Positions 1 to 64,000 of a DNA stretch of 64,000 nt are shown here, piece after piece. Position numbers and translations under genes: made by a program. The notes under the pieces are model-generated. The model was not told the origin of the DNA, did no database searches, and worked only from the letters and a program-made list of their open reading frames with translations. How positions within the stretch are numbered: position 1 is the stretch's first letter; each line of letters begins with the position of its first letter. The stretch is taken from assembly GCA_023415915.1 (NCBI GenBank), contig JAEZIZ010000096.1, forward strand, positions 217 through 64,216, written 5' to 3'. The stretch comes from Bacillota bacterium (GTDB lineage: Bacteria; Bacillota; Clostridia; Christensenellales; SZUA-584).

Positions 1-82
1 ACGGTATATAAAAGCGGCAGCCCGAAAACGCTAATCGTTCTCCGGGCTCACCGCGATCGGTAACCTTATACCGGATAACGGG

Positions 83-1111
83 CTATCTGCTGACTCGCCC
101 GCTTCCGTCTCCGCCCATCAGTTTTTCTACGTCCGAAAGCTTTACCCTGTTGTAGTCTCCGCCTATCGAATGTTTCAAGCAGCTTGCCGCAACCGCAAAT
201 TCCAACGCATACTGCTTATCCTTATACTTAGCAAGCCCGTAAATGAGCCCGCCCGCAAATGCGTCGCCGCCGCCTACCCGGTCGATGATATCGCTTATAA
301 TATATTTTTTTGAAACATAGAATTTATCCCTGTCGTTCAAACATGCGCTCCAGCCGTTGGTATCCGCGGATTTGCTTTCCCTGAGTGTTATCGCTATCAT
401 CTTAAGGTTCGGAAACGCTTCCAAAACCTTGTCGCCCAGCGCTTTGTATTTATCTGTATCGAGCGAGCCGCTTTCAACGCTTACATTGGCGTTTATTCCA
501 AGCGACTTCTGACAATCCTCTTCGTTGGCGATGCCTATGTCCACGTACTTTACAAGCTCGCTCATCACTTCTACCGCCGTTTCGCCGTACTTCCACAGCT
601 TATTGCGGTAGTTGAAATCGCACGACACGGTCACGCCGTGCTGCTTTGCCTTTTTTACTGCCTCCAGCGACGCCTCTTTTGCGTTTTTGCTGATAGCGGG
701 AGTGATGCCCGAAATATGAAACCACTCCGCTTCTTCGAATATACCGTCCCAGTCGATTTCGCCTTTTTCTATCAATGCAATCGAAGACCCAGCCCTGTCG
801 TATATCACGTTGGACGGCCTTTGGTTCGCGCCGTTCTCCAGAAAGTATATTCCGACCCGCCCGCTGCGCCGCACGATCTTTGTCGTGTCAACTCCCAGGC
901 CTCTTAATTCTCTTATGCATCCGTCTGCAACATCATTATTGGGCAGCGCGGTGATAAACTGCGCGTCGAGCCCGTAATTTGCGAGCGACACCGCGACGTT
1001 CGCTTCGCCGCCGCCGAACGTCGCCTCTAATAGCGGAGACTGAAACAGCTTCTCATGCCCCGGAGATTTCAGCCTCAGCATTACTTCCCCGAACGTTACA
1101 TACTTACCCAT
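83..1111 (-). CDS. kdgK: 2-dehydro-3-deoxygluconokinase (PfkB family)
   Basis: 342-aa ORF. N-terminal FGEVMLRL...[15 protein letters not shown] and C-terminal [16 protein letters not shown] ribokinase-family motifs. AGGAGG SD upstream. Directly downstream of eda. Confidence 0.9.
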
Positions 1112-1120
1112 CGTTTCCTC

Positions 1121-2077
1121 CTACTTCTGCAGCAGATGAACTGCAAACCCGCCGAATTCGTTCTCGAGATACACCGCGACTTTTTTCCCGTTCTTTTCGG
1201 TCAGCGATGACATATCGGCTCTAACTCCACGTTTATCGAGGTAATATACCGCCCTGTCGATATTGTTTGTGCGTACCGCGATATGCCCGTTTGCTCCCTT
1301 AAACTGCTTATTCATTACTTCAAAAAACGCTCCCGCGAAGTTGGAACTGTTGCCTTCCTTTACGCTTACGCCAAAAGCTTTGGCGAGCTCGTTCGCAAGA
1401 GCCAGCGACACTTCTTTGTTGTCCATGTTTATGCCTATATGGGCAAGCTCAAACCCCAGCAGCGCGTCGATGGATTTTTTGACGGTTTCGGTTATGTTTG
1501 CAAAATTGCCGTCGGCCATGTCTTTCTGGCTGCACAGCCAGCCTCCGCCTATCGCATGGATGTAATCCTTATCGGCATATTCGGCAAGGTTGCCTAAGGC
1601 TACGCCGCCCGTGGGTATAAACTTTACGTTCCTATACGGGCCGTGCAACGCTTCGCAGGCCTTTACGCCTCCGTATATGCTTGCCGGGAAGAATTTTAAT
1701 ATATTGACGTCAAAAGAAAGCGCGTGATCGATTTCGGTGGGCGTTACGCATCCGGGCGTAACCAGAATGCCGTTATCGAGGCAATACTTTACCACATCGT
1801 CGTTAAAACCCGGGCTCACTATAAATTCGCAGCCTGCCTGAACCGCCGTTTTTGCCTGCTCAACAGACAGCACCGTACCCGCGCCCAAAGTCATCCATGG
1901 ATATGCCTGCTTTATAATTTTCATCGATTCTATAGCGGCCTGCGTCCTTAACGTGACCTCCATCACGGGCAACCCGCCTTCCAACATGGCTTTTGCGGCA
2001 GGGAGCGCGTATTCTGGCTTGTCGAACACAGCGACCGGAATAAGACCGATATTGCCTAATTTCTCGCTGAGATTCAT
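1121..2077 (-). CDS. eda: KDPG/KHG aldolase (Eda) fused to a ~110-aa C-terminal extra domain
   Basis: Start moved to MNLSEKL (GGAGGT SD 7 nt upstream). The first ~205 aa align with the island Eda paralog (IPVAV...MEVTLRT...GAGTVL...FIVSPG...PG..TPTE...KFFPA...FIPTGG). The C-terminal part (GFELAHIGIN...GHIAVRT...FAVHLLQK) has no counterpart in the paralog. Confidence 0.85.
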   Translation of the reverse strand: MNLSEKLGNIGLIPVAVFDKPEYALPAAKAMLEGGLPVMEVTLRTQAAIESMKIIKQAYPWMTLGAGTVLSVEQAKTAVQAGCEFIVSPGFNDDVVKYCLDNGILVTPGCVTPTEIDHALSFDVNILKFFPASIYGGVKACEALHGPYRNVKFIPTGGVALGNLAEYADKDYIHAIGGGWLCSQKDMADGNFANITETVKKSIDALLGFELAHIGINMDNKEVSLALANELAKAFGVSVKEGNSSNFAGAFFEVMNKQFKGANGHIAVRTNNIDRAVYYLDKRGVRADMSSLTEKNGKKVAVYLENEFGGFAVHLLQK

Positions 2078-2280
2078 AATATTACCTCCGTATATTTGAT
2101 ATCGCAATTGCCAGAAAAGCCCTCCGGCTTTCCCGGGGATTCCGATAAGTATTGACGGCTCATGATGTACAGCGAAGTATGCTTTTTTAATTTAAAGTTA
2201 TGTAATGACCTGTTGCTTGTCTCGGCCGCCGGCGCGGCATATAGTCGTTATAAATTGGGCAATCTGAAGTTTAGCTGCGG

Positions 2281-2961
2281 TCAGTTGATCATTGGAGTGA
2301 AATAGTCTTTCAGCTTTGTAAAAATCAAGCTGCCGAGTCGTGTAACGCCGCCGAAAAGATGCTTCTGCATCAATGGCCGTATGGCCGTAGTATCGCCGTT
2401 CTCCAGCGCCTTAAGAAGCGCTTCGTGTTCTTCCACTATCTGATTGAAGTTTTTTATCTCAACGATATCGAGCATCCTGAACCGGGTGTAATGGCAGTCG
2501 GATTTTTGTATGCATTCCCACAGATAATTCTTCCGGGTAGCCGTAAACCAGATCTCGTGCAGTTGACTGTCGAGCTCATAAAACTGGCTTGCGGTGAAGT
2601 CTTCGCTTTCCAGAAGCCGCTTAACAGAGCTTAAGTTATGGCGTATCTTTTCGAGATCGAGCAGGTTGCAGGTTTTTATGAAATCCTCGAGCACGAACGT
2701 TTCGACGGCCATGCGCTGGTATATTATCTGATTGATTATGTCAAAATCCATCAGCGTGACCTGCGTCCCCTTGTAAGGCGTTATGTTGACAAGCCCGCAA
2801 AGCCTTAATTCCTGTAGTACGCTTCTTATAGGAGAGCGGGAAACTCCAAAGCGCGCGCAGAGTGCGTTCTCGCTGAGAAACGTTCCGGGTTTTATTTTCA
2901 ATGTGATTATTTCATGTTCAAGTATACGGAAAATATCTCTGCTGGCATAGTTGTCGCCCAT
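2281..2961 (-). CDS. GntR-family transcriptional regulator (FadR/FCD-type C-terminal domain)
   Basis: N-terminal winged-HTH pattern (LSENALCARFGVSRSPIRSVLQELRLCGLV) followed by a helical effector domain. Start set at MGDNY because AAGGAGA lies 7 nt upstream. Confidence 0.85.
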   Translation of the reverse strand: MGDNYASRDIFRILEHEIITLKIKPGTFLSENALCARFGVSRSPIRSVLQELRLCGLVNITPYKGTQVTLMDFDIINQIIYQRMAVETFVLEDFIKTCNLLDLEKIRHNLSSVKRLLESEDFTASQFYELDSQLHEIWFTATRKNYLWECIQKSDCHYTRFRMLDIVEIKNFNQIVEEHEALLKALENGDTTAIRPLMQKHLFGGVTRLGSLIFTKLKDYFTPMIN

Positions 2962-3041
2962 ACGTCTGTCTCCTTTATTCTTACCCCCAAAAAGCATGGG
3001 AGCGATCGCTTAAGAAACTTACTTTTGATGGACGCATAAAG

Positions 3042-3443
3042 CTTGTATACAAAAAAAATATGTGGATACAAGTATGATGCTCGTATTAAGTTTAGCGCAC
3101 AGAAAATGTGCTGTCAAGCAATAAGATGCTTTATTATACGCATATCTTATAAACACGACTTTGTATACATGCACAGAAAAGCAAGCTGCAGAATTTTGCA
3201 GACAGAATGATATATAGGCGCAAAACCCTGCTGAAACGGCGGAATTCGCGGCAATTTGCACCATCTTGTATTCAAAATTTAAATGTGTATACAAGTCTGT
3301 AATATTATGCACCCATAAAGTAAAAAATATCTTGACATCCCTATTTTGCTCTGTAATAATGTGAATACAAGCTAAAATTTCAGTTACATAATTTATACTG
3401 CTTATCGTTTACACTTCAGCGCGTTTACTTGCATTGTATCCAA
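3042..3443. promoter_or_regulatory. Array of six TGTATACA-type palindromic operator candidates in the GntR/TRAP divergent intergenic region
   Basis: TTGTATACAA at 3043-3052 (perfect 10-bp palindrome), TGGATACAAG ~3063-3072, TTGTATACAT 3161-3170, TGTATACAAG 3286-3295, TGAATACAAG 3362-3371, TTGTATCCAA 3434-3443. The GT-n-AC core is typical of GntR-family sites. Confidence 0.55.
3332..3360 (+). promoter_or_regulatory. Sigma-A-type promoter of the TRAP-kduID operon
   Basis: TTGACA (3332-3337), 17-nt spacer, TGt-AATAAT extended -10 (3352-3360). An operator-like GTGAATACAAGC starts at 3361. Confidence 0.55.
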
Positions 3444-3522
3444 ATTAAACACGGTTCTTGGAAAGCGAATACGGCAAATTGCCTTGCTGTATTTTAGCAA
3501 ATAAACTAAAAGGAGAGTAAAT

Positions 3523-4620
3523 ATGAAGAAAGCGTTAATACTGATTCTTTCGCTGGTTTTTGTATTTGGCATGGTTTCCTGCGGCGCGCCGCCCGCTTCG
3601 CCCAGCGCTCCCGCGGAAACTTCACAGGCTCCGGTTGCCGAAAGCCCTTCACAAGCTCCGGTTGCCGAAAGTCCCTCGCTTGAGCCCGTCGAACCTGTAA
3701 ATATCATACTTGGCCATTTCGGCGCGCCCAATGAACCCGTTAGCAAAGCGGCTGAAACATTCAAAGCCAAGCTGGAAGAGCTGTCAGGCGGCAGTATGAC
3801 CGTAGAGATCCATGGCGCCAGCGAACTGGGCAATGCCCCGGAAATGGCAGAGCAGACCCGCATAGGCGCTATACAGGCCTGCCTTGTTTCCCAGGGAACT
3901 CTCGACAAATTCGACCCGCGCTACGCTCTGGTGACGGCGCCGTATGTGTACAGCGGCTATGCTCACGCGTATGCCGTTGTAGACGGGCCTTTCGCGGAAT
4001 GGGTAGGCGACGGCGTGCTCGAATCGAAAGGTCTGCACAACGTAGGGCCGTGGGACTACGGTTTCCGCAACCTGACTAATTCCGTGCGCGAAGTAAAAGT
4101 CCCCGCAGACGTTAAGGGCTTAAGGATCCGCACTCCCCAGGAAGTTCAAAAGGTCGCCTGCTTCGAGGCCTTGGGCGCTGCGGTTCAGCAGGTCGCTTTC
4201 AGCGAACTTATAAGCGCTCTAAAGCAGGGCACTGTTGACGGACAGGAGAACCCGATCTCCACCATATACAACAACAGCATGTGGGAAGCGAATCAGAAGT
4301 ATTTAAGCCTTACGCGCCATACATGGGAAGCCGTTAACCTGACCGCATGCAATTCCTGGTGGAACGGCCTTAGCGACGAACAGAAGAAGTTTATCGAGGA
4401 AGCCGGCGCGGTTGCCCGCGATCAGATGCGCGACGAAGTACAAAGCAGCGAACAGGATTATATACAGAAGCTTAAGGACGAAGGCGTTACCGTTACCGAA
4501 GTGGACCTTGCCGTATTTAAGGAGGCAATGGAGCCTGCGTGGGCGCGTGTCGCCGAATATGAAGGCAGCACCGAAGACATGGATAAATTCCTCAAGATGG
4601 TCGAGGATGCAAAACCTTAA
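3523..4620 (+). CDS. dctP: TRAP transporter substrate-binding lipoprotein (DctP family)
   Basis: Signal peptide with lipobox (LVFVFGMVSCG), a Pro/Ala/Ser linker, then a DctP-like body. AAGGAGA SD. Followed by the DctM and DctQ genes. Confidence 0.85.
   Translation: MKKALILILSLVFVFGMVSCGAPPASPSAPAETSQAPVAESPSQAPVAESPSLEPVEPVNIILGHFGAPNEPVSKAAETFKAKLEELSGGSMTVEIHGASELGNAPEMAEQTRIGAIQACLVSQGTLDKFDPRYALVTAPYVYSGYAHAYAVVDGPFAEWVGDGVLESKGLHNVGPWDYGFRNLTNSVREVKVPADVKGLRIRTPQEVQKVACFEALGAAVQQVAFSELISALKQGTVDGQENPISTIYNNSMWEANQKYLSLTRHTWEAVNLTACNSWWNGLSDEQKKFIEEAGAVARDQMRDEVQSSEQDYIQKLKDEGVTVTEVDLAVFKEAMEPAWARVAEYEGSTEDMDKFLKMVEDAKP
3622..3675 (+). repeat. 27-bp tandem duplication (x2) inside the dctP linker
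   Basis: tcacaggctccggttgccgaaagccct / tcacaagctccggttgccgaaagtccc. Encodes SQAPVAESP twice. Confidence 0.9.
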
Positions 4621-4724
4621 ACATATTGCCCCAATGGGATCCCGGGCGAATGGCCTTAGCCTTGAGTATAAGCCGTTCGCCCTTCCCGATTTTTTATACA
4701 AGGTAACATAAGGAGGTCCTCCTG

Positions 4725-5999
4725 ATGATCGCATTAGTTTTGTGCGTACTGCTTATCGTGGTTATGCTGATAGGCGTTCCGGTAGCCGTCGCGATGGGCG
4801 CTATCAGCGCGGGCGCGTTTGCCTCCATGGGCTTCACGGATATTTTGGCGGTAATGGCGCAGCGCATATATAACGGCACCACCGGCTTTACACTGCTGGC
4901 AATACCGTTCTTCATACTGGCCGGCAACCTGATGAATACCGGCGGCATCACTACCCGCATATACAATTTTGCAAACGCCATGGTCGGTCGGTGGCCGGGC
5001 GGCTTGGGGCAGGTGAACGTATTAGGCAGCGTAGTGTTCGCCGGCATGTCGGGAGCCGCGGTGGCAGACGCCGCGGGGCTCGGCTTAATAGAAATAAAAG
5101 CGATGGACGACGCCGGATACGACCATACGTTCAGCGCTGCCATTACGGCGGCTTCATCCACTATAGCTCCCGTAATACCGCCGTCGATACCCTTTGTTAT
5201 TTTTGCCTCCGTAACCGGCGTATCGGTACCCAAGCTGTTCGCCGCGGGCATAATCCCGGGATTGCTGATGGCTGTATCGATGTGCGTTGTGGTCTATATA
5301 ATCTCAAAGCGCAGAAAATTCCCCGTAATGCCGCGAATGCCGTGGAAACAAAGGCTGACGTATCTTTGGAAGGCCATACCCAGCCTGATGACCATAGTCA
5401 TTATAATAGGCGGTATTTGGACGGGTATTTTCACCGCTACCGAGGCGGCTATAGTGGCTTGCGTATATGCGCTTATTCTTGGCCTGATATATAAGGAGCT
5501 CGATAAAAAATCGCTGGGCAAAATAGTGCACGACAGCATCATCACCAGCTGCAAGACTCTTTTCATAATCGCGATTGCCAATTTCCTCGCGTATTTCATG
5601 CTGCACCAGCGCATACCGAACCAGGTTATAGAAGGGCTTATGACCGTCTCTGCCGATCCTAACGTGCTCATACTCCTTATGATAGGCGTCCTTCTTATAC
5701 TTGGCTGCTTCCTTGAGGGCGTATCGGTGATACTTATCACTGTTCCGGTCTTCCTGCCTATAGTGGACGCGATAGGAATGAACTATATACAGTTCGGCGT
5801 AATAATGGTACTGGCCTCGATGATCGGCCTTTTGACCCCGCCAGTGGGCATGAGCCTTTACGCGGTATGCAGCGTGGCAAAAGTGAGGCTGGGAACGCTG
5901 TCAAAAGCGGTGCTGCCCTATGTTATCGGCATTCTTGTAGTGCTGCTTATATGCGCTTTTTGGCCGGATCTCTGCCTGTGGCTGCCCAGCCTGATTTAA
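4725..5999 (+). CDS. dctM: TRAP transporter large permease (DctM)
   Basis: 424-aa polytopic membrane protein with DctM-like glycine-rich helices. AGGAGG SD. Confidence 0.85.
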   Translation: MIALVLCVLLIVVMLIGVPVAVAMGAISAGAFASMGFTDILAVMAQRIYNGTTGFTLLAIPFFILAGNLMNTGGITTRIYNFANAMVGRWPGGLGQVNVLGSVVFAGMSGAAVADAAGLGLIEIKAMDDAGYDHTFSAAITAASSTIAPVIPPSIPFVIFASVTGVSVPKLFAAGIIPGLLMAVSMCVVVYIISKRRKFPVMPRMPWKQRLTYLWKAIPSLMTIVIIIGGIWTGIFTATEAAIVACVYALILGLIYKELDKKSLGKIVHDSIITSCKTLFIIAIANFLAYFMLHQRIPNQVIEGLMTVSADPNVLILLMIGVLLILGCFLEGVSVILITVPVFLPIVDAIGMNYIQFGVIMVLASMIGLLTPPVGMSLYAVCSVAKVRLGTLSKAVLPYVIGILVVLLICAFWPDLCLWLPSLI

Positions 6000-6009
6000 G
6001 GAGGACGTT

Positions 6010-6540
6010 ATGCTGAAAGTACTGAAAAAAGCCGACGCAATTCTTGCGAAAGTACTGCTCTGGCTCGTAGTCGTTATGTGCATCGGTATAGGCGTGATAC
6101 TGTTTGCGCGGGTTATCATACGTTTTGCGCATATACCCTTCCCTATGGCCTGGTCTGACGAAGTTGTCGCATGCATGATGGCCTGGATGATATTCTCAGG
6201 CGCGACGCTTCTGTTCCGCGCCAAAGACCATTTCCGTGTGGACCTGCTGCAGGATAAATTCAAGGGCAAAAGATGGCTTAGCGCGCTGAATGTGCTGATT
6301 ACGCTGACGGGCATAGCGTTTTTCGCCGCGCTGCTGTACTATTCGATACTGCTTGTACAGAGCGCCGACTGGCCTCAGCCCATATTGAAGTTTTCGACGC
6401 GCCTGCCTTACTCGAGTATGCCTGTCAACTGTTTTCTGATACTGCTGTATCTGATACGCGACATAGTAACGGAGATTAAGGAACTGGTCGCCCGCCGCAG
6501 TCCGGCGGCAGCAATGGACGAGAAAAGCGAGCCGGTTTAA
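6010..6540 (+). CDS. dctQ: TRAP transporter small permease (DctQ)
   Basis: 176-aa protein with 4 predicted TM helices, encoded after dctM. AAGGAGG SD. Confidence 0.75.
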   Translation: MLKVLKKADAILAKVLLWLVVVMCIGIGVILFARVIIRFAHIPFPMAWSDEVVACMMAWMIFSGATLLFRAKDHFRVDLLQDKFKGKRWLSALNVLITLTGIAFFAALLYYSILLVQSADWPQPILKFSTRLPYSSMPVNCFLILLYLIRDIVTEIKELVARRSPAAAMDEKSEPV

Positions 6541-6541
6541 T

Positions 6542-7384
6542 ATGGATATTCGATATTCTTGCAATCAGCGCGATTTTAAGCGCTATACAACCGATGAGAT
6601 ACGCGAAGAATTCCTCATCGAGAACTTATTTGAGCCTAATAAGTTAAGCGCGGTATACAGCCATGTCGACCGCATCGTCGTAATAGGATGCATGCCGGCA
6701 GGCAGCAGCATACCCATAGACAAAGGGATAGACGTTTGGGCTAATTTCGGCACGCAATATTTTCTTGAGCGACGCGAGGCCGGCATTTTCAATATCGGCG
6801 GCGGCGGCGTTATACGCGTAGACGGACGTTCATACGACCTGGATTATAAAGACTGCCTATACGTTACGCGCGGCGCCCGCGAGATAATATTCGATTCAAA
6901 CGACTCCGAGTCGCCCGCCAAGTTCTATGTGGTCAGCGCTCCTGCCCACCGGAGTTATGAAACCAAGCTGATTAAAATAGCGGACGCCGCCAAGAAGCGG
7001 TTAGGCTCAACGGAAACGAGCAACAGGCGGGTAATAAACCAGTTCATCCATCCCGACGTGCTTTCGACCTGCCAGCTTACGATGGGTCTTACCGTGCTCG
7101 AACCGGGCAGCGTTTGGAACACCATGCCCGCTCACACTCACGAACGGCGCATGGAAGTATACATGTATTTCGAAGTGCCCGAGGACCATATGGTATTTCA
7201 TATTATGGGCGAGGGACGTGAGACGAGGCACGTAGTAATGAAAAACGAGCAGGCGGTAATAAGCCCGTCATGGAGCGTACATGCGGGCGCGGGCACGTGC
7301 AATTATTCGTTTTTGTGGGCAATGGCGGGAGAAAACCTTGCTTTTGACGACATGGACGTCATTCCGGCCTCGGTGCTGAAATAG
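6542..7384 (+). CDS. kduI: 5-dehydro-4-deoxy-D-glucuronate isomerase
   Basis: 280 aa. KduI-like N-terminus (MDIRY...HVDRIVVIGCMP) and cupin His cluster (HTHERRMEVY...SWSVH). Confidence 0.9.
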   Translation: MDIRYSCNQRDFKRYTTDEIREEFLIENLFEPNKLSAVYSHVDRIVVIGCMPAGSSIPIDKGIDVWANFGTQYFLERREAGIFNIGGGGVIRVDGRSYDLDYKDCLYVTRGAREIIFDSNDSESPAKFYVVSAPAHRSYETKLIKIADAAKKRLGSTETSNRRVINQFIHPDVLSTCQLTMGLTVLEPGSVWNTMPAHTHERRMEVYMYFEVPEDHMVFHIMGEGRETRHVVMKNEQAVISPSWSVHAGAGTCNYSFLWAMAGENLAFDDMDVIPASVLK

Positions 7385-7395
7385 AGGGGGTTGTC

Positions 7396-8193
7396 ATGGT
7401 AACACCGGATTTTAGACTGGACGGTAAGATAGCGCTTATCACAGGCGCCAGTTACGGAATAGGCTTTGCGATAGCCGCGGCATATGCAGATGCCGGGGCA
7501 ACAATAGTTTTCAACGATATTAACGAGGAGCTCGTAGAAAAAGGGCTGTCCGCATATTCGGAGCTCGGCATAAAGGCTTATGGATATGTCTGCGACGTGA
7601 CGGATGAAGCGCAGGTAAACGTATTAATAGAACGTATAGAAGCGGATGTGGGCGTCATAGATATACTTGTAAACAACGCCGGCATAATAAAGCGCATACC
7701 GATGTGCGAGATGAGCGCCGAAGAATTCCGGAAGGTCGTTGACGTAAACCTTACCGGAGCTTTTATAGTATCCAAAGCCGTGATTCCCGGTATGATTAAG
7801 AAAGGGCACGGCAAGATAATAAACATGTGCAGCATGTTGAGCGAGCTTGGCCGCGAGACCGTTTCGGCTTACGCGGCTGCCAAAGGCGGCCTTAAGATGC
7901 TTACGCGCAACATATGCAGCGAATACGGCGCCGCCAATATTCAGTGCAACGGCATCGGGCCGGGTTATATTGCCACGCCGCAAACCGCGCCTTTAAGGGA
8001 GCGCCAGCCGGACGGCAGCCGTCACCCCTTTGACCGGTTTATTATCAGCAAAACGCCTGCCGGACGCTGGGGGACGCCGGAAGACCTGACCGGTCCCGCG
8101 GTATTCCTTGCTTCCGAAGCGTCTAATTTCGTCAACGGCCATATATTATATGTTGACGGAGGCATACTTTCCTACATAGGACGGCAGCCGTAA
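7396..8193 (+). CDS. kduD: SDR oxidoreductase, KduD-type 2-dehydro-3-deoxy-D-gluconate 5-dehydrogenase (or gluconate 5-dehydrogenase)
   Basis: TGASYGIG cofactor motif, NNAG, S...YAAAK catalytic tetrad. Adjacent to kduI. Confidence 0.75.
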   Translation: MVTPDFRLDGKIALITGASYGIGFAIAAAYADAGATIVFNDINEELVEKGLSAYSELGIKAYGYVCDVTDEAQVNVLIERIEADVGVIDILVNNAGIIKRIPMCEMSAEEFRKVVDVNLTGAFIVSKAVIPGMIKKGHGKIINMCSMLSELGRETVSAYAAAKGGLKMLTRNICSEYGAANIQCNGIGPGYIATPQTAPLRERQPDGSRHPFDRFIISKTPAGRWGTPEDLTGPAVFLASEASNFVNGHILYVDGGILSYIGRQP

Positions 8194-8229
8194 GCAAAAA
8201 AGTTGGGCACTAACCGGCATAATGATACT

Positions 8230-8272
8230 ATGCCGGATTACGTCAGCTCCATCGACAATCCGGCATGTTTTT
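8230..8272 (+). terminator. Candidate rho-independent terminator after kduD
   Basis: ATGCCGGATT ... AATCCGGCAT stem followed by GTTTTTG. Confidence 0.45.
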
Positions 8273-8294
8273 GTGTCATCAGCGGTATTTGAAA

Positions 8295-9542
8295 TCAGGT
8301 ATTAAAGAAGTTCGTTCTGAATTCTTCGTACTCTTTCGCTACTCTGTTTTGATTAGCCAGGCATGCCTGCCGTAAGCTTATATAGTTCTCGACAGCCAGG
8401 CCGGCTATTTTTTTATCGAGCACTCCGTTATCGGCCATATTAATAAGCGCAGATATCGCTTGCTGCTGGTTCATTCCGGTCCTGTATGGCCGTTCCTCCG
8501 TTACTGCCGTAAAGACGTCGGCTACAGCCATTATTCTGGAGCCTATAGACAACTTCGAGCCGTCGATACCGAATGGATATCCTTTCCCGTCCATTCTTTC
8601 ATGATGCAGGCACGCAATTTCGTTTATGGCTTTAAGCTGATGTATCTGGTCTAAAATCCTGTAAGTATAATAGGTGTGTTTTTCAATAGCACTTCGCTCT
8701 TCAGGAGTCAGCGGGCCGTTTTTCTCCAATACTTCACCCGGTATAGCCAGCTTGCCTATATCATGAAGATAACCCGCTATCTCCAGTAAAAAACACTCGC
8801 GAGCCGACAGATTGCAAAGCTTTCCCAAGTGTTTGGCAGTCACCGCAACGCCGCTTGAATGCGTAGCTGTAAACTCGCTTCTAAAGTCTATTATCATCGA
8901 AAAAAGTTTGGAAATATCCAGAAGCATATCGTCGTTGATATAAATATTTGAAGCTCCAATGCGGTCGGATATAATTCTATTAATGGAAGGCAGAGACAGC
9001 TCTATCCAAAAAGCGTTGCTGTCTGCGGCTTTAATAAGCGCCTCCACAAACTGCGGATTGAAATATTTCCCGGAATACTTTTTTATATGTCCGAGTATTT
9101 CGTCTTTGTTGTCTATATCGTCGCCTGTTAATAATACGGCTGTCCTGTCTGCCAGAAAGAGTATATTGCTTTCAACCGGAATTGATTTATTATATTCGCT
9201 CCACTGAAGATGATGATACCGAATAATCTTTGCCGCTTCTTTTAAAGGCTTAAACGTATTAAGCAGCTTGTACCCTCTTTCCTGGTGCTCGGCTTGGGAA
9301 TTATTCTCAAATTCCAGCATGTCTATTCTTTCTTTCAGCGATATCGCGCCAATGTCATGCAAAGCCGCCGCTATTGTCAGCGTTCTGAGCTTCTCGGATT
9401 GTAGCTTGAGTTCTGTGCCAATTCTGTAGGAAATATATGCGGCTCTTTGATGGTGCTTATTCAGCACATTGCTTATTAAATCGACTGCTTCGGAAAGTCC
9501 AATAACCAAATCGAATAATGATATCTCTATTGCTCTGAACAT
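8295..9542 (-). CDS. Tandem HD-domain protein: degenerate N-terminal HD domain plus C-terminal HD-GYP domain (putative c-di-GMP phosphodiesterase)
   Basis: First domain has AALHDIGAI and HH but no GYP. Second domain has YLHDIGKLAIP ... HHERMDGKGYP. Confidence 0.8.
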   Translation of the reverse strand: MFRAIEISLFDLVIGLSEAVDLISNVLNKHHQRAAYISYRIGTELKLQSEKLRTLTIAAALHDIGAISLKERIDMLEFENNSQAEHQERGYKLLNTFKPLKEAAKIIRYHHLQWSEYNKSIPVESNILFLADRTAVLLTGDDIDNKDEILGHIKKYSGKYFNPQFVEALIKAADSNAFWIELSLPSINRIISDRIGASNIYINDDMLLDISKLFSMIIDFRSEFTATHSSGVAVTAKHLGKLCNLSARECFLLEIAGYLHDIGKLAIPGEVLEKNGPLTPEERSAIEKHTYYTYRILDQIHQLKAINEIACLHHERMDGKGYPFGIDGSKLSIGSRIMAVADVFTAVTEERPYRTGMNQQQAISALINMADNGVLDKKIAGLAVENYISLRQACLANQNRVAKEYEEFRTNFFNT

Positions 9543-9730
9543 GATGTCCTCTTTGCTGTATATATTGCTTTATCGAATAAACAAAATTATTTTAACTTCT
9601 TCATACTATTTTCACAACGTTTCTTTTAGCCTGCTGCATTAATTATATCGGGTTATTTGACTATAAAGTTAATAGAAAAGGAGCAGCAATTATACTGCCC
9701 CTTTTAGTTACCCTATGCTACCTTAAGCTC

Positions 9731-10846
9731 TTACTTTTTTAAGACCTCCAGCGAGACCATGTTCTTGTAGGTCTGCGACTGGTCTTCCATTATCATTAGC
9801 TGTATGTTTCTGTATTCTTTCGAAGACCCTGTGTATATCACGCCATTATCCATATCAATTTTATTATCCATATTATCGATAACAGGACTGTAGAAATTCA
9901 GTAAATCCTCATATTCCGTTGCCGTTCCAAACATTACGCGGATATTCTTACCATCTTCGCTTTCATATACGTTTATAATGTTCGCGTCGGAAGCCAGCGG
10001 CAACACATCCACGGGAAAAGAATCCGGCAGCGGCAGATTTGTTCCTAATGTGCCCATTATACCGCCGAGGCTGTCAGACAAGTCTTCGCCTTCGTTGTCC
10101 TCCTCCTGCTCTTCCTGCTCGCTTTCGTTAATCAGGGATTCTATCTTGGCCATTGCCTGCTGATACTCTTCGCCGCTCTGCTGCGGATCTCCGGTTAACA
10201 GGCCTTTAAAAGTGCTGCCTACATTAAACGCGGGAACGTCCACTTCCACCTTGCCCGATTTAACGGCTATTCTCATAACTATCGGCGCTGTGCCGGAAGC
10301 AGAATCGTTATAGCCTGCGTTCACGTTTTCCCCGGTAACGCTTGGGTTTACTATTCCCGTACCCGTCATCTCCGCTGAGAAAAGCGCCATCGATTCATAT
10401 TCGACAAGCGGCACAAGAGGCGGATCATCCTTCTTTAAGCCATAACGGGAATACTCCTCCTTGTCGTAAGGCACGATTTCGAAGCTGAGATTGTTGGCAA
10501 AGGCCTTAACATCAAATCCGCCGCTCACATCGAAAAAGCTGTTTGACAGATTGGAGGCGTCCAATTCGCTGCTTATGTAAGCCGCGCCGTTATAGACGCC
10601 GTATACATCCGTGCCCCCTTCCTTTTCCGCGATAAAGACCAAAGTATGATTCACCGTCAGTTCGTCGGAAGTAACGGGAATTGTCTGGTCAACTTTCAGC
10701 AGCCAGTTACACTCAAGCGGGCTTTCTGTCGCTTTTTGCGGCTCGACGCTTTTAGCGGGAGCATCCGCTTCAGGCGAACAGCCCGCAAGCAAGCACGCAG
10801 ATACCAAAAATACCAATAGTACAGTAATAATATAATGTTTTTTCAT
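9731..10846 (-). CDS. Hypothetical lipoprotein with an acidic low-complexity insert
   Basis: Lipobox LLAGCS. ESEQEEQEEDNEGEDLSD stretch. No family recognised. Confidence 0.6.
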   Translation of the reverse strand: MKKHYIITVLLVFLVSACLLAGCSPEADAPAKSVEPQKATESPLECNWLLKVDQTIPVTSDELTVNHTLVFIAEKEGGTDVYGVYNGAAYISSELDASNLSNSFFDVSGGFDVKAFANNLSFEIVPYDKEEYSRYGLKKDDPPLVPLVEYESMALFSAEMTGTGIVNPSVTGENVNAGYNDSASGTAPIVMRIAVKSGKVEVDVPAFNVGSTFKGLLTGDPQQSGEEYQQAMAKIESLINESEQEEQEEDNEGEDLSDSLGGIMGTLGTNLPLPDSFPVDVLPLASDANIINVYESEDGKNIRVMFGTATEYEDLLNFYSPVIDNMDNKIDMDNGVIYTGSSKEYRNIQLMIMEDQSQTYKNMVSLEVLKK

Positions 10847-10867
10847 TTTAAGTCCTTTACTTTAAAG

Positions 10868-11074
10868 TCAGCATTTCGTTATTTTCGATGTTCCGGAGCC
10901 TTTTCCGTCGCCCCCTTTATTCCCGCCATTTCCCCCGTCGTTTTCGCCCGACGATTCAGACTCGGCAGCATTCAGCCCCTGTTCCCCGCACGTTTTGTTT
11001 GCCTCCGCAAACTTGCCTATCACTAACAGGCAATATACCAAAGAAAGAAGCGCCGCGGTTTTGGGATTTTTCAT
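10868..11074 (-). CDS. Small hypothetical secreted/membrane peptide, Gly/Asn-rich (68 aa)
   Basis: Start at MKNPK (GGAGG SD 7 nt upstream). One N-terminal hydrophobic helix, then GENDGGNGGNKGGDGKGSG, with Cys near both ends of the tail. Confidence 0.45.
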   Translation of the reverse strand: MKNPKTAALLSLVYCLLVIGKFAEANKTCGEQGLNAAESESSGENDGGNGGNKGGDGKGSGTSKITKC

Positions 11075-11334
11075 ACTATCAACCTCCATTTTTATAATAG
11101 TTATATACCCCGCTGAACAACTGATTTAACATAGCTTTTTATTCGTCTTTAAATTTTAAATTGTCTAATAACGCGGGTATTCGTATTCATCAGACATTTG
11201 TTAAAAGCTTATCTTTAATTGATATTATCATTAAGAAATGCGCAATTCTTTTTAAACGGCTCATAATATGTTTTAAAAAATATCATTTTGCCGCACAAAA
11301 ATTGAAGCTGATGAACTAAAATGTAATTTCATTA

Positions 11335-12189
11335 TCACTTTGTATTTATTTTTTTATACTCAGAGGGCGACATATTCAAATGACGTTTAAATACGGTGGA
11401 AAAGTGTCCGGAGTTTACAAAACCGCATAATCTGGCGACTTCCTCAATAGAGTGCTCATTTTTAAGCAAAAGTTCTTTTGATTTTTCAATGCGTATACTC
11501 GTTAAATACTGATAAGGCGTTTGCCCCGTACATTCCTTGAATACCCGTTTAAAATGGCAATGGCTCAAATATATCAAGCTGCAGATATCGTTAATGCTGA
11601 TATTGGCATTATAATAATTCTCCATGTACTCTATAGCCGCGCTGATGTATTTATTATCCCTGGCAGGTACTGTTGACTTATTATTCAGATCCCGTATCAG
11701 CTGAAAAACGATCTGCGTACAAATACTCTCTACCATCAGGGGATAAGACCCCCCATAGTTCATCATCTCCCGCTGAAAATTGCCGACCAAATCCAGCAGC
11801 TGTGTACCGTACACGCCGTGATTCTTTTTAAACTCAAAAGCATTTCCACCAGCCGCTTCCGATGCTATTTTAACAAAGAAATCCTTTTGTACTGCGATAT
11901 GCAGGTACTTTCCGTACTTCCTGTTATCGCCCGGTACGCCGTACACCTCTTGCCACGGCTGTATTACCAATAAGCCGCCTTTTTTAAATTTGTACTCGCG
12001 GCCGTTTATTCTGATTGTGGGAGATTCAGAAAAAAACAGGAGAAAATGAAAATCATCGACACAGATTACTTTTCCAAGCGCATATTCTTCAGGTTCAAAA
12101 ATAGCCATGTACCTGCAAATATGAGATTTGGTCCTTAGGTACATGTCTTTTGGTATGGCTTCGACAAAGTAGCTGAAATTCTGATTCAC
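11335..12189 (-). CDS. AraC-family transcriptional regulator
   Basis: Cupin-like N-terminal domain and a C-terminal double HTH (SLIYLSHCHFKRVFK...GFVNSGHFSTVFKR). Confidence 0.85.
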   Translation of the reverse strand: MNQNFSYFVEAIPKDMYLRTKSHICRYMAIFEPEEYALGKVICVDDFHFLLFFSESPTIRINGREYKFKKGGLLVIQPWQEVYGVPGDNRKYGKYLHIAVQKDFFVKIASEAAGGNAFEFKKNHGVYGTQLLDLVGNFQREMMNYGGSYPLMVESICTQIVFQLIRDLNNKSTVPARDNKYISAAIEYMENYYNANISINDICSLIYLSHCHFKRVFKECTGQTPYQYLTSIRIEKSKELLLKNEHSIEEVARLCGFVNSGHFSTVFKRHLNMSPSEYKKINTK

Positions 12190-12397
12190 GATGATTCCCT
12201 GATGCTTAATGATTATTATTGCTTAGTTACATAATATAATATATATCATCATTACTCCGTACGCAACCAAATGTAAAGCCTTATTGAATCGGCGCAGTAC
12301 CCGTTGCTTTTTTCAAAGAACGCTTAACTCTTCGGGGAGTATGCCTAACGGCATGTTGAGACGGTGTGTTTTGTCTCTTTCAGCTATAAACATTTTG

Positions 12398-12865
12398 TTA
12401 TGTTTGTTTTATAACTTTGCCGATAGCGTCCTTTATAGACTGATACCCCGTACAACGGCAGATATTTGATTGAAGCCATGATTCAATCGTATAATCGTCA
12501 GGCTGGGGATGTATTTGTAAAAGGGCATGGCAAACCATTATGAATCCGGGCGTGCAGTATCCGCATTGAAACGCGGCTTGCTCGACGAACGCTTTTTGTA
12601 CAGGCGTATTGACCAAACCCTCAATAGTCGTTATTTTATGGCCTATCCCTTCAACAGCGAGCATAATACACGATTTTATCGGCCATCCGTCTACCAATAC
12701 TGTGCAAGCTCCGCAGTCGCCGTTTTCACATCCCGGTTTAGTACCTGTTAAACCAATCTTGTTCCTCAGAACTTCCAATAAAACATCGGAGGGCCTTACC
12801 ACAACTTCATAAAGGTGGTTGTTGATATCCAGCGTAATATTGCTTTTACCTGCAAAGTGCAACAT
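12398..12865 (-). CDS. [2Fe-2S]-binding small subunit of a xanthine dehydrogenase/CO dehydrogenase-family molybdoenzyme
   Basis: CENGDCGACTV and CGYCTPG ... CRCTGY cysteine motifs. Confidence 0.9.
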   Translation of the reverse strand: MLHFAGKSNITLDINNHLYEVVVRPSDVLLEVLRNKIGLTGTKPGCENGDCGACTVLVDGWPIKSCIMLAVEGIGHKITTIEGLVNTPVQKAFVEQAAFQCGYCTPGFIMVCHALLQIHPQPDDYTIESWLQSNICRCTGYQSIKDAIGKVIKQT

Positions 12866-12876
12866 CTTTTCTCCCC

Positions 12877-13683
12877 TCAGGTGCTAAGTATGTTTAACAC
12901 TAAATCCCGCAAAATAAACTCACGATATTCCGAACTGCCTTCCGTGTCATTCAAAACAGCCGACGGAAATCGTTGAATATATCGGTCGGCTATTTCTTCC
13001 TTAGAAGTGCTATAATCCAAACCATCAACTATGAACGGAAACCCGCATACTCCGCTGAATGCCATTTTTATTAAACCTTGGTGGCTTAGCGCAGAAACCG
13101 AAATCAATGGATACCCGATCTTTTCAGCCGAAACCTTTTTTATATGCCAATACTTATTATTAAGAAATTCCTTATCAATCGCTATGCTGACAAGAAGTTC
13201 TCCTTCCTTAAGACGTTTTCCGTTGTTAAAAGCATCTACGGCCTTTGAACTGTATAATTCGTTCGGCCCCGCTATGGCAACTTCAGCGTTCGAAAGGAAT
13301 AAAGGCAGCAGGCTTTCCCGGTAAATAATTGTTCCGCAAATATTGCCGCCGATTGTTATCTTATCCTGTACGGTATGATCCGCTATTCTGCCGCAAGCCT
13401 CGCCTAACAGAGGAAACAGGTTTGATACTTTTATAGCACTTAATGTAATCCCGGCGCCGATAACAAGCTTATTATCATCCATGCCGAAAACAGAGCATTC
13501 GGGAATACCTTTAATATCTATTACAACATCAGGGGAAATGCTGTTTAAGCGCGACATTGTAATTATTTCGGTGCCGCCGCCGTAATAAAACGGCTTAAGT
13601 CCGGCCTTTTGGGCGTCGGAAAATATTGTTACTGCTTCTTTAAGCGAATCAGGTTTATAGTATTCGAAATTAAAAGGTATCAC
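12877..13683 (-). CDS. FAD-binding medium subunit of the molybdopterin dehydrogenase
   Basis: 268 aa. GGGTEI FAD-binding PCMH-type pattern. Lies between the large and small subunit genes with a 4-nt overlap. Confidence 0.8.
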   Translation of the reverse strand: MIPFNFEYYKPDSLKEAVTIFSDAQKAGLKPFYYGGGTEIITMSRLNSISPDVVIDIKGIPECSVFGMDDNKLVIGAGITLSAIKVSNLFPLLGEACGRIADHTVQDKITIGGNICGTIIYRESLLPLFLSNAEVAIAGPNELYSSKAVDAFNNGKRLKEGELLVSIAIDKEFLNNKYWHIKKVSAEKIGYPLISVSALSHQGLIKMAFSGVCGFPFIVDGLDYSTSKEEIADRYIQRFPSAVLNDTEGSSEYREFILRDLVLNILST

Positions 13684-16007
13684 TTGTTAGCCTCCTTTGA
13701 TAGTTTCCATACAGTTTCAAAAGTTACAGGCAGGCTGTCAAATTCGGATCCGGTAGTTTGCGACAACGCATTTGCAATACAAGGCCCCATACCTAAGACC
13801 CCATGTTCTCCGATTCCTCTAAGCCCATAAGGCCCTTGAGGGTTGGGAGTCTCTATAAAATGAACAACATATTCCGGAACCTCTCCGTAATGTATAACTT
13901 TATACGTTCTCAGGCTGGTGTTTTCAAGCTTTCCGTTCTGGTCATACCGGTTATATTCGCGCGTCGCAAGGCTAAGGCCGATGTTCATGCTTCCGATAAC
14001 CTGCTCTGCTGCTGTAACAGGATTTATTACTTTTCCTGCGTCAATAACCGTTATTGCCCGGAGCAATCTGTATGAATGTTCTTTTTTATCGTATTCTATT
14101 TCCACCCCCTGCGCTCCCGGTGTCCAATACGGCCCAGGCTTCCCTTTACCGGTTTCCGCGTCAAGCTTTGTAAGGTGAGTCATAACGTAACTGCCGCGTC
14201 CTATTACCTGGCCGCCGACTGAATTGCCATTGGAATATTCAACTCCAAAAGCCAAGTCTTTAAAAGGAAGATATTGTGAAGGGTCGGATTTTAAATAAAT
14301 ACGTTCTTCTCCATGTTCTACGGCCGATTCCTCGCATCTCATAGAAATGGAAGCGATTTTTTTCATTTGATTTATAACATCGTCGACAGCGGCCAGTACC
14401 GCCTTGCCTAACATAAACGTAGACATACTTGCTACGGTTTTCCAATGTTCCGGGGATATGCGGGTGTTGACCTCAGCATTAATATGTATCTTGTTAACGT
14501 CTATTTTAAGCGCTTCAGCCAGAATTTGCGGAATTACCGTATGCATTCCGGGACCGCATTCAACAACGCTGCAATTTAAGTTGACGCTTCCGTCGGGGCA
14601 AAACATAACGACCGCTCCGGCTGACGCATCGGTAGGTGAACTGGACGTCTTTAAAAAGAGAGAAACGCCCTTTGCGCGTACTTTGCCGTTTCCAATGTCG
14701 GTATAATACCCTTCATTCCATTTCATAATCTCCTGCAGCTTATCGACGCAGCTCTGCGGGTTTCCGGTATTGGACAGTGTTATTCTTTCTTGGGTCGGGG
14801 ATGTATCTCCAGCTTTAATAAGGTTGATTTTCCTTAGCAAAAGAGGATCCATGCCCAATTTGCCGGCCAGTTTTTCTATTATCCGTTCAATGCAGAAGGT
14901 TGAAACCTCATGCCCGAAGCCTCTGAATGAAGTGGCATAAACGTGGTTAGTATATACACAAAGTGAATCACATTGTATATTTTCTATATTGTAAAGGCCG
15001 GAACAGCTTGCTGCCGCCGCCAGCGCCATTCTTGGGCCGGTATCGGCATAGGCGCCGCAATCAATCAGATATGTTACTTCGATAGCTTTAATTCTGCCCG
15101 CCGAATCCGCGCCTAACTTGATTCTCATATCCGCTCCAATTTTACATGCGGTTGCAAAATTCTCCTCTCTGGTCAGAGACAGCCTAACCATGCGCCCGCC
15201 TACGGCCTTTGACGCCAGGTATGCGATTAATTCAATATGCGGATTGACTTTGCCGCCGAAAGCGCCGCCGACTAAAGGAGTATGGATTATTACCTGCCCT
15301 TCCGATATCTTTAAATAATGAGCAACGAGTTTCCTTATGGCATGAGGGCCTTGGGAAGAAGTATAAATGTTCAAAGTTCCATCGGATAGTATCTCTACGC
15401 GCGCGTTTCGCGTTTCCATATAAACGTGATTTGCTTGAGGCAGAAAGTAATTTGCTTCGATAACAACAGCGCTTTCAGACCAGCCTTTTTGCATATCGCC
15501 TTTTCTTATTTTTACGCGGTTGACTATATTCGTCCCTTTCTCTGGGCGTATTTCCTCAATGATGGTTTCGTAATTAGATAAATCTTCGTGTATTAACGGA
15601 GCCCCGGCAAGAACCGCTTCGGATGCGCTGTTAATTAAAGGCAGGGGCTTATACTTAACGATTATTTTTTGTGCAGCCTGCGCTGCCTGCCATTCCTCGT
15701 CGGCAACTACAACCGCTATCGGTTCTCCGTAATACCTTGTTCTTCTATCAGCCAAAACAGGCATGTCTCTAATCAACGACCCCATAAGAATTTTCTCATC
15801 TTCTCCTGTAACAATCGCATGTACGCCAGGCGATTTTAACGCCTCAGAAACATCGATTGTTTCTATAACGGAGTGTGCTTCAGTACTGGTAAGCAGCCTT
15901 GCGTGAAGCATGGACGAAGAGTATATATCATCATTGTACTTTGCCGATCCGGTTACCTTATTCCATGCGTCCTTTCTTATTGTTTCACTGCCGACATTTT
16001 GAACCAT
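13680..16007 (-). CDS. Molybdopterin-binding large subunit (aldehyde oxidase/xanthine dehydrogenase family)
   Basis: 775 aa. N-terminal a/b-hammerhead region (KVTGSAKYNDD) and GGAFGGK, FRGFG motifs typical of the family. Confidence 0.85.
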   Translation of the reverse strand: MVQNVGSETIRKDAWNKVTGSAKYNDDIYSSSMLHARLLTSTEAHSVIETIDVSEALKSPGVHAIVTGEDEKILMGSLIRDMPVLADRRTRYYGEPIAVVVADEEWQAAQAAQKIIVKYKPLPLINSASEAVLAGAPLIHEDLSNYETIIEEIRPEKGTNIVNRVKIRKGDMQKGWSESAVVIEANYFLPQANHVYMETRNARVEILSDGTLNIYTSSQGPHAIRKLVAHYLKISEGQVIIHTPLVGGAFGGKVNPHIELIAYLASKAVGGRMVRLSLTREENFATACKIGADMRIKLGADSAGRIKAIEVTYLIDCGAYADTGPRMALAAAASCSGLYNIENIQCDSLCVYTNHVYATSFRGFGHEVSTFCIERIIEKLAGKLGMDPLLLRKINLIKAGDTSPTQERITLSNTGNPQSCVDKLQEIMKWNEGYYTDIGNGKVRAKGVSLFLKTSSSPTDASAGAVVMFCPDGSVNLNCSVVECGPGMHTVIPQILAEALKIDVNKIHINAEVNTRISPEHWKTVASMSTFMLGKAVLAAVDDVINQMKKIASISMRCEESAVEHGEERIYLKSDPSQYLPFKDLAFGVEYSNGNSVGGQVIGRGSYVMTHLTKLDAETGKGKPGPYWTPGAQGVEIEYDKKEHSYRLLRAITVIDAGKVINPVTAAEQVIGSMNIGLSLATREYNRYDQNGKLENTSLRTYKVIHYGEVPEYVVHFIETPNPQGPYGLRGIGEHGVLGMGPCIANALSQTTGSEFDSLPVTFETVWKLSKEANK

Positions 16008-16167
16008 TCTAAAATACCTGTTGAATTTATTTACTGGTTTTATGCTTTCTGATATTTCCCTTTTTATTCAATAACGAATCACACTTAAAATGTTTTAAAG
16101 GTTAAAATGAATAATCGATTACTTGCATCATGATAATAAGAAATAAAAACCAGTGTTGAGAAATGTA

Positions 16168-16752
16168 ATGTCCGAAAATATAACGCCGCCAAAAATCAGC
16201 TTATGGCCGGAAGATAAGGCGCCGGAAGGCGTTAATGGATGTACTCGCTGCGAGCTATGCAAACATAAATCACGAATAATCTGGGGAGAAGGCAATCCGC
16301 AGGCTAAAGTTATCATAGTACTTGATAATCCGGGGCGCAGAGAAGATAAAGAAGGTACACCATTTGTATGCGGAGCAAGAGAAACCATTCAAGCAGCTGC
16401 GTTCGCCGCAGGTTTTGATCAAAACGATTTATATGTGACATACATATTAAAATGCCGGCCAAAAAGGGCGTACAATAAAGAAGTTTCGCGCAATATATGC
16501 ATAGAGTATTTGGAACAGCAGCTGAACGCTTACAATTACATTGCGGCCTTTTGCCTGGGGGATGTTGCCGTAAAATCGTTCTTCAACGACCAGGAGCGGA
16601 ATGTAAAAAACACAAGAGGATCTTGGAATATAGTTCGGGGTATGCCTACGTACGTAAGTTACCATCCGCTTGCGGTAAGGCGAAGGCCTAACTTATATGC
16701 CAACTTTATTAAAGACTGGGAAGCAGTAAAAAGCCGGGTTGATTCGGGTTGA
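16168..16752 (+). CDS. Uracil-DNA glycosylase, family 4-like (Fe-S type)
   Basis: CTRCELC cysteines, GEGNPQAKVIIVLDNPG...GTPFVCGA motif. Start uncertain (GTG 16153 or ATG 16168). Confidence 0.75.
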   Translation: MSENITPPKISLWPEDKAPEGVNGCTRCELCKHKSRIIWGEGNPQAKVIIVLDNPGRREDKEGTPFVCGARETIQAAAFAAGFDQNDLYVTYILKCRPKRAYNKEVSRNICIEYLEQQLNAYNYIAAFCLGDVAVKSFFNDQERNVKNTRGSWNIVRGMPTYVSYHPLAVRRRPNLYANFIKDWEAVKSRVDSG

Positions 16753-16806
16753 TGATAATATGAAAACAACTATATACCTTGCTTGCTTAGCGTTGTTTTT
16801 ACTCTT

Positions 16807-17613
16807 TTAACTGGTCTCTTGCACAGGAGCTATCATCACATTAACTCCCTTTTTTCTAAACTCTTCCACTGACTCATCGCTTATTCCGGAATCCGTAACC
16901 ATACCGTCTATTGCTGAAAGGTCGCAGATAAACTTTAGAGAGTTTCGCCCAACCTTTGAGTGATCCGCCAAAGCAATCGATTTGGCAGAAATATTCATAA
17001 GGTTTATTTTCGCTCCCGCTTCGTCTCCACCCGTTATCGTTAACCCAAGGTCCGGACTGACTCCATTGATACCCATAAGGAACAGGTTTGCGCGCATTTT
17101 TTCGAGTACAAATTGCTGGTATTCGTCATAAAAGGAACTACGTTTAGCGTTGTACATACCGCCAAACAGATACAGGTCGATATTATCCGGTACAGACATC
17201 AGTATGAACGCAGCGCGGGCTGAGCTCGTCAATACCGTCAGCTTGATATCCCTTCGTGCTATCTCCCTTGCTACTTCGAGGCAGGTCGTGCCAGCGTCAA
17301 GTATTACGGTAGTATGCGGCACGAGAAGGTTTTCCGCTACATACCGCGCTATGGCTTGTTTCTCCTTAAGATAGATCGTCTCGCGGCTGCTCCAGTCCTC
17401 TAAGTTGTAAGGCGTCGTATTCGTCTTTACGGCGCCGCCGAACGTCCTGCGCAGCAGTCCTTTTTTCTCGAGCCGTGCAAGATCGTTGCGTATAGTGGAT
17501 TCGCTGCAGCCTGTTTTCTCACAAAATACGGAAATAGTAACAACATCGTTGCTGTTAAGCAGGCGAAGTATCTCATCCTGTCTTTTTTCGGCTTTACCCT
17601 TTTCCGTAGCCAT
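16807..17613 (-). CDS. DeoR-family transcriptional regulator
   Basis: N-terminal HTH (SESTIRNDLARLEKKGLLRR) and a DeoR C-terminal sugar-phosphate sensor domain. AAGGAGA SD. Confidence 0.85.
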   Translation of the reverse strand: MATEKGKAEKRQDEILRLLNSNDVVTISVFCEKTGCSESTIRNDLARLEKKGLLRRTFGGAVKTNTTPYNLEDWSSRETIYLKEKQAIARYVAENLLVPHTTVILDAGTTCLEVAREIARRDIKLTVLTSSARAAFILMSVPDNIDLYLFGGMYNAKRSSFYDEYQQFVLEKMRANLFLMGINGVSPDLGLTITGGDEAGAKINLMNISAKSIALADHSKVGRNSLKFICDLSAIDGMVTDSGISDESVEEFRKKGVNVMIAPVQETS

Positions 17614-17634
17614 AAGACTTATCTCCTTATAATT

Positions 17635-18606
17635 CTATACCGGTATTTTTGCACCGATTGACTCAGCCGCCATAGCGCAGGCGCCCATTACACCCGCATC
17701 AGTATAAAGCTTTCCTGCCACAATACTGCATTCCTGTATTGGGTGCATCAACGATTGTCTTACAAGCTCACGAACCGGAGCAAGGATACGATCTCCCGAA
17801 CGGGATACGCCCCCTCCAATGATAATCATTCCGGGATTAAACAAGTCTATTAAATTGACGAGTCCTACGCTTAGCTTTTGTACAAACAAGCCTATCGCTT
17901 TTACGCACGCCTCGTCACCGATATCGTACCCGTCATCTATCATCTTACCATCGAGGGCAAAAATATCGTTATTTGTATATTTTAACAGAACCGTGTCGGG
18001 ATATTCAAGTGCAAATCTTTGAGCGTAGCGTATGAGCGCCTTTCCACTGCAGCAGCTCTCAAAGCAGCCGCGCTTACCACAAGCGCATAGGTCTCCGCCC
18101 GTTTCAATAACCATGTGTCCCGTCTCCGCCGCCACATAATTTTCGCCGCGCAGCAATTTGCCGTCAATTATAATACCCGAGCCCAGGCCCGTGCCCAGCG
18201 TCAGCAGTATTATATTTTTCTGCCCCCTGCCCGCTCCAAAATAATACTCGCCAAGAGCGTTGACGGCGCCGTCGTTCTCCGCAAAAGCAGGCACGCCGTA
18301 GTGTTCCCTTATAGGCTTTGCCACATCGATATTACGCCACTTTAAGAAAGGTACTTCGTGAGCGATACTCGTACGGTAGTCTGTGAGTCCGGGTATTCCT
18401 ATGCCGATGCCTCGTAAAGCGGATTTATCTGCGTTTACTCCTAAAAGGAGCTCGTCGACTACTTCAAAGATGCGCTCGAACGTCACCTCGGGAGATTGCC
18501 TATACGGTGTAGGCACCTGCGCCCTGGCGACGATAGTAAAACTCTCGTCCATGAGCGCAGCTTTTATATATGTTCCTCCAAGGTCTATGCCCGCTATATA
18601 TTTCAT
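17635..18606 (-). CDS. ROK-family sugar kinase
   Basis: DLGGTYIK ATP motif and the ROK Zn motif GHMV...CACGKRGCFESC. Confidence 0.85.
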   Translation of the reverse strand: MKYIAGIDLGGTYIKAALMDESFTIVARAQVPTPYRQSPEVTFERIFEVVDELLLGVNADKSALRGIGIGIPGLTDYRTSIAHEVPFLKWRNIDVAKPIREHYGVPAFAENDGAVNALGEYYFGAGRGQKNIILLTLGTGLGSGIIIDGKLLRGENYVAAETGHMVIETGGDLCACGKRGCFESCCSGKALIRYAQRFALEYPDTVLLKYTNNDIFALDGKMIDDGYDIGDEACVKAIGLFVQKLSVGLVNLIDLFNPGMIIIGGGVSRSGDRILAPVRELVRQSLMHPIQECSIVAGKLYTDAGVMGACAMAAESIGAKIPV

Positions 18607-18632
18607 ATCGCATCTCCACCTTTTTTAAGCAG

Positions 18633-19199
18633 CTATTCTAAGTTTGCATGGCGTTTCATCAGCGCCGTGTTGCTCTCCGTAATATTGCAGCGTTCAATGA
18701 TGTATACCATTGTGGCATCCCCGAACAGGAGCACGCTTTGTTCAAACGTGTTTGCGCCGGGTTGTATAGACTTGACGCTCTCCCGCGTCCCCTTTGTCGT
18801 GGCCGCATTTATCCGGACGATATGATCCGCTAATTTTCCTATTGTCGATTCGGGATATATTGTTATAAGCGCTACGCTTGCTCCCGCCTTTTTTGCTTTA
18901 TTAGCCATAACGACAAGCGTTCCAGTTTCGCCGCTGCCCGAAGCGATTATCAGCAGATCTCCGGGCCCTATAGCAGGCGTTACCGTCTCGCCTACGACAT
19001 ACGCTTCAAATCCCATGTGCATAAGGCGCATGGCAAGCCCCCGTATCATAAGTAACGAGCGCCCGCACCCCGCCACAAACACCTTCTTGGAAGCGATTAT
19101 TGCATCCGCGAACGTCTGCGCCTGCTGCTTGTCTATTTTGCTGAGCGATTCTTCCAGTTCTTTCAGTATTGCATGGCAAATATCGATTGTATTGTTCAT
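18633..19199 (-). CDS. hxlB: 6-phospho-3-hexuloisomerase (SIS domain)
   Basis: Start at ATG MNNTIDI (GGGGGA SD). GCGRSLLMIRGLAMRLMHMGF, SGSGET and C-terminal HANLE closely resemble B. subtilis HxlB as recalled. Confidence 0.85.
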   Translation of the reverse strand: MNNTIDICHAILKELEESLSKIDKQQAQTFADAIIASKKVFVAGCGRSLLMIRGLAMRLMHMGFEAYVVGETVTPAIGPGDLLIIASGSGETGTLVVMANKAKKAGASVALITIYPESTIGKLADHIVRINAATTKGTRESVKSIQPGANTFEQSVLLFGDATMVYIIERCNITESNTALMKRHANLE

Positions 19200-19214
19200 A
19201 CTTTTTTCCCCCAA

Positions 19215-19841
19215 TTACAGCAATGCCTCTTTCATTTCTTTTGCTGCGGCCCTTATATCATTCGCATTTGTCAGAGACCCGCCCGCTATGATGATCGCGG
19301 GGTTTTCAGCTTTATATGATGCTATTGTTTTCATATTGACTCCACCCGCCACAGCCGACATGGATGCAGGCACGGCCGATACGAGTTCCTTAAGATCTCC
19401 CAGCGGCGTCTTGCCAAGCTTCTGAACGTCTACGGCCGTATGCACCGAAATAAGATCTATTCCCATTGCCTCAAGCTCTTTTGCCCGCTTCGGTATATCC
19501 GTTATACAGATGAGGTCCGCCATTACAAGCTTTCCATATTTATGCGCTGTTTCCGTTACGGCCTTTACAGTCTCGTTATCAGCAAACGCGAGCACTGTAA
19601 CGATATCTGCACCCGCTTCACAGGCGTAAGCACACTCTATGTCTCCCCCGTCCACTATCTTTGTGTCCGCAAGCACGGTCATATTCGGATATTTCTCTTT
19701 GATGAGCCGTACAGGAACAAGCCCTTCGCGTATTATCATCGGGGTCCCAACTTCCACGATGTCTACAATGTCGTGTATTTTTTCTACTATTGCGAGCGCT
19801 TCCTCGCTTGTAGCCAGATCGATTGCAATTTGCAGTTTCAT
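19215..19841 (-). CDS. hxlA: 3-hexulose-6-phosphate synthase (OMPDC suprafamily)
   Basis: MKLQIAIDL...DIVEVGTP...VLADTK...VHTAVDVQKLGKTP pattern resembles HxlA more than UlaD/SgbH. Adjacent to PHI. Confidence 0.8.
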   Translation of the reverse strand: MKLQIAIDLATSEEALAIVEKIHDIVDIVEVGTPMIIREGLVPVRLIKEKYPNMTVLADTKIVDGGDIECAYACEAGADIVTVLAFADNETVKAVTETAHKYGKLVMADLICITDIPKRAKELEAMGIDLISVHTAVDVQKLGKTPLGDLKELVSAVPASMSAVAGGVNMKTIASYKAENPAIIIAGGSLTNANDIRAAAKEMKEALL

Positions 19842-19875
19842 TTTCTGTCCTTTCACATATGCTTTAATCGTTTGA

Positions 19876-20676
19876 TTAATTAATCATAGCTTCCATAGCG
19901 TCCAGGTAAGCGTGCGGATGCAGCAGGAAGTCAAATTTCTCGGGTGAGTTTATAAACTCTTTGTATACAGGAGACCCGAACCTGATTCCCAGATCGGGAT
20001 TTTCTTTGGGTTCTATCACCTCAAAATCAGGCAGGCGCTTATAATTAGAATTTTTAATTAGTTTTATCGCCCCGTTTTCGCGTACAGCGTATAAGCTCAA
20101 TCCGCGCTTCGCTTTTATTGGCTCATAAAAGAGCGGGCACGATACCACTGCGATGTTGCTGAAAAACAGCGGCCCGCTGCCTCCATTGATGGAACAATGC
20201 CCCCAGAATGGCGGTATTATGATCGCTTGTCCCTCTTTCACGCGCACGGCCTTTATTTGTTCTATATCAGGCTCCGGCTCTTCAAAATTCTTTACCTTTT
20301 GCAGAATATATATGGCTTCGCCTTTGAGTACCTCATAGACTTCCGGATAAGTGTAGTGCTGTCCTTCTATATAGCCGTGGTAATGCCCCGACGTTTTCTT
20401 GCATTCCCCGTTTATCGTGCCGGGCATTATCGCCGTTATGTCATAACGGAAATCATATTTGGCGTAAAGCGGACGATGCTGTTCAAACACTATATCGCGG
20501 TAAAAATCGTAGCAATGCTCTTGTTCATTCATGCCTTCTTCGTTATACAGCAGTCCCTTCAGAGCGGACGCGTTTTTTCCGCCGCCCCCCGCGCAGGTAA
20601 GCCCATCCCGGAACTCAAGCCGATATGATGTTTCGTCATACCAAATCGGAAGTCCGGAGTTCTTTAGTTCTTTCAT
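19876..20676 (-). CDS. Cupin-type sugar-6-phosphate isomerase (cPGI-like glucose-6-phosphate isomerase)
   Basis: TSGHYH(x12)EVYEVL and PPFWGHCSIN match the two archaeal cPGI signature blocks. About 80 extra N-terminal residues. Start at MKELK. Confidence 0.7.
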   Translation of the reverse strand: MKELKNSGLPIWYDETSYRLEFRDGLTCAGGGGKNASALKGLLYNEEGMNEQEHCYDFYRDIVFEQHRPLYAKYDFRYDITAIMPGTINGECKKTSGHYHGYIEGQHYTYPEVYEVLKGEAIYILQKVKNFEEPEPDIEQIKAVRVKEGQAIIIPPFWGHCSINGGSGPLFFSNIAVVSCPLFYEPIKAKRGLSLYAVRENGAIKLIKNSNYKRLPDFEVIEPKENPDLGIRFGSPVYKEFINSPEKFDFLLHPHAYLDAMEAMIN

Positions 20677-20693
20677 GTTCTGTCCTTTCATTA

Positions 20694-21677
20694 TTATTTT
20701 GCAAGCCGTCTGTTATCGCTTTGGAACGCTACAGCAACTATTATAATTACGCCTTTTACCAGTCCCGTAAGGAACGGGTCCACCTTGGCGGCAATCAATA
20801 TCGTTGAAATCATCTGCATCATAAGCGAGCCTAAAAACGTACCCGTCAGCCGCCCCCGGCCGCCGCTCATCGACGTACCGCCTATGGCAACGGCGGCTAT
20901 GGCGTCCAGTTCATATCCCGCCCCCGCGTTTGAAGCTGTAACGGACGACATGCGGGATGCGAGCAGGAACGCGGATAGCCCCGCAAGTAAGCCTGTCAGC
21001 GTCAGTATTCCCAGCTTTATATTTTTCGTTTTAACGCCCGCGAGTACCGTTGCGTGTTCGTTTGACCCCGTCGCGAACACATACCGGCCGAATTTTGTTC
21101 TCGTCAGCAGGAAACCTATGAGCAGCACAACACCTATAAAAAACAACGGCAGGAACGGTATCACACCGAAAAGTTTGCCCGTAGCAATGGCGCTGAAGCC
21201 GCTTTTCATTTCTTCCTTAACAGTAAACGGCCCGCCCTGTCCTATCTGAGTTATAATGGAACGGTAAGCGCTCTGGGTGGCCAGCGTAGCTATAAAAGAC
21301 GCGAGGCCCGCGTACGCGACCAGCAGCCCGTTCAAGGCGCCCAGCACTGCGCCGAACGCAAGGCAGAACAGCAGCGTGAGCATTATATCGTGCGTTTGGT
21401 TGAGCAGCAGCACGCCTATACCCGCAACGAGCGAGACTATGGAACCGACGGAGAGATCAATCATGCCGGAGATTATGACGAGAGTCATACCGCATGCTAT
21501 TATGCCCGTTATCGTCGAGTTGGAAAGCAGCGTCACAAGGCTCGAATAGCTTAAGAAATTCGGATTGAAAATCAGCGCTATTATCACCAGCGCTATGAAC
21601 GATATAAGGAAACTGTAATTCCTGTACAGTACCTTAAGGTTCTGTTTTTTAAATATGCTTCTTACTTTTACCGCCAT
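20694..21677 (-). CDS. Sugar ABC transporter permease (RbsC/monosaccharide type)
   Basis: 327-aa polytopic protein, ribose/xylose-type permease pattern. Sits in an operon with a tandem-ATPase gene. Confidence 0.85.
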   Translation of the reverse strand: MAVKVRSIFKKQNLKVLYRNYSFLISFIALVIIALIFNPNFLSYSSLVTLLSNSTITGIIACGMTLVIISGMIDLSVGSIVSLVAGIGVLLLNQTHDIMLTLLFCLAFGAVLGALNGLLVAYAGLASFIATLATQSAYRSIITQIGQGGPFTVKEEMKSGFSAIATGKLFGVIPFLPLFFIGVVLLIGFLLTRTKFGRYVFATGSNEHATVLAGVKTKNIKLGILTLTGLLAGLSAFLLASRMSSVTASNAGAGYELDAIAAVAIGGTSMSGGRGRLTGTFLGSLMMQMISTILIAAKVDPFLTGLVKGVIIIVAVAFQSDNRRLAK

Positions 21678-21680
21678 ATT

Positions 21681-23174
21681 CTAGACCGCCTTTCTATCAG
21701 ACCCGGTTGCATAATACATTATCGCCGCCTCGTTAAAGTCCTTACGTTCAAACTCTTTAGTAATCTGACCGCAGTACATGACGATACAGCGGTCCCCTAT
21801 TTTTGCGATCTCAGGGTATTCGGAGCTGAATACGATTACGCTTACGCCTTCTTCGGACAATTTGCTGATAAGTTTGTATATCTCAAACTTTGCGCCGACG
21901 TCGACGCCCTGCGTGGGATTATCAAATATATAGACTTTTGATTTAAGTTCCAGCCAGCGCGATATTATCACCTTTTGCTGGTTTCCGCCCGACAATGACG
22001 TTATCTCGTGCTTTGGACTGCCAACCTTAACGTCCAGCATATTTCTGCAGTCCTCAAAAACCCGCATCTGGTCGCGCCGTCTGATTACAAAATGCTTTTT
22101 CGAGTAAACAAATTGCGCTATAGTAAGATTGTCGAGCACGTTCATATCTTTTATTATCGAACGTTCCTTGCGGTTTCTCTGCACCATACCTATTCCGCTG
22201 CGCATGGTCGATTTTATCGACTTAAACTTTACCGGTTTCCCCTCAAGCGTAACGGTCCCGCCGGTGAGTTTACGCGCGCCAAACAGCGCTTCGGCTAGCT
22301 CGCCCCGTCCGTCTCCCTGCAAGCCTGTAAAAATAAGCACTTCTCCTTTATGAAGCTCGAACGATACGTCTTTGAAATAACCTTCACAGCTAAGTTTTTC
22401 AGCTTTAAGTACTACATCCTCGCTTGGCGCTTCTTTGTCGATATGGTCTCTTATATGCTGGCCTACCAGCATAGTTGTTGCTTCGTCCTCGTTAATTTCT
22501 TTAAAACTACCCGTTCCTACGCATTTCCCATCGCGAAGCACGGTAAAGCGGTCGCATATCTTAAAAAGCTCGGGCATCTTATGAGAGATATATATCATGC
22601 TGACGCCCTTTGCTTTCAGTTGCCTCATGATATCAAAAAGTTTAGTTATCTCTGTGTCCGACAGCGCAGTAGTTGGCTCGTCCATTATTATTACCTTCGC
22701 CTCGAACAACAGTGATTTTGCTATTTCTATAAGCTGTTTGTGCGATGTGTCGAGTTCGCCCACCATCGTATCGGGGCTTAAGCTGCCAAGGTTGACGCTT
22801 TGCAAAACTTCGGCAGCCCTCTTGCGCATATATTTTCTGTTTGTTACGCCGAACCGGTTCACGACCTCTTCCCCTAAAAAAAGGTTTTCATAAACCTTTA
22901 GATCGTTCACGAGGTTCAGTTCCTGGTGGATAAAGCGTATCCCCAGTTTGAACGCTTTCTTTTCATCGAGGTTTGTTATATCTTCACCGTTAAAATAAAC
23001 TTTGCCTGACGTCGGCCGCAATACGCCTCCAAGGATATTCATAAGCGTTGATTTCCCGGCCCCGTTTTCCCCCATCAGCCCGTGTATCTCTCCCTCGTTC
23101 AATGAAAAATCAACGTTATCCAATGCCCGGGTAGAATCAAACATCATGGTGATGTTTTTCATATCAATATACAT
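21681..23174 (-). CDS. Sugar ABC transporter ATP-binding protein (duplicated ATPase, RbsA type)
   Basis: Two NBDs (GENGAGKST Walker A; LSGGNQQK signature in the second). Start at MYIDMKN with GGAGA SD. Confidence 0.9.
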   Translation of the reverse strand: MYIDMKNITMMFDSTRALDNVDFSLNEGEIHGLMGENGAGKSTLMNILGGVLRPTSGKVYFNGEDITNLDEKKAFKLGIRFIHQELNLVNDLKVYENLFLGEEVVNRFGVTNRKYMRKRAAEVLQSVNLGSLSPDTMVGELDTSHKQLIEIAKSLLFEAKVIIMDEPTTALSDTEITKLFDIMRQLKAKGVSMIYISHKMPELFKICDRFTVLRDGKCVGTGSFKEINEDEATTMLVGQHIRDHIDKEAPSEDVVLKAEKLSCEGYFKDVSFELHKGEVLIFTGLQGDGRGELAEALFGARKLTGGTVTLEGKPVKFKSIKSTMRSGIGMVQRNRKERSIIKDMNVLDNLTIAQFVYSKKHFVIRRRDQMRVFEDCRNMLDVKVGSPKHEITSLSGGNQQKVIISRWLELKSKVYIFDNPTQGVDVGAKFEIYKLISKLSEEGVSVIVFSSEYPEIAKIGDRCIVMYCGQITKEFERKDFNEAAIMYYATGSDRKAV

Positions 23175-23262
23175 AATGAAATCTCCTTTTAGGCGATGTT
23201 CATATCGAAACAATGTGGATGCCCGGTATTTGGATGCCGGGCATCCCTAAACAAATTGACGC

Positions 23263-24339
23263 TTATTCCTCGCCGTACCTGTAGATGTATTCGTCCGACT
23301 TGCGATATTCTGCCTGATTGTCAAGCGTGATCTGCTCCACGGGAACGAGGTGCAGCCCTGTTTCGCCTGAACCGTACATTATGCCTGACGCAAGGTTGAC
23401 GCACTGGCGTATCATGCCCGGAGCGTATGTGTTCGTGACGACATTGATGCCATAGTTGTCAAGGGAAGACTGCATTACGTCAAGAACGGGCTTCTGGGCT
23501 CCCACACCAATGAGTATCTGTATATTGAGCTTGGCGGGACCTGAATATTGGGCTATGGCGTCAAGTATTCCAAGCAGAGGCTCGTCATCGTGTGTATAGA
23601 TCGCCGATATCTTCTCAATATCTTCTTTTGAAGAGTTCGACAGCCAGTTCGTCATGTCGTTAAAAGCTGTTTCACGCGACCACATCGTAACGAACGACTG
23701 AACAACTTCAATCTTCGCGTCCTTTTTATCCAAAAAGCTCTGTGTTCTTTCCACTGCGGCTTGAGACGTATCTCCCTGGAATTCAAGCACATAAATCGTT
23801 TCGCCCGCCGATATCCTGTCGGCGAAAAACTCGTTCATATACTCCGCCGAGCTTGTACCTACCGCGATCTGGTCGCCCGTCATCTCGGCCGTAGGTTCGA
23901 AATCGGGTATAAGCCTGTCATATACCACGAGCGGTATGCCGGCGTCCTTGATAGACTGGGCGGCGTTATAAAGCGGCGCACCGTCGATAGGCCACAGCAT
24001 GATCGTATCGAATTCATACATATCAAGCGCGGTAGCGATCTGGTTGGCCTGTTCGGAAGCTTCGGCCGTGTTATAGAGAACATAGTCAAAGTCTTCTTTT
24101 TCTTCTTTCAGCTTGTCAAGAGCACCTTTTGCCTGTTCTATTGACTCTGCCGTAAACCCGTGGTCAGCGCTCGGCATGAACACGCCCATAAGCATTTTGC
24201 CGTCGTCAGCAGGAGCCGCGCTTTCAGTAGCAGCGGGGGCCTGAGACTCGCTTGTCTGCGGAGCGGGCTGCTGGGCTGAGCATCCTACGAACGCAAGTGC
24301 AAGCAGCACACAAAGTACGAGTCCAAAAATCTTCTTCAT
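23263..24339 (-). CDS. Sugar ABC substrate-binding lipoprotein (periplasmic-binding-protein type I)
   Basis: Lipobox LAFVGCS, Ala/Pro/Ser/Gln-rich linker, RbsB-like body. Confidence 0.8.
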   Translation of the reverse strand: MKKIFGLVLCVLLALAFVGCSAQQPAPQTSESQAPAATESAAPADDGKMLMGVFMPSADHGFTAESIEQAKGALDKLKEEKEDFDYVLYNTAEASEQANQIATALDMYEFDTIMLWPIDGAPLYNAAQSIKDAGIPLVVYDRLIPDFEPTAEMTGDQIAVGTSSAEYMNEFFADRISAGETIYVLEFQGDTSQAAVERTQSFLDKKDAKIEVVQSFVTMWSRETAFNDMTNWLSNSSKEDIEKISAIYTHDDEPLLGILDAIAQYSGPAKLNIQILIGVGAQKPVLDVMQSSLDNYGINVVTNTYAPGMIRQCVNLASGIMYGSGETGLHLVPVEQITLDNQAEYRKSDEYIYRYGEE

Positions 24340-24385
24340 AATTTAATCCTCCTTTTATTTGTTAAACCGGCTGAACGGTTGTAAC

Positions 24386-25522
24386 CTATATGACGCTTAT
24401 CCACTGTCTTTTTTGGGCGCTTTCGAGTATCTTGTCGCATAATATCAGCTCGTGGCGTCCCGTCTCAAACGTTGCATACGGCGGATTCTTCTTTGGCGAG
24501 CCGATATCCGAATAGATTGCGCGGAAGCTGTTTTTGAACGCGTCCGGAAAGCCTTCGCCATGCCCGCCCGGGTAACCCGCATTTATGCGTACGGAACTGT
24601 CAAGCATGCCCGGATCCTTCTCAAACACACAGCTGTACTCGCCGCGGCGCCCCAGCCAAACCTCGTTGCACGTATCGCAGCACCATGTTGCTGACTGCTT
24701 GATACCTGCAATATTTATTGTTAATTCAGCTTTTCTTCCCGGTATTATCTGACTGAATACTGCGCAGCCTACGGCTCCGTTGCTCAGTCTGAACATCAGG
24801 TTCGCATGATCCTCCGTCGTTACTTTGATCTCCTCGTATTCCGCTTCTTTGTTTGAATCTACAAACGTCTGTACCAAAGATGTAGGTTTTTTGCGTTTCT
24901 CATGCAATATCTTAAAGTCGGCACAAACTTCGGTGACCGTCAATCCGGTGATGTTCTCTGCAAGGTCGAGCCAATGCGTCCCAATGTCTGAAACAGCGCG
25001 CGTCTTGCCCGATTCGGATGCCTCAACGCGCCAGTTATAGTCCGTATCGTATAGCAGCCAATCCTGGGCGAACTCTCCATAAACAGCGTGTATATCTCCG
25101 AATTCTCCGTTTTGCACCATTTGCTTCAATTGTGCCGTCATGGGATACCAGCGGTTATGATAGTTGACTCCATTAACGAGATTCTTTTCCTTTGCCTTGG
25201 CTATCATTCTATCCGCTTCTTCGATAGTGCAGCACATAGGCTTCTCGCAAACAATATTAATGTTATGATCCATGGCGTATAAAGCGATGTCGCAGTGAGT
25301 AAAGTTCGGCGTGCATATATGAAGTACGTCGAGCGATTCCTTTGCTATCATCTCTTTGTAATCCTTATAGGCCTTTGGTATGCCAAGCATGTCCGCCTTT
25401 TCAGCTGCGCCCGCCGAATCGGCAACCGCGACAACGTCCACGTTGCCCAGCCGGCGAAGCGCTTCTATATGAGCAACGCCTATAAAACCTACGCCTACGA
25501 TGCCCGCTCTGTATCTTTTCAT
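24386..25522 (-). CDS. Gfo/Idh/MocA-family NAD(P)-dependent oxidoreductase
   Basis: N-terminal Rossmann GIVGVGFIG ... CEKP motif. Confidence 0.85.
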   Translation of the reverse strand: MKRYRAGIVGVGFIGVAHIEALRRLGNVDVVAVADSAGAAEKADMLGIPKAYKDYKEMIAKESLDVLHICTPNFTHCDIALYAMDHNINIVCEKPMCCTIEEADRMIAKAKEKNLVNGVNYHNRWYPMTAQLKQMVQNGEFGDIHAVYGEFAQDWLLYDTDYNWRVEASESGKTRAVSDIGTHWLDLAENITGLTVTEVCADFKILHEKRKKPTSLVQTFVDSNKEAEYEEIKVTTEDHANLMFRLSNGAVGCAVFSQIIPGRKAELTINIAGIKQSATWCCDTCNEVWLGRRGEYSCVFEKDPGMLDSSVRINAGYPGGHGEGFPDAFKNSFRAIYSDIGSPKKNPPYATFETGRHELILCDKILESAQKRQWISVI

Positions 25523-25538
25523 TGCTATCCCCCCGTTT

Positions 25539-26534
25539 CTAGTTCTTCAGCGCCGCGTCGAACGCGATATCCGACGGCTTTATCCGCATATCCTTGATAT
25601 ATTTGCACGATTCCGTCGCGCCTTGTACGCGCTCCATTCCGCTATCTTCCCATTCAATGGAATATGGACCTTCATAGTGGATAGAATTCAGTTCACGTAT
25701 GATATCTTCGAAGTTAACCATCCCGCGCCCGACGCTGCGGAAATTCCACTTACGGCGCGTATCGCCGAAAGGAAGATGCGAGCCTATGATACTTGCCGTG
25801 TCGTCATTCGACACATAGACGTCTTTCATATGGCAGTGATAAATACGGTCGGGGAAATTACGGATAAAGATATGAGGCTTGATACCCTGCCAGAGTAAAT
25901 GGCTGGGGTCAAAGTTGAAGCCGAATACCTTGCGATAATCCAATACTTCAAGCAGCTTTTTTGCAGTCCAGATATCATATGCTATTTCTGTGGAATGCAC
26001 TTCAAGAGCGTATTTTACGCCTTGCCGCTCGAATTCATCGAAAATAGGTGTCCACAGTTCTTTGATGCGCGCATAGCCTTCTTCTATCATCTCGTCGGTC
26101 GTCTGCGGAAAGGAGTACCAGTAGTTCCATATCGGCGAGCCCAAAAAGCTTGTCGTGACCGAGCATCCCATATTTTTGCATGCGGCTGGCACGTGCATCA
26201 TCTGGTCAATAGCCCAGGCGCGCATCTCTTCCGGCTTGCCCTTAACTTTGGGAGGCACGAGATTGTTGTGCCGTATATCGTATGTATCCCCTACGATCTT
26301 TCCAGCGATGTGGCTTGCAATGGCAAACGCTTTGAGATTATACTTTTCCAGAATCTCGCGTTTTTGCTGAACATAGTTCATATCGGTTGCTGCTTTGATG
26401 ACGTCCATATGATCGCCGCCGCAGCCAATTTCCACTCCATCATAGCCCATCTTGCTTGCCAACTTGCATATCTCTTCAAAAGAGAGATCGCCCCATTGTG
26501 CGGTTAACAACGTTACAGGATTTTTCTCAGCCAT
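25539..26534 (-). CDS. Sugar phosphate isomerase/epimerase (xylose-isomerase-like TIM barrel)
   Basis: 331 aa from the ATG at 26534 (AAAGGA SD 8 nt upstream). AP-endonuclease-2/TIM-barrel pattern (GYDGVEI..., ALEVH, HCHMKD). Confidence 0.75.
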   Translation of the reverse strand: MAEKNPVTLLTAQWGDLSFEEICKLASKMGYDGVEIGCGGDHMDVIKAATDMNYVQQKREILEKYNLKAFAIASHIAGKIVGDTYDIRHNNLVPPKVKGKPEEMRAWAIDQMMHVPAACKNMGCSVTTSFLGSPIWNYWYSFPQTTDEMIEEGYARIKELWTPIFDEFERQGVKYALEVHSTEIAYDIWTAKKLLEVLDYRKVFGFNFDPSHLLWQGIKPHIFIRNFPDRIYHCHMKDVYVSNDDTASIIGSHLPFGDTRRKWNFRSVGRGMVNFEDIIRELNSIHYEGPYSIEWEDSGMERVQGATESCKYIKDMRIKPSDIAFDAALKN

Positions 26535-26613
26535 ACTATGCATCCTTTCATTAAATTAGTGAAATGATATCGAATAATGTTGATTTATTTAAATAATTCA
26601 TCATCCAATGTAT

Positions 26614-26641
26614 AGTTTACTACTTTATTTGCAATAGTCAA
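26614..26641 (-). promoter_or_regulatory. Candidate promoter of the 26.5-16.8 kb sugar operon
   Basis: On the minus strand: TTGACT, 16 nt, TAAACT, ~75 nt upstream of the first gene. Confidence 0.35.
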
Positions 26642-26826
26642 CAATTTTTTTAGTAATATCACAATTATTTTTATCGATTTAATATTTTTTATTCTAAATT
26701 TTGCAGTAATGTTAAATAATCGAATCAATTATTGCTTGTAAGCAAGGAATTACCAAATGCTAATTTGTTCTTATTTTTTCGCCGTTTGCACATTTTCTGC
26801 ATACAGATAATTTGTGTGAAAAATCG

Positions 26827-26860
26827 AAAAGTCCGATGATCCAGTATTCATCGGACTTTT
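26827..26860 (-). terminator. Hairpin terminator adjoining the displaced tRNA-Lys 3' remnant
   Basis: AAAAGTCCGATGA / TCATCGGACTTTT 13-bp stem with flanking A/T runs. Positioned like the hairpin at 55451-55482 next to the intact tRNA. Confidence 0.6.
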
Positions 26861-26862
26861 CT

Positions 26863-26909
26863 TGGTGACCCACCGAAGACTCGAACTCCGGACACCTTGA
26901 TTAAAAGTC
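26863..26909 (-). repeat. attR-like direct repeat: displaced 3' 47 nt of tRNA-Lys(TTT)
   Basis: Identical to 55489-55535 except A26876 versus G55502. Covers the CCA end, T-arm and up to the anticodon loop. The 5' half of the tRNA is absent. Confidence 0.9.
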
Positions 26910-27045
26910 TATTAAATACAATTTTCAAAGATACCCATAGAAGAAGTGAAAAGTCCCAGTACCCGCTTAAACACTGAATTCTGAGGCTTTTTACTGGTTA
27001 AAATAAATTCATTAATTTCATTGCTTTTCATGTTCTATTGTTTCA

Positions 27046-27066
27046 GATGCAGTAAAAATGCAGTAA
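27046..27066 (+). repeat. 21-bp repeat GATGCAGTAAAAATGCAGTAA (copy 1), itself an internal TGCAGTAA doublet
   Basis: Exact second copy at 55387-55407, same orientation, at the opposite island end. Confidence 0.85.
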
Positions 27067-27107
27067 AACTTTATAGTTAATGAAGATATCATTACCGCGC
27101 ATTTTGA

Positions 27108-27114
27108 CAGAAAC
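27108..27114. repeat. IS21 target-site duplication, left copy (CAGAAAC)
   Basis: The same 7-mer directly abuts the right IS end at 29656-29662. Confidence 0.75.
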
Positions 27115-27164
27115 TGTTTTCGGTAAAATGAAAATTGTGCAGATGGACCCCAAAAGTTTAGCAC
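27115..27164 (+). repeat. IS21-family left terminal inverted repeat
   Basis: tgttttcggtaaaatgaaaattgtgcagatggaccccaaaagtttagcac aligns with the reverse complement of 29605-29655. The inner ~23 nt are nearly identical. Confidence 0.8.
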
Positions 27165-27261
27165 CCAGATAGGATGAAAAGGAGCCATTGTCAGCGTTCC
27201 AAATAAACAGTTACCCTTTAAGATGTTGAAGTCTAAAGGGGGTAACAGAAAGGTGCTGAAA

Positions 27262-28755
27262 ATGGCTCAGAAACAGTATATCAAACATCTCTATGAAAAT
27301 GAAGAGAAGTCCTTGCGAGAGATTTCCCGGATCATGGACCTGAGTTTCCAGACTGTAAAAAAGTACGCCTACGAGGAAAACTGGAACCAGGCGCATTTAC
27401 CGAATGTCGAACCGTCAAACCATCCTCTGCTGGGGCCGTATATTGAAACAATAGACAAGTGGTTGGAGGAAGACCGGCGCGCACCGCGAAAGCAGCGGCA
27501 CACGGCATCCCGCATTCACGCGCGGCTGCAAGAGGAATGCGGGTATCCGGGCAAGTACTCCGGGGTCAAAAAATACGTCCGCAAAAAGCAGTATCTCATG
27601 CGGCAACAGGAAGCGGGCTTTCTGCCGTTGGCACAGCCAATGGGAAATGCGCAGGTGGACTTCGGAAAGATGGTCTACCACGATAGCCTTGGCCGCGAGA
27701 AGGACGGATATGCTCTGACGATCTCGTTTCCGTATTCCAACCACGCACTGACCCAAGTGTTCCCATCACAGAATCAGGAATGCCTGCTGGAAGGAATGAA
27801 GCGGATATTTGAACGGATTGGCGGTGTGCCGGTAAAACTCAAAGCGGACAACATGACTACCGCTGTGGCACAGGTGCTGGAAGGCAAAGAGCGCATTCTG
27901 TCGGATGGCTTCGCCCGATTCATGCTGCATTACCGATTTCAGGCTGAATTTTGCAATCCGGCTTCCGGCAACGAAAAAGGCAACGTGGAAAACAAGGTCG
28001 GCTACAGCCGCAGGAACTTCTTTGTACCGGTTCCCGTGATTGAAGACTTTGACGCCTACAATTTGGAACTGTTCGAGCGTTGTGAAAAGGACGCCGAGCG
28101 CGAGCATTACAAAAAGCACGTTCTGATCTGTGAGCTATGGGAGGAGGAAAAACAGAAGCTCCTGTATCTGCCGGAATACGAGTATGAGGTCTACCGCTAC
28201 GAAACCGCCCGGCTGAATAAGTATGGCTGCGCAGTCATTGAAACCAACAGCTATGGTCTTTCGCCGGAGCTTGCCGGGCAAACGGTACAGGCGAAGATCT
28301 ACTTCGACCGCGTGGAACTTTTCTACGACCACACGCTGCTCAAGGTGTATCCGCGCTGCTACGAACGGGATACCGAGGTTTTGGACTGGACACAGTATGT
28401 CGGAACGCTGTGCAAAAAGCCCCATGCAGTTGAGCATACCCGTTTTTTCCATCAGCTCCCCAAGCTATGGCAGGAGCATCTGTTAGCAACAGGAGGCAAG
28501 GAGCGAAAAAGCGCACTCATGTTGCTTTCAGAGATCGTACGGGACGGTAATGCTGCCCTTTGCGACGATACGCTTGCCTTAGCCGTTGAGTGCGGACGAA
28601 CGGATACGGACAGCCTGCGGCAATGCTACTATATGATTGCCAAGCGCGAATACCGTCCGCAGCCGCTTACGCTTACGGCGGCAGCACCTGCGTTGAACTA
28701 CAACCCCAACCTTACCGCCTACGATGGTCTGACGGGAGGTGCTCGGAATGTTTGA
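27262..28755 (+). CDS. istA: IS21-family transposase IstA
   Basis: N-terminal HTH (SLREISRIMDLSFQTVKKY), DDE integrase-like core, length ~500 aa. Start ambiguous (27223 or 27262). Confidence 0.9.
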   Translation: MAQKQYIKHLYENEEKSLREISRIMDLSFQTVKKYAYEENWNQAHLPNVEPSNHPLLGPYIETIDKWLEEDRRAPRKQRHTASRIHARLQEECGYPGKYSGVKKYVRKKQYLMRQQEAGFLPLAQPMGNAQVDFGKMVYHDSLGREKDGYALTISFPYSNHALTQVFPSQNQECLLEGMKRIFERIGGVPVKLKADNMTTAVAQVLEGKERILSDGFARFMLHYRFQAEFCNPASGNEKGNVENKVGYSRRNFFVPVPVIEDFDAYNLELFERCEKDAEREHYKKHVLICELWEEEKQKLLYLPEYEYEVYRYETARLNKYGCAVIETNSYGLSPELAGQTVQAKIYFDRVELFYDHTLLKVYPRCYERDTEVLDWTQYVGTLCKKPHAVEHTRFFHQLPKLWQEHLLATGGKERKSALMLLSEIVRDGNAALCDDTLALAVECGRTDTDSLRQCYYMIAKREYRPQPLTLTAAAPALNYNPNLTAYDGLTGGARNV

Positions 28756-29491
28756 CACCATTGAAGCTGGAATGCGAAAGCTGAAGCTTGGAGGATTGGC
28801 CAGAGACTGGCGCAGCGTGCCTTTTGAAAATACTGAACAGTACGTTGCCGCGCTGCTCGATCTGGAATTGAAAGAGCGCGAAGTCAACCGAATTAACCGC
28901 ATGGTGCGCATTGCCGGGTTCAACGTGATGAAAACGCTGGACGATTTCGTCTGGTCGAAAGTGATTGAGCTTCCCAACGGCCTGACTCGCGAATACATGG
29001 AAGAGCTATGCTTTATCCCAAAAAAGGAAAACCTGATCTTCCTCGGTTCTGTCGGCACCGGCAAGACCCACTTGGCGACGGCGATTGCGCTCAAAGCTTG
29101 CGAGCAGGGTAAGCAGACACGTTTTTTCACAGCAGCTTCGCTGGCTAATATCCTCTTGGAGAAGAACCAGAAAGGCACGCTCAATGCTTACCTGGGTTCT
29201 CTGAAAAACGTGGAACTCATGGTGATTGACGAGATTGGTTTTGTCCCTCTGCACAAGGACGCCGCTGAATTACTGTTTCAGGTAATTTCAGACTGCTATG
29301 AGCGCAAAAGTCTGATCATTACCTCCAACCTGGAGTTCTCTGGCTGGAACACGGTATTCGGGGAAAACCGCCTGACCGCTGCCTTGATTGACCGGCTGAT
29401 CCACCATTCTCACATTGTGATCTTCACCGGCGAGAGCTACCGCCTGACACAATCCATGCAGCGCCAGCAGGCAAGGAAAGAAATGAGGTGA
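28748..29491 (+). CDS. istB: IS21-family helper ATPase IstB
   Basis: AAA+/DnaC-like Walker A GSVGTGKTHLA and Walker B MVIDEIG. GGGAGG SD. Overlaps the istA stop. Confidence 0.9.
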   Translation: MFDTIEAGMRKLKLGGLARDWRSVPFENTEQYVAALLDLELKEREVNRINRMVRIAGFNVMKTLDDFVWSKVIELPNGLTREYMEELCFIPKKENLIFLGSVGTGKTHLATAIALKACEQGKQTRFFTAASLANILLEKNQKGTLNAYLGSLKNVELMVIDEIGFVPLHKDAAELLFQVISDCYERKSLIITSNLEFSGWNTVFGENRLTAALIDRLIHHSHIVIFTGESYRLTQSMQRQQARKEMR

Positions 29492-29604
29492 TATGACGAT
29501 TCCCAACGGGTCCACGGGCCTTACTTGTGCAAATGGCCCTCTGTCGCACAAAAGGCCCTCACTTGTGCATCTGGACCCGACTCTACTTTTATGGACGCTG
29601 GCTA

Positions 29605-29655
29605 GTGCTAAACTTTTTGGGGTCCTTTTGCTGAACTTTTGGATTGACAAACACA
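29605..29655 (-). repeat. IS21-family right terminal inverted repeat
   Basis: Its reverse complement tgtgtttgtcaatccaaaagttcagcaaaaggaccccaaaaagtttagcac matches the left IR. Confidence 0.8.
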
Positions 29656-29662
29656 CAGAAAC
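29656..29662. repeat. IS21 target-site duplication, right copy (CAGAAAC)
   Basis: Matches 27108-27114. Confidence 0.75.
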
Positions 29663-29737
29663 AGAAAGCATATAATTATAGTTCTATTTTTTGATAATTA
29701 CATTGTTAATAATTGTGAACGAGTACGCTTATAAACA

Positions 29738-29769
29738 AAGCTGACATCGTACAAAAATGATGCCAGCTT
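29738..29769 (-). terminator. Candidate terminator after the island ABC ATPase gene
   Basis: 11-bp stem (AAGCTGGCATC/GATGTCAGCTT on the minus strand, one G-U pair) followed by TGTTTAT. Confidence 0.4.
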
Positions 29770-29889
29770 ATATAATTGCAATCCCATAGAGTCATTTGTA
29801 CCTGTCTAATAACCTTGGAACAGGGCATTAACTGGTAGATTGATTTTAGACTTTATAAATTGCAAAATGTATGATAATATCTTTTTCTG

Positions 29890-31005
29890 TTATCCGATTC
29901 TTTTTTCCGTCGCTTTATCAAAGATATGTATCAACTCGCGTTGAAATTTTAGCTGTAATGGGGTCTTCATAGGTATTCCCGTCCTGAATCTCTGCGGCAA
30001 GTCGACTGTATCAACGCGCACGACGGTGTCCCTTCCCTGAACGTCAACATGCAGATATATCTCGCTGCCCATAAGCTCAGAAATCATGACCGAACATGGT
30101 ATCAGATCGTCGTCGCCCTGCTCACAGACAGATATGTGCTCGGGTCTAATACCCAGTATCACATCTTTTTCGGCTTCTTCGTCTTTTAATGTTCGTTGTA
30201 AGCCTTCGCTGAGCTCGATTTTTGTGCAATCAAGTGATGCATAATATTTTCCTTTTATTTTTTCCAGTCTTGCATCAAAGAAGTTCATTTGAGGCGTTCC
30301 GATAAAGCCTGCTACAAACATGTTTGCAGGCGTATTAAACACTTCCTGAGGGGTACCAATCTGCTGTATGAGTCCGTCTTTCATAATGACTATCCTGTCG
30401 CCCAAAGTCATCGCTTCTATCTGATCATGAGTTACATAAATAAACGTGGTATTTAGCTTTTTGCGCAACAGTATTAATTCAGCACGCATCTGATTTCTCA
30501 GTTTTGCGTCAAGGTTAGATAGAGGCTCGTCCATTAAAAATACTTTCGGTTCGCGTACAATGGCACGGCCTATGGCTACTCTTTGCCTCTGTCCGCCCGA
30601 AAGAGCTTTTGGTCTCCTTTTTAACAAATCAGTAATTCCCAGTATCTCCGCTGCTTCCTTAACCTTCTTATCTATTACTGCTTTATTGACATGACGCAGC
30701 TTTAATGAGAAAGCCATATTTTCATATACAGTCATATGAGGATATAGCGCATAATTCTGAAATACCATTGCAATATCCCTGTCTTTAGGCGCGATATCGT
30801 TAACAAGCTTGTCATCTATATATATTTCACCTTCGGTAATCTCTTCAAGTCCGGCAATCATACGAAGAGTAGTGGACTTCCCACAGCCTGAAGGGCCAAC
30901 CAACACAATAAATTCCTTGTCTTCGATTTCAAGGTTAAAATCCTGTACTACCGGGGAGTTCTTCGTGTATTCCTTCTTCAAGTTTCTTAATGAAAGTTTC
31001 GCCAT
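29890..31005 (-). CDS. Carbohydrate ABC transporter ATP-binding protein (MsmK/MsmX/UgpC/MalK type)
   Basis: GPSGCGKST Walker A, LSGGQRQR signature, C-terminal TOBE-like regulatory domain. Confidence 0.9.
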   Translation of the reverse strand: MAKLSLRNLKKEYTKNSPVVQDFNLEIEDKEFIVLVGPSGCGKSTTLRMIAGLEEITEGEIYIDDKLVNDIAPKDRDIAMVFQNYALYPHMTVYENMAFSLKLRHVNKAVIDKKVKEAAEILGITDLLKRRPKALSGGQRQRVAIGRAIVREPKVFLMDEPLSNLDAKLRNQMRAELILLRKKLNTTFIYVTHDQIEAMTLGDRIVIMKDGLIQQIGTPQEVFNTPANMFVAGFIGTPQMNFFDARLEKIKGKYYASLDCTKIELSEGLQRTLKDEEAEKDVILGIRPEHISVCEQGDDDLIPCSVMISELMGSEIYLHVDVQGRDTVVRVDTVDLPQRFRTGIPMKTPLQLKFQRELIHIFDKATEKRIG

Positions 31006-31251
31006 ATGTACAGCTTTGATAGTCTGGCATTCGCCTCACTATCTCACATATGCAGAGCTAACCCGCATATGCTTTACGACAGGTCTCCACACTGCCGCAC
31101 CGCAAGCTAACGGATATACTTACCTCCTTTTTTATAGTATGCACAAACCCGTTTGGTGGAGTGGTCATGCGCAACTTTTTTTATACTTGATGTGTCTATC
31201 CGGATTACTCTCCGGCGCCTGTTGCTGCTTATCAGCAACTCACTTTCCTTA

Positions 31252-32133
31252 TTAATATTCTTTTTTTCTTGCCGACTCTATTTCATCGCTCCAGTCAAGA
31301 TGTTTATATTCCGCCGCTTCGGGCGCGTCCTTTATCCAATCGATAAAATCGTTCATGATGTCAAGGCTCCATATATCTGTGTCTATCTGAGCCGTTGTGT
31401 ATGTCTTATCTGCAAGCCTTTTAAATCCGAATATGTCCCTTAGGTGGGATTTCTCTGCCCTGACGACAACTGGCTCCACAAGGTGAGAAGGTATAAAGAT
31501 AACTCCGGAAATAGTTCCCAGCACGACGTCACCCGGCATGCATATGGCGTTGCCGATACGGCACGGCACATTCATACCCACCATTGTAGAATCTTCAATC
31601 GGCGTGGGGTCAATCCCTCTGTAATACACTTGGTATCCGTCGATTTTGACTATCTGTTCAAGATCTCTAATACCGCCCCATATCACGGCGCCTCCGTTTT
31701 TCGTGCGCGATTTTATCGCAGTTGAAAGGTTTCCTCCTACATATGTACCCTGGAAAATCTTATCAAACATATCAACTACGACTACGTCGTTTTCCACAAG
31801 GCTATCTACTACCCATTGGTTAAAATCACCGACGCGGCCTTCGTGTGTATGCCCATATTTCATCAAATAATCATGAAGATCAGGCCTTTTGGGCACCATT
31901 ACGGCTGTTACTGCACGCCCTACAAGCTGTACTCCCGGGTGCGACATCTTAAACCCGCCCTCATACTGAAACTTATACCCTCTCAGCCATAGCGCATGCC
32001 ACGCTTCTTCCAGCGTAATTTTCCGCACTCGGCGTAAAAGATCGTCGCTGACCTTTGGCCTTCCGTTTTCAAACCTTTCCCCTTTCCATTCCTGTGTCAG
32101 CTGTATAATGTCTTCTTTGCAATCAAACTTCAT
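31252..32133 (-). CDS. RraA-family protein (putative class II pyruvate aldolase / oxaloacetate decarboxylase-like), long form
   Basis: GRAVTA...GGNLSTAIKSRTKNGGAVIWGGIRD matches the RraA/HMG-aldolase core. At 293 aa it has N- and C-terminal extensions. Confidence 0.6.
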   Translation of the reverse strand: MKFDCKEDIIQLTQEWKGERFENGRPKVSDDLLRRVRKITLEEAWHALWLRGYKFQYEGGFKMSHPGVQLVGRAVTAVMVPKRPDLHDYLMKYGHTHEGRVGDFNQWVVDSLVENDVVVVDMFDKIFQGTYVGGNLSTAIKSRTKNGGAVIWGGIRDLEQIVKIDGYQVYYRGIDPTPIEDSTMVGMNVPCRIGNAICMPGDVVLGTISGVIFIPSHLVEPVVVRAEKSHLRDIFGFKRLADKTYTTAQIDTDIWSLDIMNDFIDWIKDAPEAAEYKHLDWSDEIESARKKEY

Positions 32134-32182
32134 AGGTTTTTTACCTTTCGTCTTCGGTTATATATTTGGTATCGTAATGCTT

Positions 32183-33403
32183 TTACAGTACTCCCGGGGA
32201 AGTCCAATAAGCTGCGGGCGCTTCTTCCCATAGAGGCATGCTCAAACCGCCCGGATCGAACACTATCTTTCCATTCCTCAGCGTCATCACGCATTCAAGC
32301 TTTTTATCTCCGTTAAGTCTTGCATTACCGCAGTCTGCGTAGCTGAAACTGCCTTCAAGCAGTTTTAACACAGCGATGTCCGCGCAGCTTCCCACTGACA
32401 GATTGCCAAGTTCAGGATGGCCGAAAATCTTTGCAGGGAACACGGTAGTCCTCGCTATGACTTCATTAAGCGGCATCCCGATGCAAAGATACTTTGACAT
32501 TATATTAAGTACATTAAGCGCTGCACCGTGTATGTTCTCCATGTAAAGATCGCTTGAAAGCGTATCAGGCCCGAATCCGTCCCTGTACGCAGGAACCGCG
32601 TTTCTGAACCAGAAGCTCCCCGCTCCATGGCCGAGATCAAAGAGCACGCCCCGTTCTCTCGCTTCAAGTATAAAATCGTTGACGCGCATTTCCTTATTCA
32701 GCACCGGAAACTGCTGGGCGTACATGTGCGTGTGTATGTCCCCTTTGCGAAGCCTTTTCAACAAATCCCGATACGTACGCTGCTCCTTATATGGATAAAA
32801 GTCCACCATAAGAGGTTTTCCGCACATTTCGGCGGCTTCCAGCGATGCTTCTACGGAAGCCCACGGAGGATGTTCGGCATCGAACGGGCGCATCGTCCAA
32901 TAATGCGCGGTCTTTACGGCTACCACAATATCCGAATATGCTTTTGCAATCTCGGCTACGACGCCTTTGTTGAATTCACTAGGCTTTTGTTCGGACGCCA
33001 TCTGCACCATACCGCCCGCCGCTATATTCAGCATGGCGAGTACTCTGGCTTCCGATTGGTCGATGACCTGTTCTTTGAAGTGGAAGAAGTCGCGCCATCC
33101 GCATGTGCCTGCGTCGATAGCGGTTACAACGCCCGCCTGCAGCATGTGCGCGTCCGCGTTGATGTTGTAGAGCTTGTCCTTCTGTTGAGGGAAGCTCGGA
33201 TATATATGGCAGTGACAGTCGATAAGTCCAGGTGTGACTATATACCCGGAGAGATTTACCGTCTTGTCGGCCAAGTCCGCGATATCCTTTTCAACCTTTT
33301 CAACTTTTCCGCCGGAGATCGCGATATCGTATATCCCATCGAGTCCGTTTGCCGGATCGATAAGCCTCCCTCCCTTTAGAAGGAGCTCGTATTTTTGTTT
33401 CAT
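32183..33403 (-). CDS. Amidohydrolase-superfamily metallohydrolase (deacetylase/dihydroorotase-like)
   Basis: Start at MKQKYELLLKGG (GGGAGAG SD). PGLIDCHCH HxH metal motif, later H and D ligands. Confidence 0.75.
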   Translation of the reverse strand: MKQKYELLLKGGRLIDPANGLDGIYDIAISGGKVEKVEKDIADLADKTVNLSGYIVTPGLIDCHCHIYPSFPQQKDKLYNINADAHMLQAGVVTAIDAGTCGWRDFFHFKEQVIDQSEARVLAMLNIAAGGMVQMASEQKPSEFNKGVVAEIAKAYSDIVVAVKTAHYWTMRPFDAEHPPWASVEASLEAAEMCGKPLMVDFYPYKEQRTYRDLLKRLRKGDIHTHMYAQQFPVLNKEMRVNDFILEARERGVLFDLGHGAGSFWFRNAVPAYRDGFGPDTLSSDLYMENIHGAALNVLNIMSKYLCIGMPLNEVIARTTVFPAKIFGHPELGNLSVGSCADIAVLKLLEGSFSYADCGNARLNGDKKLECVMTLRNGKIVFDPGGLSMPLWEEAPAAYWTSPGVL

Positions 33404-33450
33404 TTCTCTCTCCCTTTTAATCGTACAAATGAATAATAATGCTTTTACTG

Positions 33451-34455
33451 TTATACAATATGTCCAGCAGCCACCGCGCACGAGGCGTTTGCTAAAGCGG
33501 CGCTGCTGCAGGCAACGAGCGAATTTTTAGTTATCCGAAGGCTCGTCACGTTGCCGCTCTTCTGGTTGCAGCAGATTAAATAGTCCTCTTTCTCGCTCAG
33601 CGTTATCCATCTGGGCCAACTACCGCCGCATCCAGACTCGAATAATACATGCGGTTCCGCCGTGTTTACGTCTATCGCGGCTATAGTATCCGCGCCCCTG
33701 TTCGCCACATAAAGCACTCCGCTGCTTGAAAGGCATGCCGCGCCGGGATAATTTGTAATGCCGCGCTCGGTCGTACGCAATTCCGATATGACATTTGGCG
33801 TGCCCGAGATATCAAGTATGCTTACCGTGCTGTTAAGCTCGCCTATAATATAGGCTGACTTTCTGCTTTCAGACAGTATTACCTGCCTCGGGCCGCTTCC
33901 GGCCTCAATAGCGGTACTGCCGAGCAGTTCGCCGTCCGCCGCCCTTCGCCACAGCAGCATATCGAGTCCTAAATCCGCAACGCAAAGCGTTTTTTCAGCT
34001 CCCTGTAAAGCCTCGCGTCTTTCAGGAAAGCCGGTATAAACTTCCGCGCTCCAATGCGCATGGGGCTGGGCCTGACTGTCGGAAGCGTTGCGATGCATCC
34101 ACAGCACTTTTGTAAGCGCAGCGTCTGCCGCAAACACATCACCGCTTCCGTAGCAGCACCCAACGACTGTTTCACGACTGGCAAGCAGGTGGCAAAGTCC
34201 CGAACATCCGTCGATGCTGATTTGGCTGTCTATATAAAGCCGTCCGCCATCTCCCTTGATAAACAACACTGACGCGCCCGAGTCATATTCCTGCGCGGCA
34301 TATACTCCGTCCTCGCCCGGGCAGAGAAACGAAGGGTTCCTGCCAATACGCAGCCCGGTTTTTATCTCAAGGCTTCCGTAATTATCCATGCTTAGCAGAA
34401 GCAGGTCGTTGCCTTTGTCGGCGCTGTAGCCGCTTGCCAGCCAATAGCCGCACAT
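33451..34455 (-). CDS. 7-bladed beta-propeller lactonase (6-phosphogluconolactonase/YbhE-like)
   Basis: ADLGLD, GSGPRQ, YVANRGADTIAAIDV and PRWITL blocks match the lactonase propeller family pattern. Confidence 0.7.
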   Translation of the reverse strand: MCGYWLASGYSADKGNDLLLLSMDNYGSLEIKTGLRIGRNPSFLCPGEDGVYAAQEYDSGASVLFIKGDGGRLYIDSQISIDGCSGLCHLLASRETVVGCCYGSGDVFAADAALTKVLWMHRNASDSQAQPHAHWSAEVYTGFPERREALQGAEKTLCVADLGLDMLLWRRAADGELLGSTAIEAGSGPRQVILSESRKSAYIIGELNSTVSILDISGTPNVISELRTTERGITNYPGAACLSSSGVLYVANRGADTIAAIDVNTAEPHVLFESGCGGSWPRWITLSEKEDYLICCNQKSGNVTSLRITKNSLVACSSAALANASCAVAAGHIV

Positions 34456-34458
34456 AAC

Positions 34459-34926
34459 TTACTCCGCCTCGACTATTACCTCTACCTCGACAGGTATATT
34501 GTTGTTAGGCATGTTATGCGTTCCCATAACCGTACACGCATGATATCCGCGCTCTTCAAGCGCCTCTGCAATGGTATCGGAAAATCCGTCCATGACGCCG
34601 TCCACATCGCAGAATCCTTCCGCACAGTTAACAAGCGCAAACACTTTTACAAACTTCTTTACCTTGTCAAGCGTACCTAAAATGTCTTTTAATGCGCCGA
34701 GTATAATTATCGCGCATTCTCTTGCAGCCGCGTAGCCTTCCTCAAAGGTAAGATCTTTGCCTATACGCCCTTTATAGATAGGTTCTCCGGTAATGGCGTC
34801 CTCCGGACCGTGTCCCGATACATATATCAGGCCATCCACACGGCGGAAGAGCACTATACCCCTCTTTTTCTTGTAAACAGGCTCTGTTTCCTTTCCATCT
34901 ACAATTACTTTATTTATGCTGTCCAT
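34459..34926 (-). CDS. RidA/YjgF/Rid-family protein (paralog 1)
   Basis: 155 aa. YVSGHGP...GKIG...ARECAIIILG...VDGFSD...HACTVMG pattern typical of the Rid family. Confidence 0.75.
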   Translation of the reverse strand: MDSINKVIVDGKETEPVYKKKRGIVLFRRVDGLIYVSGHGPEDAITGEPIYKGRIGKDLTFEEGYAAARECAIIILGALKDILGTLDKVKKFVKVFALVNCAEGFCDVDGVMDGFSDTIAEALEERGYHACTVMGTHNMPNNNIPVEVEVIVEAE

Positions 34927-34942
34927 CAGGCTATCCCTCCGC

Positions 34943-35410
34943 TTACTTTCTAATGCGGATTATCGCGTCGACGACAACCGGCACGTTCATAGGAAGCGCA
35001 AACGCTCCCATAGCCGAGCGCGCATGCTGTCCGCGCCTTCCAAACACCTCTACCATCAGATCGGAAAAACCGTTTATTACAGCCGGCTGAGATGAGAAAT
35101 CTCCCGCACTGTTTACCAGGCCAAGCACCTTAACAAAATAATCCACTCTGTCCAGCTCGCCTATGTAGTCCTTTATGGTCGCCAGCATGTTGATCCCGCA
35201 AAGCCTCGCAGCCTGATAAGCTTCTTCCTGGCTTACGGTATCGCCAACTTTACCTACATAAACAGGCTTTCCCTCGGCATCGACCGGCAAATGTGCCGAA
35301 ACGTACAGCATATCACCATGAATCACAGCATCTACGACTCCACTTCCCCTACGGTCCTTTGAAGGAAGCTTTATGCCCAACTGTTCCAATCGTTTTCCTG
35401 TTTCGCTCAT
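34943..35410 (-). CDS. RidA/YjgF/Rid-family protein (paralog 2)
   Basis: 155 aa. Colinear with paralog 1 (YVSAHLP...GKVG...ARLCGINMLA...INGFSD...HARSAMG). Confidence 0.75.
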   Translation of the reverse strand: MSETGKRLEQLGIKLPSKDRRGSGVVDAVIHGDMLYVSAHLPVDAEGKPVYVGKVGDTVSQEEAYQAARLCGINMLATIKDYIGELDRVDYFVKVLGLVNSAGDFSSQPAVINGFSDLMVEVFGRRGQHARSAMGAFALPMNVPVVVDAIIRIRK

Positions 35411-35430
35411 TTTTTAACTCCTTTCGTTTT

Positions 35431-36666
35431 TTATAATTCTGTACACATCTTAAACAGGTCGTACAGCAATATCACACAGCGTGGTACATGATAAGGCCCT
35501 TTGCCCTCAAACCCCTTGTTATCCAGGAGCATCCTGTTGTCGTGTGAAAGTATGCTGAACCATTCCCCGTTTTCGTGATCCCTGAAGTGCTTATCGACGT
35601 AATCGTGAAGCTTCTTAAAGTAGGTAAAATGCCTCTCGTTACCGTTAAGCAAAGCGCTCAGCGCCAAAGCGTTAAGGCCTTCCGCCTGCGTCCACCAGAC
35701 CTTGTCATGCCAATCTGCTATTGTCCCGGCATAATTTTGAGTACGCTGGGCATCTTTCGGAACTCGGTTCTCCACATCAAGCAGAAGTATGAATCCGCCG
35801 TTCTCCTCGTCGTAGCCGCGATCTATTATCCAGTCCAGAACTTCGCCTGCCCTCTTTATTATATTTTTATCGTTGAGTTCCATACCGGCACGCAGCGAGA
35901 ACCAGCACGACTCAAGAGCGTGACCGGGGTCCATTATCCTTCCCTGGTCGCGGAGCAGAGGCTTGCCGTCGGCGCCTACGTTCTCAAACACTGCTTTATA
36001 TTCATCGTTTGCGAATACATACATTGCGTTATGAAGCCTATATTTCAGCTCATCCGCATAGCGCTCGCCAAATAAGCGCATTCCCTCAATCGAAGCGAGC
36101 AGCGTCATAAAGTTGACCGCGTGGTTGCGAAAAGCCGAAGGCAGCCCTTCCTTTTCCAGCAGCGCCGTGTCTCTGGCGTTCTTAAATACCGTATCCGTAA
36201 GCTCGGCTGCAAACTTTAGCTGTTCGTCGGTGCGCTCATCGCCAAGCGCGACAAGGTACTCGTAATAACCCTTTATCGCGAAAACATCGTTGAAAAGGTT
36301 TGTTCCCGAATCGATGACGGAACCGTCACGTGCCATGGTGCCGTTAAAGCGTCCGTTACCCTTATAAGCGTACTTTTTCATCCACTCAACGCCCTCGGCA
36401 GCGATGCTCAGCCATTGGGGCCGTTTTTCAACGGTATTGTAGAGATACGAGAATGTGTAGATGTTGCGGCCTACGAACCATCCGGGCTTAACATCTTTAA
36501 ACACGTTTCCCTTTCTGTCGAAGCAGCTTAAATATCCCCCGTACTCGCGGTCTACAATCCTGGGCTCCCAGAACGGTACTATATCCTCGAGCAGTTCGCT
36601 CTTGTAATAATCGTACAAAGATTTCAGTTCTTCCTTGTGTGCAGTGATAAAATTTTTGTCAAACAT
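35431..36666 (-). CDS. AGE-family (N-acylglucosamine 2-epimerase-like) epimerase/isomerase
   Basis: 411 aa. Alpha/alpha-barrel pattern with repeated aromatic/His motifs (WEPR..D.EYGG; HALESCWF; WWTQAEG). Confidence 0.7.
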   Translation of the reverse strand: MFDKNFITAHKEELKSLYDYYKSELLEDIVPFWEPRIVDREYGGYLSCFDRKGNVFKDVKPGWFVGRNIYTFSYLYNTVEKRPQWLSIAAEGVEWMKKYAYKGNGRFNGTMARDGSVIDSGTNLFNDVFAIKGYYEYLVALGDERTDEQLKFAAELTDTVFKNARDTALLEKEGLPSAFRNHAVNFMTLLASIEGMRLFGERYADELKYRLHNAMYVFANDEYKAVFENVGADGKPLLRDQGRIMDPGHALESCWFSLRAGMELNDKNIIKRAGEVLDWIIDRGYDEENGGFILLLDVENRVPKDAQRTQNYAGTIADWHDKVWWTQAEGLNALALSALLNGNERHFTYFKKLHDYVDKHFRDHENGEWFSILSHDNRMLLDNKGFEGKGPYHVPRCVILLYDLFKMCTEL

Positions 36667-37684
36667 TGCTGTCCTCTCCTTCGCTCATGAAGTATCTCGT
36701 CATCGTTTCATTTATCCTTTTTGATATCATATACAGCTCTTCGCTGTCCAACCCCTCGTTGCTGTGCTCTATAGCGTTTATCAGCGCACCTTGTACCGGT
36801 TCGCCGTCAAGAAGCTGTATGGCGGAATGCGGGCAAAACCTTTTTACCGACTCTTTATAGGAGTTCAGCAAATAGCCGCTGTCATCTGTTACGTAAATTG
36901 TGCCGGAGAGAACGATAGGTATCCGGGCGTTACATAGCCCTGCCTTTTCGATAAGCCCTCCGGTCATCCTTCCCTGCTCCCATCCCGCAGTCTCCAGTAT
37001 CCTTCGCGATACGGCGTCTCCCTCTTTTGCAAGCTCGACAACGAGTTTTGGTACTGAGAAGTCGTATTGTAACGTATAGCCGCTTTTTATTATGTCTTCC
37101 GCAAGTTGCTGCCATGAGCTGTACCCGCAATGACCGCACAGCCTGTCTTCCAGCATTGTTTTATCGCCCGTATGCTCATAGCTCCTGAACGCGTCGTTTA
37201 AAGCCATATCCGTTATCATCCTGCCCCCGCCGAAATTGCCGAGAGGGTATTTATACGCGTTTATGTATACCTTCCTATTCCCGGGAGCAAGCACGCCCGT
37301 ATTGTGCCCCGTGCCGCAAACGGATACCGCACCTACGTTCTCAACTGTTTTTGCCTTGTACGCTATCCATATATCGTTCTCTATCTCGTAAGGCAGCTCT
37401 TTTAGCAGCGTAGTATCAAACGCTTGTTTTAAAAGCCGTATGTCGCTCTCGTTGTCAGCTCCTGCAAGCCCCATATACACGTTGCTGATATCACCTGGCG
37501 AAACGCCGAGGTTATTAACCAATGTCTCTACAGCTTCCGCGATATACGCCCGCGTTTGTTCCAGCCCGCTGATATAAGGGTTCGTGCAGCCGGTCTTATA
37601 TACCTTAAGCACCTCTCCGTCTGCCGATGCGGCAGCACAAAGTGTCTTTGTTCCTCCGCCGTCTATTCCTATTACATATTTCAT
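36659..37684 (-). CDS. BadF/BadG/BcrA/BcrD-type ATPase, N-acetylglucosamine-kinase-like sugar kinase
   Basis: Start at MKYVIGIDGGGTKT (ASKHA phosphate-1 motif). ATGA overlap with the upstream gene. Confidence 0.75.
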   Translation of the reverse strand: MKYVIGIDGGGTKTLCAAASADGEVLKVYKTGCTNPYISGLEQTRAYIAEAVETLVNNLGVSPGDISNVYMGLAGADNESDIRLLKQAFDTTLLKELPYEIENDIWIAYKAKTVENVGAVSVCGTGHNTGVLAPGNRKVYINAYKYPLGNFGGGRMITDMALNDAFRSYEHTGDKTMLEDRLCGHCGYSSWQQLAEDIIKSGYTLQYDFSVPKLVVELAKEGDAVSRRILETAGWEQGRMTGGLIEKAGLCNARIPIVLSGTIYVTDDSGYLLNSYKESVKRFCPHSAIQLLDGEPVQGALINAIEHSNEGLDSEELYMISKRINETMTRYFMSEGEDSNV

Positions 37685-38799
37685 AGCTCTGCAGCAGCCC
37701 CCGTTATACATGATAGCAGCGCTTCTTTAACTGTCTGTACTTCGTTATCATGCAAGTTAAGAGGGCTTATGTAAACCGCATTCCCGCTTGCCTCGCACCC
37801 TATATATATACCTTTGCGCCTCATGTTTTCTTCCACGGAACGGGCGCTAACCGATTTATCAAGACAAACGAACAACCTCGGGTATGTCTGTCCGACGGGC
37901 CCTCTGTCAACAATTTTCGTCTCAACACCTATCTCGTCCAATGCCCGTTTTATTTCAAGGTTTATATTAATCAACCTTTGATTGTTACTGGCGTGATCGA
38001 GCCCTATATATTCTTTTATGGCTATATAGAGCGCTGCCATTGCCTCGCGCGATACCTTCGATGACCGACATATGCCGTGCGCCGGGGCTCCGAACTTTAT
38101 GCAGTCTGCTATAAGCTCTTTACGCCCTACAATGAGCCCGCTGTCCTGCGGCCCGCAAAGCGTCTTGCCGCCGCTGAATATTGCAAGGTCCGCTCCCATC
38201 CCGGTAATATTCCATAGGTTTTCAACAGGCGGCAGTTGCGCTGCGGCGTCTACGACAACGGGTACGCCTCTTTCATGCGCTATGCGTATGACGTCTTCCA
38301 GCGGCATCGCTGCACGGTCGTACTGTATGTTCATGAAGTAAAATACCGCCGCAGTGTTTTCGTTTATTGCGCCTTTGAGTTCGACTTCAAGCGTCTCATC
38401 CGCGTCCCCTATCATTATTACCTTTGCACCTGCCGCAGATATCGCCTTGTCGTATGCGTTGTGCTGGCAATTCAGTATTATCACTTCGTCTTTGCCGTTT
38501 GTTTCGGGCAGGCGCATAAACCTGTATTCGTCCCCCCTCGAAAGGCAAACCGCCGTCGCAAGCAGCAGTCCGCCCGACGCGCCGTTTGTTATGTAAGCGG
38601 CTTCGTTATGCGTAAGCTCCGCTATTTTCTTCCCGATTACGCTCTGCAGCTCGCCTATGTCAACGAACACCTTTGATATCTCTGCCATGCTTTTCAGGGC
38701 GTTTTCCGACATCCTACTGCCGCCGTAGATCGTGTAGGTATCGTGAGCGTTTATATATGTCCTGATCCCCAGCTCCTCACATATGTTCAAATCCATCAC
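37681..38799 (-). CDS. SelA-like PLP-dependent enzyme, DgaE-type (D-glucosaminate-6-phosphate ammonia-lyase family)
   Basis: 372 aa. GIRTYINAHDTYTIYGGS N-terminus and FSGGKTLCGPQDSG (PLP-lysine block analogous to SelA GGPQ). Confidence 0.65.
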   Translation of the reverse strand: MMDLNICEELGIRTYINAHDTYTIYGGSRMSENALKSMAEISKVFVDIGELQSVIGKKIAELTHNEAAYITNGASGGLLLATAVCLSRGDEYRFMRLPETNGKDEVIILNCQHNAYDKAISAAGAKVIMIGDADETLEVELKGAINENTAAVFYFMNIQYDRAAMPLEDVIRIAHERGVPVVVDAAAQLPPVENLWNITGMGADLAIFSGGKTLCGPQDSGLIVGRKELIADCIKFGAPAHGICRSSKVSREAMAALYIAIKEYIGLDHASNNQRLININLEIKRALDEIGVETKIVDRGPVGQTYPRLFVCLDKSVSARSVEENMRRKGIYIGCEASGNAVYISPLNLHDNEVQTVKEALLSCITGAAAEL

Positions 38800-38801
38800 C
38801 C

Positions 38802-40106
38802 CTATTGTAAGTATATATAATCCTTATGCAGCTGCGCCGCTTTCATCAATATGCTTTTAGCGTTATTAAATCCATGAATCAGAGGGTGATTGAGCAATGC
38901 CCAAAGAGCTTTCTCCCTGCTGTGCTCTATGGCCGCCTCTACCGTGAGCCGTTCATATTGCTTTATCATTTTAACAATCCCTGAGATTGAATCGGGCAGC
39001 TTCCCAAAAGGCAAAGGTTTTATACCACTCTTACTGACAATGCAGTTCGTCTCAACAACGTCGTCATCTTCAAGCCCGTATACCGCGCCGTTATTGCTTG
39101 TATTGACTACCAGCTCGACACCGTCTTCTCCTGTAAGCGCCTCCATGATATTCAGAGCCGCAAAGCTGTACAAAGAGCCTCCCCGGTTTGACAGTTCAGG
39201 CGGCGGAGCAGTTAACGATTCATCCGAATATTTTTCAAACAAAGTATTATTGACCTGTGAAACGAGTACGGATCTTGTCACCTTGTTCTTTTCCCATTCG
39301 TCAATCTGCTTTTTTAACATCTCGTTTTCAAAGTAGTAATATTGCAAATAGGGAGAAGGTATGATACCTAGCTTTTTCGTCAGTTCTCCGACGCCGGGCA
39401 CCTTAGGGATATTCTTCATAATCGTCTCGTTTCCACCTATCTTGTCAAGCACCTCAGGCAGCACGTCCTCACCGTTATACTCTGCTGCGGTAACAAAACT
39501 TAAGTGATTGAGGCCCACGAAGCGGCAGTGCACGAGATCGCTCTGAACTCCCAGTATCTTTGCTATATCGCTCTGCATGTTTACAGGCACATTACATAGC
39601 CCTACGCATTTCGCGCTGCTGTTCTTTAATATTGCCTCCGTAACTATTCCCGAAGGATTCGCAAAATTCACGAGCCATGCGTCCGGGCAAACCTGCTCGA
39701 TATCCCTCGCTATCTGTACGGCAATGGGTATCGTGCGCAGTGCGTTTACAAATCCTCCTGCTCCGGTAGTCTCCTGCCCGATAATGCCGAGATCTATGCC
39801 CAGTTTCTCGTCCGCTTCCCGCGCGGCCATTCGTCCTGCTCTCAGTTGGTTGATAACAAAGTCTGCTCCTTTGAGCGCCTCTTTGCGGTCCAGCGTAAGT
39901 GAAAGCTTGCACTCGATATTTTGCGCCCCGAACATGCGGCGCCCAAACGCTTCGATAATCTTTGCTTCCTTTTTTCCTTCTTCGATATCGACGAGAGCTA
40001 TCTCGCGGATGGGCAGCCTATGCCAGCGTTTTATTATTTCATTGAATATTTCAGGCGTGTAAACGCTTCCAGCACCGATAATAACAAGCTTGTATCCGTT
40101 CTTCAT
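38802..40106 (-). CDS. GH4 family NAD+/Mn2+-dependent 6-phospho-beta-glucosidase (CelF/ChbF-like)
   Basis: KLVIIGAGSVYTPE, GQETTGAGG, NFANPSG, CNVP motifs colinear with E. coli ChbF as recalled. Confidence 0.85.
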   Translation of the reverse strand: MKNGYKLVIIGAGSVYTPEIFNEIIKRWHRLPIREIALVDIEEGKKEAKIIEAFGRRMFGAQNIECKLSLTLDRKEALKGADFVINQLRAGRMAAREADEKLGIDLGIIGQETTGAGGFVNALRTIPIAVQIARDIEQVCPDAWLVNFANPSGIVTEAILKNSSAKCVGLCNVPVNMQSDIAKILGVQSDLVHCRFVGLNHLSFVTAAEYNGEDVLPEVLDKIGGNETIMKNIPKVPGVGELTKKLGIIPSPYLQYYYFENEMLKKQIDEWEKNKVTRSVLVSQVNNTLFEKYSDESLTAPPPELSNRGGSLYSFAALNIMEALTGEDGVELVVNTSNNGAVYGLEDDDVVETNCIVSKSGIKPLPFGKLPDSISGIVKMIKQYERLTVEAAIEHSREKALWALLNHPLIHGFNNAKSILMKAAQLHKDYIYLQ

Positions 40107-40121
40107 TTTCTGTCCCTGTTC

Positions 40122-40937
40122 TTATGGATGTGCTTTAATACTTGCTCCGCCGTCAACAAATATCGTCTGGCCGGTTATATAATTTGACATATCGCTTGCC
40201 AGATACAGCGCGGCGTTAGCTATATCGTCTACCGAGCCGGGCGGCAGAGGTTGCATACCGTCAAGCAGCTTTAAAAAGGCGTTCCGTTGTTCCCCTTCGG
40301 GGAACGTGTTTATCTCGTCCTGTACTGTATCGCTCAATATCAGCCCTGGGCATATGTTGTTTACGCGTATTCCGGTCCTGGCATAATCGAGCGCCATAGC
40401 CCGGGCTGACGCATTCATCGCTCCCTTGGTTGCCGAATATAATGCATAGCCCGGCATCGTCATCTCGCTGTGAATCGAAGAAATATTGATTATGCTGCCG
40501 GCCCCTCTTTCAATCATTCCGGGGATAAACTTGCGGCAGCAGCGCATCACGCTTTTAAAATTCGTCTCAAGCAACTGCTCTATTGTGGCGTCGTCGTATT
40601 CATGGGCAGGCATCCTTTTATTCACACCCACGGTATTTACGAGTATGTCGACGCCTCCAAAATCTTTAATGATATCGTCGCAGACCTTTTCAGTCTGGCT
40701 GCCCTGCGACAAATCGAAAACATATCCTTTCGCCTTATCTGATATTTGTTTTATTTGCTCCATTGTTGAAACAAGCGCGGGCTCGTTTCTTGACCCTACT
40801 ATTATTACTGCGCCCTGCTGCGCAAAAAGCAATGCAATAGCTTTGCCGATGCCCCGCGCTCCAGTCGTTATAAACGCGCGCTTTCCTTCGAGCATCCGGT
40901 TGTAGTCTTTAATTAAAGGTATGTTATTATCAGACAT
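40122..40937 (-). CDS. SDR-family oxidoreductase
   Basis: TTGARGIG, S...YSATK catalytic motif. Confidence 0.85.
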   Translation of the reverse strand: MSDNNIPLIKDYNRMLEGKRAFITTGARGIGKAIALLFAQQGAVIIVGSRNEPALVSTMEQIKQISDKAKGYVFDLSQGSQTEKVCDDIIKDFGGVDILVNTVGVNKRMPAHEYDDATIEQLLETNFKSVMRCCRKFIPGMIERGAGSIINISSIHSEMTMPGYALYSATKGAMNASARAMALDYARTGIRVNNICPGLILSDTVQDEINTFPEGEQRNAFLKLLDGMQPLPPGSVDDIANAALYLASDMSNYITGQTIFVDGGASIKAHP

Positions 40938-41961
40938 TTGGGCTACTTACACTCACTTTCTCGACCAACGTCGTCTTGTATATCTTTTTAATATAGTTAT
41001 CGCTTTTACCGCTCACATGATCGGCCAATATTCTAATACTGTCCACGCCAATATCAAACAGCGGCTGTTCCATCGATGTTATCCCCGGCCCTTGATATTT
41101 ATCCGGAAGTATCTTCTGATTATCAAACCCCATTACTGAAACGTCCTGTGGCACACGTAGTCCCATGTCCAAAGCGGCCCTTATCGCAAAACTCGCAATA
41201 GCGTCATCTGAGCAAAATACTGCTGAAGGCCGATGTCCGGATTGCATCAGCCTCTTCATGCATTCATATCCGCTATGATAATCAGCCATAGTATATTGTA
41301 TATATCCATCCAGCACTTCAAGCCCCGATGAGCGCATTGTTTCCATAAAACCGTTAAAGCGGTCAATAGTAACTTTTTTATTTGGATTACCGCCTATATG
41401 CGCGATTGTACTGTGACCTTTCCCGATGAGATACTCTGTTGCTTTGCGCGCTCCTTCTATGTTATCTATCAATAACTTGTGGCAATTGTTGTTAGGCAGA
41501 TCGTTCTCAACAATAAGGTATTTTACCGGGCAATCTTCCCCCATATAGTGCGCCAGCATATCGTCGCTCATATACGATCCGTACAGCACAACAGCATCTA
41601 CTACCCCTTTGTTGAGGTACTTTATATACTTTTCCTTTACTACTGCGTCTCCGCCCATAATACTGCAGAATATAACATTGTATTTTGTCTGCAGCGCACC
41701 AGTTTCAAATCCTCTGATCAAGTCATAAAAGAACGGATCATGTAGGTTGTTTATTATAACGCCTATAGTTTCTGTCTTTTTCTTTACAAGTGCGCGTGCG
41801 GCATGGTTAGGCAAATAACCAAGATCATCGATGGCTTTAAGAACCTGATCCCTCCGAGCAGGCTTAACGTTGTTGCAGTTGTTTATTACCCGCGATACCG
41901 TCGCCAGCGATACTCCCGCTTTTTCCGCAACATCTTTAATTGTTACAATTCTCTTTTCCAC
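40930..41961 (-). CDS. LacI-family transcriptional regulator
   Basis: N-terminal HTH TIKDVAEKAGVSLATVSRVIN plus a PBP-type sugar-binding domain. Confidence 0.9.
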   Translation of the reverse strand: MEKRIVTIKDVAEKAGVSLATVSRVINNCNNVKPARRDQVLKAIDDLGYLPNHAARALVKKKTETIGVIINNLHDPFFYDLIRGFETGALQTKYNVIFCSIMGGDAVVKEKYIKYLNKGVVDAVVLYGSYMSDDMLAHYMGEDCPVKYLIVENDLPNNNCHKLLIDNIEGARKATEYLIGKGHSTIAHIGGNPNKKVTIDRFNGFMETMRSSGLEVLDGYIQYTMADYHSGYECMKRLMQSGHRPSAVFCSDDAIASFAIRAALDMGLRVPQDVSVMGFDNQKILPDKYQGPGITSMEQPLFDIGVDSIRILADHVSGKSDNYIKKIYKTTLVEKVSVSSPNV

Positions 41962-41997
41962 AATCGACTCCGCTTCACAAATTATTTTTACAATCTA

Positions 41998-43140
41998 TCA
42001 AAACACATAGCGCGCGTCTTTATCTTCACATACCAATCGCATGAGCATTTTTTCGTCGACTTCCACTCCGAGGCCGTTTCCTTCAGGAAGTACATAGCTT
42101 CCATCAGAAATCTTAACCCTCTCGCATAAAACATCTTCTCTATGGGCATGATACGTTGAATCCATCGGGAGCTTTAGTGCATCCAGCGCGCATACACAGT
42201 GGACTATCGCCGCTGTTTTTATACCCATATCCCACGCGCAGTGGTGAGCAAGCGGAAGATTTGCCGCCTCCGCGATATGCGCGAGCTTTACAAGCTCGGA
42301 TATGCCGCCTATCGATTCCATATCAACTACTCCCACGTCCACCGCGTTGAGCTTAATCGCATTGAACAGGCCTCCAGGAATGTAGCAGTCTTCATTGATC
42401 GCAATAGGAACGGTACACCGCTCTCTCAGCGCCCGGTAATGGTCGAAGCAGTTAACCGGCATCGGCTGTTCTACATATTGCAGCCTGCATTCCGCAACTC
42501 CGCTAAGGTAAGATACAGCTTCTGCAAGGTTATAAGCCTGGTTCATATCTACCCTGAAATCAATATTATCCCCGGCTAACTTTCTCATCTCTTTAGCACG
42601 TTTGATATCGTATGTGACGTCAAGGCCTCCCTTGGTTTTGACCGTTTTAAATCCTTCCTGTATTATCTGTTCTATCTTTGAAGCTGTTTGCTTTTCTTCC
42701 ATAATTCCCATCGCGTATGCGATAGGAGCAGCAGGCCGAACGCAGCCGCCCAGGAGTTTATAGATAGGCTTATTTGTTGCCTTTCCCATTATATCCCACA
42801 GCGCCATCTCTACGCCACTAAAAAAATGCAGCATATTAATATCAGGATTATAAAGCGAATCTATACTCCTTTTTATTACGTTTAGGTTAAACGGGTCCTG
42901 CCCTATAATAGCAGGCATCAATGCATCCTCTAATATTGTCTTTGTAAGCCGCAGGGAGAGAATCATATTCATCTCTCCCCAGCCAACGATACCTTCGTCG
43001 GTAGTAACCTTATAGATCGCGCTTGTGGCGGAGGAAGTTCCCACTGCGTCTTTACTACCCTTATAAGGAGCTATGCCCCCGTCTTCTATTGGCTTTACGG
43101 CTACCTTTACGGGATACATTTTTACGTCGGTTATTTTCAT
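41998..43140 (-). CDS. Enolase-superfamily enzyme (mandelate racemase-subgroup-like, putative acid-sugar dehydratase)
   Basis: KTVKTKGG (KxK), metal ligand candidates in DFRVDMNQ / YVEQP / INED, late HHCAWD His-Asp. Confidence 0.65.
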   Translation of the reverse strand: MKITDVKMYPVKVAVKPIEDGGIAPYKGSKDAVGTSSATSAIYKVTTDEGIVGWGEMNMILSLRLTKTILEDALMPAIIGQDPFNLNVIKRSIDSLYNPDINMLHFFSGVEMALWDIMGKATNKPIYKLLGGCVRPAAPIAYAMGIMEEKQTASKIEQIIQEGFKTVKTKGGLDVTYDIKRAKEMRKLAGDNIDFRVDMNQAYNLAEAVSYLSGVAECRLQYVEQPMPVNCFDHYRALRERCTVPIAINEDCYIPGGLFNAIKLNAVDVGVVDMESIGGISELVKLAHIAEAANLPLAHHCAWDMGIKTAAIVHCVCALDALKLPMDSTYHAHREDVLCERVKISDGSYVLPEGNGLGVEVDEKMLMRLVCEDKDARYVF

Positions 43141-43164
43141 GCTCTGCCCCGAAATACTATTAGA

Positions 43165-44271
43165 TTAAAGTGTAATCTCTCTTCCTTCCTTCGCGGAAAC
43201 GAGAAGTGCTTCCACTATCCTTACCTGCTCAATGCCTCCTTCAAGAGACGTTAATGGCGACAATTCCGGCTCGGGATTTTCAAAACTGTCCGCATAAACG
43301 CATACACCTTCATTCCAGTCAAATGCGTTGCCCTTGTCGGCTTCACGCATCACTAACGCGTACGCTCCCGACTCACCGCACTTTTCAACAACGGAGGTGT
43401 AACCGTATTTGGCAAGAAGCGCCTGCGCTTCTTTTGCTTTCTCTTCGCCTTCGTCAATAACAAAGCTTAAGCCCTGCTCGCATTGGAAACCGCCCGTCTT
43501 GTTGAATATGAAGCCGCCTTTCGTAGCTGTGAACTGCAGGTAGTTTTCGCAAAGCCTGTCGATACGTTTTGTCCATTCGGTTTTCAGGCGGGCAGTAAAT
43601 CCTCCCTCAAACGTAAGAAAGCAATCCATGTAGTCTACATCAGAACCTATTACGCTCTTCTTACCTACCGCATATACCTTTTCCACCTTACGGCCGAACA
43701 TGAAAAGCAGCAGGTCGACGGCATGGCTGAACAGGAAATATGCGGGAGAAGATATCGCGGCGTAATTCTTGCTGTCTTTTCCCCATAGTTTCAATGGAAC
43801 ATCTATAGAGTCATCTATCCTGAATTCTCCGTATTCCGGTTTTCCGATAAACCCTTTCTCTATCAGCAGGCGTATCGAGTGGTCAATTGGGTAAAGGCGG
43901 TTCGGGAACAAAACCTTTATAACCGTACCCGATTTCTCGGCGGCTGCTTTAATTTCCATAGCGTCACTTAAATTTGTTGTCAACGGCTTCTCACTTATCA
44001 CATAAGGTATCTTATGTGCGCAGGCCGCTAGCAGCGGCTCCTTGTGGTACGGGTCCTGGGTCGCGACTACAAGTATATCTATTGCCTCGTTATTGAACAT
44101 CTGTTCATAATCGCTGTAACAGTTGGCTCCGTTGGCATCTGCCCAGGCTTTCGCCTTATCAGGCTTTATGTCGCAAACTGCAACGACCTTTGTTGTAGAA
44201 TGCTTGTTAAGACGCTCTGCATGCTGGCTTCCAAGCAAACCCATTCCGATTACTGCACATCTCTTTTTCAT
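43165..44271 (-). CDS. Gfo/Idh/MocA-family oxidoreductase
   Basis: CAVIGMGLLG Rossmann N-terminus, SEKP motif. Confidence 0.85.
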   Translation of the reverse strand: MKKRCAVIGMGLLGSQHAERLNKHSTTKVVAVCDIKPDKAKAWADANGANCYSDYEQMFNNEAIDILVVATQDPYHKEPLLAACAHKIPYVISEKPLTTNLSDAMEIKAAAEKSGTVIKVLFPNRLYPIDHSIRLLIEKGFIGKPEYGEFRIDDSIDVPLKLWGKDSKNYAAISSPAYFLFSHAVDLLLFMFGRKVEKVYAVGKKSVIGSDVDYMDCFLTFEGGFTARLKTEWTKRIDRLCENYLQFTATKGGFIFNKTGGFQCEQGLSFVIDEGEEKAKEAQALLAKYGYTSVVEKCGESGAYALVMREADKGNAFDWNEGVCVYADSFENPEPELSPLTSLEGGIEQVRIVEALLVSAKEGREITL

Positions 44272-44281
44272 AGTTGTTTTC

Positions 44282-45145
44282 TTATCCTTTCACCGATCCT
44301 GAAGTTATTCCTTTTATAAAGTATTTATTACACAGGAAGAATACTAATAGTACTGGCACTGCTATAACCACTGCGGCACTCATCATTCCGCCCCAGTCAA
44401 TAATGAACTGTCCTTTGAAATCCTTAATCGCTACCGCAAGCGTTTTATAGTTTGCGCTATTTGCAAAGTTTAACGCGAACAGGAACTCTTCCCATGTGTT
44501 AAGGAATGTAAATATACCTACGGTAACAAGCCCGGGGGTAGAAATCGGCATCAATACTTTAAATATCGCTTTTATCCTGCCACACCCGTCAATCATAGCA
44601 GCCTCATCAAGCTCCTTTGGTATTGAACGGAAGAACGCCGTCATTGTAAGTACCGCCATAGGAAGGTTTATCGCAATGTTTGTGAGTATATTTACCCGAT
44701 ATGTGTCGATCATGTCTAGTTGAGCATAGATCTTAAACAACGGAATCAGCAGCACAACCGCTGGCATCATTTGTCCGAAAAGCATACTTGTAGATAAAGC
44801 TTTGGAACCTTTAAAGACAAACCTGGCGAACGCATAAGCAGCAAAAACCGAAATAATAATTACACAGGCGGTAGTAACAGACGATATCAACAGACTGTTG
44901 AGAAAAGCCCGCGGTATGCTTGTTTCGAATACTACTCGTTGATAATTTTCGAAAGTAGGTTCGTTAGCAACAAAAGTAGGCGGTAATGAGAATATTTCAT
45001 TCGAAGGCTTTATAGACGACATAAACATCCATATTGCTGGAAACAGCGCAATTATTATAGCAACTGCAAGCACCGTGTATCCTGCGAATGTTCCCGTAAT
45101 TTTACCTGCAGAACGCAACCGTTTCTGCTTTGTTTTCTTACTCAT
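44282..45145 (-). CDS. Carbohydrate ABC transporter permease (MalG/CUT1 type)
   Basis: 6-TM permease with an EAA loop (ELDEAAMIDGCG). Confidence 0.9.
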   Translation of the reverse strand: MSKKTKQKRLRSAGKITGTFAGYTVLAVAIIIALFPAIWMFMSSIKPSNEIFSLPPTFVANEPTFENYQRVVFETSIPRAFLNSLLISSVTTACVIIISVFAAYAFARFVFKGSKALSTSMLFGQMMPAVVLLIPLFKIYAQLDMIDTYRVNILTNIAINLPMAVLTMTAFFRSIPKELDEAAMIDGCGRIKAIFKVLMPISTPGLVTVGIFTFLNTWEEFLFALNFANSANYKTLAVAIKDFKGQFIIDWGGMMSAAVVIAVPVLLVFFLCNKYFIKGITSGSVKG

Positions 45146-46029
45146 TCCGCCTTGTTCCTCCCGATAACAAATTTGTTATACAATAATGCAGCTATTGCTG
45201 TAATAACGAACAGCACCGTAGCGGCCGCGCTGGCTCGTCCCATGTTATACCCTTTAAAGTATGTCCTATAGATATAAAGCGACAGTATCTCAGTTTGATG
45301 CGCCGGTCCGCCTTCGGTCAATATGTATATGAATGTAAATGCATTCATCGTCCAGATTGTTAACAACAGTATTACAGTATTAATCGTCGGGCTGATACTG
45401 GGCAGCGTAACATGCTTGAAAACCTTGAATGAATTGGCACCGTCTATTCGTGCAGCCTGTTTCAACTCATTCGAGACATTCTGCAGCGCTGCTTCCGTCA
45501 TCAGTATAACAAACGGAACCATCTTCCAGACATTGATTATTATCGCGGAGATAAGAGCGGTATCCGACGACGATGTCCAGCTTATGCTTTGCTGTATAAT
45601 TCCAAGTTGCTTTAAAACTTCGTTTATAATACCGAAATCCGAATGGTACATCCATTGCCATACCAGCGCGCTGACGACACCTGGTAATACCCATGGAACC
45701 ATCAAAGCTATTCGTATGCCCGTTTTTCCTTTGATCGAATCCATGTTGAGGATATTGGCCAGAGCAAACCCAATTAAAAACTGAAACGTTACACTTCCGA
45801 CAGTCCACAAGAGCGTATTCTTGATAGCTAATAAAAAGATATTATCTGAGAATAACGCTTTAAAATTATCAATTCCAATAAACGTCAAATTGTTTGTATG
45901 AATGTCGACTTTAAAAAAGCTGATAAACAGTGTATAGCATAACGGTACCAACATAACAAACGCAATTATTGCAAGCGCAGGTGTTATATATAGGTAATTA
46001 CCCAATTTGAATGTACGGGCTCTTCGCAT
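45142..46029 (-). CDS. Carbohydrate ABC transporter permease (MalF/CUT1 type)
   Basis: 6-TM permease with an EAA loop (KQAARIDGAN). 4-nt overlap with the next gene. Confidence 0.9.
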   Translation of the reverse strand: MRRARTFKLGNYLYITPALAIIAFVMLVPLCYTLFISFFKVDIHTNNLTFIGIDNFKALFSDNIFLLAIKNTLLWTVGSVTFQFLIGFALANILNMDSIKGKTGIRIALMVPWVLPGVVSALVWQWMYHSDFGIINEVLKQLGIIQQSISWTSSSDTALISAIIINVWKMVPFVILMTEAALQNVSNELKQAARIDGANSFKVFKHVTLPSISPTINTVILLLTIWTMNAFTFIYILTEGGPAHQTEILSLYIYRTYFKGYNMGRASAAATVLFVITAIAALLYNKFVIGRNKAE

Positions 46030-46061
46030 ATCGGTTCCTTCTTACATAGTTTATTTAGTAT

Positions 46062-46091
46062 TACCCGCCCCTTTTACAAAAGGGGCGGGTA
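46062..46091 (-). promoter_or_regulatory. GC-rich intra-operon stem-loop between the SBP and permease genes
   Basis: CCCGCCCCTTTT / AAAAGGGGCGGG inverted repeat with no following U-run on the coding strand. Possibly an mRNA stabiliser or partial terminator that raises SBP stoichiometry. Confidence 0.45.
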
Positions 46092-46115
46092 TTGACATTA
46101 CAGACTATTTCAGAC

Positions 46116-47450
46116 TCAGCCTGCGAGCAGTTCGTTTACCTGTGCTTCTGCATCCTTGAGTGCTGTTGGGGCGTCTTTAAGCCCCGCAAGAACGGCTTGT
46201 GATTCGTTATACATTATCGTCGTTATCGCGTTCATGTTGATGTTTCCGGGAACCGGCTTACCATACTGAAGCGATTCAAGGAATACTTTCAGTTCAGGAT
46301 CAGAATATTTGGGGTCATCGATAGCATCCCTGCACGCAGAGATCGTATCGCTGAACGTTACCGAAATTTCCGGAGACGCAAGGAACTTAATCCAAAGGAA
46401 AGCAGCATCTTTCTCGTCGTCCGTGCATTCTTTCGTCATGCCGATATTCCATCCACCCTGCTGACACTTGATAGGATATTCCGCCTTATATTGCGGGAAT
46501 ATCGCAAATCCCATGTTTATATCCGGATTAGCTTCGTGTATGGGAGCAAGGTCGTATGATCCGCTAACATACATTCCGAGTTTGCCCTCTGCAAACAGGT
46601 TGCGGTTCGTCGTATTGTCGTTCTCCAGAACGCTTTTCGGAGAAATGCTCTTAAGGCTCGCCCAATACTCAAGAGCTTCCACACCTTGCGGAGTATTGAA
46701 AGCTGCTGCCGTGTGATCCTCATTAAGCAGTTCAACGCCGTTGCTGAACATCAGCGAATAAACCTGAGCTGTTGTATTGCCTGTTCCATATCCGCACAAT
46801 CCAAATCCATAGATACCATTTCCAAGATCCGTTATCTTTTCGCCATATTCAACGAGCTCGTCCCATGTTGCAGGTCCCTTTTCGGGATCGAGACCGGCTT
46901 GAGTGAACAGATCTTTGTTGTAAATAAGCGCCATAACTTCCGTGCGATAGGGTAGCGCATAATGCAGTCCGTCAACTTCAGAAGTCTCAAGCCCGCCTTC
47001 GTAATATGTAGCGTTGAGATCGAGGCCATGTTTTACAGCGAGATCGTCAATAGCTATAAGGTTTCCCATCCTTGCGTAGGGTATGGTCCATGCGATCGCC
47101 ATGTCGATAATGTCCGGAATTGTTCCCGCCTGCATCGCAGCGAGGTACTTGTCTTCCATGCCATCCCACGGTCCGTACTCAAATTTCACATTGATGTTAG
47201 GATAGGTTTCTTGGAACTTCGCGAGAAGAGTATCCATCTTTCCTTCGTTCCAGGTGCCCGTCCACATGGTAAGGTTAGCACTAATCTGCGTAGGGTCATC
47301 TGCGGGTGCTGTAGGAGCACTCTGCTCTGATTTCTCCGGAGCCTTCGCCGATTCGCTTGGCGCTGCAGGAGCATTGCCACCGCATGCCGCGAACATACAG
47401 GCAACCAGCACCAAGGAGATGATGGCAATCAACTTTTTCTTCATTATCAT
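46116..47450 (-). CDS. Carbohydrate ABC transporter substrate-binding lipoprotein (CUT1 family)
   Basis: Lipobox FAACGG, low-complexity linker, ~440 aa typical of oligosaccharide SBPs. Confidence 0.85.
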   Translation of the reverse strand: MIMKKKLIAIISLVLVACMFAACGGNAPAAPSESAKAPEKSEQSAPTAPADDPTQISANLTMWTGTWNEGKMDTLLAKFQETYPNINVKFEYGPWDGMEDKYLAAMQAGTIPDIIDMAIAWTIPYARMGNLIAIDDLAVKHGLDLNATYYEGGLETSEVDGLHYALPYRTEVMALIYNKDLFTQAGLDPEKGPATWDELVEYGEKITDLGNGIYGFGLCGYGTGNTTAQVYSLMFSNGVELLNEDHTAAAFNTPQGVEALEYWASLKSISPKSVLENDNTTNRNLFAEGKLGMYVSGSYDLAPIHEANPDINMGFAIFPQYKAEYPIKCQQGGWNIGMTKECTDDEKDAAFLWIKFLASPEISVTFSDTISACRDAIDDPKYSDPELKVFLESLQYGKPVPGNINMNAITTIMYNESQAVLAGLKDAPTALKDAEAQVNELLAG

Positions 47451-47509
47451 TTTCCTCCCATATATAGAATTAATATTAGGTCTTTTTTACATACGACCTA
47501 AGCTATAAA

Positions 47510-48490
47510 TCAAATTGTAACAACAGCGTTTTTTTGTAGCGACTCGCATTCTTTACCGACAAGGTAGATTGTATCGCGCGCGCTTTCGGGAGTGACGCCG
47601 GTAACCTTTGAATCTCCGTTCAATATTGCCGCAAATTCGGTTAGTTCCTGATACACTCCGTCTATTTCGGACGGAACTCCTGTAAGCGTTTCCATTTTTG
47701 CGTAATAAAAATCTTTCCCTGCCGGATAAACGGCGACCTTCCCGTCCTTATACTCAATAAGTCCGTGTTCAAATACAGCCAGATATCCGCTTGACCACGG
47801 GAATGTGGAATCATTCCATCCGCCTTCCGCTACGACTGTTATGTCTTTGTTGTTGAATATATAATGGGTATTTATATAGCTCATGTGGATATCTGGCTGC
47901 TCTATACCTACACTGTGCACGGCATCGGGCAAACCAAACAGGTAATTGACCATATCGGTATCATGAATGTGCATCTCATAACAGACCATTTTGCATAGAT
48001 CCGGATTCATATACCAAGATCCTTGGGGATGCACTCCGTAATAACGCCTAAGAGAAAGGTAACGCAGCCTGCCAAGACTTTCGTCCGCTATTTGCTGCTT
48101 TAAATAGCGGTATTCAGGCCAATAGCGCAGCACCTGCCCCACCATCATCTTTACGCCTTTTTCTTTTGCTTTTGCTATCATTTCGTCCGCTTCGCCCACC
48201 GAATGAGCCATCGGCTTTTCGCAGAATACGTGCATGCCTCTCTCAATGCATTTCAGAGAGTATTCATAATGCAAAAACGACGGAACACAGATATCAACAG
48301 CATCGGGCCTGATATCGGCAAGCATCTCGTCTATATTGCAATATGCCCTGCAGTTAAGCACCTTTGAATACTTTTCTGCCGCTTCAAAGTTCATATCAAC
48401 TACCGCGCACACCTCAAGGCCTTTTACATATTTGTAAGCCTCGATATGGTTTGCTCCCATGCCTCCTGTTCCTATGACTGCTATCTTCAT
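47510..48490 (-). CDS. Gfo/Idh/MocA-family oxidoreductase
   Basis: MKIAVIGTGGMG Rossmann N-terminus, CEKP motif. Confidence 0.85.
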   Translation of the reverse strand: MKIAVIGTGGMGANHIEAYKYVKGLEVCAVVDMNFEAAEKYSKVLNCRAYCNIDEMLADIRPDAVDICVPSFLHYEYSLKCIERGMHVFCEKPMAHSVGEADEMIAKAKEKGVKMMVGQVLRYWPEYRYLKQQIADESLGRLRYLSLRRYYGVHPQGSWYMNPDLCKMVCYEMHIHDTDMVNYLFGLPDAVHSVGIEQPDIHMSYINTHYIFNNKDITVVAEGGWNDSTFPWSSGYLAVFEHGLIEYKDGKVAVYPAGKDFYYAKMETLTGVPSEIDGVYQELTEFAAILNGDSKVTGVTPESARDTIYLVGKECESLQKNAVVTI

Positions 48491-48537
48491 TATGATCTCC
48501 TTTTAGGTATTGCAATTGCAATGATTTAATTGAGAAA

Positions 48538-48551
48538 TGTAAGCGTTTACA
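48538..48551. promoter_or_regulatory. LacI-family/cre-like palindromic operator TGTAAGCGTTTACA
   Basis: 13 of 14 positions palindromic. Fits TGNAANCGNTNNCA. Starts 5 nt downstream of the -10 of the promoter at 48557-48585. Confidence 0.65.
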
Positions 48552-48556
48552 TTATT

Positions 48557-48585
48557 ATTATACTATTTCACCGTATGCATGTCAA
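48557..48585 (-). promoter_or_regulatory. Consensus sigma-A promoter of the oxidoreductase/ABC/enzyme operon
   Basis: Minus strand: TTGACA, 17 nt, TATAAT. Confidence 0.7.
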
Positions 48586-48665
48586 TATCGCTTTCTTAAA
48601 AATTCCGTTACCCTTTTATTCCACCGCATGTATGCCCTTAGTTCTGCAGACTGCACTTAATCTGT

Positions 48666-49700
48666 TTACTGTACCGTTGTTACTTTACTGGAGAATAAGA
48701 ATGTACCTACTTTAAGGTCCTTTGATTCGGCTATAATACTTCCTACACACTGTGCAGGAACAATATTGCTTATGCATGCAAGCTCACTTGAGGCATAGTG
48801 CTGCCGTAAAACAAGTATTTCACTTTCCGAGAGCTCCACGTTGGAATCCGTTACGAATACAACTTTTGTGCCCTTTTGCGCGACCTGACGCGCCAGATTC
48901 TCCATTAAGCTGTAGCATTTATCCTTTGGCGCAAATATAAAGGCTGTCAGCCCTTTTCCCAGCATCTCAAAAGGCCCGTGCCTAAACTGCGCCGCTTCAA
49001 GATATATTGCAGGGTGCTTTGCGACCTCTTTAGCAAACAGCGCGCCAGCGTCGCCGGTGCAGCAGCTGTAACCGCGCGCAATGAATATAAGCGTATCTTT
49101 TACATCAATGTGGGCTTTTATAGCGTCCTTCATTATATAAAACGAGTCCAGCGCTTTTTCAAGGTTAAGCAGAGAATCGGCACAACGTTGCTGCTCATCG
49201 CTGTCCCATGCGCCTATGAAGCTCTTAGCAAACATATGCATAAGCAGCAAAGGCGCTATATAATTTCGAGTGCTTACGGCGACTTCGCTTTCCATGTAAA
49301 GTTCCAAAAGCAGGTTCGAGCGTTTACCCAGCGGGCTGAGCGCGTCGTTTGTAACCCCCACCACAAAAACGTCTTTGCTTAACTTTTCCGTCAGCTCAAC
49401 AATTTCCGCGCTTCTGCCGCTTTGGGATACTATTACGACTATGTCGTCGTCGGAAACGCTCTCCATCTCATAGTGAATAAGCTGGCTGGTTACCTGTGTG
49501 TCGCATAGCATACCGGCGTTGCGCAATATCGTCGCCGCGTTCATACAGGCGGAGTATGACGAGCCCATTCCCGTAAGCAATACCCGGCGGTAGCTGCGTT
49601 TTGAAAGCTCGCTTATCTGTGAGATATAGTTCAAATACAGCTTGTATCCCGCCGATACATCCTTCGCTTGGTTTAAAACGTCCTGCTCATAAATGTTCAT
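48666..49700 (-). CDS. Double-SIS-domain protein (FrlB/AgaS/GlmS-isomerase-like sugar-amine phosphate deglycase/deaminase)
   Basis: Start at MNIYEQD. TGMGSSY and VSQSGRSAE SIS motifs, second SIS repeat, ~345 aa. Confidence 0.7.
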   Translation of the reverse strand: MNIYEQDVLNQAKDVSAGYKLYLNYISQISELSKRSYRRVLLTGMGSSYSACMNAATILRNAGMLCDTQVTSQLIHYEMESVSDDDIVVIVSQSGRSAEIVELTEKLSKDVFVVGVTNDALSPLGKRSNLLLELYMESEVAVSTRNYIAPLLLMHMFAKSFIGAWDSDEQQRCADSLLNLEKALDSFYIMKDAIKAHIDVKDTLIFIARGYSCCTGDAGALFAKEVAKHPAIYLEAAQFRHGPFEMLGKGLTAFIFAPKDKCYSLMENLARQVAQKGTKVVFVTDSNVELSESEILVLRQHYASSELACISNIVPAQCVGSIIAESKDLKVGTFLFSSKVTTVQ

Positions 49701-49714
49701 CACTATTCCCCGCT

Positions 49715-50797
49715 TTACGATATTAATAATTGTTCCAAGCCGCAAGGTTCGCCGTTACGGACATAGCTGTATGCGCTTGCATTGCCCATCTTCACACACT
49801 CCTCAAGGCTCTTGCCAAGCAGCTTTCCTATGCAATATCCTGCGTTATAGTTATCGCCTGCTCCCGTAACCACTTTAGGCTGCTTGACCGTCTCCGGTAT
49901 TACGCTTGCCTCGTTTTCTTTTGTAACCGCAACGCTGCATCCCAGGCTATGCACGGTAATCTCATCTATTTCCAGGCGCATTAGCAGCGTTTGTGCCGTC
50001 TGCGATATCGATTCGGCCTTTTCCCCGATGTACTCCGCAAGATTGACAGCCTCTTTCCGGTTTGCGCTAAGCATCGTATAGTATCTTTGCTTAAGCCGGG
50101 GCATCAGCGAGATAAGCTCAGAAACGCGGTTAAGCGGAGCAGTGGAGATATCTGCAAGGTCCATAAACAATATTTGCATCTTTTCTTTTCTCTTTTGCGT
50201 ATCACCAAGCAATATCTCTTTAATTATATCGTTGCCATGATTAAGCCCGCCCCAGTTGACAAAGCATATCAGATCGCTTTCCAGCAACTCGTTTAGTTTT
50301 CGTTCTCCTATTCTTTGCTTCACTAAACGCGGAGTAATATCATCCAGCGTGCTCCGTTCTCCAAACATTATCTTGCCGTCCGGAAACTCCAGAGCGTAGC
50401 ATTCCGCCGGAGCGCTGATCGCCGTTGTTTCGCAGCTTCTTTGGAGCTGCTCGAATACTGACAATACACTGCCTTCCCCAATCGCGCCCGCGCAATGTAA
50501 CGTCAGCCCTTTTTTCGCAAGAGAATGTGCAAGTATAGGGGCGTTCCCCCCCATACGCCTGTAAACGCGCTTAACGCTTATATCTGCGCTTGCGCTTTCG
50601 TGCTTTATTATAAATTCATTAAACTGTTTTATGGATTCAAAGCGGCCGTAAGCGGTCATCGGCATGACGATTTCATCCACATAACCGTCAAAACCTACAA
50701 ATGCGGAGCGCTCGCTTAATATGTATTCACCATTATGCTTTTGGCCCTGATTTTCCATAATAGACAGTAGCTTCTCTATACACCCGGAAAGCTTCAA
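49715..50797 (-). CDS. Ribokinase-superfamily (PfkB-like) sugar kinase
   Basis: MGGNAPILA and C-terminal TGAGDNYNAG motifs. Start ambiguous (TTG 50797 or ATG 50758). Confidence 0.65.
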   Translation of the reverse strand: MKLSGCIEKLLSIMENQGQKHNGEYILSERSAFVGFDGYVDEIVMPMTAYGRFESIKQFNEFIIKHESASADISVKRVYRRMGGNAPILAHSLAKKGLTLHCAGAIGEGSVLSVFEQLQRSCETTAISAPAECYALEFPDGKIMFGERSTLDDITPRLVKQRIGERKLNELLESDLICFVNWGGLNHGNDIIKEILLGDTQKRKEKMQILFMDLADISTAPLNRVSELISLMPRLKQRYYTMLSANRKEAVNLAEYIGEKAESISQTAQTLLMRLEIDEITVHSLGCSVAVTKENEASVIPETVKQPKVVTGAGDNYNAGYCIGKLLGKSLEECVKMGNASAYSYVRNGEPCGLEQLLIS

Positions 50798-50822
50798 ACT
50801 CTCAGAGAATTCCGTATCAATA

Positions 50823-50836
50823 TGTAAGCGTTATCA
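50823..50836. promoter_or_regulatory. LacI-family/cre-like operator TGTAAGCGTTATCA
   Basis: Related to the site at 48538-48551. Lies 11 nt downstream of the -10 of the promoter at 50848-50876. Confidence 0.6.
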
Positions 50837-50847
50837 TTTTCATTCGA

Positions 50848-50876
50848 ACTATATCACATTCACTGGGCTTAGTCAA
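50848..50876 (-). promoter_or_regulatory. Sigma-A promoter of the kinase/SIS operon
   Basis: Minus strand: TTGACT, 17 nt, TATAGT. Confidence 0.65.
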
Positions 50877-50957
50877 GATGTGTATTTCAGTGTTATTATT
50901 TGATTTTATTTACTTAAATTATTTATTATTAACAATTTAAAACTATATGCATAGCTA

Positions 50958-50986
50958 TTGACGAGGTTTCCCGAGTGTGCTAATTT
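50958..50986 (+). promoter_or_regulatory. Candidate promoter of the island eda-kdgK pair
   Basis: TTGACG, 17 nt, TGc-TAATTT extended -10. Confidence 0.45.
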
Positions 50987-51049
50987 GTATTTACGGCCTG
51001 TTTGACGTACCCTTTTATTATAAACAACACTCAAGAAAGGCGTGAAAAA

Positions 51050-51676
51050 ATGAAAACGTTTCAAAAAATAAATTCTATTGGTATTGTACCTGTCGTTGTA
51101 ATTGAAGATATCGAAAAAGCTATTCCTGTCGCAGACGCTCTGGCCGCAGGCGGCATAAACGTAATGGAGATCACTCTTAGAACGAAGTGCGGCCTTGATG
51201 CCATAGAAGCTGTTACAAAAAACCGCCAGGATATGCTGGTTGGCGCCGGCACTGTTTTGACGCTGGAGCAATGTAAAAAATGTGTCGATTCGGGCGCAAA
51301 ATTCATCGTTTCGCCCGGATTTGAAGAAAAAATAGTCTCATGGTGTGTACGGAATGGCGTTGATGTATTCCCCGGTTGCGTTACTCCGACCGAGATAATG
51401 TATGCTCTGAAATACGGTTTAGAGGTAGTGAAATTCTTCCCCGCAAATGTCTACGGCGGCCTGACAGCATTGAAGTCGCTCTCCGGGCCATTCGGAAACA
51501 TCAGATTCATACCCACGGGCGGTATAGACGAAAAAAATCTCAAAGAATACATATCATCTCCCGCTGTATTTGCCGTCGGAGGCAGCTGGCTTTGCAGCAA
51601 GAGCGACATTGCAGCGGGCAACTTCAATAAAATAACCGAGCTTTGCAAACAAGCTTTGAGCATCGCCCGTAAATAA
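51050..51676 (+). CDS. eda: KDPG/KHG aldolase (Eda), short canonical form
   Basis: Start at [17 protein letters not shown]. Colinear with residues 1-205 of the 1121-2077 product. ~208 aa. Confidence 0.85.
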
Positions 51677-51713
51677 TGCTTTAAGAAATCATGCAATGAA
51701 AGGAGTGATTAAC

Positions 51714-52739
51714 ATGAAGTATATTACGTTCGGCGAAATAATGCTGAGGCTCAAATCGCCGGGACACGAACGCCTTTTTCAAAGTCCCATGCTGGAAGCG
51801 ACGTTCGGCGGCGGAGAGGCTAACGTTGCGGTCTCGCTTGCTAATTATGGCGAGGACGCGGCGTTTTTTACTGTGCTTCCTTCAAACAAAATAGGAGACG
51901 AATGCATAAGGGAACTCAGGCGGTTTAATGTTGAAACCTCTACGATAATTCGCGGCAGCGGAAGAATGGGGATATACTATCTGGAAAACGGAGCAAATCA
52001 GCTTCCCAGCAAAGTAATCTATGACCGCGAATTTTCCTCCGTCTCTATTGCAAAGCCCGGCAGCATCGATTGGGAAAAAGTACTGGATGGCCGCGATTGG
52101 TTTCATATCACGGGCATTACGCCAGCGATATCACAGAGCGCGATGGAACTTTCATTTGAGAGCGTTAAGGCCGCAAAGTCTCTTAGATTAACAGTTTCAT
52201 GCGACCTAAACTACCGTAAAAATCTCTGGAAATACGGCAAGGAAGCAAAAGATGTGATGCGTGAGCTTGTAAAATACGTGGATATAGCTATTGCAAACGA
52301 AGAAGACTGCCAGAAATCGCTGGGTATTGCCGCATCGGTGGACGTGGAAAGCGGCAGTCTGGACACGGATAAATATAAATCTATCGGAGACATGATACTC
52401 GCCCAATACCCCCAGATGAAAATGATAGCAATTACGTTACGCGAAAGCAAAAGCGCGGATATCAACGGCTGGGCCGCTTGCCTCAACGATCGCAATTCAT
52501 TTCTATTAAGCAAACGCTATGAGATTCGGGATATAATCGACCGGGTCGGCGGCGGGGATTCTTTTGCGGGTGGCCTTATTTACGGGCTCAATCATTATAC
52601 AAGCCTTCAGGAATCTTTGGAATTCGCGGTAGCCGCCTCCTGCTTAAAGCATTCAATAATAGGCGATTTTAATCGCGTAAGCGTTGCCGATGTTGAAAGC
52701 CTTATGAAAGGAGGCGGAAGCGGCAGAGTTCAAAGATGA
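51714..52739 (+). CDS. kdgK: 2-dehydro-3-deoxygluconokinase (second copy)
   Basis: Start at [10 protein letters not shown] (GGAG SD). Colinear along its full length with the 83-1111 product, roughly two-thirds identical by eye. Confidence 0.9.
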
Positions 52740-52797
52740 TCTAAGCTTATTTATTCATCTATGTCAATGGTCGGGGTAAACTCATAGACAAAAAACG

Positions 52798-52837
52798 CAG
52801 GGTTTCAATCTGGGAGAGAGAATTGATTGAAACCCTG
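52798..52837. terminator. Bidirectional hairpin terminator between kdgK (island) and the hsdR remnant
   Basis: 13-bp perfect stem CAGGGTTTCAATC / GATTGAAACCCTG, flanked by an A5 run upstream (a T-run on the minus strand). Confidence 0.7.
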
Positions 52838-52920
52838 TTACATTTATTGTAAATAAACACCATGTCGAACGCTGGCTGCTGATCTTCAGGAAAAGCCGAT
52901 ATCTTTTTTATGATTAAAGT

Positions 52921-52954
52921 CCTTCTCGTCATGTTTCCTTCTCGTCATGTTTCC
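52921..52954. repeat. 16-bp tandem duplication CCTTCTCGTCATGTTT x2 (+2 nt)
   Basis: Direct reading. Lies in the non-coding stretch 3' of the hsdR remnant. Confidence 0.9.
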
Positions 52955-53025
52955 ATACGGTTCTAAGATCAACAACACAACTTATCTTTCCAAGCATATT
53001 ATAACCTCACTTTCATTAGATTTTC

Positions 53026-54838
53026 CTAATCCATATCCATACTCTCCGCCTGCTTTAACACCATGTCTAGCGCCGATTGCTGATCTTCAGGAGGATACTT
53101 ATACTTCTTTAACAGCCGCTTTATCATCACCCTCATACGGGCTCTAGCCTGCTCTTTAAGGTGCCAGTCTATCGTCCGGTTCTTCCGGAGCATCTCCGTA
53201 AGCTCATGAGTCATGTCAATAAGCTGTTGGTTCGTATAGAAGTCCTTTATGTTCTCTAGCCTAGTAATAGCGTCATAGAACGCAAGCTCCTCAGCGTTAA
53301 GGCCTAACTCGTTGCCTTCATCCTTAGCCTTTTTCATCTCTTCAGCCATTTTTATAAGCTGCTCAATGACCTCAGCATTTGTTATCAGCCCGTTCCTGTA
53401 GAGCTTCATAAGCTTGTCCATTTTTTCAGAGAACAGTTCCGACTTTACAAGATTCGTGCGCATGTATGCTCTTATCTCGTCGGCCAGCAGCCTCCTCAGC
53501 ATCTCAGCCGCAAGGTTCTTCTGTTTCATGTCCTGGACTCGCTTTAGAAAGACAGGGTCGAATATCGAGAACTCGGGAGAATCGGCGAACAGACTTATCA
53601 CTCCGTTGCTGTGTATACTCGCCTTCAATAGTCCGTTAATTCTCTCGTTTATCTCCTTTACGCTCAGCTTACCTGGTCCCGTAACCTTTGCAACGCCACT
53701 GCGTACGGCTTCGAAGAAAGCCGCTTCCATACGAGTATCTTCATCCAATAGGCTCCTGCACAGTGTCTCGGCATGTGCCAGAGCTAATGCTTCTTTAAGA
53801 TATGCTTTCTTTTTTTCTTCGTCCGATAGTATGAAATCGATGCCTTCCGCTATTACCCGCGCTCTCTCAAGGTCGCTATCCCCGAAGAACGGTCCGTAGT
53901 CAAGCCCGTGCATTAGATCACGGCATATTTCAAGCTTCTCCTCGAACTTTGGCAGCGCGCTTTCTCCGATGTCCGGGTTACCGAAGTTCTCTTTGTTCCT
54001 AGCTGTGTAGTCCTTCATGGCCTTTTTCAAAGCGCCAGCGATACCGACATAGTCGACGATAAGGCCGCCTTCTTTGTCCTTGTATACGCGGTTGACGCGG
54101 GCTATTGCCTGCATCAGTGTGTGTCCCTGCATCGGTTTGTAGATATACATCGTGTTAAGACACGGCACGGCGAATCCGGTCAACCACATATCCACAACGA
54201 TACATATCTTCAGCGGATCGTCGGGTTTTTTGAAATGCTTCGCCTTGTCATCACGTTCCCGTTTGCCGCCGATAATATCAAACCACTCTACCGGATCCTG
54301 GTTGTTTCTTGTCATTACAAGCCCGAGCTTGTCCTTCCAGTCAGAACACAGTTCTAGAATCTTTTTGTATATCTTCATCGCTATAGGCCGGGAATAGGCA
54401 ACTATCATTGCCTTGCCCGCGAGTATATGCTTTCTGTCTTCGTAATGTTTTACTATGTCTTTGCACAGCTCATTTATCGTCTCGTCCGCGCCGAGAATAG
54501 CCTCCATCTGCCCGAGCTCTTGCTTTGACTTTGCTATATGGTACGGCCATCTCCTCATATTCGGCGTCTATCCTGTCGAGCACCTGTTTGTCGAGGTTCA
54601 GCTTCATTACACGGCTCTCGTAAAATATCGGCCTTGTGGCCTCGTCCTCAACGGACTGAGTCATATCGTAGATGTCTATGTACTCTCCGAATATCTCCTG
54701 CGTGGAGCGGTCGTCTACGGTATCGATAGGCGTGCCGGTAAATCCTATAAACGAAGCGTTAGGTAGCGCGTCTCGAACATACTTTGCCATACCGTATGTT
54801 ATCTTGCCTGTCTCCCTGTCCACCCTCGCTTCCAGCCC
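53026..54838 (-). pseudogene. hsdR: Type I restriction enzyme R subunit (hsdR), 5'-truncated and frameshifted
   Basis: Two overlapping frames (54470-54823 and 53026-54558) carry helicase motifs ([11 protein letters not shown]; QAIARVNR) and the C-terminal helical domain. The frame switches near 54530-54545. The nuclease domain and the ATP-binding helicase motifs I-II are absent. No hsdM/hsdS in the window. Confidence 0.85.
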
Positions 54839-54841
54839 GGT

Positions 54842-55396
54842 CGCGGCGAGCTTATTGCGCTCACATGGAATGATATAGATTTAAAGGCAAAAAGTTTAGC
54901 TGTAAATAAGTCGGTGATTTATGTTAATAACCAAGCTCAAATTAAAAGTCCAAAGTCAAGTTCAGGTGTTCGTTCTGTTCCCATACCTGATACTATTTTA
55001 GAAGCCTTAAAGCAGGCAAGAAAGTGTGCTGAATCAACAATAGTATGTCCCGCCGCCGATGGTCGTATGATGTCTCACGTCGCTTTTAACCGCGCTTGGA
55101 GAAGCTATTTAAACTATCTTAATACTAAAGCAGGTGGACGAGTTGCTTCACGCAGTCGTCCTAAGCTCACTTTGATCGACAATATAACACCGCACATGTT
55201 CAGGCACACCTATGCAACCATACTGTACAATGCCGGAGTCGATATTAAGAGCGCCCAGCGTTTCCTTGGTCATTCCGATATTAATGTTACACTTAAAATA
55301 TATACCCATCTTTCAACGAAAAAAGAACAGGAAGCAATTGATTCTTTAAACAAGCATTTAAATGATAATGCATACGAAAAAAATCTGATGCAGTAA
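54842..55396 (+). pseudogene. Tyrosine recombinase/integrase, 5'-truncated (C-terminal catalytic part only)
   Basis: Homology starts abruptly at [14 protein letters not shown] (box I) and continues to HMFRHTYAT...LGHSDINVTLKIYTH (box II, catalytic Tyr). No N-terminal domain and no ATG (only an internal GTG at 54914). Confidence 0.8.
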
Positions 55397-55407
55397 AAAT
55401 GCAGTAA
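55387..55407 (+). repeat. 21-bp repeat GATGCAGTAAAAATGCAGTAA (copy 2)
   Basis: Exact match to 27046-27066. Spans the integrase stop codon, 81 nt from the att core. Confidence 0.85.
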
Positions 55408-55450
55408 TCAATGCTTTTTTGACCTAAAATCAATGCTCATATAAAACGTC

Positions 55451-55482
55451 AAAGCCCTTAAACATCAATGTTTAAGGGCTTT
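55451..55482. terminator. Hairpin terminator between the integrase remnant and tRNA-Lys
   Basis: 14-bp stem AAAGCCCTTAAACA / TGTTTAAGGGCTTT with a 4-nt loop. Could serve both converging transcripts. Confidence 0.7.
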
Positions 55483-55488
55483 TCAGCC

Positions 55489-55564
55489 TGGTGACCCACC
55501 GGAGACTCGAACTCCGGACACCTTGATTAAAAGTCAAGTGCTCTACCGCCTGAGCTAGTGGGTC
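55489..55564 (-). tRNA. tRNA-Lys (anticodon TTT), CCA encoded
   Basis: Hand-folded cloverleaf: acceptor GACCCAC/GTGGGTC, anticodon arm CTTGA-CTTTTAA-TCAAG, T-arm CGGAG-TTCGAGT-CTCCG. Confidence 0.9.
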
Positions 55565-55660
55565 GCGTTAATCACCCCATCAAGTCTCATGACTTGCTGG
55601 GGACCCCGATATTTTCACCCCAAAAAGCCTCACGACTTTTCGGGAAATCACTATTAATTA

Positions 55661-55735
55661 TGGCTGGGGTGGCAGGGTTCGAACCTGCGAATGCGGGAGT
55701 CAAAGTCCCGTGCCTTACCTCTTGGCTACACCCCA
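55661..55735 (-). tRNA. tRNA-Gln (anticodon TTG), CCA encoded
   Basis: Acceptor TGGGGTG/CACCCCA, anticodon arm CGGGA-CTTTGAC-TCCCG, GGTTCGAA T-loop. Confidence 0.9.
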
Positions 55736-55793
55736 ATGTCCCATTGGTTTTCGGGGACTCCGGGGCGATACCCCAAAACCTTTTTTATTAAGT

Positions 55794-55871
55794 TGGGGTG
55801 AACGGTGGGATTCGAACCCACGGCCTCCAGGGCCACAACCTGGCGCTCTAACCAACTGAGCTACGCCCACC
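55794..55871 (-). tRNA. tRNA-His (anticodon GTG) with encoded G-1, CCA encoded
   Basis: Extra 5' G, anticodon arm CCAGG-TTGTGGC-CCTGG, GGTTCGAAT T-loop. Confidence 0.9.
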
Positions 55872-55884
55872 GCAAAAAACATCT

Positions 55885-55961
55885 TGGCGCGCCTGCAGGG
55901 ACTCGAACCCCGGACACACGGCTTAGAAGGCCGTTGCTCTATCCACCTGAGCTACAGGCGC
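55885..55961 (-). tRNA. tRNA-Arg (anticodon TCT), CCA encoded
   Basis: Acceptor GCGCCTG/CAGGCGC, anticodon arm ACGGC-CTTCTAA-GCCGT, GGTTCGAGT T-loop. Confidence 0.9.
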
Positions 55962-56087
55962 CCACGGTCAGCCGCCTTGAAAGGCTTTCATTTTGAGCAA
56001 CCGACAGAACGAAATTTTATCACAATAATATTTTGATGTCAATAACCGCACGGTACTTTCGGCAGTATTTATGCTCAGAAAAAACTT

Positions 56088-56858
56088 CTAATATTCGTTG
56101 GTTTGCGCGGGTACTTTTTTGTCGTTGTTTTCAACAAAAACTTCATATAGCGCGTCTTTAAGATATCCGCCGAGCTTAGCTTCGATGTAATACTTTGGGT
56201 CGTATGTCTCGCCGTCAGCGCTTACCGGATCAATGCCTTCGCTCGCAGCAGCTGTGTAGTAATAAAGGTATACCTTCGCGCCGCAGGAAAGCGTCTCGCT
56301 TTCGAGCTTTGTTTCCATAACTTTTGTATTCTGCTCGTCAGGCGAAAGCGCCCATTTATCTATTACTTTTAACGCGTCCTCCAGCTCGTCTCTTTGCTGC
56401 TGAGCGTCGAACATGCTTATCAGTACGGGGCTCATTTTTACAGCCTCGCTGAGTATCAGGCGGCACTTGAGCATATCTTTTGCCGAAAGCCTTGTAAGCT
56501 GGCAGTTAAGCGCGCCTTTAAGCTTATGAAGCTCTTTTATTTCCGCTCGGCTCAATGCGTCCCCTGCCTGCGCGTAAACGCCCGAATAATCCTTACTGGA
56601 TATCAGCCCCGCTTCAAACATATCCCGCAGCGAGGCAGCCGCGTATATGTCGCCGTAAGTATCATAGTAATACTTCATCGCGCTCAGCTTCCGCTCTATC
56701 TGCTGCTGCGACATCGTCGGCAATGCCGCTGTGTACGTCTCGGAAGTGCACGCTGCCTGCAAAATCAAAACAGCCAAAGCAGCAACGAGCAGCGCCGCCT
56801 TGACGGACGTTCCAATAAGCTCATTTAGCTTTGATGGAGTTTTTCTTACGCTTAACAT
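56088..56858 (-). CDS. Hypothetical membrane-anchored/lipoprotein-like protein
   Basis: N-terminal hydrophobic segment ending LQAACTS. No recognised domain. Lies downstream of recO. Confidence 0.55.
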   Translation of the reverse strand: MLSVRKTPSKLNELIGTSVKAALLVAALAVLILQAACTSETYTAALPTMSQQQIERKLSAMKYYYDTYGDIYAAASLRDMFEAGLISSKDYSGVYAQAGDALSRAEIKELHKLKGALNCQLTRLSAKDMLKCRLILSEAVKMSPVLISMFDAQQQRDELEDALKVIDKWALSPDEQNTKVMETKLESETLSCGAKVYLYYYTAAASEGIDPVSADGETYDPKYYIEAKLGGYLKDALYEVFVENNDKKVPAQTNEY

Positions 56859-56883
56859 AACGCGTCCTTATATTGTAAACAAA

Positions 56884-57606
56884 CTAACTCTTCACAAATT
56901 TCGCTGTCTTAAGCGGCTGCTGCAACGCGTTCTCGAGGTACGCTATAAGCAATGCTTTTAGCCTGCTTGCCGTCTCACCGCTTAAGCGCAGCTTGCCTAT
57001 GTCTTTGGGTATCACGTCCGCCATCTCTCCAAGCGCCGCCAGCACCTCGCCGCCTGCCCTCTCTCCGCCGTGCGTCTTCGCGCACCCGGCGCACAGCGCT
57101 CCGCCGTGCTCCGCCGAAAAGTGGGTTACGTCCTCCCGCCCGCACAGCACGCACGCGCCGACTCCGGGGTATACGCCTTCAATATAAAGCAGGCGCTGCA
57201 TGAAGTAACAGACGACGGTGTCCGGGTCCGCCGCTTTCGTTTCCAGAGCGAACAGCGCGTTTACGACCAGCGCGAACAGCTTGGGCGCCGGGTAATCCTC
57301 CTGGGCCACCTTGCCCGCCGCGTCCGCTATAAAGCACGCCGCCGAATACGCGTCGTAATCCTCCGAAAGCTTCTGGAACGAGTGCCTTATGCTGCAGCCC
57401 CTTACGCCGTAATATCCGCCCTTCTCGTAGAACTCGTACTCGCCGCAACAAAAAAGGCTCGAAGAGCTGAACAGCTTCGACGTCTGCTTCTTCGCGGCCT
57501 TCACCTTAGCGGACATCAGGCCGTAATCCTTAGTAAGCAGCGTAAGCATCCTGTCTGCGTCCTTAAAATCCGCCGTCCTTATTACGATTGCGCTTGTACG
57601 TATCAT
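56884..57606 (-). CDS. recO: DNA repair protein RecO
   Basis: OB-fold N-terminus (AIVIRTADFKDADRMLTLLT) and a Cys4 zinc motif (CVLCG...CAGC). Follows era. Start uncertain (TTG 57618 or ATG 57606). Confidence 0.85.
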   Translation of the reverse strand: MIRTSAIVIRTADFKDADRMLTLLTKDYGLMSAKVKAAKKQTSKLFSSSSLFCCGEYEFYEKGGYYGVRGCSIRHSFQKLSEDYDAYSAACFIADAAGKVAQEDYPAPKLFALVVNALFALETKAADPDTVVCYFMQRLLYIEGVYPGVGACVLCGREDVTHFSAEHGGALCAGCAKTHGGERAGGEVLAALGEMADVIPKDIGKLRLSGETASRLKALLIAYLENALQQPLKTAKFVKS

Positions 57607-57633
57607 CGCCTCACCCAAAATGTATCGTCAAGG

Positions 57634-58518
57634 TTATTCATACCCGAGCTCGTGCATTATCCTCCTGCTGTCCCGCCAGCCCGGCTCTACGCGCACGAAC
57701 AACTCCAAATATACCTTCATGCCGAAAAGCATCTCAAGGTCGCGCCGCGCTTCGATGCCTATGCGCTTTAGCATGCTTCCGCCCTTGCCTATTATTATCG
57801 CCTTGTGCCCCGGCCTGTCGCATATAATTACGGCCGAAACGTCCGTTATTTCCTTATCTTCGCGCTGCGACACGCGCTCGACGCTGACGCCTATGCCGTG
57901 CGGCACTTCCTCGCGCAGTATGTTAAGCGCCTTCTCCCGTATTATCTCGGCCGCTATCAGCCGCTCGGGCTGGTCGGTGTAAGCGTCATCGGGGTAATAC
58001 TTTGGCCCCGGCACAAGGTAGGTTTTAAGCGCTCTGGTAAGCTCCTCTACGCCTTCGCCCGTCTTTGCGGATATCAGATACACGTTGTCAAAGCCCGCCT
58101 GCTTTATGCTTTGCGCAGCGCCTTCGCTCTTTTCCCTGCCCGCAGCGTCAATTTTGTTTACTGTGGCCACCACGGGCGCTCCACAGTTTTTAAGCTGCTG
58201 CAATACTCCCAAATCCCGCTCACCAAGGCCGTGCTCCGCGTCGCACACAAACAGCACCGCGTCCACGTCGCGCAGCGTGTCATACGCCGTCTTCACCATG
58301 TATTCGCCGAGCTTGTCCTTGGGGGTATGTATGCCGGGCGTGTCAAGGAAAACGAGCTGCGTTTCCCCTTCTGTGAGTACGCCCGTTATCCTGTTCCTCG
58401 TCGTCTGGGGCTTCTTTGAGACTATTGCGACTTTTTCGCCCACTATTCTGTTGACCAGCGTCGACTTGCCTACATTGGGGCTGCCGACTATCGCTATAAA
58501 CGCCGATTTCGTATCCAA
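57634..58518 (-). CDS. era: GTPase Era
   Basis: G1 GSPNVGKST, G3 DTPG, G4 NKID, C-terminal KH domain. Confidence 0.95.
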   Translation of the reverse strand: MDTKSAFIAIVGSPNVGKSTLVNRIVGEKVAIVSKKPQTTRNRITGVLTEGETQLVFLDTPGIHTPKDKLGEYMVKTAYDTLRDVDAVLFVCDAEHGLGERDLGVLQQLKNCGAPVVATVNKIDAAGREKSEGAAQSIKQAGFDNVYLISAKTGEGVEELTRALKTYLVPGPKYYPDDAYTDQPERLIAAEIIREKALNILREEVPHGIGVSVERVSQREDKEITDVSAVIICDRPGHKAIIIGKGGSMLKRIGIEARRDLEMLFGMKVYLELFVRVEPGWRDSRRIMHELGYE

Positions 58519-58519
58519 T

Positions 58520-58918
58520 CTACTTTGCGCCCATCTCTTTTCCGGAAAAGCCGCCCGCCAGCATTGCGATAAGCTTCATTGTCTCGTATTCAAGCTTGTT
58601 GTTTGACGATATCACGTCCATCTTAGGCGAGAACTCGAAAAGCGCCTGGCGGCACACGCCGCACGGCGTAGTTATCATGTCCGAATCCGACGTTACCGCA
58701 ATGGCTTCGAACTCCCGCTCGCCGCTTAATACCGCGCTGAAAAGCGCCACCCTTTCGGCGCAGCACGTAACGCTGTAAGAAGCGTTCTCAATGTTGGCTC
58801 CCACATATACCTTGCCGCTCTTAGCGAGCAGCGCGGCGCCTACGCGAAAATTCGAATACGGCACGTACGCCTGCTTTTTCACCTCGTCGGCTTTTTTAAG
58901 CAGTTCTTTTATGTTCAT
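58520..58918 (-). CDS. cdd: Cytidine deaminase
   Basis: CAERVA and PCGVCRQ zinc-binding motifs, 132 aa. Confidence 0.9.
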   Translation of the reverse strand: MNIKELLKKADEVKKQAYVPYSNFRVGAALLAKSGKVYVGANIENASYSVTCCAERVALFSAVLSGEREFEAIAVTSDSDMITTPCGVCRQALFEFSPKMDVISSNNKLEYETMKLIAMLAGGFSGKEMGAK

Positions 58919-59337
58919 ACTTCATATCCTGCCTTTTTCATTATCTCCCGCTGTTTTTCGCGCATTTCTTTTTCCTGCTCTTCCGTCTCGTGGTCGTACC
59001 CGAAAAGATGCAGCATGGAGTGCGCTACTAAAAACGCGGCTTCGCGCTCCTCCGAGTGCCCGAACTCCCTCGCCTGCTCGGCGGCCCTTGGCAGCGACAA
59101 CGCTATGTCGCCTAAAAAGCCTTCCTCCTCCGACGGAAACGAAAGCACGTCGGTCACCGAGTCCTTATCCCTATATTGTTTGTTAAGCCTGCGTATATTA
59201 TCGTCGTCGGTAAAAAGAAGGCTTACGTCGCCGCTTTTACCTTCCAGCTTCGCCGCGGCCTTTGCCGCTTTAACGGCAGCTTTTCTTATATCGCTTCCTG
59301 TCTTTACGCCCTGCTCCGTTATATCAACATTAATCAT
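58915..59337 (-). CDS. ybeY: rRNA maturation endoribonuclease YbeY
   Basis: HSMLHLFGYDH metal-binding motif, 140 aa. Confidence 0.9.
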   Translation of the reverse strand: MINVDITEQGVKTGSDIRKAAVKAAKAAAKLEGKSGDVSLLFTDDDNIRRLNKQYRDKDSVTDVLSFPSEEEGFLGDIALSLPRAAEQAREFGHSEEREAAFLVAHSMLHLFGYDHETEEQEKEMREKQREIMKKAGYEV

Positions 59338-59348
59338 ACCTGTTTATC

Positions 59349-61538
59349 CTATTCCTGCCCCGGGTATTTTACGCGCTCGTGGAACGCGCCTTCGTAAACG
59401 CTCGTGAACGCCTTCGCCAGCGAATTTAAATCCTTGCGTCCCAGCGAGCTCTCGTCAAACTGCCCTTCGTTGTATTTTGTGCGTATTATCTTGTTTACCA
59501 TTTCCTTGACCTGCTCCCTGTCGGGGCTGTCAAGGCTTCTTATCGCCGCTTCCACGCTGTCCGCAAGCATGACCACGGCCGACTCCTTGGACGTAGGCTT
59601 ACTGCCTTTGTATTTGAATACGGGATCGTTTGTGTTAATCCCCGCCTCCTGCGCCTTGTGCACGAAATACGGCACTACCGCGTCGCCGTGGTGCTGCGCC
59701 ATTATCTTCTGCACGTCGCGAGGCAGCTTGAATTTTCTTGCAAGCTCCATGCCGTAGCTTAAATGCTCGGTTATTATCCTTGCGCTCTCCCGCGGGTCGA
59801 GCATATCATGCGGGTTCTCGCTCTTCTGGTTCTCCTTGAAATACTCCGGGTTTTTAAGCTTGCCCACGTCATGATAATACGCACCCACGCGGCATAGCAA
59901 CGAGTTGGCGCCTACCGCGTCCGCGCCCGCTTCCGCGAGGTTCGCCGTGAGTATACTGTGATGGTACGTGCCCGGAGCCTCAATAGTTAAGCGTTTAAGC
60001 AGCGGATGATTGGGGTCGGAAAGCTCTATAAGCTTTGCGGGCGTGGATACGCGGAACATGGCCTCCCATATCGGCAGCGTGCCAATGGCCAGCACCCCGC
60101 CGAACATACCGCTTCCCACGGCAAAAGCGCTGTCCACTATTATGTCGCCCGAGGCCGCGCCCGCCGCGCCTATAGTGTCGTTAATAGCGGTTATGCCCGC
60201 GCCGAGTCCGCCGGCTATAAGCCCCGCGTATATGAGCGACGCTCTGTAGCCCGGCTTATACAGCGCAAATACCGCCGCCGAGCCGCCTATTATTATTATC
60301 ATAAGCGTACGCAGCATCGTTATGCTGAGTATCCCAGTCTGCCACGAGCAGACCGCGCCTATGAGGAACGCAAGCAGCAGATTCAGCGTAAGCGCGCTCC
60401 TTTGAGATACCAGCACGCTTGCGAGCATTGTGCCTAAAAAAGCGGTTATTATGCGCGTATCGAGCCGGGAGAGCGGTACCGCGAGCGCTACCGACAGCAC
60501 AGCAAGCGCCATCAGCATCACGAGCTTCCTCGTCTCCGATATAATGTCGCTCTCGAACTGGAACATGTATACGGCGTATATCGCAAACAGCAGCGCCACA
60601 AACAGCAGCATGCCTATATACAGCGTGTAATCCTGCGTCTGCCCTCCGCCCGCGTATCCCAATTCCTGCAGTACGGCGTACTGCGCTTCGGTGACGACTT
60701 CGCCCTGCGAAACTATCTTCTGGTTCCTCTGGTACGTGACCGGGGTCACCGCCGCCTCGGCCGCGCTTATTGCCGCATCCGTTGCGACGGAATCATAAAG
60801 CAGGTTCGCCTCCAGGTACTTCTCTACCGGCGTATAGGCAAGATACCTCGTTCCCGTATCCTCAAACAGTTTTGCCATGTCGCTTGCTATGCCTTCTTTT
60901 ACCGCGGACAGCCTGTCTTTGAGTATGCCGCCGTCGAGCGAAGTGGAGACCTTCTCAATTATCCTTGCCTTTATGTTATCCAGCTCCTGCTCGTTCATGG
61001 ACGCTAGAACGGTTATCGCCTCGTCGGGCATTTCGTCGTCGCCCACCAGCGTTTTGACATGCGATTTTATGCCGGGCGTCAAGAAAGCTTTCCAGTCCAC
61101 AGCCGCCGGGTCGTAATCTTCCAAAAGCCTGTCCTTTGACATTCCCGTGACAATGGCCTTATCGTCCAGGTAAGCGTTCTTCATATATTCCGCGGCCTGC
61201 CTTAAGCTGTCGAAATAGCCAGCTACGCTTTGCTCCGTCCGCTCTGTGATACCGGAGTCAATAGTATATATTGGAGCGACAGACAGGCGCGCCTGCTCCA
61301 ACGCGGCGTTTGTAGACACCTTGTCCACTATATCGCGGCTCGCGGTTATCGTCGCGGGAGCCACCTTGCCTACCTTTATGTCATATCTTAAAGGCATCAC
61401 CGATATTGCGACAAACGCGTAAACAATCAGCGCCGTTACTGCGATTATTATTATGGCAGCGACGCGCTGCTGTTTTGAAATCGCACTCTTTGGCGTGTTA
61501 CCCACTCTTTTATCTCCTTGTCTTCTCATACTTCTCAT
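59349..61538 (-). CDS. pgpH: 7TM-HD membrane phosphohydrolase (PgpH/YqfF family, putative c-di-AMP phosphodiesterase)
   Basis: Extracellular N-terminal domain, 7 TM helices, C-terminal HD domain (HHSILTANLA...YYHDVGK). Confidence 0.85.
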   Translation of the reverse strand: MRSMRRQGDKRVGNTPKSAISKQQRVAAIIIIAVTALIVYAFVAISVMPLRYDIKVGKVAPATITASRDIVDKVSTNAALEQARLSVAPIYTIDSGITERTEQSVAGYFDSLRQAAEYMKNAYLDDKAIVTGMSKDRLLEDYDPAAVDWKAFLTPGIKSHVKTLVGDDEMPDEAITVLASMNEQELDNIKARIIEKVSTSLDGGILKDRLSAVKEGIASDMAKLFEDTGTRYLAYTPVEKYLEANLLYDSVATDAAISAAEAAVTPVTYQRNQKIVSQGEVVTEAQYAVLQELGYAGGGQTQDYTLYIGMLLFVALLFAIYAVYMFQFESDIISETRKLVMLMALAVLSVALAVPLSRLDTRIITAFLGTMLASVLVSQRSALTLNLLLAFLIGAVCSWQTGILSITMLRTLMIIIIGGSAAVFALYKPGYRASLIYAGLIAGGLGAGITAINDTIGAAGAASGDIIVDSAFAVGSGMFGGVLAIGTLPIWEAMFRVSTPAKLIELSDPNHPLLKRLTIEAPGTYHHSILTANLAEAGADAVGANSLLCRVGAYYHDVGKLKNPEYFKENQKSENPHDMLDPRESARIITEHLSYGMELARKFKLPRDVQKIMAQHHGDAVVPYFVHKAQEAGINTNDPVFKYKGSKPTSKESAVVMLADSVEAAIRSLDSPDREQVKEMVNKIIRTKYNEGQFDESSLGRKDLNSLAKAFTSVYEGAFHERVKYPGQE

Positions 61539-62478
61539 ACGCCCTTACTATGTTCTGCACAAGCGGGTGCCGCACTACGTCTTTATGCGTCAGATACTGT
61601 ATGCTTACGCCCTCCACGCCTTCCAGCACGGCGATGCACTGCTTTAAGCCGCTTTTCTTCTCTTTGGGCAGGTCAATCTGGGTTATGTCGCCTGTAACGA
61701 CTATCTTGGAATTCTCGCCGAACCTCGTCAAAAACATCTTCATCTGCTCTTCCGTGCAGTTCTGCGCCTCGTCGAGCACTATAAACGCGTCGGAAAGCGT
61801 CCTGCCGCGCATATACGCCAGAGGCGCAACTTCGATAACCCCGCGCTCGGAGAGGCGCGCAAAGCCCTCCCCGCCGAGGAACTCGTAAAGCGCGTCATAC
61901 AGCGGCCTTAAGTATGGGTCCACTTTGTTCTGCAGGTCGCCCGGCAAAAACCCCAGGTTTTCTCCCGCCTCCACTGCCGGGCGCGTGAGTATTATGCGCT
62001 CGATTTCCTTATTCTTTAAAGCCACAACGGCCATAGCCATCGCGAGATACGTCTTGCCCGTGCCCGCCGGGCCAATAGCGAACACAAGCGTATTTTCCTT
62101 TATGGCGCGCACATAGCGCTTTTGGCCTATCGTGCGGCTCTTTACCTGCCGGCCTCTGTTCGTTATCGCTATTACGTCGGCCATTATCTCTTCTATGGCG
62201 TCGGCGTTGCCTTCGCGCGCGAGCTCTACGGCATAGCGTATCTTCGATATATCGAGCTTCTCGCGCTTTCGCAGCATGCCAAGAAGCTTGTCCACCACCA
62301 CCTTGGCGAGGCTTGCCTCCTCTTCCTTGCCCGTTATCGCTATATGCGTGTTCCGGGAGACTATGCTCGCTCCCGTTTCCTTCTCTATCGCTTTTGCGTT
62401 TTCGTCAAAAGCCCCGAAAAGCTCCATCAGCTGCTCCAAGCTGTCAACTTCTATCGTATACTCAACGGGCGTATCCAA
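61510..62478 (-). CDS. phoH: PhoH-family ATPase (PhoH/YbeZ)
   Basis: KH-like N-terminus, Walker A GPAGTGKTYLA, Walker B VLDEAQN. Confidence 0.9.
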   Translation of the reverse strand: MDTPVEYTIEVDSLEQLMELFGAFDENAKAIEKETGASIVSRNTHIAITGKEEEASLAKVVVDKLLGMLRKREKLDISKIRYAVELAREGNADAIEEIMADVIAITNRGRQVKSRTIGQKRYVRAIKENTLVFAIGPAGTGKTYLAMAMAVVALKNKEIERIILTRPAVEAGENLGFLPGDLQNKVDPYLRPLYDALYEFLGGEGFARLSERGVIEVAPLAYMRGRTLSDAFIVLDEAQNCTEEQMKMFLTRFGENSKIVVTGDITQIDLPKEKKSGLKQCIAVLEGVEGVSIQYLTHKDVVRHPLVQNIVRAYEKYEKTRR

Positions 62479-62480
62479 AA

Positions 62481-63668
62481 CTATTCCTCCAGATAAACAA
62501 CTTTACCAATGTCCTCCTGTGTGCGCAGATATACCGTCACGCTTAAAACGTCGTCCTTCACATTGAATATGGCGTTGTGCCCCGTTATCTCGGCGTCGTC
62601 GGGCGCAAGGCTTTGCGCTCTCCAGTACGCCCTCTCTTCAAGGTATGCCATCAATATATCAAGCGGCGCGGGCGTCTTTGTAAGCTTAACTTCGCTGTGC
62701 CGCAGAAGCGCAACCCTTACCGGCAGAAACAGCCGGTCCCCCAGATAATACTCGTTAACCACTTCCGTATCGAACTCGGCAAACCCGCACGGCCCGTCTA
62801 TCGAGGCGCTGTCGCCTCCCATATACACGACCCTTTCGTACTGCGTACGGCCCGTCTTCTCTCTAGTCTCGCGGTATATGGGCGCGTTCTCCTCTCCCCT
62901 GTACCACACGCTGCCCTTAACCTTGCCCTTTGCGGCGAACATTATGCGCGGCATCCCGGGATCCCACACGAGCCCGGCTATCAGCTTATCGCCCGCGCGC
63001 ACGGTGTCGCCCGGCTTTACTACCGCCCTGCCCGCAAGCGGTATTACGCTTTCTATGTACGCGTCCTTCTTTGCTATAATATCACAAGGCCTGTTCTCGT
63101 CATATACCTCGGGGGGCATGTCCGCGGGCAATATGTTCACGACTACGGCAACGCCCCTAAAGGCTATGTTCATCCACGCTATCTCGTCGTGCGCGATTAT
63201 CATATCCGTAGTTATCGCTTTAAGGTCAATGCTGCCCTTGTAAACGCCCGGCACTATGCCTTTTTCCGCAAGCTCTGCTTTAATCTTTGCGCCTTCGTAG
63301 GCTCCGACGCCTTTTACCTGCACGTCCCACACGAACTGCGCCGCGGCAATTACGCCAAGAGTAACAACTAATAGCCCTGCCAGCAGCGCCTTGCGGCGAA
63401 ACAGCCGCATCGCTCCAAACGGCAGTCCCATGCGTCTCCCGGCAGTTACAGTATACCGTTCCGGAACGATTTTTATAAGCTTGCCGTAACCCCGAGCGCT
63501 GAGGCCCGCATACAGCACGGTATACGACACGCGCTTTACGTCAAACACCTTTACTCCCGCCTGCGAAGCGAGATTTAAAAACCGTTCAAGCGACAAGCCT
63601 TCCACGCGTATCATAACATATCCGTAAATAAAATGCCATATTCTCACGGCGTTACCCTCTTTGTGCAA
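62481..63668 (-). CDS. yqfD: Sporulation protein YqfD
   Basis: 395 aa. N-terminal GYVMIRVEG...ERFLN pattern, central TM helix, conserved position after yqfC. Confidence 0.8.
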   Translation of the reverse strand: MHKEGNAVRIWHFIYGYVMIRVEGLSLERFLNLASQAGVKVFDVKRVSYTVLYAGLSARGYGKLIKIVPERYTVTAGRRMGLPFGAMRLFRRKALLAGLLVVTLGVIAAAQFVWDVQVKGVGAYEGAKIKAELAEKGIVPGVYKGSIDLKAITTDMIIAHDEIAWMNIAFRGVAVVVNILPADMPPEVYDENRPCDIIAKKDAYIESVIPLAGRAVVKPGDTVRAGDKLIAGLVWDPGMPRIMFAAKGKVKGSVWYRGEENAPIYRETREKTGRTQYERVVYMGGDSASIDGPCGFAEFDTEVVNEYYLGDRLFLPVRVALLRHSEVKLTKTPAPLDILMAYLEERAYWRAQSLAPDDAEITGHNAIFNVKDDVLSVTVYLRTQEDIGKVVYLEE

Positions 63669-63951
63669 TTTCGTATTTTATCGATGCTATCTCTCCCTTT
63701 ACGGCGACGTTCTCCTGCCCGAAGCTCTCGAGTTCGAGCCCTGAGCCTTCCACTGTTATATAAAACGGCCCGGCATATACCCCCACCCGCCTCATAGAAT
63801 ATTCCGATATGTTGCTATGATTCTCTATGTACAGATTGGTGTTGTCTATCATAGTGAGGCGCACGCAGCCTACAGCCTCGGGAGCGAGCCCAGATTTTTG
63901 CACGATATCTTTTTTTATGTTTCTCTTGCCCACACATATCACTCCGGCCAA
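63652..63951 (-). CDS. yqfC: Sporulation protein YqfC
   Basis: ~95 aa. ...RLTMIDNTNLYIENH... resembles B. subtilis YqfC as recalled. Start codon uncertain (non-ATG). Confidence 0.7.
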   Translation of the reverse strand: MAGVICVGKRNIKKDIVQKSGLAPEAVGCVRLTMIDNTNLYIENHSNISEYSMRRVGVYAGPFYITVEGSGLELESFGQENVAVKGEIASIKYEIAQRG

Positions 63952-64000
63952 CTATGTATAAATATAATTATGCTTGACGGGCAAAAAAAAGAAGAGCATA

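Follow-up and report, generated by a model that had tools for sequence, protein, structure and literature searches.

Gene content of the operon

On the minus strand of the window, the whole 64,000-nucleotide stretch of DNA analysed here, positions 38799→34459 contain five ORFs encoding a DgaE-like PLP enzyme of the SelA fold (37681..38799; 372 aa; Pfam SelA and Aminotran_5), a BadF/BcrAD-type, NagK-like sugar kinase (36659..37711; BcrAD_BadFG 58 bits, NagK_SO3507 71 bits), an AGE-family N-acylglucosamine 2-epimerase-like protein (35431..36666; GlcNAc_2-epim 144 bits; NF052547 251 bits, cut-off 600) and two Rid proteins of 155 aa each, RidR (34943..35410; PF14588 60 bits) and RidC (34459..34926; PF14588 46 bits). 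The coordinates and families confirm the original prediction, which had assigned these genes to one operon. The stretch is embedded in an ABC-transporter operon of about 19 kb on the same strand, in which the intergenic spacings from GFO1 to the RraA-like gene lie between -31 and +86 nt, as would fit a single operon.

The upstream block (41998..48490; Pfam and NCBIfam assignments) encodes a GFO/IDH/MocA oxidoreductase resembling UDP-GlcNAc 3-dehydrogenase according to NCBIfam (GFO1, 47510-48490), a solute-binding protein (46116-47450), two permeases (45142-46029 and 44282-45145), a second GFO oxidoreductase (43165-44271) and an enolase-superfamily aldonate-dehydratase-like protein (41998-43140); the same block is carried by three related loci (L009, L011 and L083). 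The transporter, comprising the solute-binding protein, two permeases and an ATPase, is completed after a 246-nt gap at the other end of the operon by the gene for the MsmK/UgpC-type ABC ATPase (29890..31005; ABC_tran, OB_MalK and TOBE_2; NF008653 486 bits), which occupies the same position in L083 and L084. No PTS components were found among the 20 operon genes and 10 flanking genes scanned, as originally predicted. A sigma-70-like sequence upstream of the first operon gene (48585->48557, minus strand; TTGACA-17-TATAAT, 12/12 matches) is a pattern match only; promoter-like sites in the region do not exceed the shuffled expectation. A LacI-family regulator (40930..41961; LacI and Peripla_BP_3) is encoded inside the operon, and such a gene lies directly 5' of the SDR gene in 19 loci.

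Related loci were retrieved with the PLP family (80 loci) and, independently, with RidC homologues. The PLP gene and the Rid pair occur together in 33 of the 80, and the arrangement recurs in the loci retrieved via the Rid homologues, which argues against chance juxtaposition. The recurring core is SDR-PLP-RidR-RidC-(lactonase)-amidohydrolase-RraA. Four of these partners, the SDR, lactonase, amidohydrolase and RraA-like protein, had been overlooked in the original prediction, as had the nearby eda and kdgK-like genes.

In 31/33 Rid-pair loci, the SDR gene (40122..40937; adh_short_C2 198 bits) immediately precedes either the PLP gene or GH4 and PLP together. Its product scores 199 bits against the glucose 1-dehydrogenase subfamily NF005559 (cut-off 215) and is predicted to be a sugar 1-dehydrogenase making the lactone. 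It may alternatively act as a KDG/gluconate-5-dehydrogenase, being as similar to gluconate 5-dehydrogenase (E=1e-40 in the PDB) as to glucose 1-dehydrogenase (E=7e-38). The 7-bladed beta-propeller lactonase (33451..34455; Pfam Lactonase 116 bits), a predicted N-acetylhexosaminolactone hydrolase, is present in 24 related loci, mostly immediately 3' of RidC.

The cog3964/PRK09237-type amidohydrolase (32183..33481; NF006689 360.5 bits, cut-off 371; EF_0837 TIGR03583 196 bits; PDB matches 8je0, 2ics and 2ogj) probably starts at the ATG at 33403, giving 406 aa; its L083 orthologue was called at 408 aa. It is a predicted N-acetyl-aminoaldonate deacetylase. Although the cog3964 enzyme is found in 24/33 Rid-pair loci, six others replace it with a 527-aa D-aminoacylase/OngB-like protein encoded between RidR and RidC and similar to PpOngB, a GlcNAc1A deacetylase (E=3e-53), so that a deacylase is present in all 30 non-truncated Rid-pair loci. 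The last core gene, conserved in 19 loci, encodes the RraA-like protein (31252..32133; Pfam RraA-like 57 bits). It is predicted to act as a class II 4-hydroxy-2-oxo-acid (KDG-type) aldolase, but no other step is less certain: its matches in NCBIfam and the PDB, to HMG/CHA aldolase/oxaloacetate decarboxylase, are weak (for instance 3noj, E=1e-6).

The remaining enzymes appear to be accessory. The GH4 6-phospho-beta-glucosidase-like hydrolase (38802..40106; Glyco_hydro_4 and Glyco_hydro_4C; E=1e-112 to the 6-phospho-beta-glucosidases 1s6y and 5c3m) would free monosaccharides from a beta-glycoside that is phosphorylated after import. The BadF kinase occurs exclusively alongside GH4 (L003, L004, L009, L022, L028 and the window) and is missing from 29/33 Rid-pair loci; its distribution suggests that its functional partner is GH4 and not the PLP enzyme. 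The AGE protein, present in 17 loci, probably interconverts ManNAc and GlcNAc; it is absent from the compact GH89-type clusters, five of which carry a GH89 alpha-N-acetylglucosaminidase gene directly 5' of the PLP gene, which ties them to GlcNAc. The idea that soluble kinases substitute for the PTS was rejected for the BadF kinase on this distribution, and it fits Khk no better: that gene lies upstream of the promoter match and has no counterpart in the related loci.

Beyond the Khk-SIS unit, on the plus strand, lies a pair of genes (51002..52739) that also adjoins the cluster in L004 and L013. It consists of eda, encoding KDPG aldolase (51002-51676; Pfam Aldolase 237 bits; TIGR01182 256 bits, cut-off 156), and a KDG/KDGal-kinase-like PfkB gene (51696-52739; PfkB 95 bits), whose product scores below the cut-offs of both the kinase half of an aldolase/kinase fusion model (478 bits) and the KDG/KDGal kinase model (201 bits). 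The pathway product is probably consumed by the enzymes of this pair.

The tandem Rid1 proteins

RidR and RidC, 45% identical across 110 residues, belong to subfamily Rid1 and not, as first proposed, to RidA: TIGR00004 gives 20.7 bits or no score, and their best solved relatives are PA0814 and ACIAD3089. The best PDB matches of RidR are 3d01 (E=8e-27) and then the Rid1 protein PA0814 (E=4e-24), and that of RidC is PA0814 (E=7e-16). PA0814 of P. aeruginosa and ACIAD3089 of A. baylyi are imine deaminases active in vitro, and they complement a Salmonella ridA mutant (PMC5619798). Like them, the window Rids have PF14588, and the H-A-R motif is common to both groups; in contrast, the former are single genes without a known physiological substrate, while the latter form a conserved tandem pair in a catabolic operon.

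Both Rid lineages keep the catalytic arginine. RidR has Arg131 (HARSAMG), with Arg in 38/38 orthologues, and the RidC lineage has Arg in 33/34 locus orthologues and 119/120 database homologues. RidC of the window itself, however, carries Cys131 (HACTVMG), encoded by a TGT codon at 34534..34536 on the minus strand. The exact Cys131-bearing sequence is on record on 8 contigs, and the sister-strain protein P0242 is identical to it except for Arg at position 131; R131C is a private, strain-level substitution. The lineages differ at the Glu120 equivalent, retained in 34/34 RidC proteins and replaced by V, C or T in 38/38 RidR proteins. Two further departures are shared by the pair: the canonical Gln of the S-G-Q-[IL]-P motif is His in 31/38 RidR and 31/34 RidC sequences, unlike in PA0814 and ACIAD3089, and the Tyr17 equivalent is apparently missing from both proteins.

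No other protein of the cluster is as well conserved as RidR and RidC, whose median identities to the window, over 33 loci, are 76% and 71%; the PLP enzyme reaches 55%, the SDR 60% and the amidohydrolase 54%. Both genes are present in 33 loci and a single copy in only two, their spacing is typically 3-30 nt, and L029 differs from L027, with which it is collinear elsewhere, by an inserted RidR-RidC-amidohydrolase block. The distance matrix of each Rid shows its highest correlation with that of the other (r=0.88; partial correlation controlling for the PLP enzyme 0.64, versus 0.30-0.37 for Rid and SDR). RidR and RidC are thus an ancient, obligate, co-evolving pair inherited as a unit, and the two proteins may form a physical complex.

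This history gives no support to the earlier suggestion that two copies serve two distinct imine substrates. It is unlikely that the Rids are independent deaminases of two different imines, or generic damage control, even though the paralogues have diverged in sequence and at the Glu120-equivalent position, several operon oxidoreductases could in principle make a second imine, and many different imines are deaminated by Rid1 proteins in vitro (PMC5619798). Besides their inheritance as closely spaced, correlated genes, the conserved core has only one candidate imine-forming enzyme, and both Rids are kept even in compact 7-gene clusters.

The DgaE-like PLP enzyme

The PLP enzyme contains the motif AIFSGGKTLCGPQ, whose lysine falls in the alignment column of the PLP lysine, K213, in the best characterised match, Salmonella DgaE (PDB 7lc0). 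The enzyme is nearer DgaE than SelA, both as a single sequence (7lc0 124 bits, SelA 41 bits) and as a family profile (192 versus 60 bits), and its PDB matches are 8t7j (E=2e-35), 7lc0 (E=8e-35) and SelA (E=1e-9). It retains K213 and R301, and the carboxylate-binding position R226 is R or K (DgaE numbering). The original description as a DgaE homolog therefore holds at the level of fold and family. It does not extend to orthology, as judged from scores below both family cut-offs (TIGR01437 169 bits, cut-off 385; DgaE equivalog 158 bits, cut-off 600) and from the active-site residues. The His162/His163 proton-donor dyad is lacking, and of the three arginines that bind phosphate in DgaE, Arg332 has become Gly and Arg346 Leu, although these two positions lie in the C-terminal domain, where alignment confidence is lower. 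These residue states, with the retained PLP lysine and Arg301, are common to all 79 locus homologues. The departures from DgaE make a non-phosphorylated substrate likely. The enzyme is predicted to be a 2-amino-2-deoxy-aldonate (D-glucosaminate-type) ammonia-lyase acting on such a substrate.

In DgaE, His163 protonates C3 on the enzyme; the H163A mutant frees an enamine absorbing at 293 nm, and avoiding such release was argued to be the purpose of this residue (PMC9529869). Because His163 is missing, the window enzyme should release a substituted aminoacrylate (enamine) rather than an imine. It lacks the safety residue of DgaE and is partnered instead by two tightly conserved Rids. As the original prediction had argued from the Rid coupling, this evolutionarily conserved linkage favours a deaminating beta-elimination that releases an enamine/imine. 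In a control set of 80 true-DgaE loci, the His-His dyad is kept in at least 76/79 enzymes and Rid1 genes occur in 0/80 loci. Yet no Rid gene lies within 10 kb in 45/80 loci of the same PLP subfamily, whose enzymes also lack His163; a dedicated Rid is not obligatory, and within the subfamily loss of His does not track Rid linkage.

That the PLP enzyme is an aminotransferase or epimerase acting with GFO/IDH/MocA or SDR proteins on keto- or amino-sugars, with the Rids only guarding against stray enamines, is quite unlikely. In L021, L023, L026 and L027 the PLP gene does adjoin GFO oxidoreductase genes without an amidohydrolase or Rid, UDP-GlcNAc 3-dehydrogenase, which GFO1 resembles, pairs with aminotransferases in biosynthesis, and Rid genes cluster with aminotransferase genes too (PMC4433059). 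The nearest characterised relative is, however, an ammonia-lyase, the Arg226 position remains basic, and the linked deacylase of alpha-acylated carboxylates, or the OngB-like protein that takes its place, suggests that the substrate is an alpha-amino acid; KDG as the product would agree with the neighbouring eda and kdgK-like genes.

It is improbable that the enzyme is a true DgaE using D-glucosaminate-6-phosphate, with a soluble kinase supplying the phosphate as the PTS does in Salmonella. DgaE is among the closest characterised relatives, and the PLP gene overlaps at its 3' end with the BadF-type kinase gene; against this stand the scores far under both NCBIfam cut-offs, the missing dyad and arginines, and the occurrence of the kinase in just 4/33 Rid-pair loci, always with the GH4 6-phospho-beta-glucosidase. 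The KDGP (DgaF-type) aldolase, moreover, is absent here and present in both true-DgaE loci examined, the representative Salmonella-type locus L085, with a mannose-family PTS, and L161, without a PTS.

Proposed pathway and known systems

With moderate confidence, we propose that the operon degrades an N-acetyl amino sugar by a phosphorylation-free route via the corresponding sugar acid, and that the Rid pair clears the product of the PLP enzyme. The conserved lactonase, amidohydrolase, RraA-like and SDR genes, with the adjacent eda and kdgK-like genes, define the pathway. The data show directly which genes are present and in what order, to which families they belong, which residues they carry at key positions, and how far they are conserved and co-occur among genomes; all substrates, the order of steps and enamine release are inferred. 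A glycoside would be imported via the ABC system and then split by a hydrolase that differs among genomes, in the window probably by the BadF kinase and the GH4 6-phospho-beta-glycosidase, while AGE would convert ManNAc to GlcNAc and back. The SDR would oxidise the N-acetylhexosamine at C1, the lactonase would open the lactone ring to give an N-acetylhexosaminate (GlcNAc1A-like), and the amidohydrolase would remove the acetyl group to yield a 2-amino-2-deoxy-aldonate of D-glucosaminate type. Elimination of the 3-OH by the PLP enzyme would then release the enamine expected in the absence of His163, which RidR/RidC would tautomerise and hydrolyse to 2-keto-3-deoxygluconate (KDG) and NH3. KDG could be cleaved by the RraA-like aldolase, or phosphorylated by the KdgK-like kinase and cleaved by Eda; the aldolase role looks redundant with KdgK/Eda.

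Besides the loci of the PLP subfamily that have no Rid gene, the ambiguous SDR, the weakly matched RraA-like protein and the less certain C-terminal alignment, two further observations count against this pathway. An oxidative GlcNAc route has no obvious rationale in strict anaerobes, where NagA/NagB are normally used, and RidC of the window has Cys for the catalytic Arg although the rest of the operon is intact. That RidR/RidC do not hydrolyse imines but catalyse some different isomerase- or lyase-type step, say, or act in regulation is very improbable: the Gln to His change, the missing Tyr17 equivalent, the higher conservation of the Rids than of the catalytic enzymes and the lack of an established role for OngD would allow it, but both lineages hold the Arg treated in the literature as diagnostic for deaminase activity, and PA0814 and ACIAD3089 are active Rid1 deaminases.

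With the Dga system of Salmonella the cluster shares the predicted chemistry, beta-elimination of the 3-OH of a 2-amino-aldonate to a 2-keto-3-deoxy acid. It differs in lacking the mannose-family PTS and DgaF aldolase and in adding the SDR, lactonase, amidohydrolase, two Rid1 proteins and an RraA-like protein. In the EF_0837-type cluster of Enterococcus and others, a cog3964 amidohydrolase is likewise paired with a DgaE-family PLP enzyme, as in control locus L161; that cluster, however, keeps the His-His dyad, carries DUF4310/DUF4311 and KDGP aldolase genes and has no Rid genes. Going by its family descriptions, that cluster has no established function either. AMID-PLP pairs also occur in Chloroflexota loci.

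The Pseudoalteromonas ong cluster comprises the OngB deacetylase, the OngC PLP deaminase, the RidA-family protein OngD and KdgK, and deletion of ongD abolishes growth on GlcNAc1A (PMC9537276). In both systems an N-acetyl-aminoaldonate would be deacetylated without phosphorylation and deaminated by a PLP enzyme to KDG and NH3, with a Rid-family partner, genetically required in ong, followed by KDG kinase; an OngB-like deacetylase is used in six related loci. Nevertheless, OngC is a fold-type III PLP enzyme, whereas the window enzyme is of fold-type I (SelA/DgaE-like); one 127-aa RidA-type protein contrasts with two 155-aa Rid1 paralogues; and the ong substrate arrives LPMO-oxidised, while the window cluster, found in anaerobic Clostridia, has its own dehydrogenase and lactonase.

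Overall, the operon is real, widely conserved and uncharacterised, and its hosts are gut and rumen Clostridia, among them the cultivable Blautia producta DSM 2950 (L012). The best reading is that N-acetylhexosamine would be oxidised to the aldonate, deacetylated and subjected to β-elimination, in a previously undescribed variation on the Dga and Ong routes.

Organization of the operon and its neighborhood

The five genes lie on the minus strand, exactly at the coordinates originally predicted, and code, according to Pfam, for a PLP enzyme of 372 aa carrying AIFSGGKTLCGPQ (37681–38799), a BadF/BcrAD-type kinase (36659–37711), an AGE-family epimerase (35431–36666) and two Rid-family proteins of 155 aa each, designated RidR (34943–35410) and RidC (34459–34926). 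They form the middle part of a far longer minus-strand operon. It starts with a gene for a GFO/IDH/MocA oxidoreductase, followed by those for a solute-binding protein and a pair of permeases; next come a second GFO gene and one for an enolase-superfamily dehydratase-like protein. The operon continues with genes for a LacI regulator, an SDR and a GH4 hydrolase, then with those for the PLP enzyme, the kinase, the AGE-family protein and the two Rid proteins, and ends with those for a 7-bladed lactonase, an amidohydrolase, an RraA-like protein and, after a gap of 246 nt, an MsmK-type ATPase. From the first GFO gene to the RraA-like gene, spacings range from -31 to +86 nt. Pattern matching found a perfect TTGACA-17-TATAAT sequence just 5' of the first gene, and its position sets the operon apart from a ketohexokinase (Khk) gene and a double-SIS gene further upstream.

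In this upstream pair (48666–50797, minus strand), the prokaryotic ketohexokinase-family gene (PF25270, 122 bits) overlaps the gene for the double-SIS protein, which resembles the GlmS isomerase domain and NagB-II, suggesting a ketosamine or amino-sugar-phosphate unit. Both were rejected as members of the system, because the promoter match separates them from the operon and a counterpart was present in 0/80 loci carrying the PLP family. A pattern scan across 185,579 species-representative genomes had retrieved these 80 loci (PLP enzyme identity 40–63%), and all their ORFs were searched with the window proteins as queries.

The predicted absence of a PTS was confirmed for the 20 operon genes and 10 flanking genes scanned, and a KDGP-aldolase gene was likewise not found among them. 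On the plus strand, the operon is adjoined by eda, whose score exceeds its cut-off, and by a gene for a KDG/KDGal-kinase-like protein; the same pair is located beside the cluster in two other loci (L004 and L013).

Directly downstream of the MsmK ATPase gene, the last of the operon, lies an IS21-family element (27223–29491, plus strand), consisting of an IstA-like transposase of 510 aa, which has a Mu-transpos_C_2 domain, and an IstB ATPase of 250 aa. A second sugar-utilization cluster (21681–26543, minus strand), which may extend to about 16800, comprises genes for a xylose-isomerase-like TIM-barrel protein, a GFO/IDH/MocA oxidoreductase, a Peripla_BP_4 binding protein and a double-domain ABC ATPase. 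Of a type I restriction R subunit, a 510-aa ORF (53026–54558, minus strand) has just the domain-3 and C-terminal parts, and it may be what is left of a truncated hsdR gene. Also encoded is a 7TM receptor of 729 aa whose HD hydrolase domain is intracellular (59349–61538, minus strand; domains 7TMR-HDED, 7TM-7TMR_HD and HD); it is unrelated to the Rid and PLP proteins.

The hydrolases feeding the system differ between loci. The window GH4 enzyme is closely related to 6-phospho-beta-glucosidases (E=1e-112), and GH4 and the BadF kinase are encoded together in five loci as well as in the window. A GH89 alpha-N-acetylglucosaminidase gene is located directly 5' of the PLP gene in five compact clusters, five loci encode a GH2 beta-mannosidase-like enzyme, and one (L029) encodes GH1. 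The original prediction placed the PLP gene among an ABC system and soluble kinases. The BadF kinase was found only together with GH4, and as a supplier of the 6-phosphate it was rejected: the kinship of GH4 to 6-phospho-beta-glucosidases accounts for the kinase without glucosaminate-6-phosphate.

Relationship of the PLP enzyme to DgaE

The closest solved relatives of the PLP enzyme are the uncharacterized protein 8t7j (E=2e-35) and Salmonella DgaE (7lc0, E=8e-35). SelA is a much weaker relative, with 41 bits (E=1e-9) in the PDB search compared to 124–126 bits for DgaE and 8t7j, and a profile built from 23 homologs keeps the same order (192, 177, and 60 bits). The SelA model TIGR00474 gave 50.9 bits, under its cut-off of 267.9. 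The expectation that the enzyme would not group with SelA or aminotransferases thus holds, but its identification as DgaE itself does not: its scores fall below the cut-offs of both curated NCBIfam models, TIGR01437 (168.6 bits, cut-off 385.3) and the DgaE equivalog NF047797 (157.8 bits, cut-off 600), and several characteristic residues of DgaE are gone. PGAP names its homologs merely “aminotransferase class V-fold PLP-dependent enzyme.”

In DgaE, His162 and His163 are strictly conserved, and His163 is the stereospecific C3 proton donor to the aminoacrylate intermediate; the H163A variant is fully active, yet releases the free enamine, which absorbs at 293 nm (PMC9529869). Arg226 has been placed at the alpha-carboxylate and, by a docking model, Arg301, Arg332, and Arg346 at the phosphate (PMC9529869). 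All these residues and the PLP lysine are retained in both DgaE and 8t7j. In the window enzyme, K212 of the FSGGK block (S-G-x-K motif) aligns with the PLP lysine K213 of DgaE, and lysine is present here in the window and 79/79 locus homologs. At position 226 the window enzyme has R, and the subfamily has mainly R or K there, with S or T in 7/82 sequences; Arg301 is kept in the window and most homologs (73/82). The stretch around the His-His dyad, VKSHHCVQ in DgaE, reads FMNIQYDR, and the dyad is absent from the window enzyme and from 79/79 homologs in the 80 loci. Arg332 is replaced by Gly in the window and by G or A across the subfamily, and Arg346 by Leu in the window and by L, Q, M, or D across the subfamily, the C-terminal alignment that defines these two columns being of moderate confidence. 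The simplest reading of these residue states is that the enzyme represents a sister subfamily of DgaE, which would catalyze the elimination known from DgaE on an aminoaldonate that is not phosphorylated and would be unable to protonate the enamine on the enzyme.

A control set of 80 loci with true DgaE (47–99% identity) was obtained by scanning metagenome contigs with the DgaE sequence. The dyad is retained in at least 76 of 79 of these enzymes. A Rid1-type gene was found in 0/80 control loci; in 4/80, the opposite strand has an ORF that is weakly RidA-like. The Salmonella-type control locus (L085) encodes the mannose-family PTS components EIIA-man, IIB, IIC, and IID, followed by DgaE and KDGP aldolase; an EF_0837-type control locus contains genes for a cog3964 amidohydrolase, DUF4311 and DUF4310 proteins, a DgaE-like protein and KDGP aldolase. 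This contrast shows that two packages exist. One combines the PTS, phosphate-binding arginines, His163 and KDGP aldolase and has no Rid gene; the other has the ABC system, has lost those residues, and includes a dehydrogenase and a lactonase besides a Rid1 pair. The contrast between dyad and Rid holds solely between the window subfamily and true DgaE. Within the subfamily, a link between dyad loss and Rid genes was rejected, since 79/79 homologs lack the dyad whether Rid genes are near or not.

The RidR–RidC pair and its conservation

Both Rid proteins score above the PF14588 cut-off of 35 (RidR 59.9 bits, RidC 46.0 bits) and near or under that of PF01042. The RidA model TIGR00004 (cut-off 106.25) gave 20.7 bits for RidR and no match for RidC, and no RidA-subfamily structure in the PDB matched either protein at E≤0.01. 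Their sole PDB matches are 3d01, PA0814, 2otm, and ACIAD3089. Imine-deaminase activity has been demonstrated for PA0814 and ACIAD3089, both of them Rid1 proteins (PMC5619798); Rid1 corresponds to the CDD group YjgF_YER057c_UK114_like_1 (PMC4433059). Judged by PF14588 score and closest solved relatives, RidR and RidC are thus assigned to the Rid1 subfamily, in place of the RidA assignment made originally.

The column of the catalytic arginine, Arg105 in RidA, was placed with the E. coli RidA sequence as a guide, and was independently fixed by HMMER alignments to PA0814 and 3d01. RidR carries this residue as Arg131 (HARSAMG), as do 38/38 orthologs. Arginine is also present in the RidC lineage, in 33/34 locus orthologs and 119/120 database homologs. 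The expected catalytic arginine is therefore found in RidR and in both lineages, but the window RidC reads HACTVMG, with Cys131 in its place; the codon (34534–34536) is TGT, one transition from CGT. The sister-strain protein P0242 is the same as the window RidC apart from Arg131. Cys131 is private to the strain, and it is probably a real variant, because eight contigs on record carry precisely this sequence with Cys. Such a variant could be a recent loss-of-function mutation, or could be tolerated if the pair acts as a heteromer. It could also have arisen in assembly or sequencing and been carried over between databases.

Other active-site positions differ between the two proteins. The equivalent of Glu120 is present in RidC (34/34) and never in RidR, and the usual Gln of the S-G-Q-x-P motif is His in both. 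Complementary degeneration of the active sites, a signature of heteromers, is thus partial and not decisive: Glu120 is lost solely in RidR and the arginine is kept in both.

RidR and RidC occur together in 33/80 loci and a single Rid in two more. At a PLP enzyme identity of at least 44%, 28 of 34 loci have the pair; of the remaining six, two lie on truncated contigs and four contain another cluster type. The recurrent core comprises the SDR, PLP enzyme, RidR, RidC, lactonase, amidohydrolase and RraA-like protein, with frequent insertions of a LacI gene and an AGE-plus-ABC module. The same cluster appeared in loci found independently through RidC homologs, including L083, a fully syntenic metagenome contig and the closest such (PLP identity 80%), and a very common Lachnospiraceae version. 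One RidC homolog alone occurs in 1416 blocks of the assembly collection, and cultivable carriers include Blautia producta (DSM 2950, L012) and Mediterraneibacter (M. glycyrrhizinilyticus, L025).

The best-conserved proteins of the cluster are RidR and RidC, with median identities to the window of 76 and 71%, followed by the SDR (60%), PLP enzyme (55%), amidohydrolase (54%), RraA-like protein (53%) and lactonase (31%). The gap between the two Rid genes is usually 3–30 nt. In a mirror-tree comparison, the distance matrices of RidR and RidC correlate with r=0.88, above the value for either against the PLP enzyme or SDR; controlling for the PLP enzyme, the partial correlation is 0.64 for RidR–RidC and 0.30–0.37 for Rid against SDR. 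The mirror-tree, a weak test, is suggestive of co-evolution. The original prediction suggested that two diverged copies may serve two distinct imine substrates. Joint inheritance and apparent co-evolution fit an obligate partnership of RidR and RidC, possibly as a hetero-oligomer, better than separate substrates, without proving it.

Variants of the cluster were also observed. In clusters of the L027 type (L027, 3767–12096), seen in a locus of Breznakiella, a spirochaete, and in three Bacillota loci, the PLP gene is accompanied by neither Rid nor amidohydrolase genes, and the cluster encodes SDR, enolase-superfamily, UxuA-like, glyoxalase-like, GH1, and GFO proteins. The counterpart in L029 (719–11101) is collinear with this type and has RidR–RidC–amidohydrolase inserted before the PLP gene, indicating that these three genes move as a single module. 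In two Bacillota MAGs (L036, 9074–17811; L045, 3378–12147) two PLP modules are arranged in tandem. The first contains a single RidR-type gene, followed by an OngB-like deacylase and three SDR genes, so a single-Rid version of the system exists; the second contains the usual pair. In loci from distant phyla (Chloroflexota, Chthonomonadales, Poribacteria, and others: L038–L048, L056–L057, L064, L067, L069, L071, and L079), a cog3964 amidohydrolase gene is located immediately 5' of the PLP gene and no Rid, SDR or lactonase gene is nearby; the deacylase–lyase pair appears to be the older association. A contig labeled Bacteroides thetaiotaomicron (L007) carries a typical Clostridia-type cluster with 58–77% identity to the window proteins, probably a binning or labeling error, or else a transfer.

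Proposed pathway and relation to known systems

The operon amidohydrolase appears to be of the cog3964/PRK09237 type, scoring just under the cut-off of NF006689 (360.5 bits, cut-off 371) and 196 bits against TIGR03583 (EF_0837; cut-off 432), with PDB matches to 8je0, 2ics, and 2ogj. Six Rid-pair loci without this amidohydrolase encode, between RidR and RidC, a 527-aa D-aminoacylase, which matches D-aminoacylases (E=6e-64) and PpOngB (E=3e-53), a deacetylase of N-acetylglucosaminate (GlcNAc1A) (PMC9537276). This looks like non-orthologous displacement of a predicted deacetylase, whose substrate would be an N-acetylated sugar acid resembling an alpha-amino acid.

In the proposed pathway, an N-acetylhexosamine freed in the cytoplasm would be oxidized to a lactone, which would be opened to the aldonate. 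The aldonate would then be deacetylated and undergo beta-elimination by the PLP enzyme, and RidR/RidC would turn the released enamine/imine into KDG and NH3. Two exits are proposed for KDG, one by way of the RraA-like aldolase and the other by way of the KdgK-like kinase together with Eda. The scheme builds on observed gene content, residue states and co-occurrence; from these we infer all substrates and the enamine hand-off, and consider the scheme as a whole somewhat favored. The specific sugar is considerably less certain. The scheme has three weak points: 45/80 subfamily loci have no Rid gene nearby and their enzymes likewise lack His163, the roles of the SDR and RraA-like protein are ambiguous, and the window RidC has lost its arginine.

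A further proposal, which we regard as rather doubtful, is that the two Rid proteins assemble into an obligate hetero-oligomeric Rid1 enzyme, which takes the last step of the lyase, handling of the C3 enamine and imine hydrolysis. In true DgaE the C3 enamine step is performed on the enzyme by His163; here the Rid pair would take it over, as a dedicated pathway enzyme and not as damage control. The pathway would then be an undescribed non-phosphorylative oxidative route for N-acetylhexosamines (sugar, lactone, N-acetyl-aminoaldonate, aminoaldonate, KDG) with a wide distribution among Lachnospiraceae, Oscillospiraceae, and Christensenellales of the gut.

The closest parallel in design is the Pseudoalteromonas ong cluster. 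In that route OngB removes the acetyl group of GlcNAc1A, OngC, a PLP enzyme, forms KDG and NH3 from glucosaminate, and KdgK acts next; the RidA-family protein OngD is genetically essential (PMC9537276). A deacetylase, a PLP deaminase, a Rid protein and a KDG kinase are all predicted in or beside the window operon, but its PLP enzyme and deacetylase are not orthologous to OngC and OngB, and the resemblance is an analogy of design, as judged from predicted functions, not family membership. The cluster is thus kin to the Dga system by descent and to the Ong system by design. Compared to both, it has its own oxidation module, a lyase without the proton donor and phosphate site, and a conserved Rid1 pair. 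A description of such a cluster was not found in the literature searched, most subscription journals lying outside that search.

Overall, a single candidate imine-generating PLP enzyme, without the residue that DgaE uses against enamine release, is locked in a catabolic operon with a Rid1 pair. The cluster thereby offers a concrete route to a first physiological role for Rid1 proteins and could explain the essentiality of OngD in the analogous marine pathway. It is common in gut bacteria, where an unrecognized route to carbon and nitrogen from amino sugars or glycans would bear on how mucin and glycan foraging is modeled.
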